Positions 1 through 64,000 of a stretch of 64,000 nt of DNA are shown piece after piece. Source of the stretch: Bradymonadales bacterium (GTDB lineage Bacteria > Myxococcota_A > Bradymonadia > JAFGEP01); NCBI GenBank assembly GCA_016931535.1, contig JAFGEP010000157.1, positions 917 through 64,916 on the forward strand, written 5' to 3'. Both the position numbers and the translations under genes were made by a program. The notes beneath the pieces were generated by a model. It ran no database searches. It saw nothing but the letters and a program-made list of their open reading frames with translations, and was not told the DNA's origin. Numbering within the stretch: the first letter of the stretch is position 1; the number at the start of each line of letters is the position of its first letter.

Positions 1-737
1 AGAGGCGAAGCGAAGTGGAAGGCCATCGGGTGGCTGATCCACGATCTCCAGCAAGGCGATGGAGGGTGTGGGGGCGGATCGGTCGCTGGTGAGGGCGCTC
101 TCCAGCAGGTTGACCCCCTCGAGGAGCCGGGGATGCAATGCGCGGCATCCAAAAACCGAGACCAACGAGTGGCTCGATCGGCGGTAGAATCCCAGCCGTC
201 CACCCTGTCCATGGAACTTGGCTCTGACACGCTGACCGTCGAGCCTGGTTGCCGTATGAATTCGTGGCCGAGGCCAGCGCACATCGGCTGCCAGCCGCTC
301 CATGCTGGAAAGGGCCGCCTCGAGCTTGAGCTGCAGGGAAACCTCGTCGTTCACGTGGCGGAAGCCGCAACCTCCGCAGCCCTCTGCGAACTCGTGGAGG
401 CAGTCCAGGGGGCGGCGCAGCGGCGACTGCTGCAGGATAGCCGCACAGCGGGCTCGAAGAAAACGGCCGCTACTCCGGGAAGGTTCGACCAGGACAGTCT
501 CCGCGGGTAGCGTGCCCGGGACGAACACCACCATCCCCTCCAGGTGGCCGAGGCCATCTCCACCGAAAGCCAACCGTTCGATCTGGATCGGGACCAGATC
601 GGTTCGTGCCAGCGGGTCGGAAGGTGCATGGGGAAAAGTTGGCTCCCTGTCCCCTGCCGGCTTGTGCTCCTTGCTGCTTCTGGTCTGGGCGACGGTGCAT
701 TTGGTTTGGCTCATGTGGTTATTGTGATGTAGCATCC

Positions 738-1409
738 ATGCTCGAACAAGTACCTGAGCAACTGGAGATCCCTGCGGATCGGGGTTGGCGATCTGGGAGG
801 AGGCTTGTGGAAAAGAAAGAAAAGAGCGGACCGATCGTCCTGCAGCAAGGGGATGCCCTGGTTGTGGTGGATGTGCAGCACGATTTTCTACCCGGCGGAG
901 CCCTGGCGGTTCCCCATGGCGACGAGGTGATCGAGCCGTTGAACCGATACATCGCCCGGTTCGAGGAGAGGGGGCTGCCCATCTTTGCCACCCGGGACTG
1001 GCATCCCGCCCGGCACTGCTCCTTCGCCGAGCAAGGCGGGCCCTGGCCGCCTCATTGCGTGAAAGATAGCTGGGGTGCCGAGTTCTCCGCCTGGCTGCAG
1101 CTGCCGTCGTCGGTAACGATCATCTCCAAAGCCGACAGGGAGGAGCAGGATGCCTACTCCGGGTTCGAGGGGACCGATCTGCATCGGCGCCTGGGAGAGC
1201 TGGGCGTTAAGCGTCTGTTCGTGGGAGGGCTGGCGACCGACTACTGTGTGTTGAACGGAGTTCAGGACGCGCTGCGGCTGGGGTACACCACCTTTCTGTT
1301 GGTGGATGCGGTGCGGGCCGTGGACGTGAATCCCGGAGACGGGGTGCGCGCCCTGGCGGCGATGGAAGAAGCGGGAGCGGTATTGATCCGACTGGAGATG
1401 TTGGCGTGA
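738..1409 (+). CDS. pncA: Nicotinamidase / isochorismatase-family hydrolase
   Basis: VVVDVQHDF motif, DWHP..HCSF metal-binding stretch and ATDYCV catalytic-Cys motif, all typical of PncA/isochorismatase hydrolases. The ORF is 606..1409. I placed the start at the internal ATG at 738 because the upstream part is Cys/Trp-rich and looks non-coding. Confidence 0.65.
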   Translation: MLEQVPEQLEIPADRGWRSGRRLVEKKEKSGPIVLQQGDALVVVDVQHDFLPGGALAVPHGDEVIEPLNRYIARFEERGLPIFATRDWHPARHCSFAEQGGPWPPHCVKDSWGAEFSAWLQLPSSVTIISKADREEQDAYSGFEGTDLHRRLGELGVKRLFVGGLATDYCVLNGVQDALRLGYTTFLLVDAVRAVDVNPGDGVRALAAMEEAGAVLIRLEMLA

Positions 1410-1414
1410 AGAAC

Positions 1415-2131
1415 ATGACAGTGCGATGGGTCGGGGCGTTGGCGGCTTTGGTACTGGTCTCGGGCGGAGGTGTGGGTGCGGCCCGTGCCGAGGGGGAGCT
1501 ATTCACGGTGAACCTGGGGCTCAAGATCGGGCCGAACGCCAATATGCTCAGCGAGCCTTCGGAGGAGTGGATCGACCTGCCGGTCCCCGGGTTTTTCGGG
1601 ATCTCGTGGGGCCTGGGATTGGCAGCAGAGGCGCTGGTTCGGGACCTGGTGGGGTTGGAGCTGGACCTGTTGTTCGCCTGGACCTCGGGCACGGGGGACA
1701 TCACCTTCTACCGCGTGGTGGAGGTAGAGCAAGAGCTGAGCAGCCAGGAGATCCAGATCGCGTTGCTGGCCAAGGTGCAGTCTCCACACTCGATGGTCCG
1801 ACCTTTCCTGTCGCTGGGGCCCACCTTCGTCATCCAGCTCGACAGCGAGTACAGCATCGACAAGACCTACCTGGCGAACCCTCCCGATACCGCCATCGAG
1901 ACCGAGTCCTACGTGATGTTGACCGTGGGGCTGGGGGTCACCCTGAGCTTCGCTTCTTTCCAGATACCGCTGGAGGTGAGGGGGTCCTACCATCCGCTGG
2001 ACGACGATCCGACCGAACGGGTCGACTGGAGGCCGGAGATGGGGGGTGAGCTGACCCATCTGGGGGTTCGGTCGAACTGGGAGGGGCAGGTCTGGATCCT
2101 GACCGGTTTTCAGTACTCGCTTTCCCTATGA
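1415..2131 (+). CDS. Hypothetical secreted / outer-membrane protein
   Basis: N-terminal signal peptide (ALAALVLVSGGGVGAARAEGE), beta-rich alternating pattern, aromatic C-terminus. A GTG at 1406 overlaps the pncA stop and is an alternative start. Confidence 0.5.
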   Translation: MTVRWVGALAALVLVSGGGVGAARAEGELFTVNLGLKIGPNANMLSEPSEEWIDLPVPGFFGISWGLGLAAEALVRDLVGLELDLLFAWTSGTGDITFYRVVEVEQELSSQEIQIALLAKVQSPHSMVRPFLSLGPTFVIQLDSEYSIDKTYLANPPDTAIETESYVMLTVGLGVTLSFASFQIPLEVRGSYHPLDDDPTERVDWRPEMGGELTHLGVRSNWEGQVWILTGFQYSLSL

Positions 2132-2302
2132 GAGGGGCCCAAGGGGGGCGTTTCCGAAGGGACAGAGCGGAACACTGCCGGCCGAACGCCCAACGCGGTC
2201 ACGCTCTCCACAGTACCTGGGGGTAACTCAGTCAGTGAATTGGTGGCAACGATCGGCCCTCTTCGCCGACAACCGACTGTCACGGTTGGGAGGAGAAGGG
2301 AG

Positions 2303-3859
2303 ATGGTCGGATGTATCAGTACCGCTGCGGTAGTGGGAATCGAGGGGTACCAGGTGCGGGTGGAGGTGGATATCGCCCGAGGCTTGAAGGACTGCTTTCT
2401 GGTGGGTCTTCCGGATGGGGCGGTGCGGGAGTCGATCAAGCGGGTTTACTCGGCGATTCGGAACGCCGGGTACACCTGGCCTCGCGGGAGGATCACGGTG
2501 AACCTGTCCCCGGCGGGGCTCAAGAAAGATGGTACCGGTTTTGATCTGCCCATCGCCCTGGGGGTGCTGGCAGCATCCGATCAGCTGAAGGTGAGGGATC
2601 CCGATATCTTCGACAGGACGTTGTTCATCGGCGAGCTGTCCCTGGGAGGAGATGTCCTGGGGGTCCCCGGGGTTCTGCCGAGGGCCAGCCTGGCGAGAGA
2701 TCTGGGGGTCGAGGCCCTGGTGGTGCCCCGCTCGAATGCCAAGGAGGCGGCGGTGGTGGAGGAGTTGCGGGTGGTCTCCACGAGGGGGCTGTCGGAGATC
2801 GCCCAATGGTTGGCGGAAGGGTCCCTTCCGTATGAGGCCACAGCGAAGGGCACCATCGGACCCGAGGTGGAGTATCCGATCGACTTCAAAGAGGTGCGGG
2901 GGCAGCCGGTGGCGAAGCGGGCGCTGGAGATCGCGGCGGCGGGGAGCCACAATGTGTTGATGATCGGACCGCCAGGCACCGGCAAGACCATGCTGGCCAG
3001 GCGGTTGGTCACCATTCTGCCGACCATGAGCTTCGAGGAGGCGCTGGAGACCACCAAGATCTACTCGGTAGCGGGCGCGCTGGTCTCGGGGAGCTCGTTG
3101 ATCACGAGGCGTCCATTCTGTGCGCCACATTTTACGATCTCGGCGATCGGCCTGGCGGGAGGAGGGTGTGGCATCCCCAAGCCGGGGCAGATCTCGTTGG
3201 CCCACAACGGGGTCCTTTTTCTGGACGAGCTGCCGGAGTTTGCACCCCATGTGCTGGAGGTGATGCGAGGGCCGCTGGAAGATCGGCAGGTGACGCTGAC
3301 GCGAGGGATGATGACGATCACCTTTCCGGCCTCCATCATGCTGGTGGCCTCGATGAACCCCTGTCCATGCGGTTACTTCGGTTCTCGGGTGAGGCCGTGC
3401 CAGTGCTCGCTGGTCCAGGTGCAAAAGTACCGCAAGCGGATTTCAGGCCCTCTGCTCGACCGCATCGATCTGCATACCACGGTGGCCAACGTGGCCTGCG
3501 CCGATCTGTTGGCGGAGGTGGAGGAGGAGTCGAGCCGTTCCATTCGACAGCGGGTGGAAGCGGCCCGCGAGCGTCAGCGGGGGCGGTTCCACGGGGCCGG
3601 CATTCACTCCAACGGCCAGATGGAGAACCTCCATCTGAAGCGGTACTGCCAGCTGGCGGCCGATGGCAAGCGTCTGATACAGCGAGCCATGGAGATGCTC
3701 CACATGTCGGCCCGAAGCTACAGCCGTATCCTGAAGGTATCCCGGACCATCGCCGATCTGGAGGGGGAGGAGCGGATCAGGGAGCCACATGTGGCTGAGG
3801 CGATCGCCTTTCGTCAACTGGATCAAGGGATGGGGGACAGCCCAGGGACGGTCTGTTGA
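2303..3859 (+). CDS. comM: YifB/ComM-family Mg-chelatase-like AAA+ ATPase
   Basis: Lon-like N-terminal domain (VEVDIARGLKDCFLVGLPD, GFDLPIALGVLAAS), Walker A (GPPGTGKT), and a C-terminal Mg-chelatase ChlI-like region. GGAGAAGGGA RBS precedes the ATG at 2303. Confidence 0.85.
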   Translation: MVGCISTAAVVGIEGYQVRVEVDIARGLKDCFLVGLPDGAVRESIKRVYSAIRNAGYTWPRGRITVNLSPAGLKKDGTGFDLPIALGVLAASDQLKVRDPDIFDRTLFIGELSLGGDVLGVPGVLPRASLARDLGVEALVVPRSNAKEAAVVEELRVVSTRGLSEIAQWLAEGSLPYEATAKGTIGPEVEYPIDFKEVRGQPVAKRALEIAAAGSHNVLMIGPPGTGKTMLARRLVTILPTMSFEEALETTKIYSVAGALVSGSSLITRRPFCAPHFTISAIGLAGGGCGIPKPGQISLAHNGVLFLDELPEFAPHVLEVMRGPLEDRQVTLTRGMMTITFPASIMLVASMNPCPCGYFGSRVRPCQCSLVQVQKYRKRISGPLLDRIDLHTTVANVACADLLAEVEEESSRSIRQRVEAARERQRGRFHGAGIHSNGQMENLHLKRYCQLAADGKRLIQRAMEMLHMSARSYSRILKVSRTIADLEGEERIREPHVAEAIAFRQLDQGMGDSPGTVC

Positions 3860-3866
3860 CGGAGGC

Positions 3867-4085
3867 CAGGATCGCCCCCTCCGGCGGCTGCGCGGGCAGC
3901 GCTCGGCCAGAGACTAGGATCGCCCCCTCCGCCGCTCCGCGGCACCTCCCCCGGGCTCCGCCTCGGGGGAGGATCGCCCCCTCCGGCGGCTGCGCCGCCA
4001 CCTCCCCCGGTCTTCGCCTCGGGGGAGGATCGCCCCCTCCGGCGGCTGCGCCGCCACCTCCCACGGGCTCCGCCTCGGGGGAGGA
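3867..4085. repeat. Tandem array of about 4 copies of a ~56-bp GC-rich hairpin-forming REP-like element
   Basis: Unit is GGATCGCCCCCTCCGGCGGCTGCGCCGCCACCTCCCCCGG(G/T)CT(C/T)CGCCTCGGGGGA. Three near-identical copies plus one degenerate copy. Internal inverted repeats GGCGGC/GCCGCC and TCCCCCG/CGGGGGA. Lies between the convergent 3' ends of comM and the ybaK-like gene. Confidence 0.8.
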
Positions 4086-4105
4086 GTGCAGCGGAAAGAC
4101 GATGG

Positions 4106-4585
4106 TCATCGTTTGGCAGAGAAGCGGATGACCTTGGGTTCCACCAGCTGAGCAAAGGTCTGGTAGGGCATTCGGATCAGCTCGGTGTGACTGCCCGCGT
4201 TGAAGGCGATCTCCTCGTCCTCGGCAAGGGTCATGGCCACGTAGACATCCATGCCGTAGAGGTTGCCGAAGGGGGGCATGGCACCGATCTCGCATTCGGG
4301 GAAGATATCCTTGAACTCCCGTTCCGTGGCGAGCTGGACGTCAGGTTTGCCGATGGCTTCCGCAAGGAGGTCGAAATCCACCTTGTAGGAGGCGGGCAGG
4401 ACCGCCATGGCCATCTTGCCTTCGATCTTGAGGATGACCGTTTTGGCCAACTCCTTGCCGGGTATGTGGGCCGAGGCGGCGATCTCCTGAGCGGTGTAGG
4501 TGGTCGAGTGGCTGATGGTGACGTACTTGACCTGGTGGCTGTCGAGATACTCCCTGAGCTTCCTGATTGGCATGGCGCCCTCCAT
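4106..4585 (-). CDS. YbaK/ProX-type aminoacyl-tRNA deacylase-like protein
   Basis: About 159 aa. Conserved pattern matches the YbaK trans-editing domain. GAGGT RBS lies 6 nt upstream of the ATG (complement of 4583-4585). The longer ORF upstream is Pro/Ser/Cys-rich junk. Confidence 0.55.
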   Translation of the reverse strand: MEGAMPIRKLREYLDSHQVKYVTISHSTTYTAQEIAASAHIPGKELAKTVILKIEGKMAMAVLPASYKVDFDLLAEAIGKPDVQLATEREFKDIFPECEIGAMPPFGNLYGMDVYVAMTLAEDEEIAFNAGSHTELIRMPYQTFAQLVEPKVIRFSAKR

Positions 4586-4761
4586 CGTGGACCTCGGCGA
4601 GCGGAGCCCGGTGCGGCAAGAACCCGCGCGAGGTTCTGGTTGATCGCATTTGACAAAGGATTGTAACGAGGAAGTTGGGGGCTGGTAAAGAGCGCAGCCA
4701 AGAAAAAGGGAAGAGGATGGCGAAGGGCCATCCACCGGTGCGGGTTTTCCGGTGGCGAGTG

Positions 4762-5232
4762 TCAGCTCAGCGCTTTGAGCAGGTTTTCGACGTGTCCGGT
4801 GGCCCTGACGTTGTAGAACGCCTTCTCGATGGTGCCGTCCGGCGCAATGACAAAGGTGGAGCGAACGATCCCCATGGAGGTCTTACCGTACCTCTTTTTT
4901 TCCTGCCAGACGCCGAAAGCGGTTGCCAGGGAGTGGTCCGGATCGGAGAGGAGGGGGAAAGGCAGCTGATGCTTGGTCTTGAACCTGGTGTGCGAGGCGA
5001 CGGAGTCGGGGGAAACACCCAGGATCTGGAGACCGAGAGTATGGGTGAGCCGGGCGAAGTGGTCCCGGAAGTCGCAGGCCTCGGTGGTGCAGCCCGGCGT
5101 GTCGTTCTTGGGGTAGAAGTAGAGGACGGTCCGCTTCCCGGTCAGGTCGTCGGAGGCGATCTCGCGCCCATCGTCGAGGGTGGCCGCAAAGGGAGGGATC
5201 GGATCTCCTGCCTTGAGAAGGGATTGGGTCAT
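4762..5232 (-). CDS. bcp: Thiol peroxidase Bcp (peroxiredoxin, AhpC/TSA family)
   Basis: FYPKNDTPGCTTEACDFRD peroxidatic-Cys motif, a resolving-Cys region, 156 aa. Confidence 0.9.
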   Translation of the reverse strand: MTQSLLKAGDPIPPFAATLDDGREIASDDLTGKRTVLYFYPKNDTPGCTTEACDFRDHFARLTHTLGLQILGVSPDSVASHTRFKTKHQLPFPLLSDPDHSLATAFGVWQEKKRYGKTSMGIVRSTFVIAPDGTIEKAFYNVRATGHVENLLKALS

Positions 5233-5307
5233 TCGCGTCTCCGTGGTTCGAGTAGGAAGGTTGTGGGAAACGACCGCAGGATGAGAGGTCGTCAGGTCGA
5301 GTAGAGG

Positions 5308-6789
5308 TCAGGGAGGACAGCCACCGGGGTCGGCGACAGAGTAGTCGCAGATGCGGCGGCTACCCGGGCCGCCAAATTGTGCGAACTTGCAGGGAAGGCC
5401 CTCGGCATCGTAGTCGATGGTGAGGTCACCCACCTCCCAGAAGTCGTTGCCGTTCAGGTAGGCTCCCGATGCGGTCAGGACGACGCCCTCGGAGAGGAAG
5501 ATCTCGCTGCCCTGGCAAAGGATGCGGACCCGAGCGGTGGCATCGACGGGATTTCCTTGTTGCGGTGAAGGAGCGTAGGGGTCGTAGAAGTGGACGCCCA
5601 CCCGGTAGATCCCTTCCATGGGCTCACGGATGTTGACATTCTCGGGGCCGCAACCGTCCACGTCATCCAGGTCGAGACGGGGGTCGTTGAAGAGGTCGTC
5701 ATCTCCACCCCAGTGGAGTTGAGGGGGCGGGCAGGGCTGACCCTCGGTGCAGAGGCCTGCCGGAGGGGAGTCGATGAAATCCCGGCAGAAACGTTCGCGG
5801 GCGAGGTCGGTGTAGGAGCGTTGGCAGGTGGCGCAGTTATCCCAGTAGCAGTTGTCGTCGGAGTCGTAGTACGGGTAGTCTCCGGTCGGGTTGCGCCGCA
5901 GGTGCAGATCCAGGTCGGTCTTGTCGGTGGTCGGGCAGGGCCCCTCGGGTTCCTCTTCGAGGTACCAGGTGAGCTCGATGCGAAGGATGTCCTCGGTGGT
6001 GGCGGTGAAGGTCGTTTCACAGCTGTCGGTGCCGCCTTCGATGTTCTCCACCGTCAGCCGGAAGTGGTAATCGCCGGTAACGTCGGCGAAGAAGGTCAGG
6101 CTCAGTCCGGTGGTGGTGACGTCGTAGCTGTGTCCGGGAGGTGCGGAGAGCATGGACCAGATGGCCGTCGCCATGGGGATGCTGTTGGGATCGGAGTAGA
6201 TCCCGGTGAGGGTGTACCGGTTGAGGACGGGGCCGGTGAAGTCTTCGGGGCAGGTGGCGATGGGATCGGAGACGCCACAGCCTTCGTCGATCTCTCCGTT
6301 GCAGTTGTTGTCCAGCAAGTCGCCACAGTAGTCGGCGGGCTCCGGGCCGACGGCATCCTCGCAATCTCCCCAGAACTCCAGGTGGCAGGTCTGGGTGCCG
6401 GGCTGGCATGTGGTGTTGGGCACGCTGAGGTGAGAGGGGTCTCCGGGGTAGCAGTACTGGGTTCCGCCTTCGGGCGAGCAACTACAGCCCTCATCGACCT
6501 GGCCGTCGCAGTTGTCGTCGAAGCCGTTGCCACAGATCTCGCTACCGGTGGGCACACAACTGGGCCAGGCGGCGTCGGAAATCGGGTCGAGGGGGATGTC
6601 GCCGGTCAGATCGGCCTGATCCCCTGGGGTCGAGTCCTGGGGGGTATCGGGCAGAACATCGTCGGCAGGATCGTCTCCCTGGTCGCCGATCCCCCCGTCC
6701 TGATCGGTCAAGGCGTCCGCACCTGGTCCGGGGCCGGAAGGGGGCTCATTGGCGCAGGTGAGCGAGAGCATCGCGAGCAGGGCAATCAT
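5308..6789 (-). CDS. Cys-rich secreted protein (putative lipoprotein) with MopE-like metal-binding motifs
   Basis: Signal peptide MIALLAMLSLTCA. Repeated C-x-x-x-C-D-G-Q-V-D-E-G-C and NNCNGEIDEGC motifs of the MopE type. C-terminal domain (IELTWYLEE...DLDLHLRR...DNCYWDNC) is shared with the 42904..44481 product. Confidence 0.6.
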   Translation of the reverse strand: MIALLAMLSLTCANEPPSGPGPGADALTDQDGGIGDQGDDPADDVLPDTPQDSTPGDQADLTGDIPLDPISDAAWPSCVPTGSEICGNGFDDNCDGQVDEGCSCSPEGGTQYCYPGDPSHLSVPNTTCQPGTQTCHLEFWGDCEDAVGPEPADYCGDLLDNNCNGEIDEGCGVSDPIATCPEDFTGPVLNRYTLTGIYSDPNSIPMATAIWSMLSAPPGHSYDVTTTGLSLTFFADVTGDYHFRLTVENIEGGTDSCETTFTATTEDILRIELTWYLEEEPEGPCPTTDKTDLDLHLRRNPTGDYPYYDSDDNCYWDNCATCQRSYTDLARERFCRDFIDSPPAGLCTEGQPCPPPQLHWGGDDDLFNDPRLDLDDVDGCGPENVNIREPMEGIYRVGVHFYDPYAPSPQQGNPVDATARVRILCQGSEIFLSEGVVLTASGAYLNGNDFWEVGDLTIDYDAEGLPCKFAQFGGPGSRRICDYSVADPGGCPP

Positions 6790-7061
6790 GCAGTAGAAGT
6801 ATCTGGACACGGCAGTTACTCCATCTTGTGGGCACCAAGGCTGATGGAAGTGTAGCACAATCGGAAAGCGGGTCCACCTTTCTCTGGGAGCCTTGGATAC
6901 CAAGGGGGACGGCGATCCGACTTGGGTTGGGGCCGAAGGGCTGCTACACTTCGAACCGCCGGAAATTTGTCGGGTCCACCGTCCGGCACGTATACTCGCC
7001 GTATCTGTCGTCGACTATACGGCGCCAACACAGGATTTCGATGGCTAAGGAGTCGTGCTCG

Positions 7062-7550
7062 ATGACGGAGAACGTCGCGAAGTGGATGCTTCGGGGATTG
7101 GTGCTCTCGTTGGCTCTGGCCCTGCTGGCGCCGATGGCTTTTGCCAGTCACTATCGCCTGGCCTATCTCGAATTCATCGATGCGTCGGTGGTCCAGGCAC
7201 TGGAGGCGGTCGGCATCCAGACCACCGAGGATCTCCTGGCCCGCGCCGCGACCGCCGAAGATCGCCGCCGGCTGAGTGAAGAGACGGGAGTCAGCGAGCT
7301 GGAGATTCTGGTTCTGGTTCGGCTGGCCGAGCTCCTGCAGGTGGAGGGGATCGGACCCCGGACGGCACAGCTTCTGCGGGCGGCGGGGGTGGTCAGCGTG
7401 GCCGATCTGGCCAGCCGGAACCCGGAGGAGCTGGCGCTGCAGCTGTCCGCTGTCAACGCCGTCGAGCAGCTGACCGGAATCGATCCCAGTCCGGAGAACC
7501 TCACGGAGTGGATCGCGGGTGCCGGCAGCGTCCCCATCCAAGTCGAATAG
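7062..7550 (+). CDS. DUF4332-type HhH-repeat protein with signal peptide
   Basis: AAGGAG RBS lies 8 nt upstream of the ATG at 7062. Signal peptide LVLSLALALLAPMAFA. Two helix-hairpin-helix-like repeats (GIQTTEDLL..., VEGIGPRTAQLLRAAGVVSVADLA). Confidence 0.55.
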   Translation: MTENVAKWMLRGLVLSLALALLAPMAFASHYRLAYLEFIDASVVQALEAVGIQTTEDLLARAATAEDRRRLSEETGVSELEILVLVRLAELLQVEGIGPRTAQLLRAAGVVSVADLASRNPEELALQLSAVNAVEQLTGIDPSPENLTEWIAGAGSVPIQVE

Positions 7551-7589
7551 GGCGTTCTCCGTTCCAGCCGAGCACGGTGGGGGTGACCC

Positions 7590-10565
7590 ATGTCTTTCAT
7601 GGACCGTGCTCGCGCGTTGTATCAACGCGGGGATGCAATCCGGGCAGCGTTTCTCTTGGCTGAGGGGATCAAGCGGTCTCCTGGCGAAGAGGAGGCGTTG
7701 CGCTGGTTTCTGCAGATCTACGTGGAAGACATCGACAGTCCGGGACTGGAGCAGGAGCTGATCCGTGTCCTGCAGACCCAGCCGGACGGCCAGCAACTGC
7801 TCGAGCTGGTCAGCTCCGAGTTGGCCGAACGGGGCCAAGAGGCCCGCCTGGGATTTCTGACCCGCGTGCGCCAACTGCAGAGGCCCAGTGTTGGGCACGG
7901 TTCCAGACGGTCGGTCCGCTCGCCGATGCAGACGGCAGGGAACGACGGTATGTTGCCCCTCGTGGCCCGGGTTCCCGCCGAGAGGAGCAAGCAGGCGCCG
8001 CCCGGTCCGACCGCCACCCCGAAGGTCGAGAGCATTCCCCGCCGAAGGCGCAAGACGCAATCTATGAAGGCAGCAGCCGCTGCCCAGGGGGTTCTGCCTC
8101 TGGAGAGCCCGGAGTCGGTCTCTCCCAAGAATGACTGGTCCGGCTTTGTGGGGCTGGCCCAAGGGACCAGGGAAGGAAGCATGTCGGAGCCTATCCGCCC
8201 CGACAGTGCGCGATCACCGGCTGTTAGTGGTCGGATGCGTACAATTCCACCGATCGAAGAACCGCTCGCCCGAACCCAGCGGGAGGATGCCCCTTCCGAG
8301 ATCGGGCGGTCGCCGGTTTCCGGCGACCAGCGCTGCCCCAACGCTGTCGAAGAGGGACCGCTTGCTCCGCTGACAAACAGCGGAGGAGCTGCCGCCGTAA
8401 AGGCTGCAGAGTCGAATGCGCCTCTCGGTGAGCGGGTCATCGGGCAGGAGCCGTCCCTGTTCGATGACCTGGAGCCGTCCGGGGTCGGGGTGGAAAAGGA
8501 CCTCGTCTTCTCCGATGCCATCCTGCCGATGGAGACCGAGGAGGTGTGGAGCCTGGGATCCCTGGAGTGCGTGGAGGTGGTAGGCGGGCCCCAAGGGGAG
8601 AAGCCGGTTCGGGTGCGCAGGAGACGGACTCGGACCCGGCGTTTCCGGGTAGCCCGGCTGGCTGCGGTGGTGCCGGTGGTGGGACGCACCCTGGTGGCGG
8701 GAGCACGTTTGGTGGCGGGGGGTAAGCGAGGGGTGCTGCTGTTGCTCCTGGTGGGACTGGTCGGTGCAGGCGGGGCCTGGTATCGGGCCTGCAGAGGGAC
8801 GGCGCTGGAGCAGATCGCTTTGGCCGATCAGGCGCTCGATCGGGCCGACGGAGCCTCGTTGCGGCAGGCGGTCGCGCTGTACCAGGAGTACTTGCCCTCT
8901 GGTCACTCCGTCGCCAGCGAACGGCTGGATTTCGGGCGTGCCTTGCTGGCTGCCGACTACGGAGAGCCGTGGGACGAGATAGAGTACGGCATGGAGGAGG
9001 CGCTGGGGGTGTACGGCCTGGCGACAGTTGCGCTACGGCAGCTGGCCTTTCCGGAGAGCGGTGCAGCCCACCTGACCGGCGAGGCTCTGGTGGAACGGTA
9101 CGGAGACCACTGGTTGGCCCACTGGACCGTGGGCCGGATCGCCCAGGTTTCCGGAGACTGGTCCGCTGCAGAGGGAGCGTATCGGCGGGCCCGAGAGCTG
9201 GAACCTCGGGCGGTGCTGCCGGTGTCCGGGATGGTAGAGCTCCACCTGTTTGTGGGGCAGGACGCGGCGGCAGAACCCTTTCTGGCCGTCCTGTCCGAGC
9301 TCAATTCCGAGGAGCCGCTGGTCGCGGTAGGACGCGCTGCGATCGCATGGGGGCTCGACCCCAGGCGTACGGCGGTGGGGGTGTCTGACGCCGGTCTGCC
9401 CGATCCCGGTGCGGAGAACCTGTCGATCAAGACCCGAGATCTGCTGTTCACCCTGCGGGCGCGCCAGGCGCTGGCGGCCCGTCGGATGGAGGAGGTGGCA
9501 GCGGCGATGCAGCAGCTTCACTCCCTGGAAGGGGAGAGGGTGAGCCTGCGGGTGGCATTGCTGGATGCACTGACCAAGGCCAGAGTCTACCGCCTGGACG
9601 AGGTGGTGATCGCGCTGGATCAGGTGGACGGCGTCACGGTGCCAGGGACCCCTGCAGTGGCAGTGGTCGAGGAGTTGTCTGCCGACATCTTTCTCGACCT
9701 GTCGCGGCCTGAACTGGCATTGGCCCGCATCTCGGAGGAACCCACCAGCGCCCGGATGGCCCTGCTGCGGGCCGAGCTACTGGTGGATGCAGGCCGCGAA
9801 ACGGAGGCGCTGCGTGTCCTGGGGCACCTCATGGAGCAACCGGCCACCCGGTCGGGGGCGTTGCGGATCCTGGTCGATTACCACCTTCGACGGGGGGCGC
9901 AGGGACGAGCCCGGTTGCGGGCCGGCGGACTGGAAAATCCAGCCGACCAGTCCTATGCCGCGGCGCGATTGGCCCTGGCCGAAGAGCAGTGGGAGCAGGC
10001 GCGCCAGCATGCCGAGACCGCCCTCAATGCCGATCCGTCCGACAAGGAGAGCCTGATGATCTGGGCCCAGGCGATGGCAAGGCTTGGGCAGGCGGAGCAT
10101 GCGATCGAGCGGATCGACGAGGCGGCGTCCAACGCCATCCTCCTGGGAGTGTTCGATCGGGCCAAGCTAGAGGTGATGGTGTTCTCCAACCGGGCGCCCA
10201 GGGAGACGGTCATCGAGTATCTTTCGTTGCTGGAGGCGACCCAACCGACATCGACTCGGACCCAGACAACGCTAGCCCTGGCCTACGAGTACATCGGTGA
10301 CCTTCCGAGGGCCCGCACCTTGGCGGAGGGGGTGCTGCGCCATGAACCCCATAACGGGTGCATACGATCCTTGCTGGAACGGCTCAATGACCAGGGCCAA
10401 CCGGAGGAGGCGACGCTGGGGCCGGATGGAGAACGTTGGAGTCCGACGATCCTCGGGGAGAGCGGTGTCGACTGGATCGCCTACTTGGAGGGGCGTCGCC
10501 TGGTCCGAAACGTCGTCGGCCCGACAACCGTCCCTGGCCAATCCAGGCGGCCGTCGGGCCGTTGA
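7590..10565 (+). CDS. Large hypothetical protein: cytoplasmic N-region, single TM helix, periplasmic TPR-like helical repeats
   Basis: 991 aa. One hydrophobic segment (VLLLLLVGLVGAGGAWY) near residue 370. The C-terminal ~600 aa are made of Ala/Leu/Arg/Glu-rich helical repeats. Codon usage matches its neighbours. Confidence 0.5.
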   Translation: MSFMDRARALYQRGDAIRAAFLLAEGIKRSPGEEEALRWFLQIYVEDIDSPGLEQELIRVLQTQPDGQQLLELVSSELAERGQEARLGFLTRVRQLQRPSVGHGSRRSVRSPMQTAGNDGMLPLVARVPAERSKQAPPGPTATPKVESIPRRRRKTQSMKAAAAAQGVLPLESPESVSPKNDWSGFVGLAQGTREGSMSEPIRPDSARSPAVSGRMRTIPPIEEPLARTQREDAPSEIGRSPVSGDQRCPNAVEEGPLAPLTNSGGAAAVKAAESNAPLGERVIGQEPSLFDDLEPSGVGVEKDLVFSDAILPMETEEVWSLGSLECVEVVGGPQGEKPVRVRRRRTRTRRFRVARLAAVVPVVGRTLVAGARLVAGGKRGVLLLLLVGLVGAGGAWYRACRGTALEQIALADQALDRADGASLRQAVALYQEYLPSGHSVASERLDFGRALLAADYGEPWDEIEYGMEEALGVYGLATVALRQLAFPESGAAHLTGEALVERYGDHWLAHWTVGRIAQVSGDWSAAEGAYRRARELEPRAVLPVSGMVELHLFVGQDAAAEPFLAVLSELNSEEPLVAVGRAAIAWGLDPRRTAVGVSDAGLPDPGAENLSIKTRDLLFTLRARQALAARRMEEVAAAMQQLHSLEGERVSLRVALLDALTKARVYRLDEVVIALDQVDGVTVPGTPAVAVVEELSADIFLDLSRPELALARISEEPTSARMALLRAELLVDAGRETEALRVLGHLMEQPATRSGALRILVDYHLRRGAQGRARLRAGGLENPADQSYAAARLALAEEQWEQARQHAETALNADPSDKESLMIWAQAMARLGQAEHAIERIDEAASNAILLGVFDRAKLEVMVFSNRAPRETVIEYLSLLEATQPTSTRTQTTLALAYEYIGDLPRARTLAEGVLRHEPHNGCIRSLLERLNDQGQPEEATLGPDGERWSPTILGESGVDWIAYLEGRRLVRNVVGPTTVPGQSRRPSGR

Positions 10566-10631
10566 CCCGTCCGTCGCGTTGCAGCAAATTGGACGTCGAG
10601 CGGTTCGGTTCTATTCACACAGTTGAGTCCG

Positions 10632-11324
10632 ATGTGCGGCCGATTCACCCTGTTCTCGCCCGTCGAGCTGATCAAGGAGATCTTTGGTTGTCCTGCGGCC
10701 GAAGCTCTGGTTCCCCGCTACAACATCGCTCCGACTCAACCGGTGGCCTGCGTTCGCGACCGGGAGAAGGGAGGGGGGCGCCAGCTGGTCTGGCTGCGTT
10801 GGGGGCTGGTCCCGCCGTGGGCCCAGGGGATCGAGATCGGATCTCGCCTGATCAACGCGCGCGCCGAGACGGTGGCCATCAAGCCGGCCTTTCGCAGCGC
10901 ATACAGACGCAGGCGCTGTCTGGTTCCGGCTGACGGCTTCTACGAGTGGGCCAAGCGCGGCGGTGGGACCAAGCAACCCTACTGGTTCTACCTGGTCGAC
11001 CGAAGGCCGTTCGCCCTGGCCGGCCTCTGGGAGATCTGGCAAGCAGGCGACCAGGGCTCTGTCGAGTCCTGTACCATCCTGACGACCGAGGCCAACGAGC
11101 TGGTTCGCTCGATTCATCCCCGCATGCCGGTCATCCTGCCTCCGGAGCGGTACGCCGCCTGGCTGGCCTCATCGCCGCCCTCAAGCGATCTGACCGAGGA
11201 GGTGCTCACCCCCTTTCCGGCCGATCGGATGGCGGCGCACGAGGTGGGGCTGTGGGTGAACAATCCGCGCAACGACGATCCGAGGTGCTGTGCGCCGCTC
11301 ACTTCTCTGCTCGATGGGGGGTAA
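10632..11324 (+). CDS. yedK: SOS-response-associated peptidase (SRAP, YedK/DUF159 family; abasic-site DNA-protein crosslink protein)
   Basis: Starts MCGRF, the catalytic Cys2 hallmark. Also has the conserved WGLVP and GFYEW motifs. About 230 aa. Confidence 0.85.
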   Translation: MCGRFTLFSPVELIKEIFGCPAAEALVPRYNIAPTQPVACVRDREKGGGRQLVWLRWGLVPPWAQGIEIGSRLINARAETVAIKPAFRSAYRRRRCLVPADGFYEWAKRGGGTKQPYWFYLVDRRPFALAGLWEIWQAGDQGSVESCTILTTEANELVRSIHPRMPVILPPERYAAWLASSPPSSDLTEEVLTPFPADRMAAHEVGLWVNNPRNDDPRCCAPLTSLLDGG

Positions 11325-11396
11325 AGGTCGGCCTCCACCCCGAGACCAAGAGGATGGGAGGTTGGAAAGCGGGGAAGAGGGGATCGGGAGGAAGAG

Positions 11397-11480
11397 TACC
11401 GGAGGTCGGACTCGAACCGACACGGTGTTGCCACCACTGGATTTTGAGTCCAGCGCGTCTGCCTATTTCGCCACTCCGGC
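11397..11480 (-). tRNA. tRNA-Leu (anticodon CAA), class II with a long variable arm
   Basis: Reverse complement reads GCCGGAGTGGCGAAATAGGCAGACGCGCTGGACTCAAAATCCAGTGGTGGCAACACCGTGTCGGTTCGAGTCCGACCTCCGGTA. It has a 7-bp acceptor stem, anticodon loop cTCAAaa, a GGTTCGAGTCC T-arm, and no encoded CCA. Confidence 0.85.
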
Positions 11481-11492
11481 CTGCACCAACTG

Positions 11493-11521
11493 GAGATACC
11501 CACAGTTGCCAAAACTGTCAA
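11493..11521 (-). promoter_or_regulatory. Sigma70-type promoter for tRNA-Leu (TTGACA, 17 nt, TATCTC)
   Basis: On the minus strand, TTGACA (complement of 11516-11521) and TATCTC (complement of 11493-11498) are separated by 17 nt. The tRNA 5' end at 11480 lies about 12 nt downstream. Confidence 0.5.
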
Positions 11522-11538
11522 GCGGGCACTTTGTGTCC

Positions 11539-11600
11539 AGGGGCCAGGATCGCCCCCTCCGGCGCTGCGCGCCACCTCCTCCAGGCTCCGCCTCGGGGGA
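11539..11600. repeat. Single copy of the same REP-like element seen at 3867..4085
   Basis: CAGGATCGCCCCCTCCGGCGCTGCGCGCCACCTCCTCCAGGCTCCGCCTCGGGGGAGGG is about 85% identical to the 3972..4027 unit. It sits between the stop of the 11604 gene and the tRNA promoter. Confidence 0.75.
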
Positions 11601-11603
11601 GGG

Positions 11604-13607
11604 CTACTGGCTGATCTTCAGCTCGAGTCCTCCCGGGTAGGCGTAGGAGACGTGGCAGGAGTAGCCGTAGGCGTCCAGTCCGAAGGGCTGATCGGCGGTG
11701 ACCCAGTGTGGGCCATCTTCCACCAGGACCCGGGCGACCGAGTAGGCGCCGTCAGCCATGGGGACGAAGAGATCGGGGGAGATCGGCTGGCCGTCGAGCC
11801 GCGCCGAGGGGACGGCCTCGGCCGGTAGGGCCAGGTTGAGATAGTCCTGCAGGTAGGCGAAGGGGGTGAGGACGAGGTAGTCCTTGCGGAACTGGTCGGT
11901 GGGGATGAGCTGGGTCATGGCAGGGTCGCCGATGCCGGTAGGCGGGCCGGTGTTGTCGTAGCACTCTCGCGGGATGCCGGTCCAGTTGGCGCCGACCATG
12001 TAGTGGGCTACGAGGATGGGGTGGTCGGCGATTATGCGGAAGTCGTCCCGGTAGGGGAACTCGATCCACTCGCCGGAGCCGAGGATGACGCCGTGCACCT
12101 CGGCGATCTCGGGGACGGTGGTCAGCGTGGTCGCACCGGAGACGGCGACCACGCGCCAGTAGTCCGGCTCACTGCGGGTGCCTGGAGGTACACGGGGCTG
12201 GAACTTGACGGCCAGGTACTCGTTGCGCAACAGGTCAACGGGGAGGAGCTGGGTTTCGATGTGATCGCAGCGGTCGACGCCCAGGATGACGTTGGCGCAC
12301 TCATGTCCGCCAAAGACCGCGATGGGTCCGCCGACGGACCAGATGTGGCTGCCGGTCAGGTCATCGCCCGCCCCGACGGTCTGCAAGGTGAGGGTCTGTC
12401 CCCAGTCCAGGCTCCAGGACCGATGCTCGCCAGGGGCCATGGGGGATTGACCATCGCCGACCAGGGCGTTGGTGCTGGATACGACATGGACCTCGATCGG
12501 ATCGTCGGCTACGGCGACAATCGAGACGAAACCGTTGAGGGGAGCGCTGGGGTGCTCCCGGTGTACCCAGGAGGCGGCGTAGTACTCGTTGGACAGGGCG
12601 TGGTCGGGAAGGAGGAGGGTGCCGTCGTTGGAGAACGGGTCGAGATCGTTGTCGAGGGGATTGAACTGGTGTGCGAGGAGGGGGACGGTGCTGGTGATGA
12701 ACCAGCTGTTATTGGTCACGCCCGGTTCGATCAGGCCCCGGTCGTTGGGGAAGCGGATGACCAGCTGTCCGCCTGCGGGGACGGTGGTGTCCTCGATCGA
12801 GAGCGACAGGCCCTCGGCATCCACCACGCTCACCTCGGCGGAGAAGTCGGCGGAGGGGTTGGAGAGGACCACGGTGTGCTCCATGGATTCGGCCTCTTCG
12901 TAGTTGTCCAGATCGACGGTCCAGTACTCGCATCCCATGTAGTTGCGGATCTTGCGGCTGATCTCGCAGAGCGGCTGGCAGGTGTCTTCGTAGCAGCCGG
13001 TGCCTGCGGCGCATTGCTCCTGCGGGGTGTACAGACCGGTGGACGGGTCGCAGGTGAGGATGACGTCGATGCCGTCGCAGCGATGGGAGCCGGGCAGGCA
13101 GGGGGGTTCGACACAACGGCCCTCCTCGCAGGTCCAGTACGGTGGGCACTGCTCGATCACCCAGGCGGTTCCACTGAAGTTACAGATGTCCAGGGCAGAT
13201 TCGCCGTAGCAGCCCCGGACCTCGTGGGGTTCGCAGATGATCTCCTGGCATTCGCCATCGAGACAGCCCAAGCCGGGTCCGCACTGGATCTGTTGGCGGG
13301 ACATGCCGTCCTGGCTGCACTCGAGATAGGTGGTGGCGCTCACGCAGACCCGGGAGCCGGGCTCGCAGAGGAGGCCGTCATCGAGGCCGGAGCCATCCAC
13401 GGGATCGAGTCCCGGCTGGTCCAGGGGACTGGTGTCGTCTCCTGTCTGGTCGGGCAGGTCATGGCCGACGTCGGAGGAGGGGCTGGAACAGCTCCAGGTG
13501 AGTGGGAAGGCGAGCGAGAGGAGGAGCACGAGATTCGATCCGGCCAAACCCAACCAACGGGGAGGGCTGGAAAGGAACCATGGGTTGGTCCTTTTTGGTT
13601 CGCACAT
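11604..13607 (-). CDS. Large Cys-rich secreted protein (putative lipoprotein, EGF-like Cys spacing in the N-terminal region)
   Basis: GGAGG RBS precedes the ATG at 13607. Signal peptide with LAFPLTWSC lipobox-like end. Many paired Cys over the first ~200 aa, then a large beta-rich domain. Confidence 0.55.
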   Translation of the reverse strand: MCEPKRTNPWFLSSPPRWLGLAGSNLVLLLSLAFPLTWSCSSPSSDVGHDLPDQTGDDTSPLDQPGLDPVDGSGLDDGLLCEPGSRVCVSATTYLECSQDGMSRQQIQCGPGLGCLDGECQEIICEPHEVRGCYGESALDICNFSGTAWVIEQCPPYWTCEEGRCVEPPCLPGSHRCDGIDVILTCDPSTGLYTPQEQCAAGTGCYEDTCQPLCEISRKIRNYMGCEYWTVDLDNYEEAESMEHTVVLSNPSADFSAEVSVVDAEGLSLSIEDTTVPAGGQLVIRFPNDRGLIEPGVTNNSWFITSTVPLLAHQFNPLDNDLDPFSNDGTLLLPDHALSNEYYAASWVHREHPSAPLNGFVSIVAVADDPIEVHVVSSTNALVGDGQSPMAPGEHRSWSLDWGQTLTLQTVGAGDDLTGSHIWSVGGPIAVFGGHECANVILGVDRCDHIETQLLPVDLLRNEYLAVKFQPRVPPGTRSEPDYWRVVAVSGATTLTTVPEIAEVHGVILGSGEWIEFPYRDDFRIIADHPILVAHYMVGANWTGIPRECYDNTGPPTGIGDPAMTQLIPTDQFRKDYLVLTPFAYLQDYLNLALPAEAVPSARLDGQPISPDLFVPMADGAYSVARVLVEDGPHWVTADQPFGLDAYGYSCHVSYAYPGGLELKISQ

Positions 13608-13668
13608 TGGCCCTCCGTTGCGTGGGAGATGGGGCAACGGAGATCGGCGTCGGGGATAGTGCATCGCT

Positions 13669-14799
13669 CTATTGGTCCAGCGTGAATGCGAGCCCGGAGA
13701 TCACCTGGAAGCCGGAGCCGGCCTGTCCAGCCAGGAACCACTCCAGTCGGGCCGGTAGCTCGTAGGTCATTGTAGCAAAAAACGAGCCGACGGTGTGGGA
13801 GAGGTTGGCGACCAGGGAATCAGGCCGTTGGATGTACCCCAGGTCAAGAACCAGGTTGTCAAGGATGCGGGCGTTCAGGTTGGCCTGGACGAGCAGGAGG
13901 CCGACGGTGTTGTTGGCGTTCAAGGGGGCGCTGCGGTCAAACCGGAAGCGGTACAGCTGGGTGCCGAAGCCAAGGCGGTTCTGGTACACCAGGCCGTCGA
14001 GATGGGCAAACAGGTCACCGAGGTCCAGGCTGACGCCGAGGGAGATGACCAGAGACTCATAGGCATAGCCCTGGTCGTCGAGGATCACCTCGTCCCCTTC
14101 CAGCCGGAGGTCAAAGAAAGAGTAGGGACGCCGCCCAAAGCCGAAGCGCAGCCCTACCGCCCCTCCGAGCGAGAGGAGGTCCTGGTCGAGCCCCACCCGG
14201 CCTCTGGGCTGAGCGAAGAGCCAGCCAAAGTCGATGTTGGCCTCCAGGGTCAGGGAGCTTCGCAAAGGTCCGCTGGCCTGGAAGAGGTGGGAGTAGCCGG
14301 CAGCCAGGCCGAGGCGGTCGAGAGCGGTGGCCCGCTCGGGCAAGGAGATGTCGGTTCCCTTGAAGGTCCCCAGGACATCCAGCAGCCAGGTGGTGAGAAA
14401 CAGGCTTCCGCCCAGCGCGAGCAAAGGACGGTAGACGTTCGAAAGACCCCCATCGGAGTCGGAAAGGGCCTGGGTCAGCAGACCGCCGGCGAACAGCCCC
14501 AGCCCAACACTTTCGCTGATCAGAAGGGTCGTGCCGGTGCGGGTGTCGCCGGCATAGAGATGACCCACGCCATGAACGACGGCGCCAACGGTGGTCGCCA
14601 GGATCCCGCCGATCACACTTCCTGACTGGCGTTCTGCCTCACCATACTGCCAGCCGGCCGCCTCCAGCTCCTCCTCGGACAACAGCCAGGGGGTTGCCTG
14701 GTCCGGATCGGCGGCCCGAACCGGAGGGGGATGCACGGCAGCCAGGAGGACCACCAGCAACAGGGAGGATAACGCGGTCGGCGTTCGTCGGCAGGTCAG
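13669..14799 (-). CDS. Hypothetical membrane / outer-membrane beta-rich protein (start uncertain)
   Basis: The protein-like part begins at the signal-like segment TALSSLLLVVLLAAVHPPPVRAADP. The upstream 168 codons of the ORF are Arg/Pro-rich and overlap the next gene. No in-frame ATG is close to the signal peptide, so a non-canonical start is assumed and the coordinate is approximate. Confidence 0.4.
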   Translation of the reverse strand: MTCRRTPTALSSLLLVVLLAAVHPPPVRAADPDQATPWLLSEEELEAAGWQYGEAERQSGSVIGGILATTVGAVVHGVGHLYAGDTRTGTTLLISESVGLGLFAGGLLTQALSDSDGGLSNVYRPLLALGGSLFLTTWLLDVLGTFKGTDISLPERATALDRLGLAAGYSHLFQASGPLRSSLTLEANIDFGWLFAQPRGRVGLDQDLLSLGGAVGLRFGFGRRPYSFFDLRLEGDEVILDDQGYAYESLVISLGVSLDLGDLFAHLDGLVYQNRLGFGTQLYRFRFDRSAPLNANNTVGLLLVQANLNARILDNLVLDLGYIQRPDSLVANLSHTVGSFFATMTYELPARLEWFLAGQAGSGFQVISGLAFTLDQ

Positions 14800-14945
14800 G
14801 GGGGGCGTTGGCCTGAGGGAGCCCCATCCACGGCGAGCGGGTGGCGAGGCGGCCGGCGACGTGGTGGATCTCCGGGTATGTCGTCCAGGGCGGGATGGAC
14901 AGGCGCCCCTCGGGTGGTGGGGTTGTCGAACTGGCGCATGGGATC

Positions 14946-16865
14946 TCATCGAGGCACGAACCCGCGGGAGGTGACACGGAGCAGGTGCGGAGGCTGTTGG
15001 TTGGTGTGGTCGAGACCGAAGTGGACCATGCCGGTGGCGCCATCTACCCCTTCCATCTGCTCGAGGGCGTCGCGGATGCGGTCTCGCGTGTGCAGACCGG
15101 TCTCGAGGAGAAGGAACCGCAACAGCCGCAGGGCGTCGTGGGCGAAGGCATCGGAGGCGAGGGGACGCCTGGCGAACAGGCGGGTGAACTCCTCGGCGAA
15201 CCGGAGGGCGGCAGGATGCCCGGTTTCCAGCGGGAGCCAGGCGGGAAACACGCTGCCCGAGAGGTAGTCGGGGCCGGAGGAGAGGAACTCCGGGTCGTGC
15301 CACAAGCTGTTTCCCAGCAAGAGCACCCGGCGACGCTCGGAGGACTGAAGCGGTCGGTCGGGCTCCCGCGACCAGATGTCTTGCACCCCCAAGTACGCCG
15401 TCAGAGTGAGGGCCCGCTGTCCGGTGTCGGCGATGAGCAGACCGTCGAAGGGACGGCCGGCCAGGATCTGCGAGATGGTCTGGGCCTCTCGCTGGAGGTC
15501 GTCGGTGGAGTACTGGAGCGGCTCGTCCACCTGAAAACCCGCGTCACAAGCCTGATCGGCAAATGAAGTGACCAGGGTATCCAGGTAGTCGGGGGTCGGC
15601 AGCGGGATCACCACCGCCAGATGCGCAAGCCCCTGTTCCTGGGCGAAGGTGGCCAGAAGCCTCGCTTCCAGGACGGGATCGGGAAAGAAGCGGAACAGAT
15701 AGGAACCGGGGACCCCCTCGATCGGATCGGGGGTCAAGGCGATGCACGGCAAGTGGCGCCGTTGGGCCTCGTCCAGGAGATCCGGCAGGAGGTGCGGTTC
15801 CACAAAGGCGATGACCGCCAGAGCACCCTGGCGGTCGAGCAGCGCGATCACCTCTCGGGCGGCTCGCCCATCGGGGCCGGCATCTCGGATGAGCAGCCGG
15901 GATGTGGGGGCCGATTTCTCCCGGAAGGCCTCCTGGGCCAGAAGAAGGCCGGCCATGACGGCGCGGCTCTCCCTCCGATAGGAACCGGTGAGGCTCAGGA
16001 TCGCCCCCACCAGGGCGGGGCTGGTAGATGCCGGTCCCGAAAGCCATTCTTCGACCTCCAGCAGGGCAGCGCGGGCATCGAGCATCTCCAGGCTACAGCG
16101 AACCTCCGGCAGAAGCGCTCGAGCCCTTTCCACCTGGCCCTCCTGGATGGCCAGTTCGAGGGTACGGAAGCCAGCCGCTGCCTGAACGAGGGGTTGGGTG
16201 TGATCGGCCGCCTCCCTGGTCTGATCGGGCGTCATCTGCCCGGCGACGGCAAAGACGCGTTCGAGAATCCAGGCCCGAGTCGGCTCGTCTAGGGCGGCCG
16301 GGGCCGAGAGGAGGTCATCGGCCAGGGTCAACGCCTCCAGGTGCTGAGGCCGCCGGCTTCTCGCGTCGAGGAGGAGCAGGCCGCCCGGTGTTCCATCCCC
16401 AGGGAGGAGCAGGGAATCGAGGTCCAGGGGCTGCACCGCCTCGCAGGTGTCGAGCAGCTGTCGAGCCTCGTCGAGCTCGCCTGCGGCGCTGGAGGCCCAG
16501 GCACCGTAGAGGCAAGCCCCCGTCCGCACGGCGAGGTTGTCGTTGGCCTGCAGCGGCAGGAGCAGACCCGTGGCCTGTCGATAGGAGCCGGTGCCGATCA
16601 GGGCCCTGCCCAGACAGATGTCGTCCAGGGGGTCGGTTGTGCCGGGTCGTTCCTGGGCGCCGCGCGTCATCAGGAGGTCCACCGCCTCCTGGAAGCGGTT
16701 GTCAGACATCAGATCCAGCGCCTGGGGGCAGGGGGCAGGGCGCCTGTCGGAGTCGATGGTCCGATCGATCCGTTCGGTCGGCTGGGGGCAAGCCATAAAA
16801 AGGAGGCTCAGCACAACCGGCAGCCACCAGGGGGCGAAGTGGACAGGGCGGGATGGGGGGGGCAT
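14946..16865 (-). CDS. Lipoprotein with N-terminal helical (TPR-like) region and C-terminal type-I periplasmic-binding-protein-like domain (LpoA/LppC-like)
   Basis: Signal peptide plus lipobox LLFMAC. The C-terminal half (AVIAFVEPHLLPDLLDEAQRRHLPCIALT) resembles the Leu/Ile/Val-binding-protein fold found in the PBP1A activator LpoA. Confidence 0.45.
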   Translation of the reverse strand: MPPPSRPVHFAPWWLPVVLSLLFMACPQPTERIDRTIDSDRRPAPCPQALDLMSDNRFQEAVDLLMTRGAQERPGTTDPLDDICLGRALIGTGSYRQATGLLLPLQANDNLAVRTGACLYGAWASSAAGELDEARQLLDTCEAVQPLDLDSLLLPGDGTPGGLLLLDARSRRPQHLEALTLADDLLSAPAALDEPTRAWILERVFAVAGQMTPDQTREAADHTQPLVQAAAGFRTLELAIQEGQVERARALLPEVRCSLEMLDARAALLEVEEWLSGPASTSPALVGAILSLTGSYRRESRAVMAGLLLAQEAFREKSAPTSRLLIRDAGPDGRAAREVIALLDRQGALAVIAFVEPHLLPDLLDEAQRRHLPCIALTPDPIEGVPGSYLFRFFPDPVLEARLLATFAQEQGLAHLAVVIPLPTPDYLDTLVTSFADQACDAGFQVDEPLQYSTDDLQREAQTISQILAGRPFDGLLIADTGQRALTLTAYLGVQDIWSREPDRPLQSSERRRVLLLGNSLWHDPEFLSSGPDYLSGSVFPAWLPLETGHPAALRFAEEFTRLFARRPLASDAFAHDALRLLRFLLLETGLHTRDRIRDALEQMEGVDGATGMVHFGLDHTNQQPPHLLRVTSRGFVPR

Positions 16866-17115
16866 GGCGGTGCGTTCTCCAGTGGGGCACCTGCGTTTCC
16901 TGCGGTCCGGTGCAACCGGATGATGGAGACCATAATAGGGAGGGGCGGTCGGTGAGTCTATCGGGTCGTTGGAGGTTGCCGGTCCCGGGGGTCGACCGGC
17001 GGCCCTGGGCCTTCTGGCGGGAAGGGATGACAGGGTTGGGCAAAGGAACTATACAAGGTGCCGAGAGGTCTAAGGGGGGTGGTTGGAGGTCATCAACAAC
17101 AGCAGGAGCAGGCCG

Positions 17116-17898
17116 ATGAGAGCATGCAGGTGGTTCACGTTGATCGGTTGTCTGGTGATATCGAGCGGGGCCTGGGCGCAAGGCCAGGAGTTTCTGTCGG
17201 GGCGGCTGTACCAGGTCGCCCTGGAGCAGGCCGCCGACTTCGCGGGGGTGGGGGAGCCGACCTTCGGCACCCTGACGACCGGGGCATCACAGAGCTTCGA
17301 ACAGCAGCTGTCGGCGGGGAACTGCTACCTCTGGATGGCGGTGAGCGAGAACGGACAGAACGATCTGGACCTGGCGGTGTATGTAGGGGGGGCGCAGGTC
17401 GCGGGAGACAACGCCGTGGATGACTGGCCGATTGCGCGCTACTGCTCGGCCACCGAGACCGCTGCCCGGATCGACCTGTTGATGTATGCCGGCAGCGGGG
17501 GGTTCGGGTTCACCACCCATGCCAAGTACCTTGGAGGAGTGGACCAGATCGAGCTGATGATGAACTACAACGCCAGCATCTACGCATCCCAGCAGGTTCC
17601 CCAGGGGGAGATCGTGCGAGCCGTGCTGGCCACCGGGGGGGAGCAGATCTTTCCCGTCACGCTGGTCGAGGGGCAGTGCGTTGTGATCATCGGGGCGGCG
17701 GGACCGGGGGTAGAGGACATCGATTTCTTCCTGTTGGATCCGGAGGGCCAGACGGTGGCAACGGATCAGGCGGTGGACAACTATCCGGTTGTCGGAGTGT
17801 GCCCTGCCAGGTCGGGGAGTTACACGTTGCGGGCCGGAATGTACCGGGGGAGCGGGGAGTTCGGGTGGCGTCTGTACAGCGGAGGCTACCAGCGATGA
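17116..17898 (+). CDS. Secreted hypothetical protein made of two homologous ~120-aa Cys-containing repeats
   Basis: Signal peptide MRACRWFTLIGCLVISSGAWAQG. Repeat 1 (CYLWMAVSENGQNDLDLAVY...ARYC) and repeat 2 (CVVIIGAAGPGVEDIDFFLL...GVCPARSGSY) are alignable. Confidence 0.5.
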   Translation: MRACRWFTLIGCLVISSGAWAQGQEFLSGRLYQVALEQAADFAGVGEPTFGTLTTGASQSFEQQLSAGNCYLWMAVSENGQNDLDLAVYVGGAQVAGDNAVDDWPIARYCSATETAARIDLLMYAGSGGFGFTTHAKYLGGVDQIELMMNYNASIYASQQVPQGEIVRAVLATGGEQIFPVTLVEGQCVVIIGAAGPGVEDIDFFLLDPEGQTVATDQAVDNYPVVGVCPARSGSYTLRAGMYRGSGEFGWRLYSGGYQR

Positions 17899-17950
17899 AG
17901 GGGGGAGCCGATCGGCGGTCCTGGCCGATTGCACAACCGTGGCAGCAGCG

Positions 17951-19681
17951 ATGAACGAGATCCGAGCACTCATTGTCGAGCTGGTGACAGAGCAACTGGT
18001 CCAGCTGAAGGTCAAGGCCGATCGGTCGGAGGTGGAGAAGGCGCTGGGGCGGCCGCCAACACCGGATCTGGGGGACTACGCTTTGGGGTGCTTCGTCTGG
18101 GCCAAGACGCTGCGGAGGTCGCCGGCGTCCATCGCGGCCGATCTGGCTGGTCGTCTCAGCGAGCGGCTGGGGGAGTATCCGCTGCTCCGGGAGATCGCCG
18201 CGGTAGGTCCCTACCTGAACATCCGCCTGGACTCGGCACAGGTCGCCCGCCTCGTGGTGGAGCGATGTCTGTCGGGAGGGCTGATCGAGCGCCAGCCCGG
18301 CCAGGGAAAGACGGTGGTGATCGACTTTTCCTCCCCCAATGTGGCCAAGCCGTTTGGTATCGGGCACCTGCGCAGCACGGTCATCGGAGCGGCCATCGGA
18401 CGGATCTACCGCGAGCTGGGCTACCAGGTGGTCGGGATCAACCACCTGGGAGATTGGGGAACCCAGTTCGGGAAGCTGATGGCGGCCTGGCTTTCCTGGG
18501 GCGACGAGGAGACCTTCCGAGAACAGCCGATCGCGCATCTGTACGAGCTGTATGTCCGGTTTCACCGGGAGGAGGAGGCCGATCCGGGGCTGACGCAAGT
18601 GGCTCGGGACTGGTTCAAGCGGCTGGAGGACGGGGATCGGCAGGCGAGAGATCTGTGGAGGCGATTCCGGGAGGCAAGCCTGGCGGAGTTCGAGCGGATC
18701 TACCGACGGATGGGGGTCCGCTTCGAGCACGTGTGGGGGGAGGCCTTCTACGAGGACCAGATCGGCCCCACGGTGGAGCGGATCCGGAAGGCCGGCATCC
18801 TGGAGGAGAGCGAGGGGGCGATGGTGGTCCGGGTGGAGGAGTACTACCCCGACACCAGCCCCTGCCTGATCCTGAGGGCGGATGGGGCGTCACTGTACAC
18901 CACCCGGGACATCGCGGCCGTCCTCGATCGGTGGGAGCGTTTCCACTTCGATCGGATGCTGTATGTGACGGGGGCCGACCAGGCGGACCATTTCCGCAAG
19001 GTGTTCGGGGTGCTCAAGCGGTTGCAGTTGCCTTTTGCCGACCGCTGCGAGCACGTCCCATTCGGTCGGATCCACGGGATCTCCACCCGCAAGGGGACCC
19101 TCGTGTTCCTGGAGGACGTGTTCGATCGGGCTCGGGAGCTGTCGTTGGAGCTGATGCGCGATCGGGAGATGACCGACCCGGAGCGGGAGGTGGAAGCGGA
19201 GCGTATCGGCGTGGGGGCGGTGGTGTTCTTCGACCTGTCGAAGGAGCGGATCAAGGATTCGAGCTTCAACTGGGAGGCGATCCTGCAGATCACGGGGCGA
19301 ACGGGTCCCGGGCTGCAATATACCCAGGTGCGGTTGAAGAGCCTGCAGGCCCGTTACCTGGAACGCTTCGGGGAGTTGCCGGCACCGGAGGTGGTTCGCT
19401 GGGATCTGTTGAGGGAGCCGGAGCTGATGGGGTTGGTGCGCGATCTGGGGGAGTACGAGCAGGTGGTGTTTCGAGCGGCGCAATCGTACGAGCCGGCGAT
19501 CCTGTCGCGCTACCTGTTGGACCTGGCGGACGGGTTCAACACGTTCTATAGCAGCGGGCAGCGCATTGTGAGCGAGGATGCCCCGCTGTCGGCGGCGCGG
19601 GTGACGCTCTGCAGGGCACTGCTGGCGGTGCTGCTTTCCGGGATGAGACTTTTAGGGGTGCCGGCGCCGGATCGGATGTGA
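17951..19681 (+). CDS. argS: Arginine--tRNA ligase
   Basis: PNVAKPFGIGHLRS is the class-I HIGH-region equivalent of ArgRS. C-terminal DALR anticodon-binding region present. About 576 aa. Confidence 0.9.
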   Translation: MNEIRALIVELVTEQLVQLKVKADRSEVEKALGRPPTPDLGDYALGCFVWAKTLRRSPASIAADLAGRLSERLGEYPLLREIAAVGPYLNIRLDSAQVARLVVERCLSGGLIERQPGQGKTVVIDFSSPNVAKPFGIGHLRSTVIGAAIGRIYRELGYQVVGINHLGDWGTQFGKLMAAWLSWGDEETFREQPIAHLYELYVRFHREEEADPGLTQVARDWFKRLEDGDRQARDLWRRFREASLAEFERIYRRMGVRFEHVWGEAFYEDQIGPTVERIRKAGILEESEGAMVVRVEEYYPDTSPCLILRADGASLYTTRDIAAVLDRWERFHFDRMLYVTGADQADHFRKVFGVLKRLQLPFADRCEHVPFGRIHGISTRKGTLVFLEDVFDRARELSLELMRDREMTDPEREVEAERIGVGAVVFFDLSKERIKDSSFNWEAILQITGRTGPGLQYTQVRLKSLQARYLERFGELPAPEVVRWDLLREPELMGLVRDLGEYEQVVFRAAQSYEPAILSRYLLDLADGFNTFYSSGQRIVSEDAPLSAARVTLCRALLAVLLSGMRLLGVPAPDRM

Positions 19682-19707
19682 GTGCGGCCAACGAGGGCGG
19701 GCAGCGG

Positions 19708-21210
19708 TCAGAACCGGTACTCCACGCCGGTCTGGGCGCCGAAGGGGAAGTCCAGATCCTCGACCTGGGAGAAGAGGTAGAAAGCGAAATCGCCGGCCAG
19801 AAAGAGGCTAAAGGGGCCGGGGAGATCGAAGCTCACTCCGGCGCGCAGGTGGGGGCCGACCAAGAACAGGTCAGGCTGGATGACGATCTCGTGGGCCAGG
19901 CAGTCCTTACCTGGCTCGTAGGTCACGAACTGGCCGCCGGTCACCTTGCACCAGAAGTCATCGGTGGCCCGGAAGGCGCCCACCCGATTGCCTTCGATCC
20001 CGAAGGCGAAGTAGCTTCTGAACCAGGTGATGCGATAGGAGAGGATGAGTCCGATGATGGAGCGGAAGCTGTTGAAGCCGCTGAGCAGGTTGCCATCCGG
20101 GTCGCGCTGGCCGAAGAGCATGGTGGCTTGCCCGTAGAGAGCCAGGTAGTCGGTAAAGAAGTAGCTTAGGGCGACGGTGAGACCCTGGTTGAAGAAATAG
20201 CGCTCGGTGGGACGAGATCCGTAGAAGGTGTTGGCCCAGCCGGCCTGGATATTGATCGTCCCGTCGTCGCCGGGGCTGGGCGGGGGCGGGGGTTGATGGC
20301 GCAGGGGGTAGCAGGCCACGATACGGGAGATGGCTCGGCTCACCCGTTCGCGGCTGGAGCCGGTCTCGTCGGTCAGCAGGAGGACCTCGCGGGTGGAGCC
20401 CACAGCTCCGGAGAAATCTGCAACCTGGAGCACGAAGGAAAGCCCTCGGGAATCTCTGAGGAAGTAGGTGTAGACCAGGAGGTCGAGTTGGTGCTGTAAG
20501 GCCAGCGTCTGCAAGGAGGCTTCGTCCAGGTCGAGGGCTCGCCCATCCTCTCGGAGCAGCTCGTAGTAGGCATCCCGGTAGATCTCGACGACCTCTCGAG
20601 GGTACTGGTCGGGGGCGATGAGGAGGCTCGGATTGAGGCGGATCATCTCCCGAAAGGCGGCGCGGGCATTAGTGCGGGCCTCGATGGCGAGATCGGGGCG
20701 GGTCTGGGCCCGTTCGATGTAGGCCCTGGCCAGAAACTCGTAAGCGATGGCGACCTCTCTGGGGGTGGCGCGGGCCGCGCCGGCCAAGAGGTAGTGCTCG
20801 ATGGCCTGCTGGAGGGAGGGGATGGCGGTGTCGAGGTCATAGCGCCCGAACTCCTCCATCCCGTTGAGTCGGTACATGTCGGCCATCTGCGCGTAGATCT
20901 GGTTTTGCTGGAGATGCTGGAAGTCGGCCCGGTGGATCTCCTCCTCCTCGATCGGCTGGAAGCGGGGATCCTGCTTCAAGGTGTTGAGGATCTCCCGGTT
21001 CAGCTCTTGTCGGGAGAGATTCGGTGTGGCGAGCCCGGTTGGCCCCAGGCCGGGGTCGGCAAACAGGAGGGAGGGACCGAGCAGGGCGACGCGATAGGGC
21101 CACAGATCGGCGGCGGCTGCCGGGAAGGCCAGCAGGGGGAGCGCGCCGAGGAACGCCACCAGCCAAAGGAGCTTCGAGCGATCTCGGTTCTGGGGCAAAG
21201 AGGGGTTCAT
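19708..21210 (-). CDS. Hypothetical outer-membrane beta-barrel protein
   Basis: Signal peptide (LLWLVAFLGALPLLAFPAAAA). C-terminal half is beta-rich with alternating aromatic residues. Ends ...GVEYRF with a terminal Phe. 4-bp overlap with the upstream lipoprotein gene. Confidence 0.55.
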   Translation of the reverse strand: MNPSLPQNRDRSKLLWLVAFLGALPLLAFPAAAADLWPYRVALLGPSLLFADPGLGPTGLATPNLSRQELNREILNTLKQDPRFQPIEEEEIHRADFQHLQQNQIYAQMADMYRLNGMEEFGRYDLDTAIPSLQQAIEHYLLAGAARATPREVAIAYEFLARAYIERAQTRPDLAIEARTNARAAFREMIRLNPSLLIAPDQYPREVVEIYRDAYYELLREDGRALDLDEASLQTLALQHQLDLLVYTYFLRDSRGLSFVLQVADFSGAVGSTREVLLLTDETGSSRERVSRAISRIVACYPLRHQPPPPPSPGDDGTINIQAGWANTFYGSRPTERYFFNQGLTVALSYFFTDYLALYGQATMLFGQRDPDGNLLSGFNSFRSIIGLILSYRITWFRSYFAFGIEGNRVGAFRATDDFWCKVTGGQFVTYEPGKDCLAHEIVIQPDLFLVGPHLRAGVSFDLPGPFSLFLAGDFAFYLFSQVEDLDFPFGAQTGVEYRF

Positions 21211-22283
21211 GGGATCAATCCCTCGGGGAGGAGAACGGGGAAGAGGGCTCGATCCTGGGGGGCGACCTCTTGGAGGAGGATGCGGTTCGTGGCCTTGCGC
21301 GACGCAGTGGTCACGACCGCGAGGTTGCCGTGACGCTCGTGCTGGACGAAATAGACGCCAAAGCCCAGGGACACTTCGGCCAGGTCGCTGAAGATGGCGG
21401 CCACCGAGGGGTCGAGGTACTCGGCGGGCTCCTCGATGTAGAGAAGGACCTGGTCGAGGGAGAGGGCCACAACCTGGTCTCCGACCACATTGTGCCAGTA
21501 CTCTCCGGGTGAGGCCTGGTCCTCGAAGAGCACCACGTAGCCGAGGGAGTACTGAACCGCTCCTTCGGTGGGGTAGTTGGGGGCGCTCATCCCTTGAGAT
21601 GTGGGGAGGGGAGGGGTGAGCCTTTCTTTGGTGGACCAGTGGAGTTCGTCGCGATCGAGGCCGACGACAAAGGCGGTGTTGGGGTTGGTGCGGGTCACGT
21701 TGCCCTGGTCATCATACCCCACATAGACAATGGCCAGGGCCAGCTGTGCGTACTGCTCGGTGGTATGGGAGGGCAGCTCGATCTCGAGGTCGAAAGCGGT
21801 CGTGGTACAGGAACGATCGAGGGGCAGGCCAACGCGCTCCAGATCGAACTGGATCTGTTGGGCCTCCTCCTGGAGGGAGTTGAGGGGGAGGACATTGACC
21901 TGCCCCTGGATGGTGGAGGTATCGAGGGCGGTGAACTGGAACACGTGTTGCTTGCCGTCGGCCTGGTCCTCCATGGAGAAGCGGAAGGAGTCGTGGGATA
22001 GACGGATCGGTCCGAAGTAGCTGCAAGAGGACTCCAGGAAATAGGGGTTGTCGCGGGTATTGAGGTACTCGCCGATCTCGAAGAAGCGGATGACGCCGCC
22101 GACCTCCTCTCCAAATCGGAAGAGGGACAGCCGGTAGGCACGATCGCGGTCGGCGGGGATGGGCTGGGTCTCCTGGAACGTGCCGCGCAGTTCCTGTGGC
22201 TCGACGCAGCCAAAAAGGAGGGGGAGCAAGGCCGGGGGAAAGAACAGGGTGGCTGTCAGGAGGATGACCACACGTCTTTTCAT
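21207..22283 (-). CDS. Hypothetical lipoprotein
   Basis: Signal peptide plus lipobox LLFGC. Translationally coupled to the downstream outer-membrane protein gene. Confidence 0.55.
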   Translation of the reverse strand: MKRRVVILLTATLFFPPALLPLLFGCVEPQELRGTFQETQPIPADRDRAYRLSLFRFGEEVGGVIRFFEIGEYLNTRDNPYFLESSCSYFGPIRLSHDSFRFSMEDQADGKQHVFQFTALDTSTIQGQVNVLPLNSLQEEAQQIQFDLERVGLPLDRSCTTTAFDLEIELPSHTTEQYAQLALAIVYVGYDDQGNVTRTNPNTAFVVGLDRDELHWSTKERLTPPLPTSQGMSAPNYPTEGAVQYSLGYVVLFEDQASPGEYWHNVVGDQVVALSLDQVLLYIEEPAEYLDPSVAAIFSDLAEVSLGFGVYFVQHERHGNLAVVTTASRKATNRILLQEVAPQDRALFPVLLPEGLIP

Positions 22284-22420
22284 GTGGGGACCTTAGCGCT
22301 ATATGCCTAAATGAGCAATGGAGCGGTTGGGACAGTGCCAGGCGACCTGGGCGGTCTCAAAATACAACCGGGGAGGCAAGGGGGTTCGGGTTTGAAGAGT
22401 CGGGCCGGCTCCAACCCAGG

Positions 22421-24649
22421 ATGCCGATGCAGCAAGTGACGACAACACGTCCATTTGGGCGATACCAGCTGGAGCGCCTGATCGGACGAGGCGGGATGGG
22501 GGAGATCTACCTGGCCCGCATGGAAGGGGCGGCCGGTTTCCGGAAACCGGTGGTCATCAAGAAGATCCTGCCGCACCTGGCGCAACAGCCGGAGTTCTTG
22601 ACGCGCTTCATCGACGAGGCGCGGATCGTGGTGACCCTGACGCACGGCAACATCGTGCCGGTGCTGGACATGGGGGAGGTGGAGGGGGAGTACTTCATCG
22701 CCATGGAGTACATCCCAGGGCGCGACCTGGGCGAGGTCCTGCGCCGCTACCGAGAGCTGGGAGAGCTGATGCCGGTACGGCTGGGCGCGTTCGTCATCTC
22801 GGAGACCTGCCGCGCGCTGGACTATGCGCACCAGAAGACCGACGACCAGGGACAAGAGCTCCGGATCGTTCACCGGGATGTGAGCCCCTCGAACATCCTG
22901 TTGAGCCACGAGGGGGTGGTCAAGCTCACCGATTTCGGCATCGCCAAGGCGGTCAGCAAGCTGGGGCGGAGCATCACGGGGCAGCTGCAGGGGAAGTTCT
23001 GCTACATGAGCCCGGAGCAGGCCTCCGGGGAGATGCTCGATCACCGGGGCGACATCTTCTCGCTGGGGACGGTGGCCTACGAGGTCTTCACCGGAGTGAG
23101 GCTGTTCGAGGGGGAGAACGATCTGGATACTCTGAAGCGGGTTCGGCAGGCTCGGGTAATGCGACCCTCTGCCAGGCGGGAGGGGCTGTCGGCCCGCTTG
23201 GATGCGGTGGTGTCGAGAGCGCTGGCGCAGGCGCCCCGGGATCGATACCAGACGGCCCGCGAGTTCGGGACAGAGCTACTCCAGGCGGGAGATCCGGAGG
23301 GGAAAACCGGGGCGGCGGATCTGGCGGAGGAGCTGAGGCGGCTGTTTCCCGGCGGGGTGTCGGCGCTGGGCACCCCGCCGTCCGGGATGGGGCTGGATGC
23401 GATCATGGGGATGGAGGCCGAGCGGTTGCTGCTGGCCAGCCCTTCGGGGCGGAGCCCAACCCTGACGGCGCCGGTCCGGGTCCGGCAGGAGGAGCGAGAG
23501 GTGGCGGTGCGCCCGACACCGCCCTCGTTGCAGCCACCGCTGTTCACTCCCCAGGAGCTGGCGGCGATTACTGGGATGACGCAGATCAGGCCCCGCTATG
23601 GATGGGTGCTGTTGGCCTTGTTGGTTCTGGCCGCGGTGGCGCTTGTGCTGCTGTACCTGTGGCCGGGCTACCTGTTGCCGAGCTACCTGGAGGTGTCCTG
23701 CAACGAGGCGGGTGCAGAGATCCGGGTGGACAACCAGAACCGAGGGATCTGTCCGGTTCGGCTGGAGGTCGGTCCTGGAACGCACACCGTCTTCGCCTGG
23801 AAGGGGGAGCTGGAGGCGGAACAGCGGGTGCGGGTGGAACGGGGGGCGGTGCAGACGGTGGATCTCCTCCTGCAACGGGTGCGACCGGAGCCGATCGAGG
23901 TGACGGTGCGCACGGAACCGGTCGGCGAGTTCTCGCTGGACCACGGTTCGACCTGGCACGCGAGCGGAACCCAGCTGGAGCTGAGTCCGGGAGCGGTGGA
24001 TATCTGGGCTCGCCTGGATGGCAGCAGCCAGCCTCAGGTGATCCCACAGTACGCCTTCACGCCCCAGCGGACCGAGCTGCTCATCCCGTTGAGCCCCCCT
24101 CGACAGCCGGAGCCCCGGGTCGATGCGCCGGATGCGGGGGAGCCCGACCTGTCCGCGGAGGAGCTGGAAGAACCGGCGGTTGAGGTCGGGATCGCGCCCA
24201 GTCCGTCGCGTGTCCGGTTACGAGTATCGGTCAACCCACCGGACGCCTGGATCTACGATGGCACTCGACCGGTGTCTCAGGGATCGGCCAACTTGTCGTT
24301 CGGCCCGGACGACCCGCCGCATACGATCAGGGCGGTGGCGGAGGGATACGAGCCTGAGGAATGGGTCTTTGACCCGAGGAACGGCAGCGACCGGAAGGAT
24401 TTCACCCTTCACAGGCGGTCGCAGCAGCGCTATCCAATCCGGATCGTCCCGTACAACTACACCGGTTGCCGGGCCACCATCGACGGCCAGCTTCAGCCCG
24501 AGGTGCTGCCCAACAACTTCGAACTGGTCACAGGGGAGCACACGGTCCTGGTAGAATGCGAGGAGAGGGGGCTGACCGAGGAGCAGGTCATCGAGGTGGT
24601 GGAGAGCGACCAGGTGACGGTGCACCGATTTTTGACCCCTCCTCGATGA
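22421..24649 (+). CDS. Ser/Thr protein kinase with TM segment and C-terminal PEGA domain
   Basis: Hanks kinase motifs (GRGGMGEIY, VIKK, HRDVSPSNILL, DFGIAK, MSPEQ). Hydrophobic segment WVLLALLVLAAVALVLLYLW. C-terminal AEGYEPEEWVF PEGA-type motif. Confidence 0.85.
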   Translation: MPMQQVTTTRPFGRYQLERLIGRGGMGEIYLARMEGAAGFRKPVVIKKILPHLAQQPEFLTRFIDEARIVVTLTHGNIVPVLDMGEVEGEYFIAMEYIPGRDLGEVLRRYRELGELMPVRLGAFVISETCRALDYAHQKTDDQGQELRIVHRDVSPSNILLSHEGVVKLTDFGIAKAVSKLGRSITGQLQGKFCYMSPEQASGEMLDHRGDIFSLGTVAYEVFTGVRLFEGENDLDTLKRVRQARVMRPSARREGLSARLDAVVSRALAQAPRDRYQTAREFGTELLQAGDPEGKTGAADLAEELRRLFPGGVSALGTPPSGMGLDAIMGMEAERLLLASPSGRSPTLTAPVRVRQEEREVAVRPTPPSLQPPLFTPQELAAITGMTQIRPRYGWVLLALLVLAAVALVLLYLWPGYLLPSYLEVSCNEAGAEIRVDNQNRGICPVRLEVGPGTHTVFAWKGELEAEQRVRVERGAVQTVDLLLQRVRPEPIEVTVRTEPVGEFSLDHGSTWHASGTQLELSPGAVDIWARLDGSSQPQVIPQYAFTPQRTELLIPLSPPRQPEPRVDAPDAGEPDLSAEELEEPAVEVGIAPSPSRVRLRVSVNPPDAWIYDGTRPVSQGSANLSFGPDDPPHTIRAVAEGYEPEEWVFDPRNGSDRKDFTLHRRSQQRYPIRIVPYNYTGCRATIDGQLQPEVLPNNFELVTGEHTVLVECEERGLTEEQVIEVVESDQVTVHRFLTPPR

Positions 24650-24673
24650 GCGGGAGAGAGAGGCGGACGAGAC

Positions 24674-26053
24674 ATGGCGCAAGTGACCCAGACAGCCATC
24701 CTGGAGGGTGGAGACACGGTACTGAAGCTGCTGCGGTACGAGCTCAAGGTGCGCGATCCGCAGGGCCAAGTGACAAGTCATGCGTTTGATCGCCGGGAGG
24801 TGGTGATCGGGAGCAACCCGGATGTGGATCTGAGCCTGGACGACGAGAGCGTGTCTCGGCAGCACTGTCTGATCGAGGTGGGGGAGCTGGGGTATCGGCT
24901 GAGAGATCTGAACAGCAAGAACGGGACCTACGTCGGGGGGATGCGGGTGAACGATCTGTACCTGGAGCCGGGAGCTACCTTTGCGGTGGGTCGGCATCTC
25001 CTGCAGTTCGAGGTGGGGGAGCAGGAGGTGGAGATCCGACTGAGCGGCCGGAAGGAGTTCGGGGAGCTGATCGGGGGCAGCGTGTGCATGCGGGAGGTGT
25101 TTGGAGTGCTGGGGCGGGTGGCTCCCACCGACACGACGGTGCTGATCGAGGGGGAGAGTGGGACGGGCAAGGAGCTGGCTGCGCGGGCGCTGCATGACCA
25201 TAGTGGGCGGGGGAGGGGGCCGTTCGTGGTGTTCGACTGCTCGGCGGTGCCTGCGGAGCTGATGGAATCGGAGCTGTTCGGACACCTCAAGGGGGCGTTC
25301 ACGGGAGCGGTGTCGTCGCGCAAAGGGGCGTTCGAGCGGGCACAGGGGGGTACGCTGCTGTTGGACGAGGTAGGGGAGCTGAGTCTGGAGCTGCAGCCCA
25401 AGCTGTTGCGGGTACTGGAAAGTCGGCAGGTGACGCCGGTGGGTGGCGGTGAGCCGGTGACGTGCGATGTACGGATCGTGGCGGCGACCAACCGGGATCT
25501 GAAGAGAGAGGTGAGCGAGGGGCATTTTCGGGAGGATCTGTACTATCGTCTGGCGGTGATCCAGGTGGTTCTTCCTCCGCTGCGCAGAAGGCCGGAGGAC
25601 ATCCCCTTGCTGGTGGAGCGATTTTTGGGGGAGGTGTCGCGATCCACGGGGAAGGGGCCTCTGGCGGTCAGTTTTTCGACCATGGAGAAGCTCAAGAAGC
25701 ACCGTTGGCCAGGGAACGTGAGGGAGCTTCGGAACTTCGTGGAGCGGGCGGCGGTATTGGCCGAGGGGGATCGGGTGGAGACCCGGTTCTTGAAGCTGGG
25801 CCAAAGCCAGCAGACGGAGGGGGAGGGGGGCCTGCCGGAGGGGATCGGCGGAGATATTCAGATCGATGAAGATCTCCCGTTCAAGGATGCAAAGAACCGG
25901 CTGGTCGAGGTGTTCGAAAAAGCATACTGGACTCGACTGCTGGAGCGGACCGGTGGTAATATCAGCAAAGCGGCTCGAATTGCGGGAGTGCATCGGAAGA
26001 GCGCGGAGTACATACTGCGCAAGCTCGAGCTGGGACGGGGCGACTTGGAGTAG
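24674..26053 (+). CDS. Sigma54-dependent transcriptional activator with N-terminal FHA domain
   Basis: FHA core (VVIGSNPDVDLSLDDESVSRQHCLIE...NSKNGTYV). AAA+ sigma54-interaction domain (GESGTGKE, GAFTGA, ESELFGH). C-terminal Fis-type HTH. Confidence 0.85.
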   Translation: MAQVTQTAILEGGDTVLKLLRYELKVRDPQGQVTSHAFDRREVVIGSNPDVDLSLDDESVSRQHCLIEVGELGYRLRDLNSKNGTYVGGMRVNDLYLEPGATFAVGRHLLQFEVGEQEVEIRLSGRKEFGELIGGSVCMREVFGVLGRVAPTDTTVLIEGESGTGKELAARALHDHSGRGRGPFVVFDCSAVPAELMESELFGHLKGAFTGAVSSRKGAFERAQGGTLLLDEVGELSLELQPKLLRVLESRQVTPVGGGEPVTCDVRIVAATNRDLKREVSEGHFREDLYYRLAVIQVVLPPLRRRPEDIPLLVERFLGEVSRSTGKGPLAVSFSTMEKLKKHRWPGNVRELRNFVERAAVLAEGDRVETRFLKLGQSQQTEGEGGLPEGIGGDIQIDEDLPFKDAKNRLVEVFEKAYWTRLLERTGGNISKAARIAGVHRKSAEYILRKLELGRGDLE

Positions 26054-26209
26054 TGCTCGATCCGCACCCCGGGGAGCGAGATCAAGCTGATACCCCAGCA
26101 GGAGATCGGGAGCCTTCCAGGTCCGAGATCGTCATCGGGTCCAGGCCAGGGCGCCGGAGGGAGCCAGGCCGAGGGGTCGAGGTGGGGTGAATCGAGGAGG
26201 GCCGGCCTG

Positions 26210-26237
26210 ATGACAAGCGGGGGGAAATCGCTATAAT
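26210..26237 (+). promoter_or_regulatory. Sigma70-type promoter (ATGACA, 16 nt, TATAAT)
   Basis: ATGACA at 26210-26215 and a perfect TATAAT at 26232-26237. It sits about 35 nt upstream of the GTG at 26274. Confidence 0.5.
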
Positions 26238-26273
26238 CCACATCAACGTGCGGACGGGTAACGAGGCAGCGCT

Positions 26274-26648
26274 GTGGCAGAGACAAAAGGGTTACGCCAG
26301 TACCAGGTAGAGGCTCAGAAGCGGGGCCAGAAGACCATCCTGAACCTTTGGGTCTCCTTGATCCGGGGTCCGAGGGGCCAAAAAAAACTACTGGGAGAGG
26401 CGTATACGACCAATCCCGACCATCCGATGATCTACTTTCGAGTGGTGAACGCCGAAACGGAGGATGAGGTCTACCAGGAGTTTCTGCGTCTTCTGGTGCA
26501 CAGGGCCTATCTGCCGCTCCGGTTTCGTCAGCTGGAGAACAACCGGTACGGGGAATGGGGTTCCTGCGATTGCACCGGCATCGAGGACATCGAGCGGGTC
26601 ATGGAGCTGGAGGGGCTAAAGGGGGGGTCTTCAGCCAGCAGCCTCTAG
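26274..26648 (+). CDS. Small hypothetical protein (~124 aa)
   Basis: GTG start with GAGG 8 nt upstream. Balanced, protein-like composition (YFRVVNAETEDEVYQEFLRLLVHRAYLPL). Has its own canonical promoter. No recognisable family. Confidence 0.4.
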   Translation: MAETKGLRQYQVEAQKRGQKTILNLWVSLIRGPRGQKKLLGEAYTTNPDHPMIYFRVVNAETEDEVYQEFLRLLVHRAYLPLRFRQLENNRYGEWGSCDCTGIEDIERVMELEGLKGGSSASSL

Positions 26649-26728
26649 CCTGGCGCAAGAGACCGCCGTTCGAGTCCTCGCGGTCTTGTCATCTCTCTGG
26701 CATTCGACAACCCTGGGAACCACGTTTC

Positions 26729-27103
26729 GTGCCATCCATCCGGAAGCCGTTCCTTCTTTGGGCCATCGGCCTGGGGGCCTGGTTGTTCGCCATGGCAGGG
26801 GCGGCAGCTCCGCCAACCGGTGCCCAGGAGGAGGTGTCTGCGCCGGGAATGTCTTCGGCGCCTGACGGCAACATGGCGGAGGAGAGCGCGGCGGTCGCCG
26901 AGTTCGAGGCCGAGTTTCTCCGCGTGTTTTCCCGGGTGATGGCCGATCCTCGACCCCGTCGGTTCGGGGGGTGGTTCAGGCCGGCAAGCTTGGGCTTGAT
27001 ACTGGGCCTGCCCACCATCGTACTTCTGGTGAGCCGTCGTCACGACCTGGTCCGGGCTATGAGGGCGACCAGTCGGGGGCGGTCCGAGGGGGGCGATCCC
27101 TAG
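26729..27103 (+). CDS. Possible small secreted/membrane protein (~125 aa)
   Basis: Putative GTG start. Signal-peptide-like KPFLLWAIGLGAWLFAMAGAAAP and a later TM-like LGLILGLPTIVLLV. Weak RBS. Confidence 0.25.
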   Translation: MPSIRKPFLLWAIGLGAWLFAMAGAAAPPTGAQEEVSAPGMSSAPDGNMAEESAAVAEFEAEFLRVFSRVMADPRPRRFGGWFRPASLGLILGLPTIVLLVSRRHDLVRAMRATSRGRSEGGDP

Positions 27104-27129
27104 ACCTCGTTGTACACACAGGAGGCCAC

Positions 27130-29850
27130 GTGTCTGCGGACAGTGCCTATCGATTGGAAGACCTGCTGGCTCTGACCACCGAGGAGCAGCTTGGCAAGCT
27201 GGCCGGAAGACTGGAGTGTCGGCCAACCCTTTCCGAGCTTCGAGATGCCATCCTGCGACGGGAGGGTGCTGAGCCGGTATGGCTCATCGCGCTGGACGAG
27301 GAGGTGTTGGGTATCCTGCACAGCCTGGTCGCGGTGTTGCCCATGGCTGTGGAGGACCTGGAGGGGCTGGCGCAGCCGCTCGAAGTGCTGGTCGGGGCTG
27401 GCCTGGCGTACGTCCTGGAGATCCAGGAGGAGAAGCGGATCTACGTACCGTTGGAGGTTCAGCTGGAGCTGCACGAGCGGCAACCACAGCCAGACCCGGA
27501 CCTGCGGGTGCTCCTGGTGAACGCGGAGGAGGATACGCTCGGTCGGCTGGAGGGGATCTTCCTGGAGGCAGAGAGCGAGGAGGAGATCTCCGACAGTCCG
27601 ATGGAGCGAGTCTGCCGTCTGGCATCGGCCATGGAAACTCCGAGCACGCTTCGGGAGATCCACGACGGGCTGCCGGCCACGGCCCGAGAAGTGCTGGGCT
27701 GGACCTGTGAGCACGGGGGGCCGATCCGATCGGACGAGCTGGAGCAGCTCACGCGGGATGCGGCCGAATACCACCAGGAGAAGCCGGAGGTGGCGATCGG
27801 CCAGCTGCTGCGATTTGGCTTGCTGATCAGCCATGAGCCCGGGCAGACGGGGGAGATCTACCTGGTGCCGAGGAGCCTGCGCCCCATCCTGTCGAGCTTC
27901 CACATCGCCGACCTGACCGCCAGGGCGCAGGCCTGCTACGAGGAGCTGACCGCCGGTGGCCATCTGAGTTTTCCCGACGAGGGGCCGCACGGATGGGGAG
28001 GAAATGCCCATCGGGCCTTTCGCCAGTATGTCGCCAGCTGGGTCTCTGGGCAGGAGGGGGAGAAAGCGAGGGAGTTCGGGGTGGCGGCCGGGATGCAGCT
28101 GATCGATCCGGAGGGGCCGCGTGCCGGGATGTTCGCCTCGTTGCTGCTGGATCTGTCGAGTGAGACCGCCTTTGCGCGACAGGCCTTGCGTTACTGGCTG
28201 GCGATCATCGACGATCCCTGGACCATGGACCTGATGCGGGTGCTGGGGGGGGAGCCGGAGAGACTGGTGGCCTACTTTACGAGCAACCCCGAGGGGATCG
28301 AGACGGGGGACGTGGACCTGTGGTTCGGCTACCTTTTCACGCTCCGGGCTCAGCTCTTGGTGCTGATGAGCCTGATCCCGCCGGGGAGGTGGTTCTCGCT
28401 GAGCGACATGGCTCGGCTGTATCACCTGCTGTCTGCCCGTTGTACCTTGTCCTACCTGTCTCCCCCGATGTTTTCTCCGCTGTTTCCCTTCGAGGCGCTG
28501 CCGGACTATGGGGTGGTCATTGCCCGTCAGGACCGTTTGGGGGCGGTCCAGCGCTGGCTCGTGGGCTGGCTTGGGGAGTTTGTCTCTTTGCTGGGAGCGG
28601 CCGAGCTGGACGAGGGGGAGGAGTACTTCCGGGTGCATCCGGACTCGTTTTGCGTCTTTCGGGACACCGATCTGTGGTTCCAGCGGGTATGGGATGACAT
28701 GGCCAAGGTGGTGGGGGAAGATCTGGATATCTGGATGCCGATGCCCAACGATCCAGGCCCCCGCATCCGTGGGGTGGCCCCGCTGCGAGCGGTGGGGGAT
28801 CGGGTCGTGGCGCCGGAGCAGGTCCACCTGTTCGATCTGATCCAGCTGGCGAACTGGGCCGATCCGGTGGTGGAGCCCGGAGGATTCGGGTTTAGCTTCA
28901 CGCAGCGGTCGGTGAACAGGGGACTGGAACGGGGGCTCAACGGGGAGGAGATGCTGCTCTGGCTGGCGGTTCGGCTGAACGAGGAGATGCCGCCGGGGTA
29001 TCGGGCCCTGTTCCCACACTCTTCATCGGCAGTGGACGGTTCGCCGGAGCAGTGGAGGCGGGCAGCCTCGAGTCGGGTGGAGGAGCTGATCCAGTCGCTG
29101 GAGCACTGGGGTGCCTCCCCTCCGGGGCGACTGATGGAGGAGATCCGCAGCTGGGGGGCCGCGGCGGTAGGGCCGCTGGTTGATCGACTGCGGGCCTTGC
29201 TGGGGCAGGGCAGGGTCGAGGACCTCCTGATCGGACACCTGTGCCTGTTGCTGGGGGAGCTGGGGGCGGAAGGTGCGGTGCCTTTTTTGCTGGCGGTTAT
29301 CCGGGGAAGCCCGGGTGAGGGGCTTCAGCATGCGGCGGCTGCAGCCTGTATGCGCATCGGGAGGGCGAGTGTGGAAGAGCTGGTCGCCATGATGCGGAGC
29401 TCCACCGTCCCCAAGGAGCGCCGCTTGATCGCCGCCATGGCGCTGACCGGTCTGTCCACCCTGCACCCGGGGAGCTACGAGGAGGTCACCGACGCCTTGA
29501 TCCAGGTGGTCGAGGGCAGCGCTTACGACACCGATCTGCAGACCCGCCTGACACTCGAGCTGTGTCGCACCGGCCACATCAAGGCAGAGCCGATGGTGGA
29601 ATCGCTCCAGAACGAGGAGAGCTGGAACAGCGACAGCTGGGAGCCGGAGGATGCGCTCTGGTTGGCGCGGATCTCGCCTTGTGTCTGGGGATCGCTGTTG
29701 TTCTCCATCCCTTTGCCGATGCTGTACCTGGTCTCCGAAGAGGCAGACCAGCTGGCGAGCGAATCGGGGGTGAGGGAGATGATCCGAAAGGCCGGTCTCA
29801 ACACCGAGGCGTTCCTGTACGGCCGTTCCCGCGGCGAGGAGCCGGAGTAA
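27130..29850 (+). CDS. Large hypothetical protein with C-terminal HEAT/PBS-lyase-like repeats
   Basis: GTG start with CAGGAGG RBS. It sits immediately after the stop of the preceding ORF. The first 53 codons of the longer ORF overlap that gene and are Gly/Pro-rich. C-terminal repeats such as LLAVIRGSPGEGLQHAAAAACMRIG and RLIAAMALTGL. Confidence 0.55.
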   Translation: MSADSAYRLEDLLALTTEEQLGKLAGRLECRPTLSELRDAILRREGAEPVWLIALDEEVLGILHSLVAVLPMAVEDLEGLAQPLEVLVGAGLAYVLEIQEEKRIYVPLEVQLELHERQPQPDPDLRVLLVNAEEDTLGRLEGIFLEAESEEEISDSPMERVCRLASAMETPSTLREIHDGLPATAREVLGWTCEHGGPIRSDELEQLTRDAAEYHQEKPEVAIGQLLRFGLLISHEPGQTGEIYLVPRSLRPILSSFHIADLTARAQACYEELTAGGHLSFPDEGPHGWGGNAHRAFRQYVASWVSGQEGEKAREFGVAAGMQLIDPEGPRAGMFASLLLDLSSETAFARQALRYWLAIIDDPWTMDLMRVLGGEPERLVAYFTSNPEGIETGDVDLWFGYLFTLRAQLLVLMSLIPPGRWFSLSDMARLYHLLSARCTLSYLSPPMFSPLFPFEALPDYGVVIARQDRLGAVQRWLVGWLGEFVSLLGAAELDEGEEYFRVHPDSFCVFRDTDLWFQRVWDDMAKVVGEDLDIWMPMPNDPGPRIRGVAPLRAVGDRVVAPEQVHLFDLIQLANWADPVVEPGGFGFSFTQRSVNRGLERGLNGEEMLLWLAVRLNEEMPPGYRALFPHSSSAVDGSPEQWRRAASSRVEELIQSLEHWGASPPGRLMEEIRSWGAAAVGPLVDRLRALLGQGRVEDLLIGHLCLLLGELGAEGAVPFLLAVIRGSPGEGLQHAAAAACMRIGRASVEELVAMMRSSTVPKERRLIAAMALTGLSTLHPGSYEEVTDALIQVVEGSAYDTDLQTRLTLELCRTGHIKAEPMVESLQNEESWNSDSWEPEDALWLARISPCVWGSLLFSIPLPMLYLVSEEADQLASESGVREMIRKAGLNTEAFLYGRSRGEEPE

Positions 29851-29928
29851 TAACGGGAAGGAAGCGATCGGCAAGAGCCGGGAGGTTTCATCCACCCGAC
29901 AGGCCATGATGACGGCAGACCGGCCAAG

Positions 29929-29952
29929 CCGGATGAGCCGAAGCTCATCCGG
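29929..29952 (+). terminator. Perfect 10-bp stem / 4-nt loop hairpin (CCGGATGAGC cgaa GCTCATCCGG) without a U-tract
   Basis: Read directly from the sequence, about 80 nt downstream of the stop at 29850. May be an intrinsic-terminator-like structure. Confidence 0.4.
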
Positions 29953-29980
29953 AGACGTCAACGAGGGGGTGAAGAGCCGG

Positions 29981-30009
29981 TTGACCCACCCGGCATCGCT
30001 GCCTACATT
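29981..30009 (+). promoter_or_regulatory. Sigma70-like promoter upstream of dnaJ (TTGACC, 17 nt, TACATT)
   Basis: TTGACC at 29981-29986 and TACATT at 30004-30009. Confidence 0.35.
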
Positions 30010-30134
30010 CCAGGTAACCCGGGTGGTGGTAAGAAAAGTGGGAAGGCCACCCAACCCGGGGAGGTTCCATCCGTTCCCCTGAACGACCCGCGGGTGGTCG
30101 AGACCGGGGAGGGATGCATGTCAATCGGTCGGCC

Positions 30135-31280
30135 ATGGAGGATAAGGACTTATACCAGATCCTGGGGGTAGGTCGCTCTGCCAGCCCGGAGGAGATCAAG
30201 AAGGCCTATCGGAAGCTGGCCCGCAAGTACCATCCGGACGTGAATCCCGGGGATGCCCAATCGGAGCAGCGATTCAAGGAGATCTCTGCCGCCTTCGATG
30301 TGCTGGGGGATCCCGAAAAGCGAAAGAAGTACGATGAGTTTGGGGTTGCAGGCCTGCGAGAGGGGTTCAGTCCGGACGAGGCGAGAGCCTACAAGAGATG
30401 GACGCAGAGTGGAGGGGGTGGCCAGCGGTTCGAGTTCAACACCGATGGGTTTCATTTCGAGGGATTGGGAGGCCTGGGCGATCTCTTCGGGGATCTCTTC
30501 GGGGGCCGTTCGACCCGCAGCACCCGTTCGCGCAGCCGCCGGGGAGCCGATGCCGAATCGGAGGTGGAGATCGATTTTCTGACCGCCATCCGAGGAGGGG
30601 AGCTCAACCTCACCCTGGATAGCCCCCGCCCCTGTGCCAGTTGCGGTGGCACCGGACGAGGCGCCGGTGCCAACAGACCCTGCCCCGCCTGCCAGGGGAG
30701 TGGCCAGCAGCCGATGGGAAGTGGTCACTACCGCGGGGCGATGCCCTGCCGCAGCTGCGGCGGCAGCGGGATCCAACCCGGCCCGCCCTGTAGTGCCTGC
30801 GGGGGGACAGGCGCGACCGATGGGCGCAGCACCTTGCTGGTCAAGATACCGGCCGGGATCCAGGATGGAGGTCGTATCCGCCTGGCGGGGAAAGGAAGTC
30901 CGGGGAGCGGAGGGGAAGCAGCCGGGGACCTGTACCTCAAGGTGCGGGTGGCCCCTCATCCGATGCTGCGCCGGGAAGGGAAGGATCTGTACATGAACCT
31001 GCCGGTGACGGTCGGGGAGGCGGTGCAGGGAGCCTGTGTCGAGATCCCGCTGCCGGATGGAGGGGCGGTCAATCTCACCATTCCAGCCCACTCCCAGAAC
31101 GGACAGAAGCTGCGGCTGCGCGGAAAAGGGGTGCCCGACACGAGAGGGGGGAGGCCGGGAGACCTCTATGTGGTCCTGGAGGTCAAGCTGCCTTCCGGCA
31201 AGGCGAAGGAACTGGAATCGCTGTCCCGCCAGTTCGACCGATACTATAGCGGCGAGGTCCAAAGGCCAACCCGCCTTTGA
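30135..31280 (+). CDS. dnaJ: Molecular chaperone DnaJ (type I, with Zn-finger)
   Basis: J-domain (DLYQILGV...[16 protein letters not shown]). G/F-rich linker. Four CxxCxGxG repeats ([32 protein letters not shown]). C-terminal substrate-binding domains. An alternative ATG at 30114 exists. Confidence 0.85.
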
Positions 31281-31294
31281 CCGGGGAGGAGAGG

Positions 31295-31612
31295 ATGGAG
31301 CAACAAAGGTACAGCCGTATCGAGATTGCACGCCTCCTTGGTCTGGAGGAGAGCTTTATCCTGGCCCTCGAAGAGGAGCAGATCGTGACCTGCGAGCCGG
31401 GGGGCGAGGAGGGGATATACTCCTCCCAGGCGTTCGAACGGATCCGGCTGGCCGACACGCTGGTCCACGAGCTGGAGGTAAACCTGGCCGGCACCGCCAT
31501 CATCGTGAGAATGCGGGAGCAGCTGGCTTCCATGCAGCAGCAGCTCGCGCAGATGACAGAGATGATGCGGGAGATGGCGCGGCGATTGGAGGATCCCGAC
31601 GACTCGGAGTGA
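31295..31612 (+). CDS. MerR-like chaperone-modulator / heat-shock regulator (CbpM/HspR-like)
   Basis: GGAGGAGAGG RBS. YSRIEIARLLGLEESFI is an HTH-like segment. About 105 aa. It sits directly downstream of dnaJ, as cbpM and hspR do in other bacteria. Confidence 0.5.
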   Translation: MEQQRYSRIEIARLLGLEESFILALEEEQIVTCEPGGEEGIYSSQAFERIRLADTLVHELEVNLAGTAIIVRMREQLASMQQQLAQMTEMMREMARRLEDPDDSE

Positions 31613-31679
31613 TGGGGTCGTCACCGGTCACCCAGGCGGCGGGCATCTGCCAGGGGACCAGACCATTGCCGGAGAAAAG

Positions 31680-31991
31680 ATGGGAGGAGATGTGGGACGT
31701 TTATTACTCGTGGTGGAAGGGGTGCTGGTCATCGCGACAATGGCCCTGATGGCATGCGGGGACGAGACTGGGACACTGCGCGGGCTTCGGTGTGGTGACG
31801 AGATCTGCTCCCCCAGTGAGAGCCCGGATAGCTGCCCGGTGGACTGCTCCTACGATTGTGTGCCGGAGACCTCCCGATGCGTGGGGAACATGCTGGCGAT
31901 CTGCCAGGAAGATGGACTGCATGAGCTGGTCCAGTCGTGTCAACCGGACGAGTACTGCGAGGAGGGGGAGTGCCTGCATGCGGGCGACTGA
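31680..31991 (+). CDS. Small Cys-rich lipoprotein
   Basis: Signal peptide with lipobox LMACG. 12 Cys in about 80 mature residues (CGDEICSPSESPDSCPVDCSYDC...). Confidence 0.4.
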   Translation: MGGDVGRLLLVVEGVLVIATMALMACGDETGTLRGLRCGDEICSPSESPDSCPVDCSYDCVPETSRCVGNMLAICQEDGLHELVQSCQPDEYCEEGECLHAGD

Positions 31992-32029
31992 GAGGAGTGC
32001 GCCAGCGAGCCTTGGAAAACCAGCAACTA

Positions 32030-32926
32030 CTAGCCGGTAGTGAACTCGAGCGTGGTCCTTGGCGGTACCGGGATCTCGAAGTGTTTATCGTAGACCGCCA
32101 TCTGGACGTGCAGGGTGGCAACACGGCGCCGGGAGGCGACGACCCGGATGGGGAGCTGATAGAGGAAGTTGCGATAGCCTTCGTAGGAGATGAATCCCCG
32201 ATTGAAGAGCCGTTCTCGAAGGTCGGGGCGATCACAAGCCAGGCCTTCTCTTTCGAGCCGCTGGTCGATCCGATCCAGCATGATATCGAGCGCCTTGTGG
32301 TAGTCCTTTCGGGAGGGCCCGAAGAAGCGGCGCGGAATCTTGAGCTCTTGCGCCAGCGCAGACTCGAAGAAGTCATGGTAGCCCAGGTTCATGGCGCGGG
32401 AGAGGTCGAAGGCCAGCCGGTCGGCGGAGGAGATGCGCCGGGACGTCCGGATGTTCTTGCTGGCGGGCACGCCCAGGATACGCCGGATACCGCCGGTGGC
32501 GTGCAGTACGCCGGCCTGGTTGAACTCACTGTCGGAGACGGAGGCGACGAACAGCTTTTTCTCGGGATGGGGGATGGGCAAGGGAAGCAGGGAGATCTGG
32601 GCGCAGCTGATGTCGGGCCGGACGATGTCCATGACCTTGAGCTGGTACGAGAGGCGGTCGGTGTTCCCGCTGTAGATGGCAGGAACGGAGCGGGAGAGGA
32701 GGGTGCATAGCTGGCGGTCGCCGACGCCCTTGAGCTTCTGCCCTCGGGAGTCGCACAGGATGATCGCTTCCGAGGAGACGAAGTCGTAGACCCGTTCGAG
32801 CTGGTAGCGAACGGCGGCTCCAGGTTCTCCGGATCGCTTGTGGCGGCGATTGAACTCCCCATCGGGGATAGTGAAGAGGTGGGCCGCCTGGGCGCTGATC
32901 GAGACTGTATCGTGATTGGAGAGCAT
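32030..32926 (-). CDS. Hypothetical cytoplasmic protein (298 aa)
   Basis: Balanced composition with no signal peptide. I did not recognise a family. Confidence 0.45.
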   Translation of the reverse strand: MLSNHDTVSISAQAAHLFTIPDGEFNRRHKRSGEPGAAVRYQLERVYDFVSSEAIILCDSRGQKLKGVGDRQLCTLLSRSVPAIYSGNTDRLSYQLKVMDIVRPDISCAQISLLPLPIPHPEKKLFVASVSDSEFNQAGVLHATGGIRRILGVPASKNIRTSRRISSADRLAFDLSRAMNLGYHDFFESALAQELKIPRRFFGPSRKDYHKALDIMLDRIDQRLEREGLACDRPDLRERLFNRGFISYEGYRNFLYQLPIRVVASRRRVATLHVQMAVYDKHFEIPVPPRTTLEFTTG

Positions 32927-33069
32927 ATGGTTCTCCCTGCCTGCCTTCGGTGTTGGGTGGGATAATAACTTACATGTGCGCAGACCACAAATAACGGGCA
33001 GGTGGTCGAGGAAGCGAGTAGCGAGGTGCGTTACCGGCAGGTCGGAGCGGGTGACCGGTTGCGGTCGCG

Positions 33070-33996
33070 TCAGCGGGTGAAGTTGACGTAGCTGGCGCTG
33101 CCGATCTGACTGACACTGGCGTCGGATTCGGCTTCGCAGGAGTCGCTGCCGGTGATGCGGGTGATCCGGGCGCGTTCGCCAGATGAGCCGACGCGGCCGG
33201 ATGAGCCTTCGGACAGGCCGCTGGAGCTGCCGCAGCCCAGCAGGATGAGGATGGAGCCCTGACCGCCGGACCGTTCGCGGATGGTCAGGATGGTGGCGCG
33301 GATGGGCGGCTCCTCCTCGACGGCGGGTTCTTCGACCACCGGAGCTTCCACGGCGACGGTAGGTTCCTCAGTCGGTTCCGACCGGGGAGTGGGTGTCGAT
33401 TCGGTGGATTCCGTGCGTCTACGGGAGCGCCGGGAGGAGCGTCTTTCCCGTTCAGCCCTTTCAGCAGCCTCTTGTGCGGCCAGCTCTTCGGGAGTGGGGC
33501 CGGTGGGGACCACCACGGCGACGGCGCTTTCGAAGTCGCGGCCAACGATGTACTCACTGCTCCCTTCGGAGGCGAAGATGCGGACGTAGTAACGGCCGGG
33601 CAGGACACTGAACTCCTGGATGACAACCTCGTTCTGGCCGGGTGCGACCGGTTCTTCGTAGAGGGTGTCGCCGAAGTCGTTGTGAAGGGAGACGGTGCCA
33701 CCCACCTCCGGGGCGGTGAATCGGACCCGGACCGTGACTCGGCCGCGTTCGGTGACGTCGAAGTACTTGTAGTCGGTGTTGTCGCCTGCCGGTGCGTCGA
33801 CGGAGTCGTTGATGGCGATGTCGAAGAGGCCTCGTGCGCCGGCAAGGGTCGCGTCATCGCCTGAGCCGGTGTCGAGTTGTGGCTCGGCCGTGGCTGTGGT
33901 GGTGGTGGCTTGTTGTTCGGAGGAGGACATGCCACCACAGGCGATGAGGAGCAAAGAGCAAAGGGTGATACAGAGGATGCTGTGACTTGGTTTCAT
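33070..33996 (-). CDS. Lipoprotein with N-terminal beta-sandwich-like domain and acidic / Arg-Ser-rich low-complexity tail (paralog A)
   Basis: Lipobox LLIACG. Domain DNTDYKYFDV...GRYYVRIFASEGSSEYIV is homologous to the adjacent gene product. Confidence 0.55.
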   Translation of the reverse strand: MKPSHSILCITLCSLLLIACGGMSSSEQQATTTTATAEPQLDTGSGDDATLAGARGLFDIAINDSVDAPAGDNTDYKYFDVTERGRVTVRVRFTAPEVGGTVSLHNDFGDTLYEEPVAPGQNEVVIQEFSVLPGRYYVRIFASEGSSEYIVGRDFESAVAVVVPTGPTPEELAAQEAAERAERERRSSRRSRRRTESTESTPTPRSEPTEEPTVAVEAPVVEEPAVEEEPPIRATILTIRERSGGQGSILILLGCGSSSGLSEGSSGRVGSSGERARITRITGSDSCEAESDASVSQIGSASYVNFTR

Positions 33997-34013
33997 GGTC
34001 TTTTCCCTCGAAT

Positions 34014-34526
34014 TCATATCGGGCGATCGAACTCTGGCCTGGGGTCTTCCTGCATCTGCCCGGACTCGCGAGGAGGTCCGAGGTACAGCCGGATGGAGTA
34101 GGTGGAGCGACCGCCGGTTGTCCGAATCCGGATATAGTATAGCCCGTCAGCGGGCAAGTTGGCAGTGATCTGATCGTGCTGGCCACTGCGGTCGTGGGTG
34201 GCAGAGGTGATGGTCGCTCCGTACTGGTCGTGAAGGCTGACCTCGCCCAGGACGGTCTCCGTATCCCAGTAGATGTCCACGGTGACCTGGCCGGCCTGAG
34301 CGATTTCAAACTTCTTCCAGTCGGTGGCATCTCCCCCTTCGTAGTTGACGGCATCGGTGATGGCGACATCGAAGGGGGCGGTGACGGCACCCGAGCGGCT
34401 GGTATCATGCCCGGAGTTATCCTCGGGGCCGGGTCTTCCGGTGCAACCGATGGGGGTTGCCAACCAGACGGCCAGGCAAAGCAGACACAGGAAACTGGAT
34501 GGGGCTCTCACGTTGTTCTTCCTCAT
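34014..34526 (-). CDS. Lipoprotein, paralog B of the downstream neighbour
   Basis: Lipobox PIGCTG. DATDWKKFEI...GLYYIRIRTTGGRSTYSI aligns with paralog A. Confidence 0.5.
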   Translation of the reverse strand: MRKNNVRAPSSFLCLLCLAVWLATPIGCTGRPGPEDNSGHDTSRSGAVTAPFDVAITDAVNYEGGDATDWKKFEIAQAGQVTVDIYWDTETVLGEVSLHDQYGATITSATHDRSGQHDQITANLPADGLYYIRIRTTGGRSTYSIRLYLGPPRESGQMQEDPRPEFDRPI

Positions 34527-34612
34527 GGTCCACCTTTCAAACGTTTATACGGGGAAAACATTTCACCTAAAGCGCTGTTGGGGGCAGATCTGGTCGATCT
34601 CCCTCTGGGGTA

Positions 34613-35851
34613 TCAGCCCTTTTTCGTCTTTTCGCCTCCTGCGGGTTTGCGTGGAGCGCGAGTCGTTTTTTTCCTGGTCGAGGCGGCCTTTTTCGGTTTC
34701 TCCGCCTTCTCGGCGCCGGCACTTGGTGCCGGTGGCGCGATCTCTTCGGTCACGGTGGGGCCGGCCGCTTCGGCGGGTTGGTCGGTCGGAGCCGGTTCCG
34801 GTTCGGGAGCCTGGGACGGTGTCTCTTCTGCAGGGGGGGTGACCTGGGCAGGTTGCGGTGGGGAGGTGGATGGGGAGGGCGCGGGCTGGTCGGCCGGTTC
34901 CAGCGTGGGAAAATCCGGCGAGGGGGGTTGATCCGGAGTTGTCTCGACCGCCGCAAGGGGTACTGGAGCGGCAGGCGGTGTCCCCTCGGCGGCCGGAGTG
35001 GGTTCTTCAGGGGTGGCAGGCTCGTCGGTTGGGGCAGGCTCGGGCGACGGGGCCTCGGGTTTGGAGGGCGGGGCAGAAGGGGCGTCCGGTCGGCCCTCGG
35101 CTTCCGCGGGGAGTCGGAAGGGTCGAGGGACGCTGGGGTCGAACTCGTGGAGGCGGTCGAGAGCCTTGTCGAGTTGATTTTTAACGATGTTGTAGGCTTT
35201 TTCGTTGTTGTCAGCCCGGTTTCGCTGTTTGTCGGTTTCCTGGAGGGCGCGGTTGAGGCGCCGTTTGAGATCGTCGTTGGAGGCGGTGAGGTCTCGGATC
35301 TTGCGATCGGTCTCGATGGTTTTGAGCTTGAGGCGTTTTTCAATCTCTTGGGTGAGGGCGCGCTGTTTTTCGGTCGAGTCGGTGTCGGGGGGCCTGGCGT
35401 CGGCGGCGGGGGTTCGGGTGGAGCGGGCCTCTGCCAGGGAGTGCTTGAGCCGTTCGATCTCGGAGGAGAGGGTGTTGGTGTGGGTCTTGAGCCGTTCGAT
35501 CTCGGCGCGGGCCTGGGCCAGATCCAGTCGTGCGGTGAGGAGGGCGTCGGTTTCGGGGGTGATCCCCTCGGGTTCACCGGGTTTCCGTTCGCGGCGTTTG
35601 TCCTGTGCGAGCAGGTGCAGCCGTTCCTTGACTTTCTTGTGGTCGCTCTTGAGCTCGCCGAGTCGGGATTTTTCGCTTTCGAACTCGCCTTTGAGGTCGG
35701 TGAGCTTTTTCTGGATCCCCTTGTACTTCTGGTCGAGCGTTTGGAAATCGGATTTCAGCTTGTTGTGGGCGGCTTTTTCGACGAGGAGAAGGCGAGCCAC
35801 GTAACCGAGGGCCAAGGCCAGTACCAATGCGATGATCCCGACGACAACCAT
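34613..35851 (-). CDS. Membrane-anchored coiled-coil protein with long Pro/Ala/Glu-rich spacer and Lys-rich C-terminus
   Basis: N-terminal TM helix (VVVGIIALVLALALGYV). A heptad-like charged helical region of about 220 aa. A Pro-rich tail of about 150 aa (PEAPSPEPAPTDEPATPEEPTP...). Ends KKTTRAPRKPAGGEKTKKG. Confidence 0.55.
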   Translation of the reverse strand: MVVVGIIALVLALALGYVARLLLVEKAAHNKLKSDFQTLDQKYKGIQKKLTDLKGEFESEKSRLGELKSDHKKVKERLHLLAQDKRRERKPGEPEGITPETDALLTARLDLAQARAEIERLKTHTNTLSSEIERLKHSLAEARSTRTPAADARPPDTDSTEKQRALTQEIEKRLKLKTIETDRKIRDLTASNDDLKRRLNRALQETDKQRNRADNNEKAYNIVKNQLDKALDRLHEFDPSVPRPFRLPAEAEGRPDAPSAPPSKPEAPSPEPAPTDEPATPEEPTPAAEGTPPAAPVPLAAVETTPDQPPSPDFPTLEPADQPAPSPSTSPPQPAQVTPPAEETPSQAPEPEPAPTDQPAEAAGPTVTEEIAPPAPSAGAEKAEKPKKAASTRKKTTRAPRKPAGGEKTKKG

Positions 35852-36036
35852 TACCGCTCCTGCTAGAAGGTCAAAGACCGTTGTACGTACGAAAGCCCAG
35901 TGGCGCGTAACTACTTAACAAAGTGTGATTTCCCTGTCTACCGATCCGACCGACAAAACGCAAGACAGTCGGTGACCGGAGCGCCAACCTGTCGAGTGCC
36001 GCTGTTCGCGTGGTCGAAAGAGGGGTCTGGACCCGA

Positions 36037-36900
36037 TCAGAGGTAGAGGTTGATGGCCATTCCCAACATGCGGTTGTCGCCCTGTTCGATATCCTGGCGG
36101 AAGAGGAGGTCCAGGCCGAAGAGGTCGTGACGCCAGCCGGCACCTGCCGAGATCTGCTGGCTGGAGGGGTGGGTCTGGTACTGGTACCCGATCCGGATCG
36201 GGATCTTGAAGGGGGCGAGGTACTCGGCTCCGACCCGGAAGTCGAGGCAGGCATCTTCTTCACAGTCGAAGTGGACGATGGTGTCGGTGGCGAGCTGGAA
36301 GAAGGTGGTGTGCAGGTTGAGTCCGAAGCCGGCGTCCAGGCCCTGACCGGAGTTCTCCACCTCGACGAGGTTCTTGACGGCCGCGCCGATAGCGAGGAAG
36401 CGGCCGAGCGAGACCATGATCCCGGTATCCAGGGTGATGCCATCGGCGATGTCCTGATCGGCCTGAGCGTAGTCGAGGTAGTGAATGGCCACTCCGGCGA
36501 TGAGCCAGCCGGGGATGACCGGCATGGACAGGGCGCCGTAGACATCGTGCCCGGAGAAGCTGGGGAGACTGGCTCTGCTAGAGGAGACGGAGTAGGTGTA
36601 GCCGATGCCACCCCCCAGGGATTGGTTGCTTTTTCCATCGACGATGGAGGCGTGCAGGCTGGAGAGACCGGTTTGCTGATCGTACAGGTAGCTCGCCTCG
36701 ACGGAGTACATCATGAGGGCGCTGACACCGGCCGGGTTGTGGAACAGGGCGCCCGATCCGGTGGCCGCAGCGGTGAAGGCGTCGGCCATTCCCATGGCCC
36801 TGACGCCGGTCATGCTGCCCTGGGCCGAGGCGCCGGGGCCGCTGGTGAGGATCGCCAGAGTGAACCCGAGCAGGATGGCGGTGCGAGCGGGGATCTTCAT
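36037..36900 (-). CDS. Putative outer-membrane beta-barrel protein
   Basis: GGAG RBS. Signal peptide MKIPARTAILLGFTLAILTSGPGASAQG. Gly/Tyr/Ser-rich amphipathic beta-strand pattern. Sits immediately downstream of the ABC permease gene. Confidence 0.5.
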   Translation of the reverse strand: MKIPARTAILLGFTLAILTSGPGASAQGSMTGVRAMGMADAFTAAATGSGALFHNPAGVSALMMYSVEASYLYDQQTGLSSLHASIVDGKSNQSLGGGIGYTYSVSSSRASLPSFSGHDVYGALSMPVIPGWLIAGVAIHYLDYAQADQDIADGITLDTGIMVSLGRFLAIGAAVKNLVEVENSGQGLDAGFGLNLHTTFFQLATDTIVHFDCEEDACLDFRVGAEYLAPFKIPIRIGYQYQTHPSSQQISAGAGWRHDLFGLDLLFRQDIEQGDNRMLGMAINLYL

Positions 36901-37060
36901 GGTTCGCTCCGGAGGAGGCCAGGACGCCGGTTCGCCGCGGATGTCGGAGATCCAACTTCCTTTGCGCATTCTCACCTACAACGACGGCGAAGCGCTGTCA
37001 AATTCCCTGGTGTCGGGGGAGGGGATCGATCGGGGGTGGGCAAGGGCGGCGACGGGGAGG

Positions 37061-38122
37061 TCAGAGGGATGGTGAACCGTCCGGATGTCGCAGGTTGCGG
37101 ATGAGAAAGAAGAAGAACAGGGGGACGCCGACAAAGGCGGTGACGACCCCCACGGGGAGAGCGGTCTGAGCCAGGGGGAATGCCAGTCGGCTGAGCAGGT
37201 CGGCCAGCACGAGGAACGCGGCGCCTCCCAGCCAAGAGGCGGGAACCAGCAGGCGGTTGTCGGCCCCCAACCAGAGTCGAAGCGCGTGGGGGACCACCAG
37301 GCCGACAAAGCCGATCATTCCGCTGACGGCGACAGCACCACCCACGGCCAGTGAGGCGCAGGCGAAGAGGGCGAAGCGGGTGGCGGAGGTCCTGACGCCA
37401 AGTGCCATGGCGGTGTCGTCCCCCAAGGCCAGCAGGTTGAGCTGGCGGGCGCTGGCCACCAGGAAGGAGGATCCCAGCAGCATGCAGGAGGCCGCCGTCC
37501 AGAACTCGCGGCTCAGGCCGCCAGGGGCCGAAAGGCTGCCCATCAGCCAGAAGAGCAGCCGCTGGGAGTCGATCGGGCTCATGAAGGCCTGGAGGAGCAG
37601 GACGAAGGCCATGGCGAAGGCGTTGAAGACCACACCGGTCAGCAGCAAGGTGTAGGAGAGGTAGCGGCCGCCGGTGCCGGCGGGCAACAGCGCGGCGACC
37701 AGGTAGATGACGGCCACGGCACCCAGCGCGCCGACGAAGGCGGAGGTGAACAGCGTGGACAGGCCGGCTAAAGTGCCCGCCAGCCCCAGGGCGTTGGCCA
37801 CGGCCACACCAACCGAGGCGCCACCGGACACGCCCAGGATGTAGGGATCGGCCAGCGGATTCTTCAGCATGGCCTGAAAAGCGGCTCCCACCGCCGCCAG
37901 CGTTCCTCCCACCAGGCTGGCCAGCAGCACCCGAGGCAGCCGGACATGGACCAGGATCGTCTCGTCCGCATCGAGGGTGGTGCTGTCCAACCAACCGGCC
38001 AGGGCGCGGCGGAGGTCGATCGGGCTGCTGCCCAATACCAGCCCCAAAAACATGGCGATCAGCAGCAAACCGGCCAACAATGACAGGGAGCGGGCCATGT
38101 GCCGGGCGGTCAGGGCGCTCAT
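37061..38122 (-). CDS. btuC: FecCD-family ABC permease (cobalamin / iron-siderophore type, BtuC-like)
   Basis: About 9 hydrophobic segments. FecCD signatures (LLLTGVVFNAFAMAF, GFVGLVVPH). Start ATG overlaps the stop of the upstream binding-protein gene. The longer ORF N-terminus is Pro/Arg junk. Confidence 0.75.
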   Translation of the reverse strand: MSALTARHMARSLSLLAGLLLIAMFLGLVLGSSPIDLRRALAGWLDSTTLDADETILVHVRLPRVLLASLVGGTLAAVGAAFQAMLKNPLADPYILGVSGGASVGVAVANALGLAGTLAGLSTLFTSAFVGALGAVAVIYLVAALLPAGTGGRYLSYTLLLTGVVFNAFAMAFVLLLQAFMSPIDSQRLLFWLMGSLSAPGGLSREFWTAASCMLLGSSFLVASARQLNLLALGDDTAMALGVRTSATRFALFACASLAVGGAVAVSGMIGFVGLVVPHALRLWLGADNRLLVPASWLGGAAFLVLADLLSRLAFPLAQTALPVGVVTAFVGVPLFFFFLIRNLRHPDGSPSL

Positions 38123-39069
38123 TCGGAGGGCTCCACCTGGAGATGAGGATGAAGAAAATGGGCCATCTCGTAAGCCGCTTGGAGGATACCCGGGCCCGGG
38201 CGGGACAGGCCGGGGGCGGTTACCTGGTGGATGCGGCCGCGGCGAACCGCCGGCAGGGTCTGCAACGGTCGCAGCCGGTCCACCAGGGTGGGGTAGTCTA
38301 CCTCGTGGGTGATCAGGATGACCTCGGGGGCGAGGTGGAGTAGCTGCTCGGTATCGAGCTGCACCCAGGCTCCAAAGTCGAGGACGTTTTCTCCACCAGC
38401 CGCCTCCAGTAAAGGCTGGGCGAAGGTACGGGGTCCGGCGCCGCAAAGGGGTTGGCTGTGGACCAAGAGGAGGACCGTAGGGTGAGGTTGCTGGCGGGTC
38501 AGGTCCGCCAGTTGGCGGAGCGAGCGCTGCAGGTGGTCGACCAGCAAGCGGGCGGTCTGGGGTGTGCCCAGCACCTCACCCAGACGGAGGATGTCGGAAA
38601 AGAGAGGGTCCAGGCCGGTGTCATCGACCAGGAAGCTGGGAGTCCCGATCTGCTCCAGGGTGTCCAGAAAGGGAAGACCGCGTTGAGCGGCGGTACCCAG
38701 CACCAGGTCTGGCCGGAGGGAGAGCATGACTTCCAGATCGGGGTTGAGGCCGCTACCCACCCGGGGCAGGTCGGGGAGGGATGAGGGAAGGTCGCAAAAC
38801 CGGCTGATCGCCACCAGTCGGTCCTGGGCTCCGAGGGCGAGGAGGATCTCGGTGGTGCTGGGCATGGTCGAGACGATGCGGGCCGGCGGGTGAGCCCGCG
38901 TGTTGGCGGCCGTGGTGGATGGGGAGGTACCGGCACCCTCTGGCTGGCAGGCGGAAATGGTTGGGAAAGCCAGAATTGCGCAGAGCAGCGCGGCGGTATA
39001 GAAAGAGGCTGCGGTTTTCCATACACTGGAAAGGGAACGGGGACGAGTCGGGAAGGATAGCCGGATCAT
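38119..39069 (-). CDS. ABC transporter periplasmic substrate-binding lipoprotein (BtuF / siderophore-binding type)
   Basis: Lipobox AFPTISAC. Class-III periplasmic-binding-protein pattern (RIVSTMPSTTEILLALG, VILITHEVDYPTLVDRLRPLQTLPAVRRGRIHQV). Confidence 0.65.
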   Translation of the reverse strand: MIRLSFPTRPRSLSSVWKTAASFYTAALLCAILAFPTISACQPEGAGTSPSTTAANTRAHPPARIVSTMPSTTEILLALGAQDRLVAISRFCDLPSSLPDLPRVGSGLNPDLEVMLSLRPDLVLGTAAQRGLPFLDTLEQIGTPSFLVDDTGLDPLFSDILRLGEVLGTPQTARLLVDHLQRSLRQLADLTRQQPHPTVLLLVHSQPLCGAGPRTFAQPLLEAAGGENVLDFGAWVQLDTEQLLHLAPEVILITHEVDYPTLVDRLRPLQTLPAVRRGRIHQVTAPGLSRPGPGILQAAYEMAHFLHPHLQVEPSE

Positions 39070-40168
39070 GACGGTCAAACGGGTGGAAGCACCAGAGGAG
39101 TTCGACGCGGAGCTGGACGAGCTCGAGAAGAAGATCGAACGCCTGCGCATCCTATACGAGCAGTATTTTCTAGGCATCGAAAAGCTGCCACCCTACAGCC
39201 TCCAGCAGGAGGTGGTGCGGATCTTCCACCAGTTCAGCACCTATCACATTCGCAAGACCAATCACAAGTTCCGTTACCAGGCACTGACCCAACGGTTCAA
39301 CGTCCACCGAGCCTACTGGCAACGGACCGTTCGGGCCATCGAGGAGGGGACCTACCAGCGGCACCGGTGGCGGGTGGAACGCCGGGAGCTGGCCCGTACC
39401 GGCGAGCTGATCGACAATGAAGAGCTGTCCAAGCGCAAGATCCTGGCGGAGCTGAAGGGAGATGAGGCGGTAGAGGAGCGCCGCCGGCGGATGCTACAGG
39501 CGGCGAACGAGGAGCTGGTGGCGCTGGGCTCGAACGGAGCGTTGCCTCAGCCAGCCCTGCTGCGCGGGATCGAGAGGCGGCTCAGGCGGCGCAAGAAACG
39601 GCTGAGGGCGCTGGAGGGGATCAGCGGGGTCCCCCTGGACGAGCTTCGGCGACGGGCGGAGGAGGCCAGGTCGGAACAGGAGACCTCGGGACAACCCTCC
39701 CTTCCAGGAGGGGATGTGGGGGCCGACCCATCGGCGACGCCGGTCGAACCGGCGGCCGGGCCTGCATTCGGGCCGGTCTTGCCAGCGGCAGGGGGGCCTG
39801 CGAGGCCGGGTCTGCTCGAGTTTCCCAAGCTGAGGGTGGCACTGGGCGGACAGGGCGATCCGGGACCGAGGATTCCGGTTCTGGGGCGCCAGGCAGTCCG
39901 ACCGCCGGTCGCTCCAACCAGCCATGGTGTCGATCGGACCTTGGCGGAGGCCGGGATCTCGAAGGAACGGGCCCAGCAGATCTACGACCAGTTCCTTGCG
40001 GCCAGACAGAAGAGCGGCCAGTCGGTGGAGCACATGACGTTCGATCGACTGGCGGAGTCGATGGCCCGGCAGGTGGTGAAGGCCCGGCAGACGCTGGGAG
40101 TGGAGCAGGTGGACTTCAACGTGGTCAGCAAGGAGGACAAGATCTTCCTCAAACCTGTGCCGAAGTGA
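39068..40168 (+). CDS. Hypothetical protein (charged, helical, Arg-rich N-terminal half; conserved-looking C-terminal ~90 aa)
   Basis: 366 aa. Its ATG at 39068-39070 overlaps the ATG of the divergent binding-protein gene (complement of 39067-39069). Its stop overlaps the GTG start of the ABC ATPase gene. Confidence 0.5.
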   Translation: MTVKRVEAPEEFDAELDELEKKIERLRILYEQYFLGIEKLPPYSLQQEVVRIFHQFSTYHIRKTNHKFRYQALTQRFNVHRAYWQRTVRAIEEGTYQRHRWRVERRELARTGELIDNEELSKRKILAELKGDEAVEERRRRMLQAANEELVALGSNGALPQPALLRGIERRLRRRKKRLRALEGISGVPLDELRRRAEEARSEQETSGQPSLPGGDVGADPSATPVEPAAGPAFGPVLPAAGGPARPGLLEFPKLRVALGGQGDPGPRIPVLGRQAVRPPVAPTSHGVDRTLAEAGISKERAQQIYDQFLAARQKSGQSVEHMTFDRLAESMARQVVKARQTLGVEQVDFNVVSKEDKIFLKPVPK

Positions 40169-40980
40169 AGCGGTCGACCTCTCCTCCACCAAGTGCATCC
40201 CCGGACAATCTCAGGGCGCTCGACATCGAGGTTCACCTGGGTCAACGTGCGGTGCTCAAGGCGGTGACCCTGGAGCTCGATCCGGGTGAGCGGGTGGCGG
40301 TGGTCGGTCCCAACGGGTGTGGCAAGACGACGCTGCTGCGGGCGTTGGCCGGGCTGGTTCCCTTACGCAGGGGCGAGGTCGAGATGGAAGGGGCCAATCT
40401 CCGGCGGATCGGTCGACGAGCGACCGCCCGGAAGATCGCCTACATGCCGCAGCAGTGGTCGGCCGCCTTTCCTTTGACCTGTCTGGAGACGGTGCTGTTG
40501 GGGCGGAGTCCGCACAAGCGCTGGCTGGGTCTGGCCGACGAGAGCGATGTGCGCTTGGCGCAGGAGGTCATGGAGCGATTGGAGGTGTGGTCTCTGGCCG
40601 ACAGGCCGATCACCTCGGTGAGTGGCGGGGAGTTGCAGCGATGCCTGTTTGCTCGGACCCTGGTGCAGCAGGGTCGGTTCTTGCTGTTGGATGAGCCCAC
40701 CAGCGCTCAAGATCCGAAGGGTAGCCTGGCTGTCATGGAGATGCTGAGAACCAAGGGGGATGAGGGGGTGGGCATCCTGGCGGCGGTACACGACTTGAAC
40801 CTGGCACTCTGGTTTTTCGATCGCCTGGTCGTCCTGAAGGGGGGGAATGTCATCGGAGAGGGTCTGCCGGAGTCGGTTCTGGCGCGCGGAGTACTGGAGG
40901 AGGCGTTCGATGTGCCTCTGGCGCGAGTGGGAGAGGAGGGACGTGCCTTGGTGGTGGCCGGTTTTCGGCCGGTGGAGTGA
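40165..40980 (+). CDS. ABC transporter ATP-binding protein (FepC/BtuD-type)
   Basis: Walker A (GPNGCGKTT), ABC signature (VSGGELQRC), Walker B (LLLDEPTSAQD), H-loop (AVHDLNLA). Confidence 0.85.
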   Translation: MKRSTSPPPSASPDNLRALDIEVHLGQRAVLKAVTLELDPGERVAVVGPNGCGKTTLLRALAGLVPLRRGEVEMEGANLRRIGRRATARKIAYMPQQWSAAFPLTCLETVLLGRSPHKRWLGLADESDVRLAQEVMERLEVWSLADRPITSVSGGELQRCLFARTLVQQGRFLLLDEPTSAQDPKGSLAVMEMLRTKGDEGVGILAAVHDLNLALWFFDRLVVLKGGNVIGEGLPESVLARGVLEEAFDVPLARVGEEGRALVVAGFRPVE

Positions 40981-40995
40981 GGGGGTTTGACGGGC

Positions 40996-42018
40996 ATGGG
41001 ACATCGAGTGGGCCATCTGCTGGTGACCGGAGGGGCCGGATACCTGGGATCCCACGTAGTGCTGAGGCTGCAGCGGTCCGGCTTCAGGGTGACTGTGGTG
41101 GACGATCTCTCCAGCGGGGGGGGGGCCGGCGAAAGGCCAGGCGATCCGTTTGTGCGGATGGATGTCCGGGACCGAGCGGCGATGGCGGCCCTGTTGTCCC
41201 GGCTGAAACCGGAGGCGGTGATCCACCTGGCGGGGCGGCATCGACTGGACGTCTCATTCGAGGAGCCGGAGGTATGTGCCGAGGTCAACCTGGGGGGCAC
41301 CGCCTGCCTGCTGTCGGCCATGCGGGAGGCGGGAGCGAGCAGGCTGATCTTGGCTTCCGGTCTGTGCGTGTACGGATGTCCGCCCTCAGGAAGGGTGGCT
41401 GAGGGATCTCCCCGGATGCCGAGCTCACCGCTGGGTCGGGTGATGGTGGCGGTCGAGCAGCTGCTGGAGGATGCCGGCCAGGCCTTCGGGCTCAAGTCGG
41501 TAATCCTGCGGGTGGCCCATCTGGCGGGAGCGGAGGAGGAACTTGCTCAGCGCGAAGGGTGCGAGTGTTGGGGAGGGGTGGTGGGACGACTGGCTCGGGC
41601 GGCGGTGCGAGGCGATCGGGCCAGGCCGTTTGTTGTGCCCTGTGCCGGAGATCAAGGACAATGGAACCGACCTCAGGCGCTGGATCTGCTGCACGTGAGC
41701 GATGCTGCGGCGGCGTTTGAGGCGGTCCTGGCCAGGTTGAGGGCTGGCAGCCACCTGCCGGTGGCCTTCAATGTGGCCAGCGGAAAGGCGATCTCCCTGG
41801 TGGAGCTGGTGGAGATGGCTCGGGAGTTGAGCGGCCTGCCGGTGCCAGCCGTTCGTGGCCCGTTGGGTCGGGGGGAGGCGGAAAGTCTGGAAGCGGACAG
41901 CCGGTTGCTGACGGAACGTACCGGATGGAGCCCAAAGCGGTCCTGGGCCAGAGAGATCCTCGCCTCGGCGCTGGAATGGGAGAGACGGGGGGTCCACAAG
42001 GCGCCTGTCGGCAGCTGA
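40996..42018 (+). CDS. NAD-dependent epimerase/dehydratase (SDR family, GalE-like)
   Basis: VTGGAGYLGSHVV Rossmann motif. Overall extended-SDR architecture. Confidence 0.7.
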   Translation: MGHRVGHLLVTGGAGYLGSHVVLRLQRSGFRVTVVDDLSSGGGAGERPGDPFVRMDVRDRAAMAALLSRLKPEAVIHLAGRHRLDVSFEEPEVCAEVNLGGTACLLSAMREAGASRLILASGLCVYGCPPSGRVAEGSPRMPSSPLGRVMVAVEQLLEDAGQAFGLKSVILRVAHLAGAEEELAQREGCECWGGVVGRLARAAVRGDRARPFVVPCAGDQGQWNRPQALDLLHVSDAAAAFEAVLARLRAGSHLPVAFNVASGKAISLVELVEMARELSGLPVPAVRGPLGRGEAESLEADSRLLTERTGWSPKRSWAREILASALEWERRGVHKAPVGS

Positions 42019-42033
42019 CGGAGGAGGATCCGG

Positions 42034-42888
42034 TTGTACCCTTGTTTTTTCGTGTCGGATCTGCACGGCCACCTGGATCGGTACGACAAGCTGCTGCATG
42101 CGGTACGGGTGGAAAAGCCCCGTGCGGTGCTGCTGGGGGGAGACCTGTTACCCTCCGCTTTGGCGTGGGCCAAGGGGGCAGATGCCGATTTCCTCCACGA
42201 CTGGCTGGCGGTCCGGCTGGGCCTGTTGTCGGAGGAGATGGGGGAGGAGTATCCCCGGATTCTGGTCATCCTGGGCAACGACGATCCGCGGGTGGAAGAG
42301 GAGGGTGTGCTGCAGATCGCGGCTCGAGGTCTTTGCGAATATGTACACGAACGCAAGGTTCCGCTGGGCGGGTTCGATCTCTACGGTTACGCCTACGTCC
42401 CGCCGAGCCCCTACTTGTTGAAGGACTGGGAGCGCTACGACGTCTCGCGTTACGTGGATGTGGGGTGCGTCTCGCCGGAGGAGGGGATGAGGACGGTCGC
42501 CATGTCAGCCGCCGAGATGCGCTTTTCTACCATTCGCGATGACCTGGACCGGCTGGTGGGGGAAGCAGCGCTCGATCGGGCCGTCCTGCTGTTCCATGCT
42601 CCGCCCTACCAGAGCAAGCTGGATCGGGCGGCGTTGGATGGAAGGTCGGTGGATGGCGTGGAGATGGACGTCCATGTGGGGAGTATCGCCATTCGCCGTT
42701 TCATCGAGGCGCGCCAGCCCGCGATCACCCTGCACGGCCACGTGCACGAGTCGGCCAGGCTCACCGGTTCCTGGCGTGACCGGATCGGCCGGACCCACCT
42801 GTTTTCTGGGGCTCACGATGGTCCCGAGCTGGCCCTGGTACGGTTCGATCCCGAACGGCCGGGGGAGGCGAACAGAGAGCTGCTCTAG
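42034..42888 (+). CDS. Metallophosphoesterase (calcineurin-like)
   Basis: FFVSDLHGHLD, LGGDLLP and HGHVHE metal-ligand motifs. Confidence 0.65.
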   Translation: MYPCFFVSDLHGHLDRYDKLLHAVRVEKPRAVLLGGDLLPSALAWAKGADADFLHDWLAVRLGLLSEEMGEEYPRILVILGNDDPRVEEEGVLQIAARGLCEYVHERKVPLGGFDLYGYAYVPPSPYLLKDWERYDVSRYVDVGCVSPEEGMRTVAMSAAEMRFSTIRDDLDRLVGEAALDRAVLLFHAPPYQSKLDRAALDGRSVDGVEMDVHVGSIAIRRFIEARQPAITLHGHVHESARLTGSWRDRIGRTHLFSGAHDGPELALVRFDPERPGEANRELL

Positions 42889-42903
42889 TCCATCAAGCCC
42901 GCT

Positions 42904-44481
42904 TCACGGTAAAAAGAGTGGGCCGAAGGTCAGGTCATCGATGGTGAGATCGGGATCGCTCAGGTATCCGCCAGCCGGTCGGACATCGAGCGAGCCGATG
43001 GGGGTATCGGAGGAAACCTGGATGAAGTCGGTGCCGGCGGAGTCGGTGGTTCGCGTGGCGAGCAGCTCGCCGGCGGTATCGAAGAAGTCCACCGAGAGGC
43101 CTCCTGGCCAGGTTTGGCCGAGGTAGAGCTCGACCGATCGGGTAGCGGCCTGGGTCGGGTCCCCGGGTCCGGGCATGAGGAAGGTGGCGCGCACGTTGCC
43201 CAACCAGTAGCCGCTGCCCGAGGCGGGATTGTTGTCCTTGGTCGCACAGGAGTTGCCCTCCGAGCGGGAGCGGAGCTCGTAGGGGTTGGTGCAGACGACG
43301 GCATCGGATCGGTCGGTTGAGAAGCGCACGCCGGCGGCGAGGTAGAGCTCCTGGACGTCGAGGTCGACCGCGAGGCTGTTGCCATCGAGGTCGGTGTCGA
43401 AGTCGATCTGGCCACCGCATAAGCCGTTGCCGCCATCGGCAAAGGTGCAGGCGTAGGTCAAGGGGCAATGGCTGTTGTCGCAGCAGTAGTCGCCGGTGAC
43501 CTCCGAGGTGCACTGGCCGGTCTGGCAGGCGTGACCCTGGGCGCAGTCGCACAGGTTTTCACAGCTGTTTCCGCCGCAGGCGTTGGGTTGGGGGGTGTCG
43601 GGGCGATGCGTGATCTCCTCCAGCGGACGAAGGGAGCGGGCTGGGTAGTTCAGGCAGGCGACGTTCCAGTAGTACCCGACATCGGGGAACTGGGTGGGAT
43701 CGACGGTGAGGGTTTCTGCGAGGTCGTCGTCGAAGTAGATGCGGACCTCGGCGTTGACGGGGGTAGACATCATTCCGCTCCGGGAGGCGTAGTAGACCAG
43801 GATCCGGTAGGGCTCGTCGGTTGGCTGGGGGAGCAGGACGGTCTCGGGGGCGGCGCTTCCCTGGTGGACATCACCGGAATGGAGGGGGTTGTCGGACAGG
43901 GAGTGGGGGTTCGACCACTCGGGGTTGAGGTTGTTCCAATAGCAATCGTTGGGATCGAGGGTCTGGGAGCCCAGCACGCCGTCTTTGTTGAGGAAGTGGA
44001 GGTCCAGGTCGGCTGCGGTAGCGTCCCAGCTCAGCTCGATGCGGATGCCCAGATCGACGTCTTCGCAGACGCTGTCCTCGTCGGTCCAGCCGTCGCAGTC
44101 GTTGTCTCGTCCGTCGCAGATCTCCGGGAGGTCGTCGCAAGGGGGGGGCGAATCGGGGTCGGTGCCGGCGTCGGGTGGGGGTTGGGTGTCGGTCTCGGTC
44201 GAGGTGTCGGGTGGCAGCAGGTCGGCGGTGAGATCGGCGGGATCCATGGGCGTATCGCGGCCGAGGTCGCCTGGTTCGGCTTGATCTGAGGGAAGTTCTT
44301 GGCCGGTGTCCGTGGGGGAGGTGGCGTCGAGTCTGACCACGCAGATGTTCCCGATGCATTCTTGATCGCCGGGGCAATCGCTGGTCTGTGAGCAGCGGGC
44401 AGAGTAGCTCTCGGTTTTGCATGCCGTGGCGATGGATCCCAAAAGCAGGCAGGCGGCGAGCCAGGTGAGAAGCGATCTCAT
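42904..44481 (-). CDS. Cys-rich lipoprotein with MopE-like motif and shared C-terminal domain (paralog of the 5308..6789 product)
   Basis: GGAGG RBS. Signal peptide MRSLLTWLAACLLLGSIATAC. CDGRDNDCDGWTDEDSVC motif. IRIELSWDATAADLDLHFLNKDG...DCYWNN matches IELTWYLEE...DLDLHLRR...DNCYWDNC in the other protein. Confidence 0.55.
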   Translation of the reverse strand: MRSLLTWLAACLLLGSIATACKTESYSARCSQTSDCPGDQECIGNICVVRLDATSPTDTGQELPSDQAEPGDLGRDTPMDPADLTADLLPPDTSTETDTQPPPDAGTDPDSPPPCDDLPEICDGRDNDCDGWTDEDSVCEDVDLGIRIELSWDATAADLDLHFLNKDGVLGSQTLDPNDCYWNNLNPEWSNPHSLSDNPLHSGDVHQGSAAPETVLLPQPTDEPYRILVYYASRSGMMSTPVNAEVRIYFDDDLAETLTVDPTQFPDVGYYWNVACLNYPARSLRPLEEITHRPDTPQPNACGGNSCENLCDCAQGHACQTGQCTSEVTGDYCCDNSHCPLTYACTFADGGNGLCGGQIDFDTDLDGNSLAVDLDVQELYLAAGVRFSTDRSDAVVCTNPYELRSRSEGNSCATKDNNPASGSGYWLGNVRATFLMPGPGDPTQAATRSVELYLGQTWPGGLSVDFFDTAGELLATRTTDSAGTDFIQVSSDTPIGSLDVRPAGGYLSDPDLTIDDLTFGPLFLP

Positions 44482-44561
44482 GGGAAAACCTCCGTTTCGA
44501 CCCGATACCATGGTAGTCAAAAGCATGTCCGGTGTACACAGTGGCACCGGTTGGGGTCGGT

Positions 44562-47500
44562 TTACACCGGGACAGGCGGTTCTCCCTTGAGCGCCAACCT
44601 GCGGGCGGGGTCGGTGATGGCGTTGATCTTGACGGCGAAGCTGGTGCGCTTGGCGATGTCCTGGTCGGTGACCAGGTGGATATCGAGGAGGCCGTTGGTG
44701 CGGTATCCGGTTTTGAGGTAGTTCACCTCGGAGAGGCAGAGGCTCCAGCCTTCGAGCCAGTCGAGCAGCGCCTGGCGTTGTGCAGGGGTGCTGCGGATGT
44801 GGAGGAGGAGATCGATGTCGCTGCCGGGTCCTGCGCTGGCGTTCTTGGTGCTGCCGAACAGGTAGAGCGCCTGGACGCCGAAACGGGCGGGGTCAAGGTC
44901 GGAGGCGACCTGGGCAGCCATTTTCCATCGCCATCGCCAGTGCTCGTCGGCGTGATGCTGGGTGCCGCTCTGGTACTCGGGGATGTGGTCTTTTCGCTCG
45001 CCGGGGCTGGTGAGGAAGCCGATGGCCTCCTCCAGGTCGGCGTTCATCAAGATGCGCAGGATGCGGTCGCCGGTGGTGGCGGGGATATCGACGACCCGGA
45101 TGGTGTCGGCCAGCGAGGCGAATTCGGGGAGGATCTTGGGGAGCAGGTTCGGTGCGCCGCGCAGGAGCCGTTCGTTGAAGAAGATGCCTGGGTTATCGGG
45201 GTAGAGGGGGAGGTATCGGATGGAGGATTCGACCAGGTCCTGGAAGAAGTGGGTGCCGAAGGAGAGATCGGGCACGTAGTTGCCTTTTTTTCGGGCGATT
45301 TCGACCAGCATGGCGGTGTTGTTGATGTCGGAGTAGGTGACGGAGACTCCCAGCTTGATGTCGCCACGGCTGCCCCAGCGACCCGGTCCCATCAGGATGA
45401 ACTGGCGCTTGGGGAGGAGGGTGTTGAGGCGACTGATGGCTCGACCCACGGAGAGCATCTCCTGCCGACTGGGGAGATCGCCATAGCGCATGGGATCGAC
45501 GTAGACCACGTGGGTGATATCCGGGATCCAGCCGTTGGATACGTGCTGATTGGCGGTGAAGACGATGTCCTGGGGGTGGATGTCCTTGGGGATAGGGGCG
45601 GGGGTGTCGCCTTGGGAGACGTACTGGGGCCGGCACTGCAGGAGGTAGAAGTCGGTTCCGTCGTGGGCGAACTCGATGTCGACGGGGTGACCCAGGGCTT
45701 CCTGGAGGACCTTCAAGATGGAGCCGGTCTTCTGAACGAAGTGGGAGTTGGTGATGAGTCCGTCGAAGGTGGCCACGGCCTGGTCGGTCTCGGGGTCGAA
45801 CAGGAGGGCCAGGGGTCGTGTGAGGTGGTTGTCGCGCAGGAGGGAGAAGATGGACTCGAAGGCGGGGAATTCGGATCCGACCTCGAGCAGGAGGTCTTGG
45901 ATGGCGAGGGTCTGGAAGGAGCCGGTCTGGAGGTTGATCACGTCGATCTGTCGAGGGCAGTATCGCAGGAGCTCTTCGATGCTGACGTTGACGCGGAGGT
46001 TGGGTTGTCCTGGGACGGCCAGGATGGGGTAGTCATCGCCCAGGCGATCCACAGCGCGTGTTCCGAGCCCTGGCACCAGGCGGATGAGGCCGTCTTCGCG
46101 CTTGATTCTGGGCGACCAGCGGAACTCGTTGTTGCTGAAGGCGACGCCGGCGAAAGCGGGCAGGAAGTAACGACCGACGCGGGTTCCGACGACCTCCTGG
46201 AGGAGGACCCCCATCTCCTCGTCGAAGTCGAGCAGGCCGTGTTGGCGGCGATACTCGATGGGGTCGGGGGAGAAGATGGAGGCGTAGATCTCGGCGATGG
46301 CGTCGAGCAGGGCGGAGAGGCGTTCCTGGAGGGCCCCCTGGTTGGCGAGGAAGAGGCTCTTGTATTTGCCGGAGAAGGCGGTGCCGAAGCGATCTTCGAG
46401 GAGACTGGAGCTGCGGACGATGATGGGGACGTCCCCCAGGTCGGAGATGGCGAGGGAGAGCCCTCGGACCAGATCGGGGGGGAAGCAGGAGTTTTTGAAC
46501 AGCTGGACGATGTTGGGGTAGTCCTGTCGTATCTGTTCGACCTCTTTGTACTTGTGCTCGAACATCTCCTCCAGGTCGTTGTAGACGATGAAGTCCTTGA
46601 TACCGCTGGAGGCGACGTACCAGGTGCTGGGGATCTTGAAGGGGGGGAGTTGAGGTTCCTGGCCCTTGGCTTTTTCGAGGATGCGGGCGGCCAGAAACAG
46701 GCCGGCGCCTTTGCCGCCCAGCTTGCCCTGTCCCTCGGGGGTGGAGACGAGGTGATCGAGCAGGGGGGCGAAGTCTCGGACATCGAGGTACTCTTTGGCG
46801 ACCACGATGAAGTCGATCTGCTCGGTGAGGATGCGGCGGGTGAGAGAGACGCGCAGGCCGTTGGAGATGTGCTGGGAGAGCGATTCGCTTTCGGCGACCA
46901 TGGCCCGAAACCGCCTGAGGGCGTCCGCCACGTCGGGAAGGGGGGCGTGCATGTTGTTGAGGACCTTGAGGATGGCGCCCAGGTTGTCTTCCTGGAACCA
47001 ACGCTGCACGCGGGAGAGGATCTCTTCGTCGGTCAGGTATTTCGATGCCAGCTCGAAGGGGTGATCGCTGGCCAGCCATTCGTTGTCTACGGCCCGTTTG
47101 CGGCCGGGGTAGTTGACCTCGCCGCTGTTTTCGGCAGAGCCGATGGGGCAGGGGTCCCATTCGAGGAGACGTTGTTGGGCCTCCTCGATGCCGATTCCGC
47201 AGAGGTAGTTGAGCAGTTTGCGGGCGATTCGGACATAGAGGGAGCGGTCCGACTGACGGAGCAGGCGCAAGGGGCCTCGCCATTCGCCGCGCCGGTCGGG
47301 GGAAGGGGCCTTGTGGACCTGTTCCAGCTCCTGGCGGGCACTTTTCATTTGCAGGTACAGGGCGAACTGGCCGAGCCGTCTGGCGACGGATTGGAGGAGC
47401 TGCTCTTCCTCTTTGAGGAAGGGCCCGACATCGGCGGTTGGCCGGGATTCGGTGTAGTAGACGGTCAACCGGCCGAGGACCTGGTTGTGTACCAGGATGT

Positions 47501-47756
47501 CGGCGGCAAGGGTCCAGGGTGTAGAGAGGCTGTTGTCGGTGGAGTAGAGCTGGCCTTCGAACAGGATGGAGGCCTGGCAGATGTCGGAGTATTGCCAGCC
47601 TTTGGGGAGGATCTTGACCACCCCTTCGAAGACGGAGGCGAGCGTGGCATCGGGCTGGTTGCAGAGTTCTTCGACCTGGTAGAGGCAGCTCAACTCCTTG
47701 GTGCGTTCCTGCAAGGATGTCAACAGCTTGTCGACGGGGCTGGAGGGTTCACTCAT
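44562..47756 (-). CDS. Multidomain protein: N-terminal GAF-like region + PEP-synthase/PPDK N-terminal (ATP-grasp-like, PPDK_N) domain + C-terminal Pol-beta-type nucleotidyltransferase domain
   Basis: GGKGAGLFLAARIL and IIVRSSSLLEDRFGTAFSGKYKSLFL match the GGKxxxL and VRSSAxxEDxxxxSFAGQ motifs of the PEP synthase/PPDK nucleotide-binding domain. No GGxxSHAA phosphohistidine motif. C-terminal LYLFGSTKNASAGPGSDIDLLLHI is a GS...D.D nucleotidyltransferase signature. 1064 aa. Confidence 0.7.
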   Translation of the reverse strand: MSEPSSPVDKLLTSLQERTKELSCLYQVEELCNQPDATLASVFEGVVKILPKGWQYSDICQASILFEGQLYSTDNSLSTPWTLAADILVHNQVLGRLTVYYTESRPTADVGPFLKEEEQLLQSVARRLGQFALYLQMKSARQELEQVHKAPSPDRRGEWRGPLRLLRQSDRSLYVRIARKLLNYLCGIGIEEAQQRLLEWDPCPIGSAENSGEVNYPGRKRAVDNEWLASDHPFELASKYLTDEEILSRVQRWFQEDNLGAILKVLNNMHAPLPDVADALRRFRAMVAESESLSQHISNGLRVSLTRRILTEQIDFIVVAKEYLDVRDFAPLLDHLVSTPEGQGKLGGKGAGLFLAARILEKAKGQEPQLPPFKIPSTWYVASSGIKDFIVYNDLEEMFEHKYKEVEQIRQDYPNIVQLFKNSCFPPDLVRGLSLAISDLGDVPIIVRSSSLLEDRFGTAFSGKYKSLFLANQGALQERLSALLDAIAEIYASIFSPDPIEYRRQHGLLDFDEEMGVLLQEVVGTRVGRYFLPAFAGVAFSNNEFRWSPRIKREDGLIRLVPGLGTRAVDRLGDDYPILAVPGQPNLRVNVSIEELLRYCPRQIDVINLQTGSFQTLAIQDLLLEVGSEFPAFESIFSLLRDNHLTRPLALLFDPETDQAVATFDGLITNSHFVQKTGSILKVLQEALGHPVDIEFAHDGTDFYLLQCRPQYVSQGDTPAPIPKDIHPQDIVFTANQHVSNGWIPDITHVVYVDPMRYGDLPSRQEMLSVGRAISRLNTLLPKRQFILMGPGRWGSRGDIKLGVSVTYSDINNTAMLVEIARKKGNYVPDLSFGTHFFQDLVESSIRYLPLYPDNPGIFFNERLLRGAPNLLPKILPEFASLADTIRVVDIPATTGDRILRILMNADLEEAIGFLTSPGERKDHIPEYQSGTQHHADEHWRWRWKMAAQVASDLDPARFGVQALYLFGSTKNASAGPGSDIDLLLHIRSTPAQRQALLDWLEGWSLCLSEVNYLKTGYRTNGLLDIHLVTDQDIAKRTSFAVKINAITDPARRLALKGEPPVPV

Positions 47757-49509
47757 GGTGTTTCACCACCGCTCTTGCCCGACGTCCATCGGCCTGGACG
47801 AACAGTGGCACCGATGTGCGGACATGCTTGACGAACCGGCCTTCCGCGATGGTCTCTTGGCGGGAGAGCCAATCGTAATCAATACCATAGCGGCCGGCAT
47901 GGGGTAGGGAAAGGTAGAGGACCCGAAAAGCGATCAGGTTGTGGAAGAAGTGGGAGCCCTGACTCAGATCGGGGTTGACCTCGGGAAGTGTGGCCTCGAC
48001 GATGACCTGTGCGCCGCAGATCTGTCCCCACTCGACCGGGATCCCCATCCAGGGGTCGGTGCTGCCCCATCTTCCGAAGCCGATGAGGAGGTAGGGTCGG
48101 GATTCCGCGAGGAGAACGCGGTTTCGCTGCTCGATCTCGGCTGCGATCTGGTGGGTATAGCTCGTGTCGAACGCCTCGGGCTTGACGAACACCACATCCT
48201 GGATGGAGCGGCAGATGCCGTGGCCGAGGACGGACTGGGAGGCCAGAAGCACATCGGGGCCTTGCATCTCGTGGGGTTCCAGGGAGATGGCCTGGTCATA
48301 GAGCATCATGGGCCTGACCTGCAGAAACCCCAGCTGAGCGGGCGGCTTTCCTCTGGGATCGAGGTTGACCGCGAACTCGATCTCGACATCGGACTGGAGG
48401 GTGTGACGGGCGAGGTCGAGCAGGCGTCTGATCAGCGGGTTGAGCGGCAGGCGCTGGGAGACCAGGAGGGGGGCGAAGGTGAGGATGCGCGGCCCAGGTC
48501 GGCCGATGCCGGGGAACAGCCGGTCGGAGCGTGGGTCGTAGGTGGAGGCGATCAGATCGAGGGAACCTTCTCGCTCGGCCTGCTCGAGGGGGGCCCTGAC
48601 CAGGTACTCGGTTTCGCGGATGGGGTCGGGCATGGGGGGGGGACCCATGTGAACGGCCCAGTACTCGGTCTGGGTGTTCTTGAGCATGTCGGAGAGGCTC
48701 TTGTAGGGGGGGGGCGCCTTGGGACGGGTGGGGGCGTAGGTCCAGCAGATCCCACCATCCACGATGGTCTTCCCCAGGCCGAGGGCCAGATTGACGACGC
48801 CGTCCTCCGGGTTGGTCCCCGAGGTGGGGTAATAGTTGAAGGAGCGGGCCACTCCGGAGAGCGTTGGATAGAAGCGGTTGTGGCGGCGTTGGCCCACGAT
48901 CTCCTGGATGATGACCGCCATGCCCTCGATGTCCGGAGGCTGGCCGATGGAGCGGAGGTAGCTCTTGGCGGCACGGAAAAAGGTGGAAGCGTAGACGAAC
49001 TTGATCGCCTCGACCAGCTTGCGGAAACGGGTGTCGATGTCCGGCTGGTTGTTGGGGATCATCTTGGTGGCGTAGACGCCGGCAAAGGGGTGGTCGAGTT
49101 GGTCCTCCAACAGGCTGGAGGAGCGGACGGCAAGGGGGGAGTGCACCTGGGTGATGAGGGCACGGAGATCGCCCAGGATGAGAGGCGAGAGGTCGGCCTT
49201 CTGGAAGGCATGGGCGATCCGGTCATCGGGCTGATCGGACAGAGCGATGGGGTAGAGGTCGTTGTGACGCAAGAAGGTGTGGAAGGTATCGGTGGCCAGC
49301 ACCGCAGCGATGGGCACGCGCACCTGGAAATCGGGATGTGTGTCGGGCGACAGGGCGGACAGGATCTTCTGCTGGATCAGGACCAGGCCGGACGCTTTGC
49401 CGCCCAGTGCGCCAGAGCCGATGCGGCTGAGGACCTGGGAGGGGTCGAAGAACTGGCGATTGAAGGGGGGGATGGAGGATTCGGCGGCGAGCGGCATCAG
49501 ACTCTCCAC
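47749..49509 (-). CDS. PEP-synthase/PPDK N-terminal (PPDK_N) domain protein, paralog of the N-terminal ATP-grasp module of the downstream gene
   Basis: GGKASGLVLIQ and LAVRSSSLLEDQLDHPFAGVYATKMIP motifs. Second-half motifs (LIGFGRWGSTDPWMGIPV...SQGSHFFHNLI) align with LMGPGRWGSRGDIKLGVSV...SFGTHFFQDLV in the neighbour. No phosphohistidine domain seen. 8-bp overlap with the next gene. Confidence 0.7.
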   Translation of the reverse strand: MESLMPLAAESSIPPFNRQFFDPSQVLSRIGSGALGGKASGLVLIQQKILSALSPDTHPDFQVRVPIAAVLATDTFHTFLRHNDLYPIALSDQPDDRIAHAFQKADLSPLILGDLRALITQVHSPLAVRSSSLLEDQLDHPFAGVYATKMIPNNQPDIDTRFRKLVEAIKFVYASTFFRAAKSYLRSIGQPPDIEGMAVIIQEIVGQRRHNRFYPTLSGVARSFNYYPTSGTNPEDGVVNLALGLGKTIVDGGICWTYAPTRPKAPPPYKSLSDMLKNTQTEYWAVHMGPPPMPDPIRETEYLVRAPLEQAEREGSLDLIASTYDPRSDRLFPGIGRPGPRILTFAPLLVSQRLPLNPLIRRLLDLARHTLQSDVEIEFAVNLDPRGKPPAQLGFLQVRPMMLYDQAISLEPHEMQGPDVLLASQSVLGHGICRSIQDVVFVKPEAFDTSYTHQIAAEIEQRNRVLLAESRPYLLIGFGRWGSTDPWMGIPVEWGQICGAQVIVEATLPEVNPDLSQGSHFFHNLIAFRVLYLSLPHAGRYGIDYDWLSRQETIAEGRFVKHVRTSVPLFVQADGRRARAVVKHHE

Positions 49510-49610
49510 GGGGTCAGGCGCCTCGGGGGGCGGGAGGCCCGGGCCGGGGTGTGCTTGCCCGAGGGTTGGGGGCGGGTGGGGACAGGCAGCGGCACGGGGA
49601 GGGGGTCAAC

Positions 49611-50900
49611 TCATACCCAGCCCCGGTCGCGGCAGGCCTCGGCCACCCGGCTGACGGAGATCACATAGGCGGCATCGCGCATGAACAGTTTTTTCTTGCG
49701 AGCCAGCTCGTAGACCGAGGCGAAGGCGGAGGTCATCTTGATGTCCAGCTTGCCGAGCACCTCGTCGATCTCCCAGTAGTAGTTCATGTTGCTCTGGACC
49801 TGCTCGAAGTAGCTGCAGGTGACGCCGCCGGCGTTGGCCAGGAAGTCGGGGATGAGGAAGATCTCGCGCTTCTGGATGACCTGGTCGGCATCGGGTGTGG
49901 TAGGTCCGTTGGCCCCTTCGGCGATGACGCGCACCTTGGGGTGAACGCGTTCGACGTTGTCGGCGGTGACCTGGTTTTCGAGGGCGGCGGGGATGAGGAT
50001 GTCGACCTCCTGTTCGATCCACTGGGGTCCGGCAAGGATCTCGTAGCCGAAGTCGCGGGCCTTGTTCTTGTCGATCCCGCCGAAGCGATCGGTGATGGAG
50101 CGGAGGGTCTGGAGGTTCACGCCGTCGGCCTTGCGGAAGGTATAGGAGGTGCTGTCGGTCTGATCCCAGCAGGAGACGGCGACCACGGTGCCGCCGATCT
50201 GGTTGTACAGCTCGATGGTGTGCTGGGCGACATTGCCGAACCCCTGGACGCTGGCGGTGGTGTTTTCGGGTCGGATGTTGAGCTCCTTGAGCGCCTCACG
50301 CAGGGTATAGACGACGCCATAGCCGGTGGCCTGGGTACGGCCGACCGAGCCGCCCATCCCCACCGGTTTCCCGGTGATGACGCCAGGGTGGTGGCCTCCG
50401 TGAATGGCCTCGTACTCATCGAGCATCCAGAGCATGTGTTGGGGGTTGGTCCAGACGTCGGGTGCGGGGACATCGACGAGCGGTCCGATCTCGCGGGCGA
50501 GGGCGCGGATGTAGGCGCGGCAGAGGCGTTCCTGCTCGCGCATGCTGAGGTGGTGGGGATCGCAGATGATCCCGCCTTTGGAGCCGCCGAGGGGGATTTC
50601 GACCACGGAGCATTTCCAGGTCATCCACATGGCGAGGGCGCGGATGGTATCGATGGTTTCCTGGGGATGGAACCGGATGCCGCCTTTGCCGGGTCCCCGC
50701 GCGTCGTTGTGAAGGACGCGGAAACCGCGGAAAATTCTGACGGCGTTGTCATCCATGCGGACGGGCAAGAGGAAGTGATGCTCCTTGACAGGAGAGCGGA
50801 GCAGCTCACGGGTGGCTGCATCGAGGCCGATGAGATCGGCGATTCGATCGAACTGTGCTCTGGCCATCTCGAATGGATTGAAGGACCCTTGTGCGGACAT
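49611..50900 (-). CDS. gdhA: Glutamate dehydrogenase (Glu/Leu/Phe/Val dehydrogenase family)
   Basis: GPGKGGIRFHP active-site glycine-rich motif. NAD(P)-binding GFGNVAQ. About 429 aa from the Met preceded by a GGGAG RBS. The start coordinate is uncertain by 1-2 nt. The ORF extends further upstream through a Pro-rich stretch. Confidence 0.85.
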   Translation of the reverse strand: MSAQGSFNPFEMARAQFDRIADLIGLDAATRELLRSPVKEHHFLLPVRMDDNAVRIFRGFRVLHNDARGPGKGGIRFHPQETIDTIRALAMWMTWKCSVVEIPLGGSKGGIICDPHHLSMREQERLCRAYIRALAREIGPLVDVPAPDVWTNPQHMLWMLDEYEAIHGGHHPGVITGKPVGMGGSVGRTQATGYGVVYTLREALKELNIRPENTTASVQGFGNVAQHTIELYNQIGGTVVAVSCWDQTDSTSYTFRKADGVNLQTLRSITDRFGGIDKNKARDFGYEILAGPQWIEQEVDILIPAALENQVTADNVERVHPKVRVIAEGANGPTTPDADQVIQKREIFLIPDFLANAGGVTCSYFEQVQSNMNYYWEIDEVLGKLDIKMTSAFASVYELARKKKLFMRDAAYVISVSRVAEACRDRGWV

Positions 50901-51178
50901 GATGATGACTCCCATGAACAAAGGGTAAGTAATGAACGGTACGTTTACCGCGCCGGCAGGGAAAGTCAAGCCGCACAGGGGTTGAGGTTGCGCCAGGGAC
51001 GAAAGGGGGCGAGGACCGACCGGGCGCGGGATGGTGGAATCATCCACAGTTGTTGTTCCAGGGAAGGGTCTGTAGTAACATGAGCGACAATCCGCAGGGT
51101 TTGTCACAGGTACCGCCCTGCAGGGGGTGGGCATCGGGAGCAGGCCTGGCGGATTTTTCACAAGGCAAAAGCGTGGTG

Positions 51179-52885
51179 ATGCAACAAGAGGTATTCAACG
51201 GGTTTCAGCCTGGCGACGTGGTCGATGGTCGCTATGAGATCGTGGACACCATCGGACAGGGTGGATTCGGTATCGTGTATCGAGCCCGCCAGGTGGCCAT
51301 CGGCCGGATGGTCGCATTGAAGGTGCTGCTTCCCGAGGCCGACACGGTGGATCCGATGGCGGTGGAGCGGTTCAAGCGGGAAGCGATGCTGATCAGCAGC
51401 CTGGAGAGCCCCAACACCATTACCTTGATCGAGTTTGGCCAGACCCGGCAGGGGGTGCTGTACACGGTGATGGAGTTCGCCAAGGGCATCACCTTGCGGG
51501 ATATGCTGGCGCAGCAGGGCAAGCTCCCACCTGAACGGACGGTGCATATCGTGCGACAGGTGTTGACCAGCCTGCACGAGGCGCACCTCAGGGGGATTGT
51601 CCATCGGGATCTCAAGCCGGCCAACATCATGATCGGCGAGTTCGCCGGACAAAAAGACCACGTGAAGGTGCTGGACTTCGGCATCGCCAAGATCCTGAAG
51701 TCCGGCGCAGACACGCAGAGCACGCTGGCCTTGACCGGGCGGATCGTGGGAACCCCCAAGTACATGTCGCCCGAGCAGATCCGTGGGGTGACCCCCACGC
51801 CGGCTGCCGACCTGTATGCCATGGGCCTGATCTTGTACGAGATGTTGACCGGGGTGCCGGCGATTCAGGCCACCGAACCGATGGAACAGGTAGAGGCCCA
51901 GCTGCGCAAGGAGGACATCACCCTGCCGCCCAATCTGCCCGGCGTACCGTCGGCGCTGGTCAACGTGGTCAACCGCGCGCTCAAGAAAAATGCTACGGAG
52001 CGGTTCAACTCGGCCGAGGACTTCATCCAGGCCATGGACGGAGCGATATCGAAACAGCAGGTGGTGGGCGGCCTGGCAGCAGCGGTGACGGTCCAGCGGC
52101 AGGCGGTGGTTCCGGTGGCCGGCTCCAGCCTGAATGTGGGCGGCCAGCGGATCATCGGGGCGCCATCCGCCACTGGGGCCACCCTGGCCCAGCCGGAGGA
52201 AGAAGGGGGCAGCTCGTTGGGACCCTACCTGATCGTGGCGGTCATCCTGTTCCTGGTGGCGGCGGCAGGGACGGTCTTCATGATGATCCGAAGCAAGTCG
52301 GGAGGGGGGGCATCCGCGCCGGAGGGTTTCGACGCGGCGCTGCAGCAGACCGGTGTGGGCGAACCCGATGCCGCCATGGCCCTGGCCGAGACCGATCTGC
52401 CCTCCAGTCCGGGGCTGGAGCCCGACCTCGGTGTGGCGGCGCTGGGTTCGCCGGACCAGGGGGTCGGAGAGGCGGACGCGGGAGTCATGCAAGGGGCTCC
52501 GGATACGGTCGAGGAACCGGTCGCATACCCGGTGCCCCCGGTAGAGGTTCCGCCACCGCAGGAGCCTTCGGTGGCGAGAGAAATCCCACCCGTCGAGGTA
52601 ACACAGCCACCGGTTCCGCCCACGCAACCCGTGGTGCCGCGGACCGTGGAGGTCGAGATCGTGACCAGCCCGAGCCGAGCGCGCGTCACGGTGGGGCGCG
52701 ATCGGGTCTGCAGCAGCACGCCCTGTACCATCGAGGTGCCAGCAGACGGCAGTATTTCAGCCCGGATATCCCGGTCGGGCTACGAGTCGGAACGGGTCGA
52801 TATTTCGGCCAGCGATGCGCCTCGCATCGAGGTGCGGTTGAGAGAGCGGGAGCCAGAGGAAGAAGAGATCGTGCCCATTGACTAA
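51179..52885 (+). CDS. Ser/Thr protein kinase with TM segment and C-terminal PEGA domain
   Basis: GQGGFGIVY, ALKVL, HRDLKPANIM, DFGIAK and MSPEQ motifs. TM segment YLIVAVILFLVAAAG. C-terminal PEGA-like VEVEIVTSPSRARVTV...GYESERVDI. An alternative upstream ATG at 51080 is possible. Confidence 0.8.
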   Translation: MQQEVFNGFQPGDVVDGRYEIVDTIGQGGFGIVYRARQVAIGRMVALKVLLPEADTVDPMAVERFKREAMLISSLESPNTITLIEFGQTRQGVLYTVMEFAKGITLRDMLAQQGKLPPERTVHIVRQVLTSLHEAHLRGIVHRDLKPANIMIGEFAGQKDHVKVLDFGIAKILKSGADTQSTLALTGRIVGTPKYMSPEQIRGVTPTPAADLYAMGLILYEMLTGVPAIQATEPMEQVEAQLRKEDITLPPNLPGVPSALVNVVNRALKKNATERFNSAEDFIQAMDGAISKQQVVGGLAAAVTVQRQAVVPVAGSSLNVGGQRIIGAPSATGATLAQPEEEGGSSLGPYLIVAVILFLVAAAGTVFMMIRSKSGGGASAPEGFDAALQQTGVGEPDAAMALAETDLPSSPGLEPDLGVAALGSPDQGVGEADAGVMQGAPDTVEEPVAYPVPPVEVPPPQEPSVAREIPPVEVTQPPVPPTQPVVPRTVEVEIVTSPSRARVTVGRDRVCSSTPCTIEVPADGSISARISRSGYESERVDISASDAPRIEVRLREREPEEEEIVPID

Positions 52886-52898
52886 GCAGGAGCTAGCC

Positions 52899-53975
52899 AT
52901 GCGTTCAGTGATACAGTTGGTCCTTGTGCTCGCCATGTGGACAGCGGCAGTAGCCCAGGCCCAGCAGCATCCCGATCCGGCCACCATGGATGCTGCCGGC
53001 AGACACGAGTACGCAGTGCAGCTGACCCAGCAGGCAAACGACGCCTATCGGGACGATCGGTTCCAGGAAGCGGCCGACCTGTACCTGCTGGCCTACGAGT
53101 ACGAGCAGACCCCCGTCTTGTTGTTCAACACCGGTCGAGCCTACCACCGCGCGGGGAGGAGCGCGGTGGCGGTGGAGTTCTACTGGATGGCGTTGGAGAC
53201 CAACGAGCTGGACGAGGACACGACCCAGAGGGCGCAAGACTATGTCCAGCAGCTATTTGACGAGGCGGTCGATTCGGCGATGCGGGACAGCATCAACAAC
53301 TACCTGGATCGGGCCGCGGCCGCCGAGGGTGCGGCCAATCACGCACAGGCGGCGCGTTTGTACCTCCAGGCCTACCAGCTCCCACCCGACCCTATTTTCT
53401 CGGATCTGGACATCCTGGTCTCCAACGCCGATCAGCTACTGTTGGCCGACGACTACGAAGGAGCCATGACCGCCTACCGCCAGGTGCTGGACAATCGGTG
53501 GGTGGAAGAGGAGCAGCGCTTGCGGGCCGATGAAGGCTTGCAGGTGGCGACGGAGCGGCAGCGGCTGGCGACCGCCGTGGCAGAGGAGCCGGAAGTGCCG
53601 GTGGAGCCGCCGAGCAAGGGTCTGAGCGGGCTCCAGATCACCGGGCTGGTGGTGGCCGGCGCGGGGGTGGCGACCCTGGTGGGGGGCATCATCGTGGACG
53701 CGGGGTTGTCCGGGACCATCGACGACTACGAAGCGGCTGCCGAGGCGGGTGATTCCGAGCAGTACAGCAGTCTGGCCGACGACATCGACTCGGGGCAGAC
53801 GCTGGCCATGATCCTGTACATCGGGGGAGGCGTCCTGGTGGGAGCGGGCACCGTGCTGTTTTTGGTCGGTGGATCGGACGACGAGCCGGCGGCCGGGGAG
53901 GGCTCTCCAGAGACCTCCTTGTTGCCGAGGGTGGCCCCCATGGGGCATGGCCTCGGTCTGCACTGGGAATTCTAG
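52899..53975 (+). CDS. Secreted TPR-like protein with C-terminal hydrophobic segments
   Basis: AGGAG RBS. Signal peptide MRSVIQLVLVLAMWTAAVAQA. Helical repeats (AADLYLLAYEYEQ, AARLYLQAYQL). Two C-terminal hydrophobic stretches. Sits immediately after the kinase. Confidence 0.5.
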   Translation: MRSVIQLVLVLAMWTAAVAQAQQHPDPATMDAAGRHEYAVQLTQQANDAYRDDRFQEAADLYLLAYEYEQTPVLLFNTGRAYHRAGRSAVAVEFYWMALETNELDEDTTQRAQDYVQQLFDEAVDSAMRDSINNYLDRAAAAEGAANHAQAARLYLQAYQLPPDPIFSDLDILVSNADQLLLADDYEGAMTAYRQVLDNRWVEEEQRLRADEGLQVATERQRLATAVAEEPEVPVEPPSKGLSGLQITGLVVAGAGVATLVGGIIVDAGLSGTIDDYEAAAEAGDSEQYSSLADDIDSGQTLAMILYIGGGVLVGAGTVLFLVGGSDDEPAAGEGSPETSLLPRVAPMGHGLGLHWEF

Positions 53976-54155
53976 TCATCTCACCTCACGTATCGTTCCT
54001 TCCAGTCAACCCGATGAGCCGGAAAGAGGGAGGCGCTCCTTTTTGGGAGGGTCATCTCGTGGCGGTTTATGGAGTAAGGGCCGTGTGGGGTGATTGCACC
54101 ATTTCGGCAGTCCGACTATGCTATTTGCCAGCGAACACCAGGGGGAATATGGGTC

Positions 54156-57100
54156 ATGAGCTTGAACCGAACTGCCTGCTTCTGTTTTCTGTTGAGTCTG
54201 GGAACGTGGTCCATCTTCGGTTGTCCCGAGGACAAGGAGCCCTCCGACTGGCTGTGCGATTGTGAGCCCGGCCAGATCTGCCGTGATGGGGTCTGCTATC
54301 CAGCCGACGCCGGTGGCGATGCGGGCGACATGGGACAGGACTGGGAGTTTGTGGACAACCCAGACTGCCCGGCCAGCGGCATGGTCATCAATGAGCTGGT
54401 CTATGATCCGATCACGGGAACCCCGGAATGGGTGGAGGTGATGGGTCCGCCGCTGCGGGATCTTTCGGGCTTTCGTCTGGTGCACATCAACGGCACGGGG
54501 GGCGGCACTCTGTTCGACATCCCGCTGTCCGGCGGCCTGGGGACCGACGGGTTCTTTCTCCTGGCCGCCTCGGCCATGGATGGTGCCGATCAGCTCAGCG
54601 AGGAGCTGGTGCTGCAAAACGGTCCCGACAACTTGCGGCTGCTGGATTGCGGCGGCCAGACCGTGGACGCGGTCGGGTACGGCAACTTCACCGCCACCCA
54701 GGTGTTTGCCGGGGAGGGAAGCCCGGCGGAGTCGACGGGCAGAGGTCCATCGCTGTCGCGCTGTCCCGGAGCGGTGGACACCGGCGACAACGGCGCCGAC
54801 TTCCACATCGCGGACCAGCCAACCCCGGCCGCCGAGAATGCCAACTTCAGGGATGTCTTCGCCTGCGAAGCCTGCGAGGGGGGAACCTTCGACGGCAAGG
54901 TGGTCATCAACGAGGTCCTGTACGACCCGACGGGCAGCGACTCGGTGACCACCGAGTTCATCGAGCTGAGGGGCGACGCCGGCCTGAGTATCTTCGGTTT
55001 GACCGTGGAGCTGGTCAACGGATCGGATAACGAAGTGTACCGGAGCTTCACGCTGGACGGCCGGATCAACGACGACGGGCTGTACACCATCGGGGGTGAT
55101 CCCCAGTGGAGCGATTTCTCCCTTCCTGTGACCCTCCAGAACGGGCCGGACAGCATCCGGCTGGTGGACTGCGAGGGGGCGGTGGTCGATGCGTTAGCCT
55201 ACGGGACGTTCGAGGCCACCGAGTTTCCGGCCGGTGAGGGGGCGAGTGCGGCGGCGGTGGGTCAGGGCTACTCGGTGGCGAGGTGTGCCGGGGAGACCTT
55301 GGCGGAGATCGACAGCAACGATAACGCCACCGACTTTTTCGAGGCCACCCCGACCCCGTTTGCGGCTAATACCGGGTTCACCGACGAGCTGGCCTGTGGG
55401 GGAAGTTCCAGCTGTGTGAGCGGGGCGTTCGACGGCAAGGTGGTGATCAACGAGATCCTGTACGATCCCACGGGGAGCGACTCGGTAACGACCGAGTTTT
55501 TGGAGCTGAGAGGGGCGCCGGGTCTGAATCTGGCCGGATTGACCGTGCACATGGTCAACGGCTCCAGTGGCGACATCTACCAGAGCTTCGCCCTGAGTGG
55601 GCAGATCAACGAGGACGGTCTTTTTACCATCGGGGGAGCCGCGGAGCTCTCCAACTTTGCCCTACTCGGGACCATCCAGAACGGGCCGGACAGCGTCCAG
55701 CTGTTGGACTGCGAGGGATCGGTAGTGGATGCCCTGGCCTATGGGACCTTCGATCTCACCGAGTTTCCGGCCGGCGAGGGGACCAGCGCCGAGGGAGTCG
55801 GACAGAACCACTCGCTGGCAAGATGTCCGGGGGCAACGCTGGCCGAGATCGACAGCAACAACAACGCGGCCGACTTTCACGAGGCGACGCCCTCCCCGTT
55901 TGTGGCCAACACCGGCTTCACCGACATTCGTGCCTGCGGCGGCACCGGCTGCGAACCGGGGCTGTTGACGGGGCGGCTGCACCTCAACGAGCTTTTACCA
56001 GGCGAATCCGGTTTCGTGGAGGTCCGGGGGGAAGCCAACCTGGGGTTGGCGGACACCAGCGTCGTGGTCCTGGACGGCGCCGGCACGGAACTCGGCGTGC
56101 TCGATCTGACCGGCTCGCTGGACGGTAATGGTTATGCGGCGGTGGATGTGACGGTCATTCCTTCGGCGGGAGGTACTCTCAAGCTGCGGGACTGCGAGGA
56201 TGTGGTGATCGACGCCGTGGCGTGGGGCGTGGGTGCCAGCCTCCAAGGCGAGGGGCCCGCGGCACCGGCACCCGCTGCCGGCCAATCGTTGGGCCGCTGT
56301 CCACAAGCCTCGGACACCAACAACAACTACGCAGATTTCAAGCTGATCGCGACCCCTACCCGTGGGGTCGAGAACACCAACTTCGTCAATCCGGAGGACT
56401 GTGGGATCACGGTTTGCGTGCCTGGAGCACTGAATGGCAAGGTGGTTTTGAACGAGCTGCTGTACGATCCGGTGGGCACCGACAGTGTGGGCCCAACCTT
56501 CATCGAGCTCAGGGGTGAGGCGGGGACCGATCTGACCGATGCGCAGCTCCAGTTTTTCAGTGGATCCGGCACCCCGGGGCGAACCTTGACCTTGGGGGGG
56601 GTCATTCCCGCCAGTGGCTACTACGTGGTGGGTCAGAACCTGAGCATCACCCCCGACATCACCAATAACTTCGCCGATCTGACCAACACCGGAGGGTTCG
56701 TTTTGCTGGTGGACTGTGCCGAGGGGGTGGTGGACGCCGTGGGCTACGGTGCGGTCACGGCCACCGGTCTGGGGGAGGACCTGCCGGCCCAAGGGACAGC
56801 CACCAACAGCGGACAGAGCCTGGTTCGATGCGCAGGGGACACGTTAGGGGAGATCGACAGCGGCCACAACTCGGAGGACTTCGATATCTCTACCACCCCC
56901 ACGCCAGGGGAGCTGAACAGCGGGTTTTCCGGGCGGGTCTGTGAGGCCGGTCCCTGTACCACCCCTCTGACCGACCTGGTGGTGATCAACGAGTTCATGC
57001 CGGACGAACCCGGGGGCGAGAGCGGATCGCACTATAGCTTTGTGGAGCTGCGGGGTGTACCGGGCACTTCCCTGGCCAATTCCCGCCTGGAGCTCGTCAA

Positions 57101-57539
57101 CGGCAACCTGGTGGGCGGGGCGATCCAGATCTACCAGAGCCACAGCCTGACGGGCAGCATCTCCGACGGCTCGGGTGGAGACGTGGCTGGGTACTTCGTC
57201 ATCGGAGAGAGCGATGTTCCCAACCGGGATCAGACGGTCTCGATGGACATCCAGAACGGTCCCGACAATATCCGCCTGGTGGATAGCTGCGGGAACATCG
57301 TGGATGCGGTGGGGTATGGGAACTTCACCGATACGCACTACTGGGCCGGCGAGCCCGATACCCCCAGAGCTCCGGTCAACCTGACGATCGCCGAGGGGGA
57401 GACCTACGGTCGGTGTGGCACTGCCGATCTGGACGACGCGGACAGCGATATCAACGCGGACGATTTCGTGGTCATCCCGTTTGGTGAGGGGCCGATCTAC
57501 GCACCCAACGCCGGCCTTCAGAATCCGGGGTGCGAGTAG
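54156..57539 (+). CDS. Giant lipoprotein with about seven lamin-tail-domain (LTD) repeats
   Basis: Signal peptide plus lipobox SIFGCPE. Repeated (V/M)VINE(V/I/L)LYDPxGxDSVxxEFIELRG...QNGPDxxRLxDCxG modules that match the LTD consensus. Units are about 180 aa (about 540 bp) and about 80-85% identical at the nucleotide level. Confidence 0.7.
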   Translation: MSLNRTACFCFLLSLGTWSIFGCPEDKEPSDWLCDCEPGQICRDGVCYPADAGGDAGDMGQDWEFVDNPDCPASGMVINELVYDPITGTPEWVEVMGPPLRDLSGFRLVHINGTGGGTLFDIPLSGGLGTDGFFLLAASAMDGADQLSEELVLQNGPDNLRLLDCGGQTVDAVGYGNFTATQVFAGEGSPAESTGRGPSLSRCPGAVDTGDNGADFHIADQPTPAAENANFRDVFACEACEGGTFDGKVVINEVLYDPTGSDSVTTEFIELRGDAGLSIFGLTVELVNGSDNEVYRSFTLDGRINDDGLYTIGGDPQWSDFSLPVTLQNGPDSIRLVDCEGAVVDALAYGTFEATEFPAGEGASAAAVGQGYSVARCAGETLAEIDSNDNATDFFEATPTPFAANTGFTDELACGGSSSCVSGAFDGKVVINEILYDPTGSDSVTTEFLELRGAPGLNLAGLTVHMVNGSSGDIYQSFALSGQINEDGLFTIGGAAELSNFALLGTIQNGPDSVQLLDCEGSVVDALAYGTFDLTEFPAGEGTSAEGVGQNHSLARCPGATLAEIDSNNNAADFHEATPSPFVANTGFTDIRACGGTGCEPGLLTGRLHLNELLPGESGFVEVRGEANLGLADTSVVVLDGAGTELGVLDLTGSLDGNGYAAVDVTVIPSAGGTLKLRDCEDVVIDAVAWGVGASLQGEGPAAPAPAAGQSLGRCPQASDTNNNYADFKLIATPTRGVENTNFVNPEDCGITVCVPGALNGKVVLNELLYDPVGTDSVGPTFIELRGEAGTDLTDAQLQFFSGSGTPGRTLTLGGVIPASGYYVVGQNLSITPDITNNFADLTNTGGFVLLVDCAEGVVDAVGYGAVTATGLGEDLPAQGTATNSGQSLVRCAGDTLGEIDSGHNSEDFDISTTPTPGELNSGFSGRVCEAGPCTTPLTDLVVINEFMPDEPGGESGSHYSFVELRGVPGTSLANSRLELVNGNLVGGAIQIYQSHSLTGSISDGSGGDVAGYFVIGESDVPNRDQTVSMDIQNGPDNIRLVDSCGNIVDAVGYGNFTDTHYWAGEPDTPRAPVNLTIAEGETYGRCGTADLDDADSDINADDFVVIPFGEGPIYAPNAGLQNPGCE

Positions 57540-57713
57540 CGCGCTTGAGCTACCCTCACCCCCGGCCCCTCTCCCGCTGATCGCGAGCGAGGGGGACCGG
57601 AAAACGGGGATCCATCCTGTCATCCAACACTTTCCTGGGGTAAATGGCAACCCTTGGGTGGTCCGGGGGAATGGCTTTCTTGCGGGGTAGTCGGTCGGGA
57701 TCGAGCGAGGGAG

Positions 57714-58229
57714 CTAGCGCCACACGACCATTTCGTCCAACGGCCGGCGAGGGGTTTTCTCGGGGTTTTCGGCGGGGTGTCCGATGGGGAGCAGGGCGAC
57801 CGGCCGGAGGTCGGGAGGGCTCTGGATGACTCGGCAGACCGCCTCCTCGTCGAAGGCACCGACCCAGACGCTGGCGAGCCCCTGGTCGACGATGGCCATC
57901 CAGGCGAAGGTGGCGGCGATGGTGGCATCCTGCAGGCAGTAGAGGTTGGCGCCACGGGAGCCGTATCGGCCGAGGGAGCGGTTGGGATCGGCGAAGAAAG
58001 CGAGGCACACGGGGGCTTCCGCGAGAAAGTCCTGGTGGTAGGCGGCCGCGGCAAGTCCGCGGCGAATCTGCGGATCGCGGATCACGTAGAGGCGATAGGC
58101 CTGGCGGTTTCCAGCGGTGGGAGCGGTCCGGATGATCTCGAGAAGCTGTTGGACCGTTGCCTCGTCCACCGGCTGGGAGGTGAAGGAGCGGATGGAACGC
58201 CTGTTGCGGATGATCTCGGAGAAATCCAT
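57714..58229 (-). CDS. Nitroreductase-family protein
   Basis: IRNRRSIRSF FMN-binding N-terminal motif. 171 aa. GGAGG RBS. Confidence 0.75.
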   Translation of the reverse strand: MDFSEIIRNRRSIRSFTSQPVDEATVQQLLEIIRTAPTAGNRQAYRLYVIRDPQIRRGLAAAAYHQDFLAEAPVCLAFFADPNRSLGRYGSRGANLYCLQDATIAATFAWMAIVDQGLASVWVGAFDEEAVCRVIQSPPDLRPVALLPIGHPAENPEKTPRRPLDEMVVWR

Positions 58230-58495
58230 GGTTGTTGTCCTCCAGGGTGATCGGGTAGCGGTCAGGCTGACCTGATACTGGCAAACCTCGGCAGTTGACA
58301 AGAGGAAACTCCAGTTTTCCGGAGGGGTCCAGCCGTAACCCGGTCATTCTCGCCGGTCATGGGAATCGATTGGCTTTGTCGCCAGAACATGGTTGAATCA
58401 TAGGCGCGGGCGAGCCCAAGGCAACCCACTGGTGGGAGATCCTGGGCGGCATCCAGTTCAATGGTTGAAGGGTACGAAGCAGGGGAGGTAGTCTG

Positions 58496-59602
58496 ATGCG
58501 AAAGAGAACCTGGTTGGCTGCAGGGCTCTTGGCCATGCTCTGTTGGGGAACGATGGGCTGTCCGGACGACAACCCTTCGGAACCGATAGCAGACGCACTG
58601 GACGCCGATTCCTCCTTGCGAGATGTTCCCGGGGAGGCGACGGGAGACCTGGAGTTGGATGGGCAGGATGTGCCCACGGAGGGTGGTGAGGACGCTCCCC
58701 CGCTCTACTTGGGGCACGAGACGCAGGGTGCGGGCTCGGAATGGCCGGACTGTCTCAGCGGGTGTGATCATGCGCACCCGCTATCTCCCGTGCTGGACAT
58801 CATCGATCTGCCGTTCGACGCGCTGTGGGGGGTGATCGACGGGGACGAGCATATTTTCTATGTCCAGTCGGTGGAGTACGTCGGTCCGGACGTCGATCTC
58901 CTGGCGGTGACCTTGCCGACCCGCACGATGCTGGAGATCCGGGTGGAGCCGGCCGACAGCAGCTCGCCGGTTCATCCGCTGGTGATCACCCACGACGGCT
59001 TCAACTACATGACCTTCAACGCCGGGGTGGCGGCGGACGATGTTTCGGCGCGGACGGTGGTGGCCTCTCCCTACGTGGGGGACTTGCCGTTCTACATCGC
59101 ATTCCAGGATGCCAACAACTACGACAACACGCCCGCCGGACCATTTGTCGGGGGTGAGGAGTACGCCTACCTGGTCTGGTTCGATACCTGGGGGTTCGCT
59201 CCCGTCGAGCTGGGGGAGCTGAATGCGACCAACAGCCCGATCACGGTGACAGGAGCTCGAATCGAGCAGTCTGGAGACATCCATTACTACCGGTTGACCG
59301 CACCGACCGCCGATGCGACGGGTCAGAATCCGGAGGTGAAGTTCACCCGCACCGGATCGGAAGATTTCACCGGCTTCATGGCGGGGATGAACACGATCGG
59401 CGGGCAGCTCGTCTGGGACGCCGGCAGTTGGGTGTTCGACGAGGACCACGATGGAGAGATCACCCTGCCGGGCAGCGCGTTCGTGGCATGCAACACGACG
59501 CCTTGCGAGTCGGAGGGTGAGTACATTTTCGTGGTGATGGACTGGAACGGAGCGGTATTTCCCGGAGAGTTCACCTACAACTTGGAGATCTCGCTGCCAT
59601 GA
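58496..59602 (+). CDS. Hypothetical lipoprotein
   Basis: AGGGGAGG RBS. Signal peptide plus lipobox TMGCPD. Acidic N-terminal linker, then a beta-rich domain. Confidence 0.5.
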   Translation: MRKRTWLAAGLLAMLCWGTMGCPDDNPSEPIADALDADSSLRDVPGEATGDLELDGQDVPTEGGEDAPPLYLGHETQGAGSEWPDCLSGCDHAHPLSPVLDIIDLPFDALWGVIDGDEHIFYVQSVEYVGPDVDLLAVTLPTRTMLEIRVEPADSSSPVHPLVITHDGFNYMTFNAGVAADDVSARTVVASPYVGDLPFYIAFQDANNYDNTPAGPFVGGEEYAYLVWFDTWGFAPVELGELNATNSPITVTGARIEQSGDIHYYRLTAPTADATGQNPEVKFTRTGSEDFTGFMAGMNTIGGQLVWDAGSWVFDEDHDGEITLPGSAFVACNTTPCESEGEYIFVVMDWNGAVFPGEFTYNLEISLP

Positions 59603-61050
59603 GGCTCAACAGGATTTTTCTAACGGCTGTGCTGCTGACAGGTCTGATGGGTATTGGACTGTCGGGGTGCAACCTCGGGTACGATCCCGCCGAGGTGGTC
59701 CTGGTGACCGCCGAGGACGGTGCCACGGATGGACAAGAGGATCTGGACGCGGTCATCTCGCCGGACCTCCCGGAGGATAGAGCGGAGGAAGAGGTCGTTC
59801 AGGATACGACGCCACCGGAGGATCCGGTGGTGGATGCCCCCCGGGATGTGCAGGAGGTGACCGATGCGGTGGAAGCTGGGGATGTCGTGGACGCGACCGA
59901 CCTGGCGGATGCAGAGGACAGCGTGGAGGAGGAAGAGCCGGATCCGGGACCGTGCGCGGTGAGGATCTGTAGCGAATCACCGGCGCCCCTGGTGTACGAT
60001 GAGAACTTCGACACCGACTCTGTCGGCACGACGCCCTGCGCATGGGAGGGGATCACACCGCCCCAAGGATCGCAGGGCCCGCCTCCGGTGGTGGCGGGAG
60101 CCCTCGGAGCCCAGGGTAGGTGGTTGCAGAGCGGAGTGGACGGTCTCGGCGGTTTGCTGAAGTTCGTCCCTCAGAACGCTCCGATCTGGCTGGAGATCGA
60201 TTTTCGGGTGTCACAGACGGACATCATCGATGCGATCGACCAGCTCTGCCTGCTCGGCGGGGACGACCAGACCTGTCTGGTCGATCTCCGGTACAACTAT
60301 ACGACGCGCGGGATCTACGCCAGCTACGTGGTCAATCAGGCGGAACCGGAGACCTTCAGCCTGGGTCGAGTCGATCCGATGAGCTGGCATCGGTTTACCA
60401 TACTGGCACGGACGCCTGAAGAAGAGGAGGCCGGCAATTACGACCTGTGGGTGGATGGGGCACACGGGGGGACGGCTATACCGATCCCCATCCCCACAGA
60501 GGTGGAAGTGCCGGTTTTCGACCGACTGGAGTTTCGGACGAGCGCGCCGGGAACCAGGCCCCCTACGGCGGTGGACAACCTGTACCTGGCCCCATTGTCA
60601 TGCGACGAGTGGACCGGCCACAGCATCTGCGAGCGGCAGCGACCGATCGTGCAGCTTCTGCAGGGTGCTGTGGCGAACAGGTGGATCGCCACCGTTCAAG
60701 GGGGCACGACGGGAGCGGAGGATGTGCACGAGGGCAGCTGTCTGAGCGGGGAGGCCAGTGGACCGGACGCGGTGGTCCCCTTCCGGGTACCTGTCACGAT
60801 GGTCTCCCTGATGGTGAGCACCCGGGATTCCTCGTTCGATACGACCCTATACGTTCGGTCGGAGTGTGCGGATCCTACCAGCGAGCTTCCAGACGGCTGC
60901 AACGAGGATTTTTCTCCGGCGACCACGTCAGAGGTCAACCTGTACTGTGTCCAACCGGGCGTCTACTACGCGATCGTGGATGGCGACGGGCCGGATGATT
61001 CGGGCGATTTCCAGGTGTACATCAACGGGTTGCAGGGGATGTGCGAATGA
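59599..61050 (+). CDS. Hypothetical lipoprotein
   Basis: ATGA overlap with the previous gene. Signal peptide plus lipobox LSGCN. Acidic Asp/Glu-rich linker. Cys-containing C-terminal domain. Confidence 0.5.
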   Translation: MRLNRIFLTAVLLTGLMGIGLSGCNLGYDPAEVVLVTAEDGATDGQEDLDAVISPDLPEDRAEEEVVQDTTPPEDPVVDAPRDVQEVTDAVEAGDVVDATDLADAEDSVEEEEPDPGPCAVRICSESPAPLVYDENFDTDSVGTTPCAWEGITPPQGSQGPPPVVAGALGAQGRWLQSGVDGLGGLLKFVPQNAPIWLEIDFRVSQTDIIDAIDQLCLLGGDDQTCLVDLRYNYTTRGIYASYVVNQAEPETFSLGRVDPMSWHRFTILARTPEEEEAGNYDLWVDGAHGGTAIPIPIPTEVEVPVFDRLEFRTSAPGTRPPTAVDNLYLAPLSCDEWTGHSICERQRPIVQLLQGAVANRWIATVQGGTTGAEDVHEGSCLSGEASGPDAVVPFRVPVTMVSLMVSTRDSSFDTTLYVRSECADPTSELPDGCNEDFSPATTSEVNLYCVQPGVYYAIVDGDGPDDSGDFQVYINGLQGMCE

Positions 61051-61065
61051 GCCCGAGTCGAGGTG

Positions 61066-61536
61066 TCAGGGCTGTTCTCTGACGAAGTGATAGCAGTAAC
61101 GCTCGTGGGCCAGCCGCTGGAAGCCGGCGGCGCGGAAGAGGATGGAGGCGGCGTTGCTCATGCGGTAGGCCTCCACCTCGACCCCCATGATGTCGTTTTC
61201 GTAGGCCCAGTCCAGCAGGAAATCGAGGAGCTTGCGGCCGATGCCGTGACGACGGAGGTTTGGCCGGACGTAGAAGGCCTCGATCCAGAGTGCCCGGTTG
61301 GCCACCTTCAAGCTCCAGATGGGGAAGGCCAGGATGACGCCGGCCACCTCGCCTTGGTCGGTTCTGGCGATCCAGCAATGAGCGGAGCGACTCTGCTCTT
61401 GCAGGGTGGCGTCCACCAGTGGGAGCATCTGGGCCGGTTGATGGACGGGGCCACAGTCGCGGATATCGGAGCAGAAGATCTCCGCCAAGGTCTCGCGGTC
61501 GTTCTGATCGGCACGTCTGATGTTGAGTTGATCCAT
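61066..61536 (-). CDS. GNAT-family N-acetyltransferase
   Basis: RRHGIGRKLLDFLLDWA acetyl-CoA-binding motif A. 156 aa. Confidence 0.75.
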   Translation of the reverse strand: MDQLNIRRADQNDRETLAEIFCSDIRDCGPVHQPAQMLPLVDATLQEQSRSAHCWIARTDQGEVAGVILAFPIWSLKVANRALWIEAFYVRPNLRRHGIGRKLLDFLLDWAYENDIMGVEVEAYRMSNAASILFRAAGFQRLAHERYCYHFVREQP

Positions 61537-61601
61537 GGTGTTCTACTCGGGACGGGGTGACCTCAGCAAAGAGGAAGGGGTCATGCCAGGGGGGAGGGAC
61601 T

Positions 61602-62798
61602 TCAATTCACGATGCCGTAGGGGGCGTCGCGGGTGGGGAGGTCCCGTTCTCGGCGGATGCTGTTGATGGTACCCATGATTCGGCGGAGGTCGCGACGGAT
61701 CTCCCGGATTTCGGCTTCCTTGGCTTCGATGCGTCGCTCGATGGCGCGATGTTCCCTGCCGGTGGTGGCCTCCAGGGCCAGGCGGAGGGAATCGATCTCG
61801 TCCTGGAGGGGCGGGATGCGGCTGTGGATCTCCTCGTAGTCGAGCAACGCCTGGTTGTAGCGGGGGTCTTCCTCGATGGCGGTGATGGCCTCCCGCATCT
61901 GGGAGTAACGCTCCATGTTGTCCTCTTCGAAGACCTGCACCTCCTCGACGATCTCGGCAGCCCGGGCCACCTGCTCGCCAACCTGCGGGTCCTCGTTCAA
62001 TAGCTCGCTCTCCAGGATGGGAAGGATCGGCTCCTCGGCGATCTTGTACTGGGGATAGGTGTCCAGGATCCCATCCCAGTCCATCTCCTGGATGGTCGGG
62101 GCGAGGGCTTGGTAGGCGTCGAGGAAACCCGGGTAGGACTCTTGCCAATCGGCCATGGCCTGGGTATGCGCCTCTTGCCAGCGCTGCTGGGAATGGACCG
62201 CCTGAACCCGGTCGACACAAAGGCGGGCGAACTGGTCGAAGAGGGGAAGGGGAGCGTTGATCACCCGGTACCCCTCCCCGTAAGCCTCGTCAAGGCGTCC
62301 GTCCAGGGCCAGGTCGAAGCAGGCCAGAATGGAGCGGTAATCGGTTTCCTGCTGGGGAAACCAGTCCTCTCGGGGGCCGAGCTGGTCGTGGTAATCGACT
62401 CTCAGCAGGTCGAGGCGGCCCATCACCAGCACGCAGTCGTTTCCGATGACCCGGCAGGTCTCGTTGAGGGCAGAGGCGGCCATTCCTTGTCCAAAAGCGG
62501 GATCGTGCAGGTAGACGAGGCCAAAGAGGCGCTGAGCCTGGTAGGGATCCCCTTCGCGAAAGGCCAGATCGCCTTGCTGGAAGGTGGCGTCGGGGTCGAT
62601 GGGCTGATCGGGCAGCATCGCCTGGGATCGATCGGGACCGATCGTTCCTGTCTCATCTCGATCGGCAGCGGTGGTGGTTCGTTGTTGTCCCGCCTCTTGA
62701 CGGGTGACGAAACCTGCACCGCAGCCGAGCGAAAGAAGCTGGGCGGCAAGGGCAAGAACAAGGGCGATCCTCCAACTTCTGAAAGTCGTCGAGTACAT
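61602..62798 (-). CDS. Hypothetical lipoprotein with helical C-terminal region
   Basis: Signal peptide plus lipobox LSLGCG. Glu/Arg-rich helical C-terminal third. Confidence 0.5.
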   Translation of the reverse strand: MYSTTFRSWRIALVLALAAQLLSLGCGAGFVTRQEAGQQRTTTAADRDETGTIGPDRSQAMLPDQPIDPDATFQQGDLAFREGDPYQAQRLFGLVYLHDPAFGQGMAASALNETCRVIGNDCVLVMGRLDLLRVDYHDQLGPREDWFPQQETDYRSILACFDLALDGRLDEAYGEGYRVINAPLPLFDQFARLCVDRVQAVHSQQRWQEAHTQAMADWQESYPGFLDAYQALAPTIQEMDWDGILDTYPQYKIAEEPILPILESELLNEDPQVGEQVARAAEIVEEVQVFEEDNMERYSQMREAITAIEEDPRYNQALLDYEEIHSRIPPLQDEIDSLRLALEATTGREHRAIERRIEAKEAEIREIRRDLRRIMGTINSIRRERDLPTRDAPYGIVN

Positions 62799-63114
62799 TG
62801 TGCGCGCTCCAAGCAGAAACCAAAGGGTTCCCTTTCTCTACCACAATTGAGTGGATTGCAACACACCTCGACCGTGTTGGAACGCAACCGGGATGAGCCG
62901 GGGCGGAGCCATTCTGGTATCGATATTGCGAGTCGCAGTTCAATCTGGGGGCGAACTCTGTTACAGAATACAGAACTCAAAGACCATACCTTGCCGGTCA
63001 CACCGTTTTCGCTCCGGCCTCGTCGGGGTTGGGGTGGAGAGCCGAGTGGGACTGTAGAAGAGTGTGATGTGGCTCCCTCTGTTATCCAGAGGGTAAGGAG
63101 ACAAGGAGGGTGCG

Positions 63115-64000
63115 ATGCATCGGGCGATGAGCGGAAACCAACAATGCGGGCTGGGGGTTCGTGCCGGCGGGGGCCGGTGGGGGGTCATGACGTTTGTGGC
63201 GCTTTTCGGGGTGATCTTCGGGTCCGGGATCGTCCGAGCGGCAGAGCCTCCAGGCGGGGAGGTGGCTGGTGAGGGAGAGGTCGCGGGGATGGCAGCCCTG
63301 GAAGGGTCAGAGGGCCAGGCGGTCAGCGGGGAGGGGTCAAGCGGGTGGTTGCGGGGAGTCTGGGAGCTCGGTTTTCTGGGGGTATTGGATCACCGTGTCC
63401 AGTTCAGCAAGGACGGGACCTACTTCGACTACGATGACGAGGGGGGTCAGGACGTCCTGTTTTTCGTCCAGCGGTTGAGCCTGGAGCTCCGAGTGGCCAG
63501 GCGGCACGAGGTGATCCTGCTGTATCAGCCGTTGGAGCTGGTCACCACGGCATTGTTGGAGCGGAACGTGAGGGTCGACGGGCTGGTGTTTCCGGAGGGG
63601 ACTCCGATGAGCCTGCGCTACAGCTTTCCGTTCTACCGGGCGAGCTATCTGTACCATGTGCTGGACGAGCCGAGAGCCCAGGTGAGCGTGGGGGGGTCGA
63701 TGCAGATCCGGAATGCCGCCATCGAGTTCCAGTCGCTCGATGGAGAGTTGTATCGCTCCAATGGCGGGATCGGTCCTGTTCCTTTGTTGAAGGTGCGTGG
63801 CCGGTACCAGGTAGCGGATCGGATCTGGCTGGGCACGGAGATCGACGGGATATACGCTCCGGTGAGCTACCTCAACGGCAGCGACAACGAGGTGGAAGGG
63901 GCCTTGCTGGATGCCAGCATCCGGGCGGGGCTGCGGCTTTCGGAGTCGGCGGACGCCTTTGTCAACCTGCGTTACCTGGGGGGAGGTGCGACGGGCACCA
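63115..64000 (+). CDS. Hypothetical secreted / outer-membrane-like protein (3' end truncated by window)
   Basis: AAGGAGACAAGGAGGG RBS. The frame stays open to the window end. Signal-like MTFVALFGVIFGSGIVRAAEP. Alternating beta-strand pattern. Not in the ORF track because no stop codon falls inside the window. Confidence 0.45.
   Translation, partial: MHRAMSGNQQCGLGVRAGGGRWGVMTFVALFGVIFGSGIVRAAEPPGGEVAGEGEVAGMAALEGSEGQAVSGEGSSGWLRGVWELGFLGVLDHRVQFSKDGTYFDYDDEGGQDVLFFVQRLSLELRVARRHEVILLYQPLELVTTALLERNVRVDGLVFPEGTPMSLRYSFPFYRASYLYHVLDEPRAQVSVGGSMQIRNAAIEFQSLDGELYRSNGGIGPVPLLKVRGRYQVADRIWLGTEIDGIYAPVSYLNGSDNEVEGALLDASIRAGLRLSESADAFVNLRYLGGGATGT

Follow-up and report, generated by a model that had tools for sequence, protein, structure and literature searches.

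The window, that is the whole 64,000-nt stretch of DNA that was analysed, contains a tandem array of short GC-rich repeats in the gap between two convergent genes, and a solo unit of the same repeat between a tRNA-Leu(CAA) gene and the 3' end of a gene encoding an IgGFc_binding-domain protein. The source is a MAG of an uncultured bacterium that NCBI labels 'Bradymonadales bacterium'; its proteins are numbered from MBN1947818 onwards (locus tags JW797_*), and an independent Logan assembly from run SRR13394437 was used alongside them. The NCBI annotation has no CDS between the comM and ybaK genes that enclose the array, and their accessions (MBN1947818 and MBN1947819) are consecutive. The features of the two loci are as follows.

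2303-3859, plus strand: ComM/YifB Mg-chelatase-like ATPase gene (stop codon 3857-3859, followed by an 8-nt spacer to the array)
3868-3915, plus strand: unit c1, a 48-nt variant ('B-type') unit whose first ~25-31 nt match the family; the head AGGATCGCCCCCTCCGGCGGCTGC(GC) is the family match and the tail (3892-3915), GCGGGCAGCGCTCGGCCAGAGACT, stands in place of hairpin 2
3916-3972, plus strand: unit c2, full, 57 nt, with the short hairpin 1 GCCGC-TCC-GCGGC (nhmmer E 5e-15; covariance model 85 bits)
3970-4028, plus strand: unit c3, full, 59 nt, with a terminal AGG common to its neighbours and hairpin 1 GGCGGC-TGC-GCCGCC
4026-4084, plus strand: unit c4, full, 59 nt, with one A in the left arm of hairpin 2 (CCTCCCACG)
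4106-4573, minus strand: YbaK/EbsC (tRNA_edit) gene (stop codon 4106-4108, separated from the array by a 21-nt spacer)
11396-11480, minus strand: tRNA-Leu(CAA), transcribed away from the solo unit
11522-11545, plus strand: 24-nt segment before the solo unit, homologous to the tail of c1 and abutting the putative -35 hexamer of tRNA-Leu
11546-11602, plus strand: unit c5, the solo full unit, 57 nt, with hairpin 1 GGCGC-TGC-GCGCC (nhmmer E 9e-17; covariance model 86 bits)
11604-13607, minus strand: IgGFc_binding-domain gene (stop codon 11604-11606), its 3' end 1 nt from the solo unit

All copies are extragenic and lie 8, 21 and 1 nt from stop codons. The position of the array between the convergent comM and ybaK-like genes, which had been proposed from the sequence alone (hereafter, the sequence-only reading), is borne out by the ComM/YifB gene on the plus strand and the YbaK/tRNA_edit gene on the minus strand that flank it. 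For the solo copy the same reading named a Cys-rich gene end on one side and the promoter of tRNA-Leu on the other; the Cys-rich gene (26 Cys among the 667 residues of the IgGFc_binding-domain protein, 3.9%) and the tRNA gene are there, whereas the promoter is a match found by eye. This match, TTGACA-17 nt-TATCTC at 11493-11521 of the minus strand, lies upstream of tRNA-Leu(CAA) and fails the criteria of the promoter scan; the putative -10 hexamer TATCTC agrees with the consensus at three of six positions, and the -35 hexamer abuts the 24-nt linker described below.

With the 217 nt of the array taken away, 29 nt would remain between comM and ybaK. Of the other five convergent gaps in the window, four measure 15-38 nt and one 174 nt, so that the array has the look of something inserted or expanded within a compact genome. 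The long gap (57540-57713), between a Lamin Tail Domain (LTD) gene and a nitroreductase gene, has no repeat unit inside, and a period-11 microrepeat lies just past it at 57751-57778. The LTD gene itself (54090-57539, 1149 aa) contains diverged direct repeats of ~540 bp (54600-57400, 63-79% identity), which are a coding domain repeat. At 10512-10566 the stop codon of a TPR gene (7590-10565), which a SRAP gene follows closely, lies within another inverted repeat (19-nt arms with 79% complementarity and a spacer of 17 nt), possibly a hairpin at the gene end that has nothing to do with the repeat family. Elsewhere in the window two adjacent genes with PPDK_N (pyruvate phosphate dikinase ATP-binding) domains occupy 44562-49509 of the minus strand, the larger of which (1064 aa) also has a nucleotidyltransferase domain. 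Two Ser/Thr protein kinases (22421-24649 and 51050-52885) each carry a C-terminal PEGA domain, and the first of them is followed by an FHA-sigma54 activator gene (24674-26053).

The array as assembled (3868-4084, 217 nt) is composed of three full units (57, 59 and 59 nt) and one 48-nt variant unit, which follow each other head to tail and abut without spacers, with periods of 54, 56 and 56 nt and with adjacent units overlapping by the trinucleotide AGG; the solo unit has the same orientation. Tandem Repeats Finder reports the stretch 3916-4085 with a period of 56, 3.1 copies and 91% matches. The 15-mer GGATCGCCCCCTCCG occurs exactly at 3869, 3917, 3971, 4027 and 11547, on the plus strand every time, and at up to two mismatches it has 10 matches against 0.89 expected, a number that no shuffle reached. 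The 3' motif GCTCCGCCTCGGGGGAGG terminates the units ending at 3972, 4028, 4084 and 11602. The repeat is real and non-random. Both an unfiltered profile HMM and a covariance model run with its filters off found it at five places only in the 64 kb, the next-best matches having E values of 0.06 and 0.3. The composition is strongly asymmetric between the strands, with 27 C against 18 G per unit. As a side observation, the GC skew (G-C)/(G+C) of the window is positive in every 2-kb bin (0.075-0.255) whatever the orientation of the genes, which is unusually high, and it places the entire window on one replichore; the C-rich strand of both repeat loci is the G-rich strand of the window.

The adjacent units c3 and c4 are 95% identical, and c5 is 90-92% identical to c2-c4. 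The first unit is more distant: its overall identity to the others is 64-68%, and nhmmer aligns it to positions 1-26 of the profile only (E 2.3e-4; covariance model 26 bits). The sequence-only reading counted four head-to-tail copies of ~56 bp and placed a fifth, ~85% identical and in the same orientation, at 11539..11600. The tandem array stands, although its full copies are three and its first unit is the variant; the fifth copy and its orientation stand likewise, with the coordinates corrected to 11546-11602 and the identity to 90-92%.

Each full unit begins with a 16-nt head, AGGATCGCCCCCTCCG, which is followed by hairpin 1 (a GC stem of 5-6 bp with a 3-nt loop), a CA spacer and hairpin 2, a 9-bp stem (CCTCCCCCG / CGGGGGAGG) with a loop of ~10 nt. 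The head is non-palindromic and is the best-conserved part of the unit, being invariant in all five copies; the four full copies agree in all of the final 13 nt. Three stem versions of hairpin 1 occur (that of c3 and c4, that of c2 and that of c5), which differ by one double change from G:C to C:G and by a matched deletion of one base on each arm, and the pairing is perfect in all of them; this covariation is drawn from four sequences. Hairpin-templated repair, too, can preserve palindromes, with no selection involved. Units c2 and c5 both have the short form of hairpin 1, and c3 and c4 the long form. In hairpin 2, c5 has one G:U pair, and c4 and c5 have a single mismatch each; the sequences of hairpins 1 and 2 are unrelated. 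The nested inverted repeats GGCGGC/GCCGCC and TCCCCCG/CGGGGGA of the sequence-only reading are thus present as inverted repeats, but as two adjacent hairpins and not as nested ones. Folding of the unit gave two hairpins in every full copy, the pairing of hairpin 1 being kept across its versions. In the minimum free energy fold the C-rich head lies outside the two main hairpins and is enclosed only by a weak 3-bp stem. Compared with dinucleotide shuffles the folding energies are only modestly better: z is between -0.1 and -2.6 for single units and -1.0 and -1.4 for the array as a whole, as is expected at 80% GC.

Several more familiar kinds of sequence were considered for the array. An ORF of 91 aa with a TTG start (3856-4131, plus strand) crosses it, as do ORFs of 110 and 172 aa on the minus strand. 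The codon-position GC of the 91-aa ORF is 0.66/0.80/0.79, against 0.64/0.47/0.80 and 0.57/0.37/0.83 in the flanking genes, and none of the three ORFs has the coding GC pattern of the genome. A coding repeat can be dismissed, the period of 54/56 nt not being a multiple of 3 and the coding GC signature being absent. The suspicion that the 91-aa ORF (3856..4131) is an artefact is confirmed: the ORF is present, lacks the coding GC pattern and has no CDS at NCBI.

Like intrinsic (Rho-independent) terminators, the units are GC-rich stem-loops just after stop codons, but they differ from them in having no T/U-run. Neither 3860-4105 nor 11481-11603 contains a site according to the terminator scan, a T-run is missing after every hairpin on both strands, and terminator-like sites are not enriched across the window. 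A canonical intrinsic terminator is excluded because of the missing U-tract. A genomic island bounded by the two direct loci (at comM and the tRNA gene) was also rejected, as there is no integrase, the genes between the loci are ordinary and have no mobile-element functions, the composition is uniform and the repeat is not derived from the tRNA. The array is not a CRISPR array, since its units abut without unique spacers, nor an array of type III (ToxI-like) antitoxins, since no gene lies downstream on either strand and both neighbours converge on it. A MITE was discarded as well: the ends of the unit (AGGATCGCCCCCTCC... and ...CCTCGGGGGAGG) are mirror-like and not inverted, and the flanks have no duplication in common except a possible AGG.

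The relationship between the two loci extends beyond the unit itself. The 24-nt segments that precede c2 (3892-3915, where c1 has its tail) and c5 (11522-11545) agree at 14 of 24 positions in register (GCGGGCA...CCAG.G.C.), with p ~0.002 relative to random 24-mer pairs from the window, and the repeat family D10 extends the c2/c5 pair to 81 nt. Since these upstream segments are homologous and c2 and c5 share the short hairpin 1, the unit copied between the two loci was probably at least 81 nt long, i.e. the linker together with one unit. Units c3 and c4 look like a later local duplication, as they are adjacent, 95% identical and both with the long hairpin 1. A composite of the 24-nt linker and one unit may thus have been copied between at least two intergenic sites, and at the comM/ybaK site the unit would then have been amplified head to tail by slippage or unequal recombination.

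The integrity of the assembly and the occurrence of further copies could be examined with the independent k=31 Logan assembly of SRR13394437, the terminal 30-mers of its contigs being checked on both strands of the window. An assembly artefact is unlikely: three independent Logan contigs reproduce c1, c4 and c5 base for base. Contig L131 ends where its terminal 30-mer becomes common to c3 and c4, which is the expected behaviour and served as a control. In L002 and L130 the terminal 30-mer is unique in the window: that of L002 starts exactly at the first base of c1, and that of L130 starts one base past the private A of c5. An assembly breaks in this way where the sample contains a second sequence with the identical 30-mer and a different base in front of it. 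As the breaks of L002 and L130 are unexplained by the copies in the window, they imply, indirectly, further copies in the sample, at least one more of the c1 type and at least one more with hairpin 1 of c5, sharing at least 30 nt. Other loci could account for the extra copies, as could variant arrays in strains that co-occur. A further contig, L132, which carries the SRAP gene, ends at 11433 inside tRNA-Leu, the k-mers of the tRNA being presumably common to other genomes or paralogues in the sample.

These observations are best accommodated, in our judgement and with moderate confidence, by a lineage-specific family of short extragenic repeats, to be placed broadly among the REP-like or MIRU-like small dispersed repeats. 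Such a family would spread duplicatively and expand locally by slippage or unequal recombination. No terminal inverted repeats or clear target duplication were seen at the loci, and no transposase in the window.

The same two loci might also be the product of a single local event, in which an intergenic segment of ~81 nt was copied once by ectopic recombination or gene conversion and then multiplied by slippage at one site, so that there would be neither a family nor a function. The distribution of the repeat speaks for such an event: the ~73 kb examined contain just two loci, which have a common orientation and are separated by 7.6 kb, and the other ~61 kb are empty; no further copy was found in the 8.6 kb that Logan contig L133 adds on the right-hand side of the window, and no homologue appeared in any collection searched. 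It does not account for two assembly break points that fall exactly at unit boundaries and need copies outside the window, and the head and the 3' end, which are invariant while hairpin 1 varies with compensation, argue for more than a recent neutral copy. We regard a purely local event as unlikely, and keep the repeat family as the preferred reading.

Relatives of the repeat were sought in several collections. A gapped exact pattern, GGATCGCCCCCTCC N20-42 GCCTCGGGGGA, gave one chance match among 185,579 species genomes, in a cyanobacterial MAG and with an unrelated middle part, and so no related sequence; in the JGI metagenomes it gave no matches. The 19-mer head AGGATCGCCCCCTCCGSCG had at least 120 matches in metagenomes, in unrelated GC-rich contigs, and the rest of the unit was absent among the matches listed; in IMG/VR it had one chance match, without the rest of the unit. 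Several of the metagenome matches look like ordinary coding sequence, the reverse complement of which would encode ..EGGAIL... Because the 19-mer is common in unrelated GC-rich contigs, the head of the repeat alone is unusable as a search key. Searches with blastn against plasmid and phage collections returned nothing, and Rfam gave no match at the gathering score or at E up to 10. Nothing related was found among ORFs called through other arrays (frames of both strands; two word-indexed searches and a full HMMER scan of 1.84 billion representatives), a protein-level search that could detect arrays only, a solo copy corresponding to ~19 residues. The contigs with the nearest ComM homologues (61% identical) have a GC content of 56% and 70%, a different gene order and no copy of the element. 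The expectation that the repeat is lineage-specific and unannotated is therefore supported: it has no relative in the collections searched, and the 61% identical ComM relatives are without it.

Among known systems the REP, REPIN and BIME elements of Enterobacteria and Pseudomonads are an obvious comparison. A REP is defined by a 5' GT(A/G)G with a palindrome after it; a pair of inverted REPs, which forms one long hairpin, is a REPIN, and in a BIME such pairs follow each other in tandem, with linker motifs between them (PMC3686654, PMC3116915). REPs are also highly numerous and almost exclusively intergenic, and a cognate RAYT (Y1 transposase) gene is flanked by the repeats; all five copies of the present repeat are intergenic, at two loci in ~73 kb. 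Like these, the units described here are short, GC-rich, hairpin-forming, extragenic, lineage-specific and located after gene 3' ends, they occur singly and in tandem, and the sequence of a hairpin varies with its pairing kept. Unlike these, they are direct repeats and have two mutually unrelated hairpins and an invariant 16-nt non-palindromic head. As there is a single orientation and hairpins 1 and 2 are unrelated, the units do not form REPINs, and as they occur head to tail only, they do not form BIMEs; the 24-nt linker-like module common to both loci is a partial parallel to the latter. The REP/BIME architecture and placement claimed by the sequence-only reading therefore hold as regards the hairpins, the gene 3' ends and the GC-rich repeat, and fail as regards the architecture, given the direct units, the unrelated hairpins and the non-palindromic head. 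For the GT(A/G)G of a REP the evidence is equivocal: a GTGG is found beside hairpin 1 on the minus strand only, where it overlaps the stem in c3-c5 and reads GTGC in c2, against a chance expectation of ~10% (a rough estimate). Pseudomonas fluorescens SBW25 has tandem clusters of REPINs (PMC3116915), so that a head-to-tail array of hairpin repeats is in itself nothing new.

A true REP-like or PATE-like element, mobilised as a single strand by a RAYT or IS200/IS605-type enzyme, might still be considered. A Y1 transposase encoded elsewhere in the genome would then recognise hairpin 1 together with the minus-strand GTGG, or the 16-mer, and insert the element 3' of GGCC. In keeping with this, both independent left junctions read GGCC|AGGATCG, the minus-strand GTGG precedes and overlaps hairpin 1 in c3, c4 and c5, the hairpin sequence varies with its pairing kept as in the REP classes (PMC3686654), and the tandem arrangement has its counterpart in the REPIN clusters (PMC3116915). 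On the other hand, c2 has GTGC, and a GT(A/G)G would be found beside one of the four hairpin flanks in ~10% of cases by chance, by a rough estimate; inverted doublets are absent; and the GGCC junction would be an inner part of the element, not a target site, should the 24-nt linker be part of it as well. Pfam analysis of ~45 genes of the window detected no transposase, integrase, Y1_Tnp or RAYT, so that a Y1_Tnp gene is missing from the window. In sum, mobilisation of this kind appears improbable.

The MIRU of Supply et al. (1997) are reportedly units of 40-100 bp that are arranged head to tail in tandem, vary in copy number and are dispersed intergenically; they are said to lie within operons in the direction of transcription, with small ORFs that overlap the flanking stop and start codons. 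The repeat resembles them in its direct units of 54-56 nt, with 3.1-3.9 tandem copies and a solo copy 7.6 kb away. It differs from them in that its period is not a multiple of 3, the neighbouring genes are convergent, the ORFs have no coding GC pattern and hairpins dominate the unit.

Another system of tandem two-hairpin units is represented by the CcsR/cuckoo sRNAs of Alphaproteobacteria (Rfam ar14), which carry C-rich motifs resembling an anti-Shine-Dalgarno sequence, are located in a 3' UTR and have extra copies elsewhere (PMC8034643). The array is like them in consisting of tandem two-hairpin C-rich units 3' of a gene. However, in CcsR/cuckoo CCUCCUCCC is present in both loops, whereas the C-rich motifs of the repeat are in the 5' head and in a stem, and there is neither an Rfam match nor a DUF1127 neighbour. 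The array might be a functional analogue of CcsR/cuckoo, i.e. an array of sRNAs processed from the 3' UTR of comM, and the invariant C-rich head CCCCCUCC of each unit would pair with Shine-Dalgarno sequences; the ends of other genes would have received copies too. The array follows comM directly on its downstream side and has the strand in common with it, each unit has two hairpins, and the C-rich head lies outside both, all of which fit such a role, as does the precedent of CcsR1-4, which are in tandem and derived from a 3' UTR (PMC8034643). The G:U pair in hairpin 2 of c5, and one more noticed by eye in a possible hairpin of the linker upstream of c5, fit an RNA of the plus strand and would each be an A·C on the other strand. 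Yet the solo copy is antisense to the gene upstream of it and there is no promoter-like site on the plus strand; the second C-rich motif is in a stem and not in a loop; and the repeat matches nothing in Rfam and has no terminator U-tract to set the 3' end of an sRNA. We find an sRNA array quite improbable.

The strict conservation outside the hairpins, the regular spacing and the strong strand asymmetry (27 C vs 18 G per unit) might be explained differently if the DNA itself were the functional form. The 16-mer repeated every 56 bp would then be a protein-binding site, as BIMEs bind IHF or gyrase, or the mirror pyrimidine tracts CCCCCTCC...CCTCCCCC would adopt an unusual DNA structure. The existence of a solo copy speaks against this, no candidate for the binding protein emerged, and such a role seems highly improbable.

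If the repeat is a dispersed extragenic family, as preferred here, its positions suggest what it may do. Read-through from the adjacent genes would place the units in 3' UTRs, where their stable hairpins might act as barriers at the 3' end, for example by protecting against exonucleases, by pausing the polymerase or by assisting factor-dependent termination. The units would also separate convergent transcription units and shield the promoter region of tRNA-Leu. This functional part is weaker than the statement at the level of the family.

Taken together, the repeat is probably an ordinary lineage-specific example of the small extragenic repeats that many bacteria carry, REP-like in its placement and hairpins and without the REP/BIME architecture. 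By itself it opens no new biological question. Small extragenic repeats are rarely catalogued in uncultured lineages, and this unit accounts for a spurious ORF in a MAG as well as for a break point of the assembly, which makes it relevant to the quality of annotation and assembly. If the family is abundant, it might serve as a strain-typing or copy-number marker for the lineage, and its head-to-tail two-hairpin architecture would be added to the known REP-like types.

Follow-up and report, generated by a model that had tools for sequence, protein, structure and literature searches.

The window analysed here is a stretch of 64,000 nucleotides from a Bradymonadales bacterium (contig JAFGEP010000157.1), in which gdhA, encoding glutamate dehydrogenase (GDH), is followed by two genes, here called B and A, then by a lipoprotein gene and by the metallophosphoesterase gene M (Table 1). 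The gdhA product matches Pfam ELFV_dehydrog_N (E 5e-51) and ELFV_dehydrog (E 2e-68) as well as the NCBIfam model GdhA_Arch (E 3e-138, yet under the equivalog cut-off), its ATG start at 50900 comes after GGGAG, and its N-terminus, MSAQGSFNPFEMA, agrees with that of homologues. The start codon of B is most likely ATG 49497 rather than GTG 49509, where the mechanical ORF begins, because GGAGAG lies just before the ATG and the deposited protein (P0121) also has 582 aa; residue positions in B are given in the 586-aa numbering that begins at GTG 49509. The stop codon of B (47749-47751) and the ATG of A (47756) define the 8-bp overlap reported in an earlier sequence-only reading of this DNA. Both translations are ordinary-looking proteins, and a protein identical to A has been deposited from a Bradymonadales MAG (P0001, JW797_19455). 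Homologues of A matched in more than 6,000 clusters at 90% identity, with 98-100% query coverage and 53-61% identity among the 120 matches listed. GC content is uniform across the locus, and a plus-strand ORF of 1099 aa (44532-47831) was rejected as the G/V/D/E/A-rich shadow of a gene with 63-65% GC.

Table 1. Genes and protein domains of the locus (coordinates in the window; B residues in 586-aa numbering)
Feature	Coordinates	Strand	Description
gdhA, glutamate dehydrogenase	49611..50900	minus	429 aa; hexameric archaeal/Thermotoga-type GdhA
Gene B	47749..49497	minus	582 aa; PPDK_N ATP-grasp and domain X
B PPDK_N ATP-grasp	48283..49410	minus	residues 34-409; Pfam PF01326, E 5.6e-30
B domain X	47752..48282	minus	residues 410-586; candidate divergent swivel/phospho-His domain
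Gene A	44562..47756	minus	1064 aa; GAF, helical region, PPDK_N, domain X, minimal nucleotidyltransferase
A GAF domain (by predicted structure)	47307..47738	minus	~residues 7-150
A all-helical region	46737..47306	minus	~residues 151-340, between GAF and ATP-grasp; conserved
A PPDK_N ATP-grasp	45582..46724	minus	residues 345-725; Pfam PF01326, E 6e-54
A domain X	44952..45581	minus	~residues 726-935; paralogous to B domain X
A minimal Pol-beta-type nucleotidyltransferase	44565..44951	minus	~residues 936-1064
Cys-rich lipoprotein gene	42904-44547	minus	weak MopE motif
Metallophosphoesterase M	42034..42888	plus	284 aa; convergent to A; Pfam Metallophos, E 1.6e-8

Domain organization of A and B

In both proteins the ATP-grasp domain recognized by the sequence-only reading is retrieved by Pfam as PPDK_N, and all the nucleotide-binding and nucleotidyltransferase (NTase) motifs quoted there are present. 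The PPDK_N motifs are GGKASGL at 36, VRSSSLLED at 128, IEFA at 377 and LQVRP at 396 in B, and GGKGAGL at 347, VRSSSLLED at 447, IEFA at 694 and LQCRP at 706 in A, together with FSGKY in A and FAGVY in B. GGK, RSSSLLED and ExEF...LQxRP presumably contain, as in PPDK, the ATP- and Mg-binding residues; the motif columns are at least 90% conserved in the A and B families, and the PPDK_N domain of A has long nearly invariant runs across phyla. Neither protein matches PF00391 or PF02896 in Pfam, even at E<=1, and both lack the SH[AG]A motif as well as the canonical GGxTSHAA. Their scores against the NCBIfam PpsA, PPDK, RPH and PigC equivalogs are all far under the cut-offs (50-54 bits for the PEP synthase/PPDK models, against 600-880 bits); PigC/RedH ligases and rifamycin phosphotransferases account for the NCBIfam matches outside the PEP-synthase models. 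With no PEP/pyruvate TIM barrel and equivalog scores this low, A and B are, on sequence grounds, not PEP synthases, as had been anticipated.

The sequence-only reading had also held that A and B have no phosphohistidine domain, which is true of GGxTSHAA and PF00391 but probably wrong as a general statement. C-terminal to the ATP-grasp, A and B share a domain of ~180 aa, here called domain X, to which Pfam assigns no annotation and in which a near-invariant His (SxG[ST]HFF) is placed at the N-terminus of a helix, a position also occupied by the catalytic His of dikinases. Domain X contains GFGRWGS from 477 and GSHFF from 518 in B (His520, codon 47950-47952), and GPGRWGS from 790 and GTHFF from 834 in A (His836, codon 45249-45251), the His-bearing motif being invariant within the A family. 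Among 154 copies (50%-identity representatives) the His is 99% conserved and R76, G78, E101 and G114 are 100% conserved. In total, 2,298 representatives match domain X, which follows PPDK_N in all 10 representatives checked for architecture, and its predicted model has a pLDDT of 90. No sequence link to PF00391 was found (Pfam at E<=1; domain X profile against PDB), hhalign against E. coli PpsA gave a probability of 0.1, and Foldseek against PDB returned nothing significant. Judging from topology and motif resemblance, domain X is probably a highly diverged His domain of the swivel type, with its His as a candidate counterpart of the dikinase His, so that the most parsimonious chemistry for the ATP-grasp would be dikinase-like His phosphorylation. 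The invariant polar residues R76, D81 and E101 are more than a passive carrier requires, and domain X may be catalytic in some other way.

The remaining domains belong to A only. Its N-terminus, described earlier as GAF-like, is predicted by structure to be a genuine sensor-type GAF domain. The helical region that follows has no Pfam match, contains the invariant residues W159, D170, G189, N215, A237 and R282, and might serve as a linker or bind an acceptor. At the C-terminus, the motif FGSTKN...SDIDLL belongs to a catalytic set (G968-S969, D980-x-D982, D1025) that is nearly invariant in the family; residues 958-998 match Pfam NTP_transf_2 with 24.2 bits (cut-off 21), Polbeta and MTPAP-like models match too, and the profile retrieved only nucleotidyltransferases from PDB (kanamycin NTase, minimal NTases, TUTases/poly(A) polymerases, ANT(3'')(9)). 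These matches identify the Pol-beta-fold nucleotidyltransferase that had been proposed.

Conserved gene order and paralogs

In 67 of the 73 assessable loci the directly preceding gene is a gdh in the same orientation, giving the order gdh-B-A (51 loci) or gdh-A (16 loci); the latter order indicates that B is not essential to the role of A. A B homologue immediately precedes A in about three quarters of the loci, with a median gap of 2 nt and many overlapping pairs, and in some genomes the two are fused in proteins of ~1,630 aa. The gdh-linked module occurs in more than 10 phyla, with loci from Myxococcota, Acidobacteriota, Ignavibacteria, Zixibacteria, Calditrichota, Planctomycetota, Eisenbacteria, Fermentibacteria and others. 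No fusion of GDH to A or B was seen, and gene adjacency alone is no proof that GDH is the target. Of 63 assessable loci, 35 have an M homologue no more than 1.5 kb downstream of A, convergent in 32 cases and co-directional in 3; in the Bradymonadales genome M and A are parted by the lineage-specific lipoprotein gene.

The module is a conserved set formed by gdhA, B in most loci, A and often a metallophosphoesterase. The two-gene module of the sequence-only reading is thus conserved as a pair but belongs to a larger set, and of the two neighbours named there, both correctly positioned, the lipoprotein is only weakly MopE-like and gdhA, taken as a mere landmark, is the strongest functional clue. 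Given their position directly behind gdh in more than 10 phyla, A and B probably control or assist glutamate dehydrogenase. At 50-60%, their cross-phylum identity is in our judgement on the high side for regulatory proteins, and it would be compatible with a core metabolic enzyme as well.

A second, diverged ELFV dehydrogenase is paired with a third paralog, REC-DUF5752-PPDK_N-X, whose gene runs either in the same direction as the dehydrogenase gene or divergently from it. Family members combine the PPDK_N-X core with GAF or receiver domains, many of them having an N-terminal receiver-like domain, and these fusions, with the conserved adjoining metallophosphoesterase, give the system a regulatory flavour. 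Other contexts include a member adjoining an NfnA/PyrK-like flavoprotein (L087), a member of 1,524 aa followed after 15 bp by a LuxR-type response regulator (L084) and a member adjoining lgt (L085).

Possible mechanism and alternatives

We tentatively favour the possibility that A and B are a ligand-gated, ATP-driven system of phospho-His and nucleotidyl transfer acting on GDH. B and A would be paralogous ATP-dependent dikinase-like enzymes acting together, probably as a hetero-oligomer, as suggested by the overlapping genes (consistent with coupled translation) and by the fusion in some genomes. Each PPDK_N would bind ATP and phosphorylate the His of its own domain X (His836 in A, His520 in B), which would serve as a strongly diverged swivel-type phospho-carrier; a precedent for this chemistry is the combination of ATP-grasp and swivel His in RPH and in the two-component dikinases HpeHI, PpsAB and CreHI (PMC4844700, PMC12167813). 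Since A and B have no built-in substrate-binding domain (neither a TIM barrel nor an RPH-like insert), the phosphoryl group would pass to an acceptor supplied in trans, the likeliest being the GDH encoded immediately upstream or a GDH-bound ligand. The GAF domain of A would gate the activity by a metabolite, and the GAF domains of NifA and EI-Ntr suggest, by analogy, 2-oxoglutarate, glutamine or glutamate as suitable candidates, while the C-terminal NTase could NMP-ylate the same target and the frequently adjacent metallophosphoesterase would remove the modification. Together these steps would let GDH be switched reversibly by covalent modification, in a logic akin to that by which GlnE and GlnD act on glutamine synthetase and PII, and to EI-Ntr signalling, which is independent of ATP.

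Alternatively, A and B could be a metabolic partner of GDH, that is a dikinase activating a GDH substrate or intermediate, for example by phosphorylating 2-oxoglutarate at its enol or carbinolamine oxygen, in the manner of PigC-type carbonyl activation for a nitrogen nucleophile; conversion of ATP to AMP + 2 Pi would pull the GDH reaction, possibly allowing high-affinity ammonium assimilation, and the GAF and REC domains would merely tune a costly enzyme. This would agree with the full-length identity and long invariant runs of A and B across phyla, with an operon-like order with gdh that can be read as co-transcription, with the small-molecule enzymes among the NCBIfam matches, and with the known characterized PPDK_N + swivel relatives, which all act on small molecules or glucans (PMC12167813, PMC4844700). 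We nevertheless consider it rather unlikely, as no small-molecule binding domain is recognizable between ATP-grasp and X, and the receiver fusions of the paralogs, the NTase and the phosphoesterase are more suggestive of signalling or of covalent modification. It also counts against such a partnership that we know of no chemistry of this kind for GDH. A dikinase for a small molecule or polymer unrelated to the GDH protein, next to gdh only through shared carbon/nitrogen transcriptional control, appears distinctly unlikely: the ATP-grasp and swivel-like core resembles that of RPH-type dikinases and a few members are found elsewhere, but the gdh synteny across distant phyla and the independent pairing of a second paralog subfamily with a second dehydrogenase count against it. 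The second pairing is otherwise hard to explain and argues for a direct functional link.

It seems improbable that, as the sequence-only reading had it, the ATP-grasps only bind nucleotide, with no phospho-His, and the output comes from the NTase as adenylylation or a signalling nucleotide. The invariant NTase catalytic residues, the missing canonical motif and PF00391, and a swivel fold of X that Foldseek did not confirm are consistent with it, but B and the REC-type paralogs, devoid of the NTase, keep PPDK_N and X with the same invariant His, which places the core chemistry in PPDK_N-X, and the signature motifs of PPDK_N are kept in both A and B. To our knowledge, minimal NTases are not cyclic or oligonucleotide synthases, and nothing specific was found in support of signalling-nucleotide synthesis. 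We also give little credence to PPDK_N-X as a new ATP-driven histidine autokinase feeding His-to-Asp phosphorelays, with A and B as a receiver-less branch signalling to another protein. The frequent N-terminal receiver-like domains, more simply read as inputs, and the response regulator gene of L084, a lone and anecdotal case, would fit such an autokinase, but A and B have no receiver and none was seen among the conserved neighbours of gdh-B-A loci.

Comparison with known systems

In agreement with the sequence-only reading, no described system with the architecture of A and B was found in the literature. The best NCBIfam and PDB sequence matches are RPH and PigC/RedH (PRK06241-like "PEP synthase" paralogs), which have the same PPDK_N ATP-grasp, a conserved-His swivel fold (a candidate one in A and B) C-terminal to it and no PEP/pyruvate TIM barrel. 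A and B differ from them in having no substrate-binding domain between ATP-grasp and His domain, a putative swivel unrecognizable by sequence, with SxG[ST]HFF instead of T/SxxGGxxxH (PMC12167813), extra GAF and NTase domains, paired or fused paralogs and the linkage to gdh. Phenylphosphate synthase PpsAB, CreHI and HpeHI are likewise encoded by two adjacent genes whose PEP-synthase-like products act together, by a dikinase mechanism yielding AMP + Pi via phospho-His (PMC12167813). There, the ATP-grasp forms a subunit on its own and the swivel and substrate-binding domains lie together on the second, whereas A and B each have a complete ATP-grasp and X and are thus paralogs rather than a split enzyme, in a context other than aromatic catabolism. 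With PEP synthase and PPDK they share the PF01326 ATP-grasp and a probable phospho-carrier of the same fold class, without PF02896 or PF00391.

The C-terminus of A matches the MntA and PDC-S09 models of minimal NTases (MNT-HEPN) over the GS...DxD core, but it is embedded in a protein of 1064 aa with no HEPN partner, and the housekeeping-like synteny and uniform GC make the locus otherwise unlike a toxin-antitoxin or defence module. Enzyme I-Ntr (PtsP) shares the tie to nitrogen metabolism: its GAF domain is reported to sense glutamine and 2-oxoglutarate, and PTS-Ntr is reportedly linked to glutamine deprivation. The donor for A and B would instead be ATP via the ATP-grasp, not PEP via a TIM barrel; they have no HPr-binding subdomain, neither NPr nor EIIA-Ntr was seen as a partner, and A has an additional NTase. 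GlnE (GS adenylyltransferase) and GlnD (PII uridylyltransferase) are Pol-beta-fold NTases that reversibly modify an enzyme or regulator of nitrogen assimilation in response to glutamine and 2-oxoglutarate. Although the NTase of A is a minimal one (~125 aa, MNT/KNTase-like) rather than of GlnE or GlnD type, fused to dikinase-like domains and with a putative target, the same logic is proposed here for its combination with the GAF domain and the phosphoesterase.

Gene calls and domain content of the A-B pair

Because the GC content of the window is 62-68%, long open reading frames occur on both strands. The minus-strand genes A and B are real, as the sequence-only reading had held: their translations are normal proteins, a protein deposited from a Bradymonadales MAG (JW797_19455) is identical to A, and its neighbour JW797_19460 is B, with an annotated length of 582 aa that is consistent with a start at the ATG at 49497, preceded by GGAGAG. 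The overlap of 8 bp between the stop of B and the ATG of A was likewise confirmed. The plus-strand frame opposite A, rich in G, V, D, E and A, was rejected as a GC-rich shadow; being slightly longer than A, it is a trap for length-based gene calling in a GC-rich genome. A search of Rfam (E<=0.1, 42-53 kb of the window) found no regulatory RNA, and a promoter and terminator scan gave nothing exceeding the shuffled expectation.

Both proteins had been described as carrying a PPDK_N ATP-grasp domain without being PEP synthases, and both statements hold. In Pfam, PPDK_N (PF01326) is matched by residues 345-725 of A (E 6e-54) and 34-409 of B (E 5.6e-30); the nucleotide-binding motifs quoted earlier lie at the expected positions, and the GGK, RSSSLLED and ExEF...LQxRP signatures of PPDK_N are kept in both domains. 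The canonical SHAA-type motif, claimed to be absent, was found in neither protein by motif scan, and PF00391 and PF02896 gave no Pfam match in A or B, even at E<=1. The NCBIfam models of PpsA, PPDK, RPH and PigC match the ATP-grasp part only, with scores at least tenfold under their cut-offs (34-38 bits against 999-1300 for the RPH and PigC equivalogs), and in the PDB, too, the sequence matches to RPH and PEP synthase do not extend beyond the ATP-grasp. The missing PF02896 and the low PpsA and PPDK equivalog scores thus argue against PEP synthases.

The ends of A also agree with what had been read from the sequence, namely a sensor-like N-terminus and a Pol-beta-fold nucleotidyltransferase at the C-terminus. 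NTP_transf_2 (PF01909) is matched in Pfam by residues 958-998 with 24.2 bits, above the cut-off of 21. The motif reads FGSTKNASAGPGSDIDLLLH, then LLDIH, so that hG[GS]x9-13Dh[DE]h and the third acidic residue are present, and G968, S969, D980, D982 and D1025 are invariant across the A family. A profile of the last ~140 residues retrieved from the PDB only Pol-beta-fold nucleotidyltransferases (kanamycin NTase, minimal NTases, TUTases and ANT(3'')(9); E 0.016-0.1), with the GS...DxD core aligned. The N-terminal region has a GAF fold, an antiparallel sheet with helices on its flanks, and its best structural neighbours include the GAF domains of NifA and EI-Ntr. These respond to 2-oxoglutarate and glutamine, and ligands of this type are by analogy attractive candidates for A.

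A conserved domain following the ATP-grasp

A and B align to each other with 27% identity overall (E 8e-32), and the alignment extends ~130-180 residues beyond PPDK_N. This region, domain X, has no Pfam annotation and holds the most conserved motifs of the two families, in which G-x-G-R-W-G-[ST] and S-x-G-[ST]-H-F-F are found. A profile search of 1.84 billion representatives retrieved 2,298 proteins with X, which follows PPDK_N directly in all 10 of the architectures checked. Among 154 copies the His is conserved in 99%, and R76, G78, G85, E101 and G114 in 100%. In a structure model of residues 405-586 of B, built on 88 aligned homologues of A and B (pLDDT 90, pTM 0.89), this His (fragment His116, equivalent to B His520 and A His836) is predicted to sit where a helix begins, beyond a strand and a loop that contains Gly. 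The structures of PPDK and Enzyme I have their catalytic His in the same kind of position.

Further correspondences with the swivel domain of E. coli PpsA, drawn by eye and carrying no statistical support, are an N-terminal GxG hairpin, TDPxW after the second strand and a C-terminal V-x-V-D-G-x-x-G-x-V. In a Smith-Waterman comparison of X with the PpsA swivel region 122 of 500 shuffles reached the observed score, and hhalign of X against E. coli PpsA gave a probability of 0.1. The X profile had a single, spurious match among all PDB sequences (GxGRxG to KtrA), and Foldseek with the X model found nothing significant in the PDB. X is therefore probably a swivel-type domain, a highly diverged one, and it does not belong to PF00391. 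It is here that the sequence-only reading, whose observations were otherwise essentially correct, is probably wrong, since it claimed that a phosphohistidine domain was absent and X, with its invariant-His motif, is probably one of swivel type.

Genomic context of the gene set

Synteny was studied in 80 loci from species-representative genomes, by clustering of their open reading frames and then targeted tblastn. In about three quarters of them A is directly preceded by a homologue of B, with a median gap of 2 nt and many overlaps of 4-8 nt; the pair is therefore conserved as neighbours in related genomes. Homologues of ~1,630 aa consist of B fused N-terminally to A, and in one of these, P0011, residues 19-573 match B at 49% identity. 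In one locus (L003) a 771-aa A-like protein, with a helical N-terminus, PPDK_N and X and without GAF and NTase, lies ~6 kb from the gdh-B-A set of the same genome, so that a pared-down version of the A-type core occurs too.

In 67 of the 73 assessable loci (51 with the order gdh-B-A and 16 with gdh-A), the next gene upstream, in the same orientation, is a gdh ~70% identical to the gdhA of the window. The loci belong to Myxococcota, Acidobacteriota (Holophagae, Thermoanaerobaculia, Aminicenantes, Terriglobia), Ignavibacteria/Melioribacter, Zixibacteria, Calditrichota, Planctomycetota, Eisenbacteria, Krumholzibacteria, Fermentibacteria, Cloacimonadota, Fibrobacterota, Spirochaetota and Anaerolineae. 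In the locus search at least 594 genomes, counted at species level, were matched; the protein clusters of the set number more than 6,000, with 50-60% identity across phyla. Of 63 loci, 35 have a metallophosphoesterase homologue no more than 1.5 kb downstream of A, usually convergent and three times on the same strand. For the window copy, M, the searches gave no closely related solved structure and no NCBIfam family that was informative.

The MopE-like lipoprotein and the Ser/Thr kinase were rejected as members of the system because neither is conserved in the 80 loci. The Cys-rich lipoprotein gene is lineage-specific and lies between A and M in this genome only. Its product has a signal like that of lipoproteins (MRSLLTWLAACLLLGSIATAC) and a single, weak metal-binding motif of MopE type (CDGRDNDCDGWTDE; Pfam E 8e-4, below the cut-off), and translation probably begins at an ATG near 44481 that GGAGG precedes, rather than at the GTG at 44547. 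The ABC transporter ATPase and the epimerase/dehydratase beyond M (39068-42018) appear unrelated.

A third subfamily of ~1,000 aa combines a receiver domain, DUF5752, PPDK_N and X. In at least 10 loci, independent metagenomic contigs among them, it adjoins, co-directionally or divergently, a second ELFV (Glu/Leu/Phe/Val) dehydrogenase, which is divergent and shares 31-36% identity with gdhA, often within the same supercluster as gdh-B-A; a separate family branch thus repeats the link of PPDK_N-X to ELFV dehydrogenases. No histidine kinase was present among the genes checked beside receiver-containing paralogs. Two further arrangements were observed. In L084 a protein with an unannotated N-terminus of ~970 aa, then PPDK_N and X, is followed after 15 bp by a LuxR-type response regulator, a pair that resembles a sensor and its regulator with no histidine kinase in view; in L087 a REC-PPDK_N-X protein precedes a flavoprotein subunit, another NAD(P)H-linked neighbour.

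Coordinates of the genes discussed, in the window and in related loci of other genomes or contigs (L numbers)
Feature	Location	Strand	Remark
Gene A	44562-47756	-	1064 aa
Gene B, open reading frame	47749-49509	-	586 aa
gdhA	49611-50900	-	429 aa, archaeal/Thermotoga-type
Metallophosphoesterase M	42034-42888	+	window copy, convergent to A
Shadow frame opposite A	44532-47831	+	1099 aa
Cys-rich lipoprotein	42904-44547	-
Ser/Thr protein kinase	51050-52885	+	C-terminal PEGA domain; divergent from gdhA
ABC transporter ATPase	40165-40980	+	downstream of M
NAD-dependent epimerase/dehydratase	40987-42018	+	downstream of M
Third subfamily member	L007:1111-4137	+
Third subfamily member	L063:14050-17283	-
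Third subfamily member	L016:1737-4712
Third subfamily member	L045:3814-6822
Third subfamily member	L052:14696-17683	-
Third subfamily member	L061
Third subfamily member	L082:1675-4647
Third subfamily member	L086:1475-4429	-
Long PPDK_N-X protein	L084:62-4636		1,524 aa
LuxR-type response regulator	L084:4651-5307		REC + GerE
REC-PPDK_N-X protein	L087:557-3004		815 aa
NfnA/PyrK-like flavoprotein subunit	L087:3138-3959		NAD_binding_1 + DHODB_Fe-S_bind
A-like protein	L003:18306-20621	-	771 aa

Proposed function and comparison with known systems

The architecture and synteny of the gene set are solid. Its conserved core of ATP-grasp and X, with an invariant His and no substrate-binding domain, makes dikinase chemistry the simplest reading. 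ATP would then serve to phosphorylate the His on X, a plausible step that we incline to accept, and the phosphoryl group would pass to an acceptor supplied in trans. Gene context nominates glutamate dehydrogenase (GDH) as the target; this is the weakest step of the model, and that GDH is acted upon directly is doubtful. The sensor fusions (GAF in A, a receiver in the paralogs), the intact minimal NTase and the recurrent phosphoesterase point to a signal-controlled, reversible covalent modification. The joining of PPDK_N-X to GAF or receiver domains also suggests a recruitment of dikinase chemistry for signalling. Set against this is the main rival, in which A and B would be a catalytic partner of GDH, with ATP driving the reaction at the substrate level, a reading that the unusually high conservation of both proteins would fit. 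Under reversible modification the partner metallophosphoesterase would undo the mark, giving a GlnE/GlnD-type switch for GDH made of dikinase parts. An ATP-driven modification system acting on GDH is, as an overall model, proposed tentatively. Its most detailed form, an unrecognised post-translational control of GDH by gdh-B-A(-M) in at least 10 phyla, with a GAF-gated phospho-His relay that is driven by the ATP-grasp and runs on X as a new swivel branch beyond recognition by sequence, a fused NTase and a phosphoesterase reversing the modification, is less likely than not. The sequence-only reading, which had guessed at a nucleotidyl-based activity, was partly right in its interpretation: the NTase stands, and phospho-His chemistry plausibly has to be added. 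That it knew of no described system with this architecture agrees with a literature search that gave none, and nothing on the gdh link.

The genes gdh, B, A and often the phosphoesterase form a widespread, strongly conserved and uncharacterised set of known domain types in a new combination, including a new sequence family of putatively swivel-like domains, which widens the sequence range known for phospho-His swivel domains if the probable assignment of X holds. In databases these proteins are annotated as "pyruvate, water dikinase", "nucleotidyltransferase" or "hypothetical". Many of the carrier lineages (Acidobacteriota, Ignavibacteria, Zixibacteria, Eisenbacteria, Planctomycetota, Myxococcota) matter in the environment and are mostly uncultured. 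GDH stands at the junction of carbon and nitrogen metabolism and, a few model species apart, how most bacteria regulate it is to our knowledge little understood. Should the set modify or drive GDH, it would represent a new regulatory or energetic principle in nitrogen metabolism, and misleading PEP-synthase annotations in metabolic reconstructions from MAGs would be corrected; much stands to be gained should it turn out to be a covalent switch for this enzyme or a device that couples energy to it.

The gene set is not a defence or toxin-antitoxin module. MNT-HEPN modules need an adjacent or fused HEPN, whereas A has only a likeness to the MNT core (PADLOC, E 7e-6 and weaker) and Pfam searches of A, B and their immediate neighbours gave no HEPN match; the weak MNT matches, the lack of a HEPN partner, the uniform GC and the housekeeping-like synteny led to rejection of a defence system.

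PEP synthase and PPDK (PpsA, PpdK) have the PPDK_N ATP-grasp in common with A and B, but their mobile phospho-His domain is recognisable as PF00391 with a GGxT(S/C)HAA motif and is followed by a C-terminal PEP/pyruvate-binding TIM barrel (PF02896), both without a Pfam counterpart in A or B. The closest characterised relatives are the RPH/PigC-type dikinases and the two-component dikinases PpsAB, CreHI and HpeHI (PMC4844700, PMC12167813). RPH and PigC carry a dedicated substrate-binding domain between the ATP-grasp and the swivel His, whereas X follows the ATP-grasp directly, with SxG[ST]HFF in place of the swivel motif T/SxxGGxxxH. In the two-component enzymes the ATP-grasp is on one subunit and the swivel and substrate-binding domains are on the other; by contrast, A and B are paralogs, each made of PPDK_N and X and aligning over both domains. 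Enzyme I and EI-Ntr of the PTS have a PEP-binding TIM barrel and an HPr-binding subdomain, and A and B lack a Pfam match to PF02896 or PF05524; what they share with EI-Ntr is the logic of a GAF coupled to a phospho-His. GlnE and GlnD, finally, have family-specific NTases (GlnE, GlnD_UR_UTase), with HD and ACT domains in GlnD, for which A and B give no Pfam or NCBIfam match, and their likeness to A is one of logic only, that of an NTase-based control of nitrogen assimilation.
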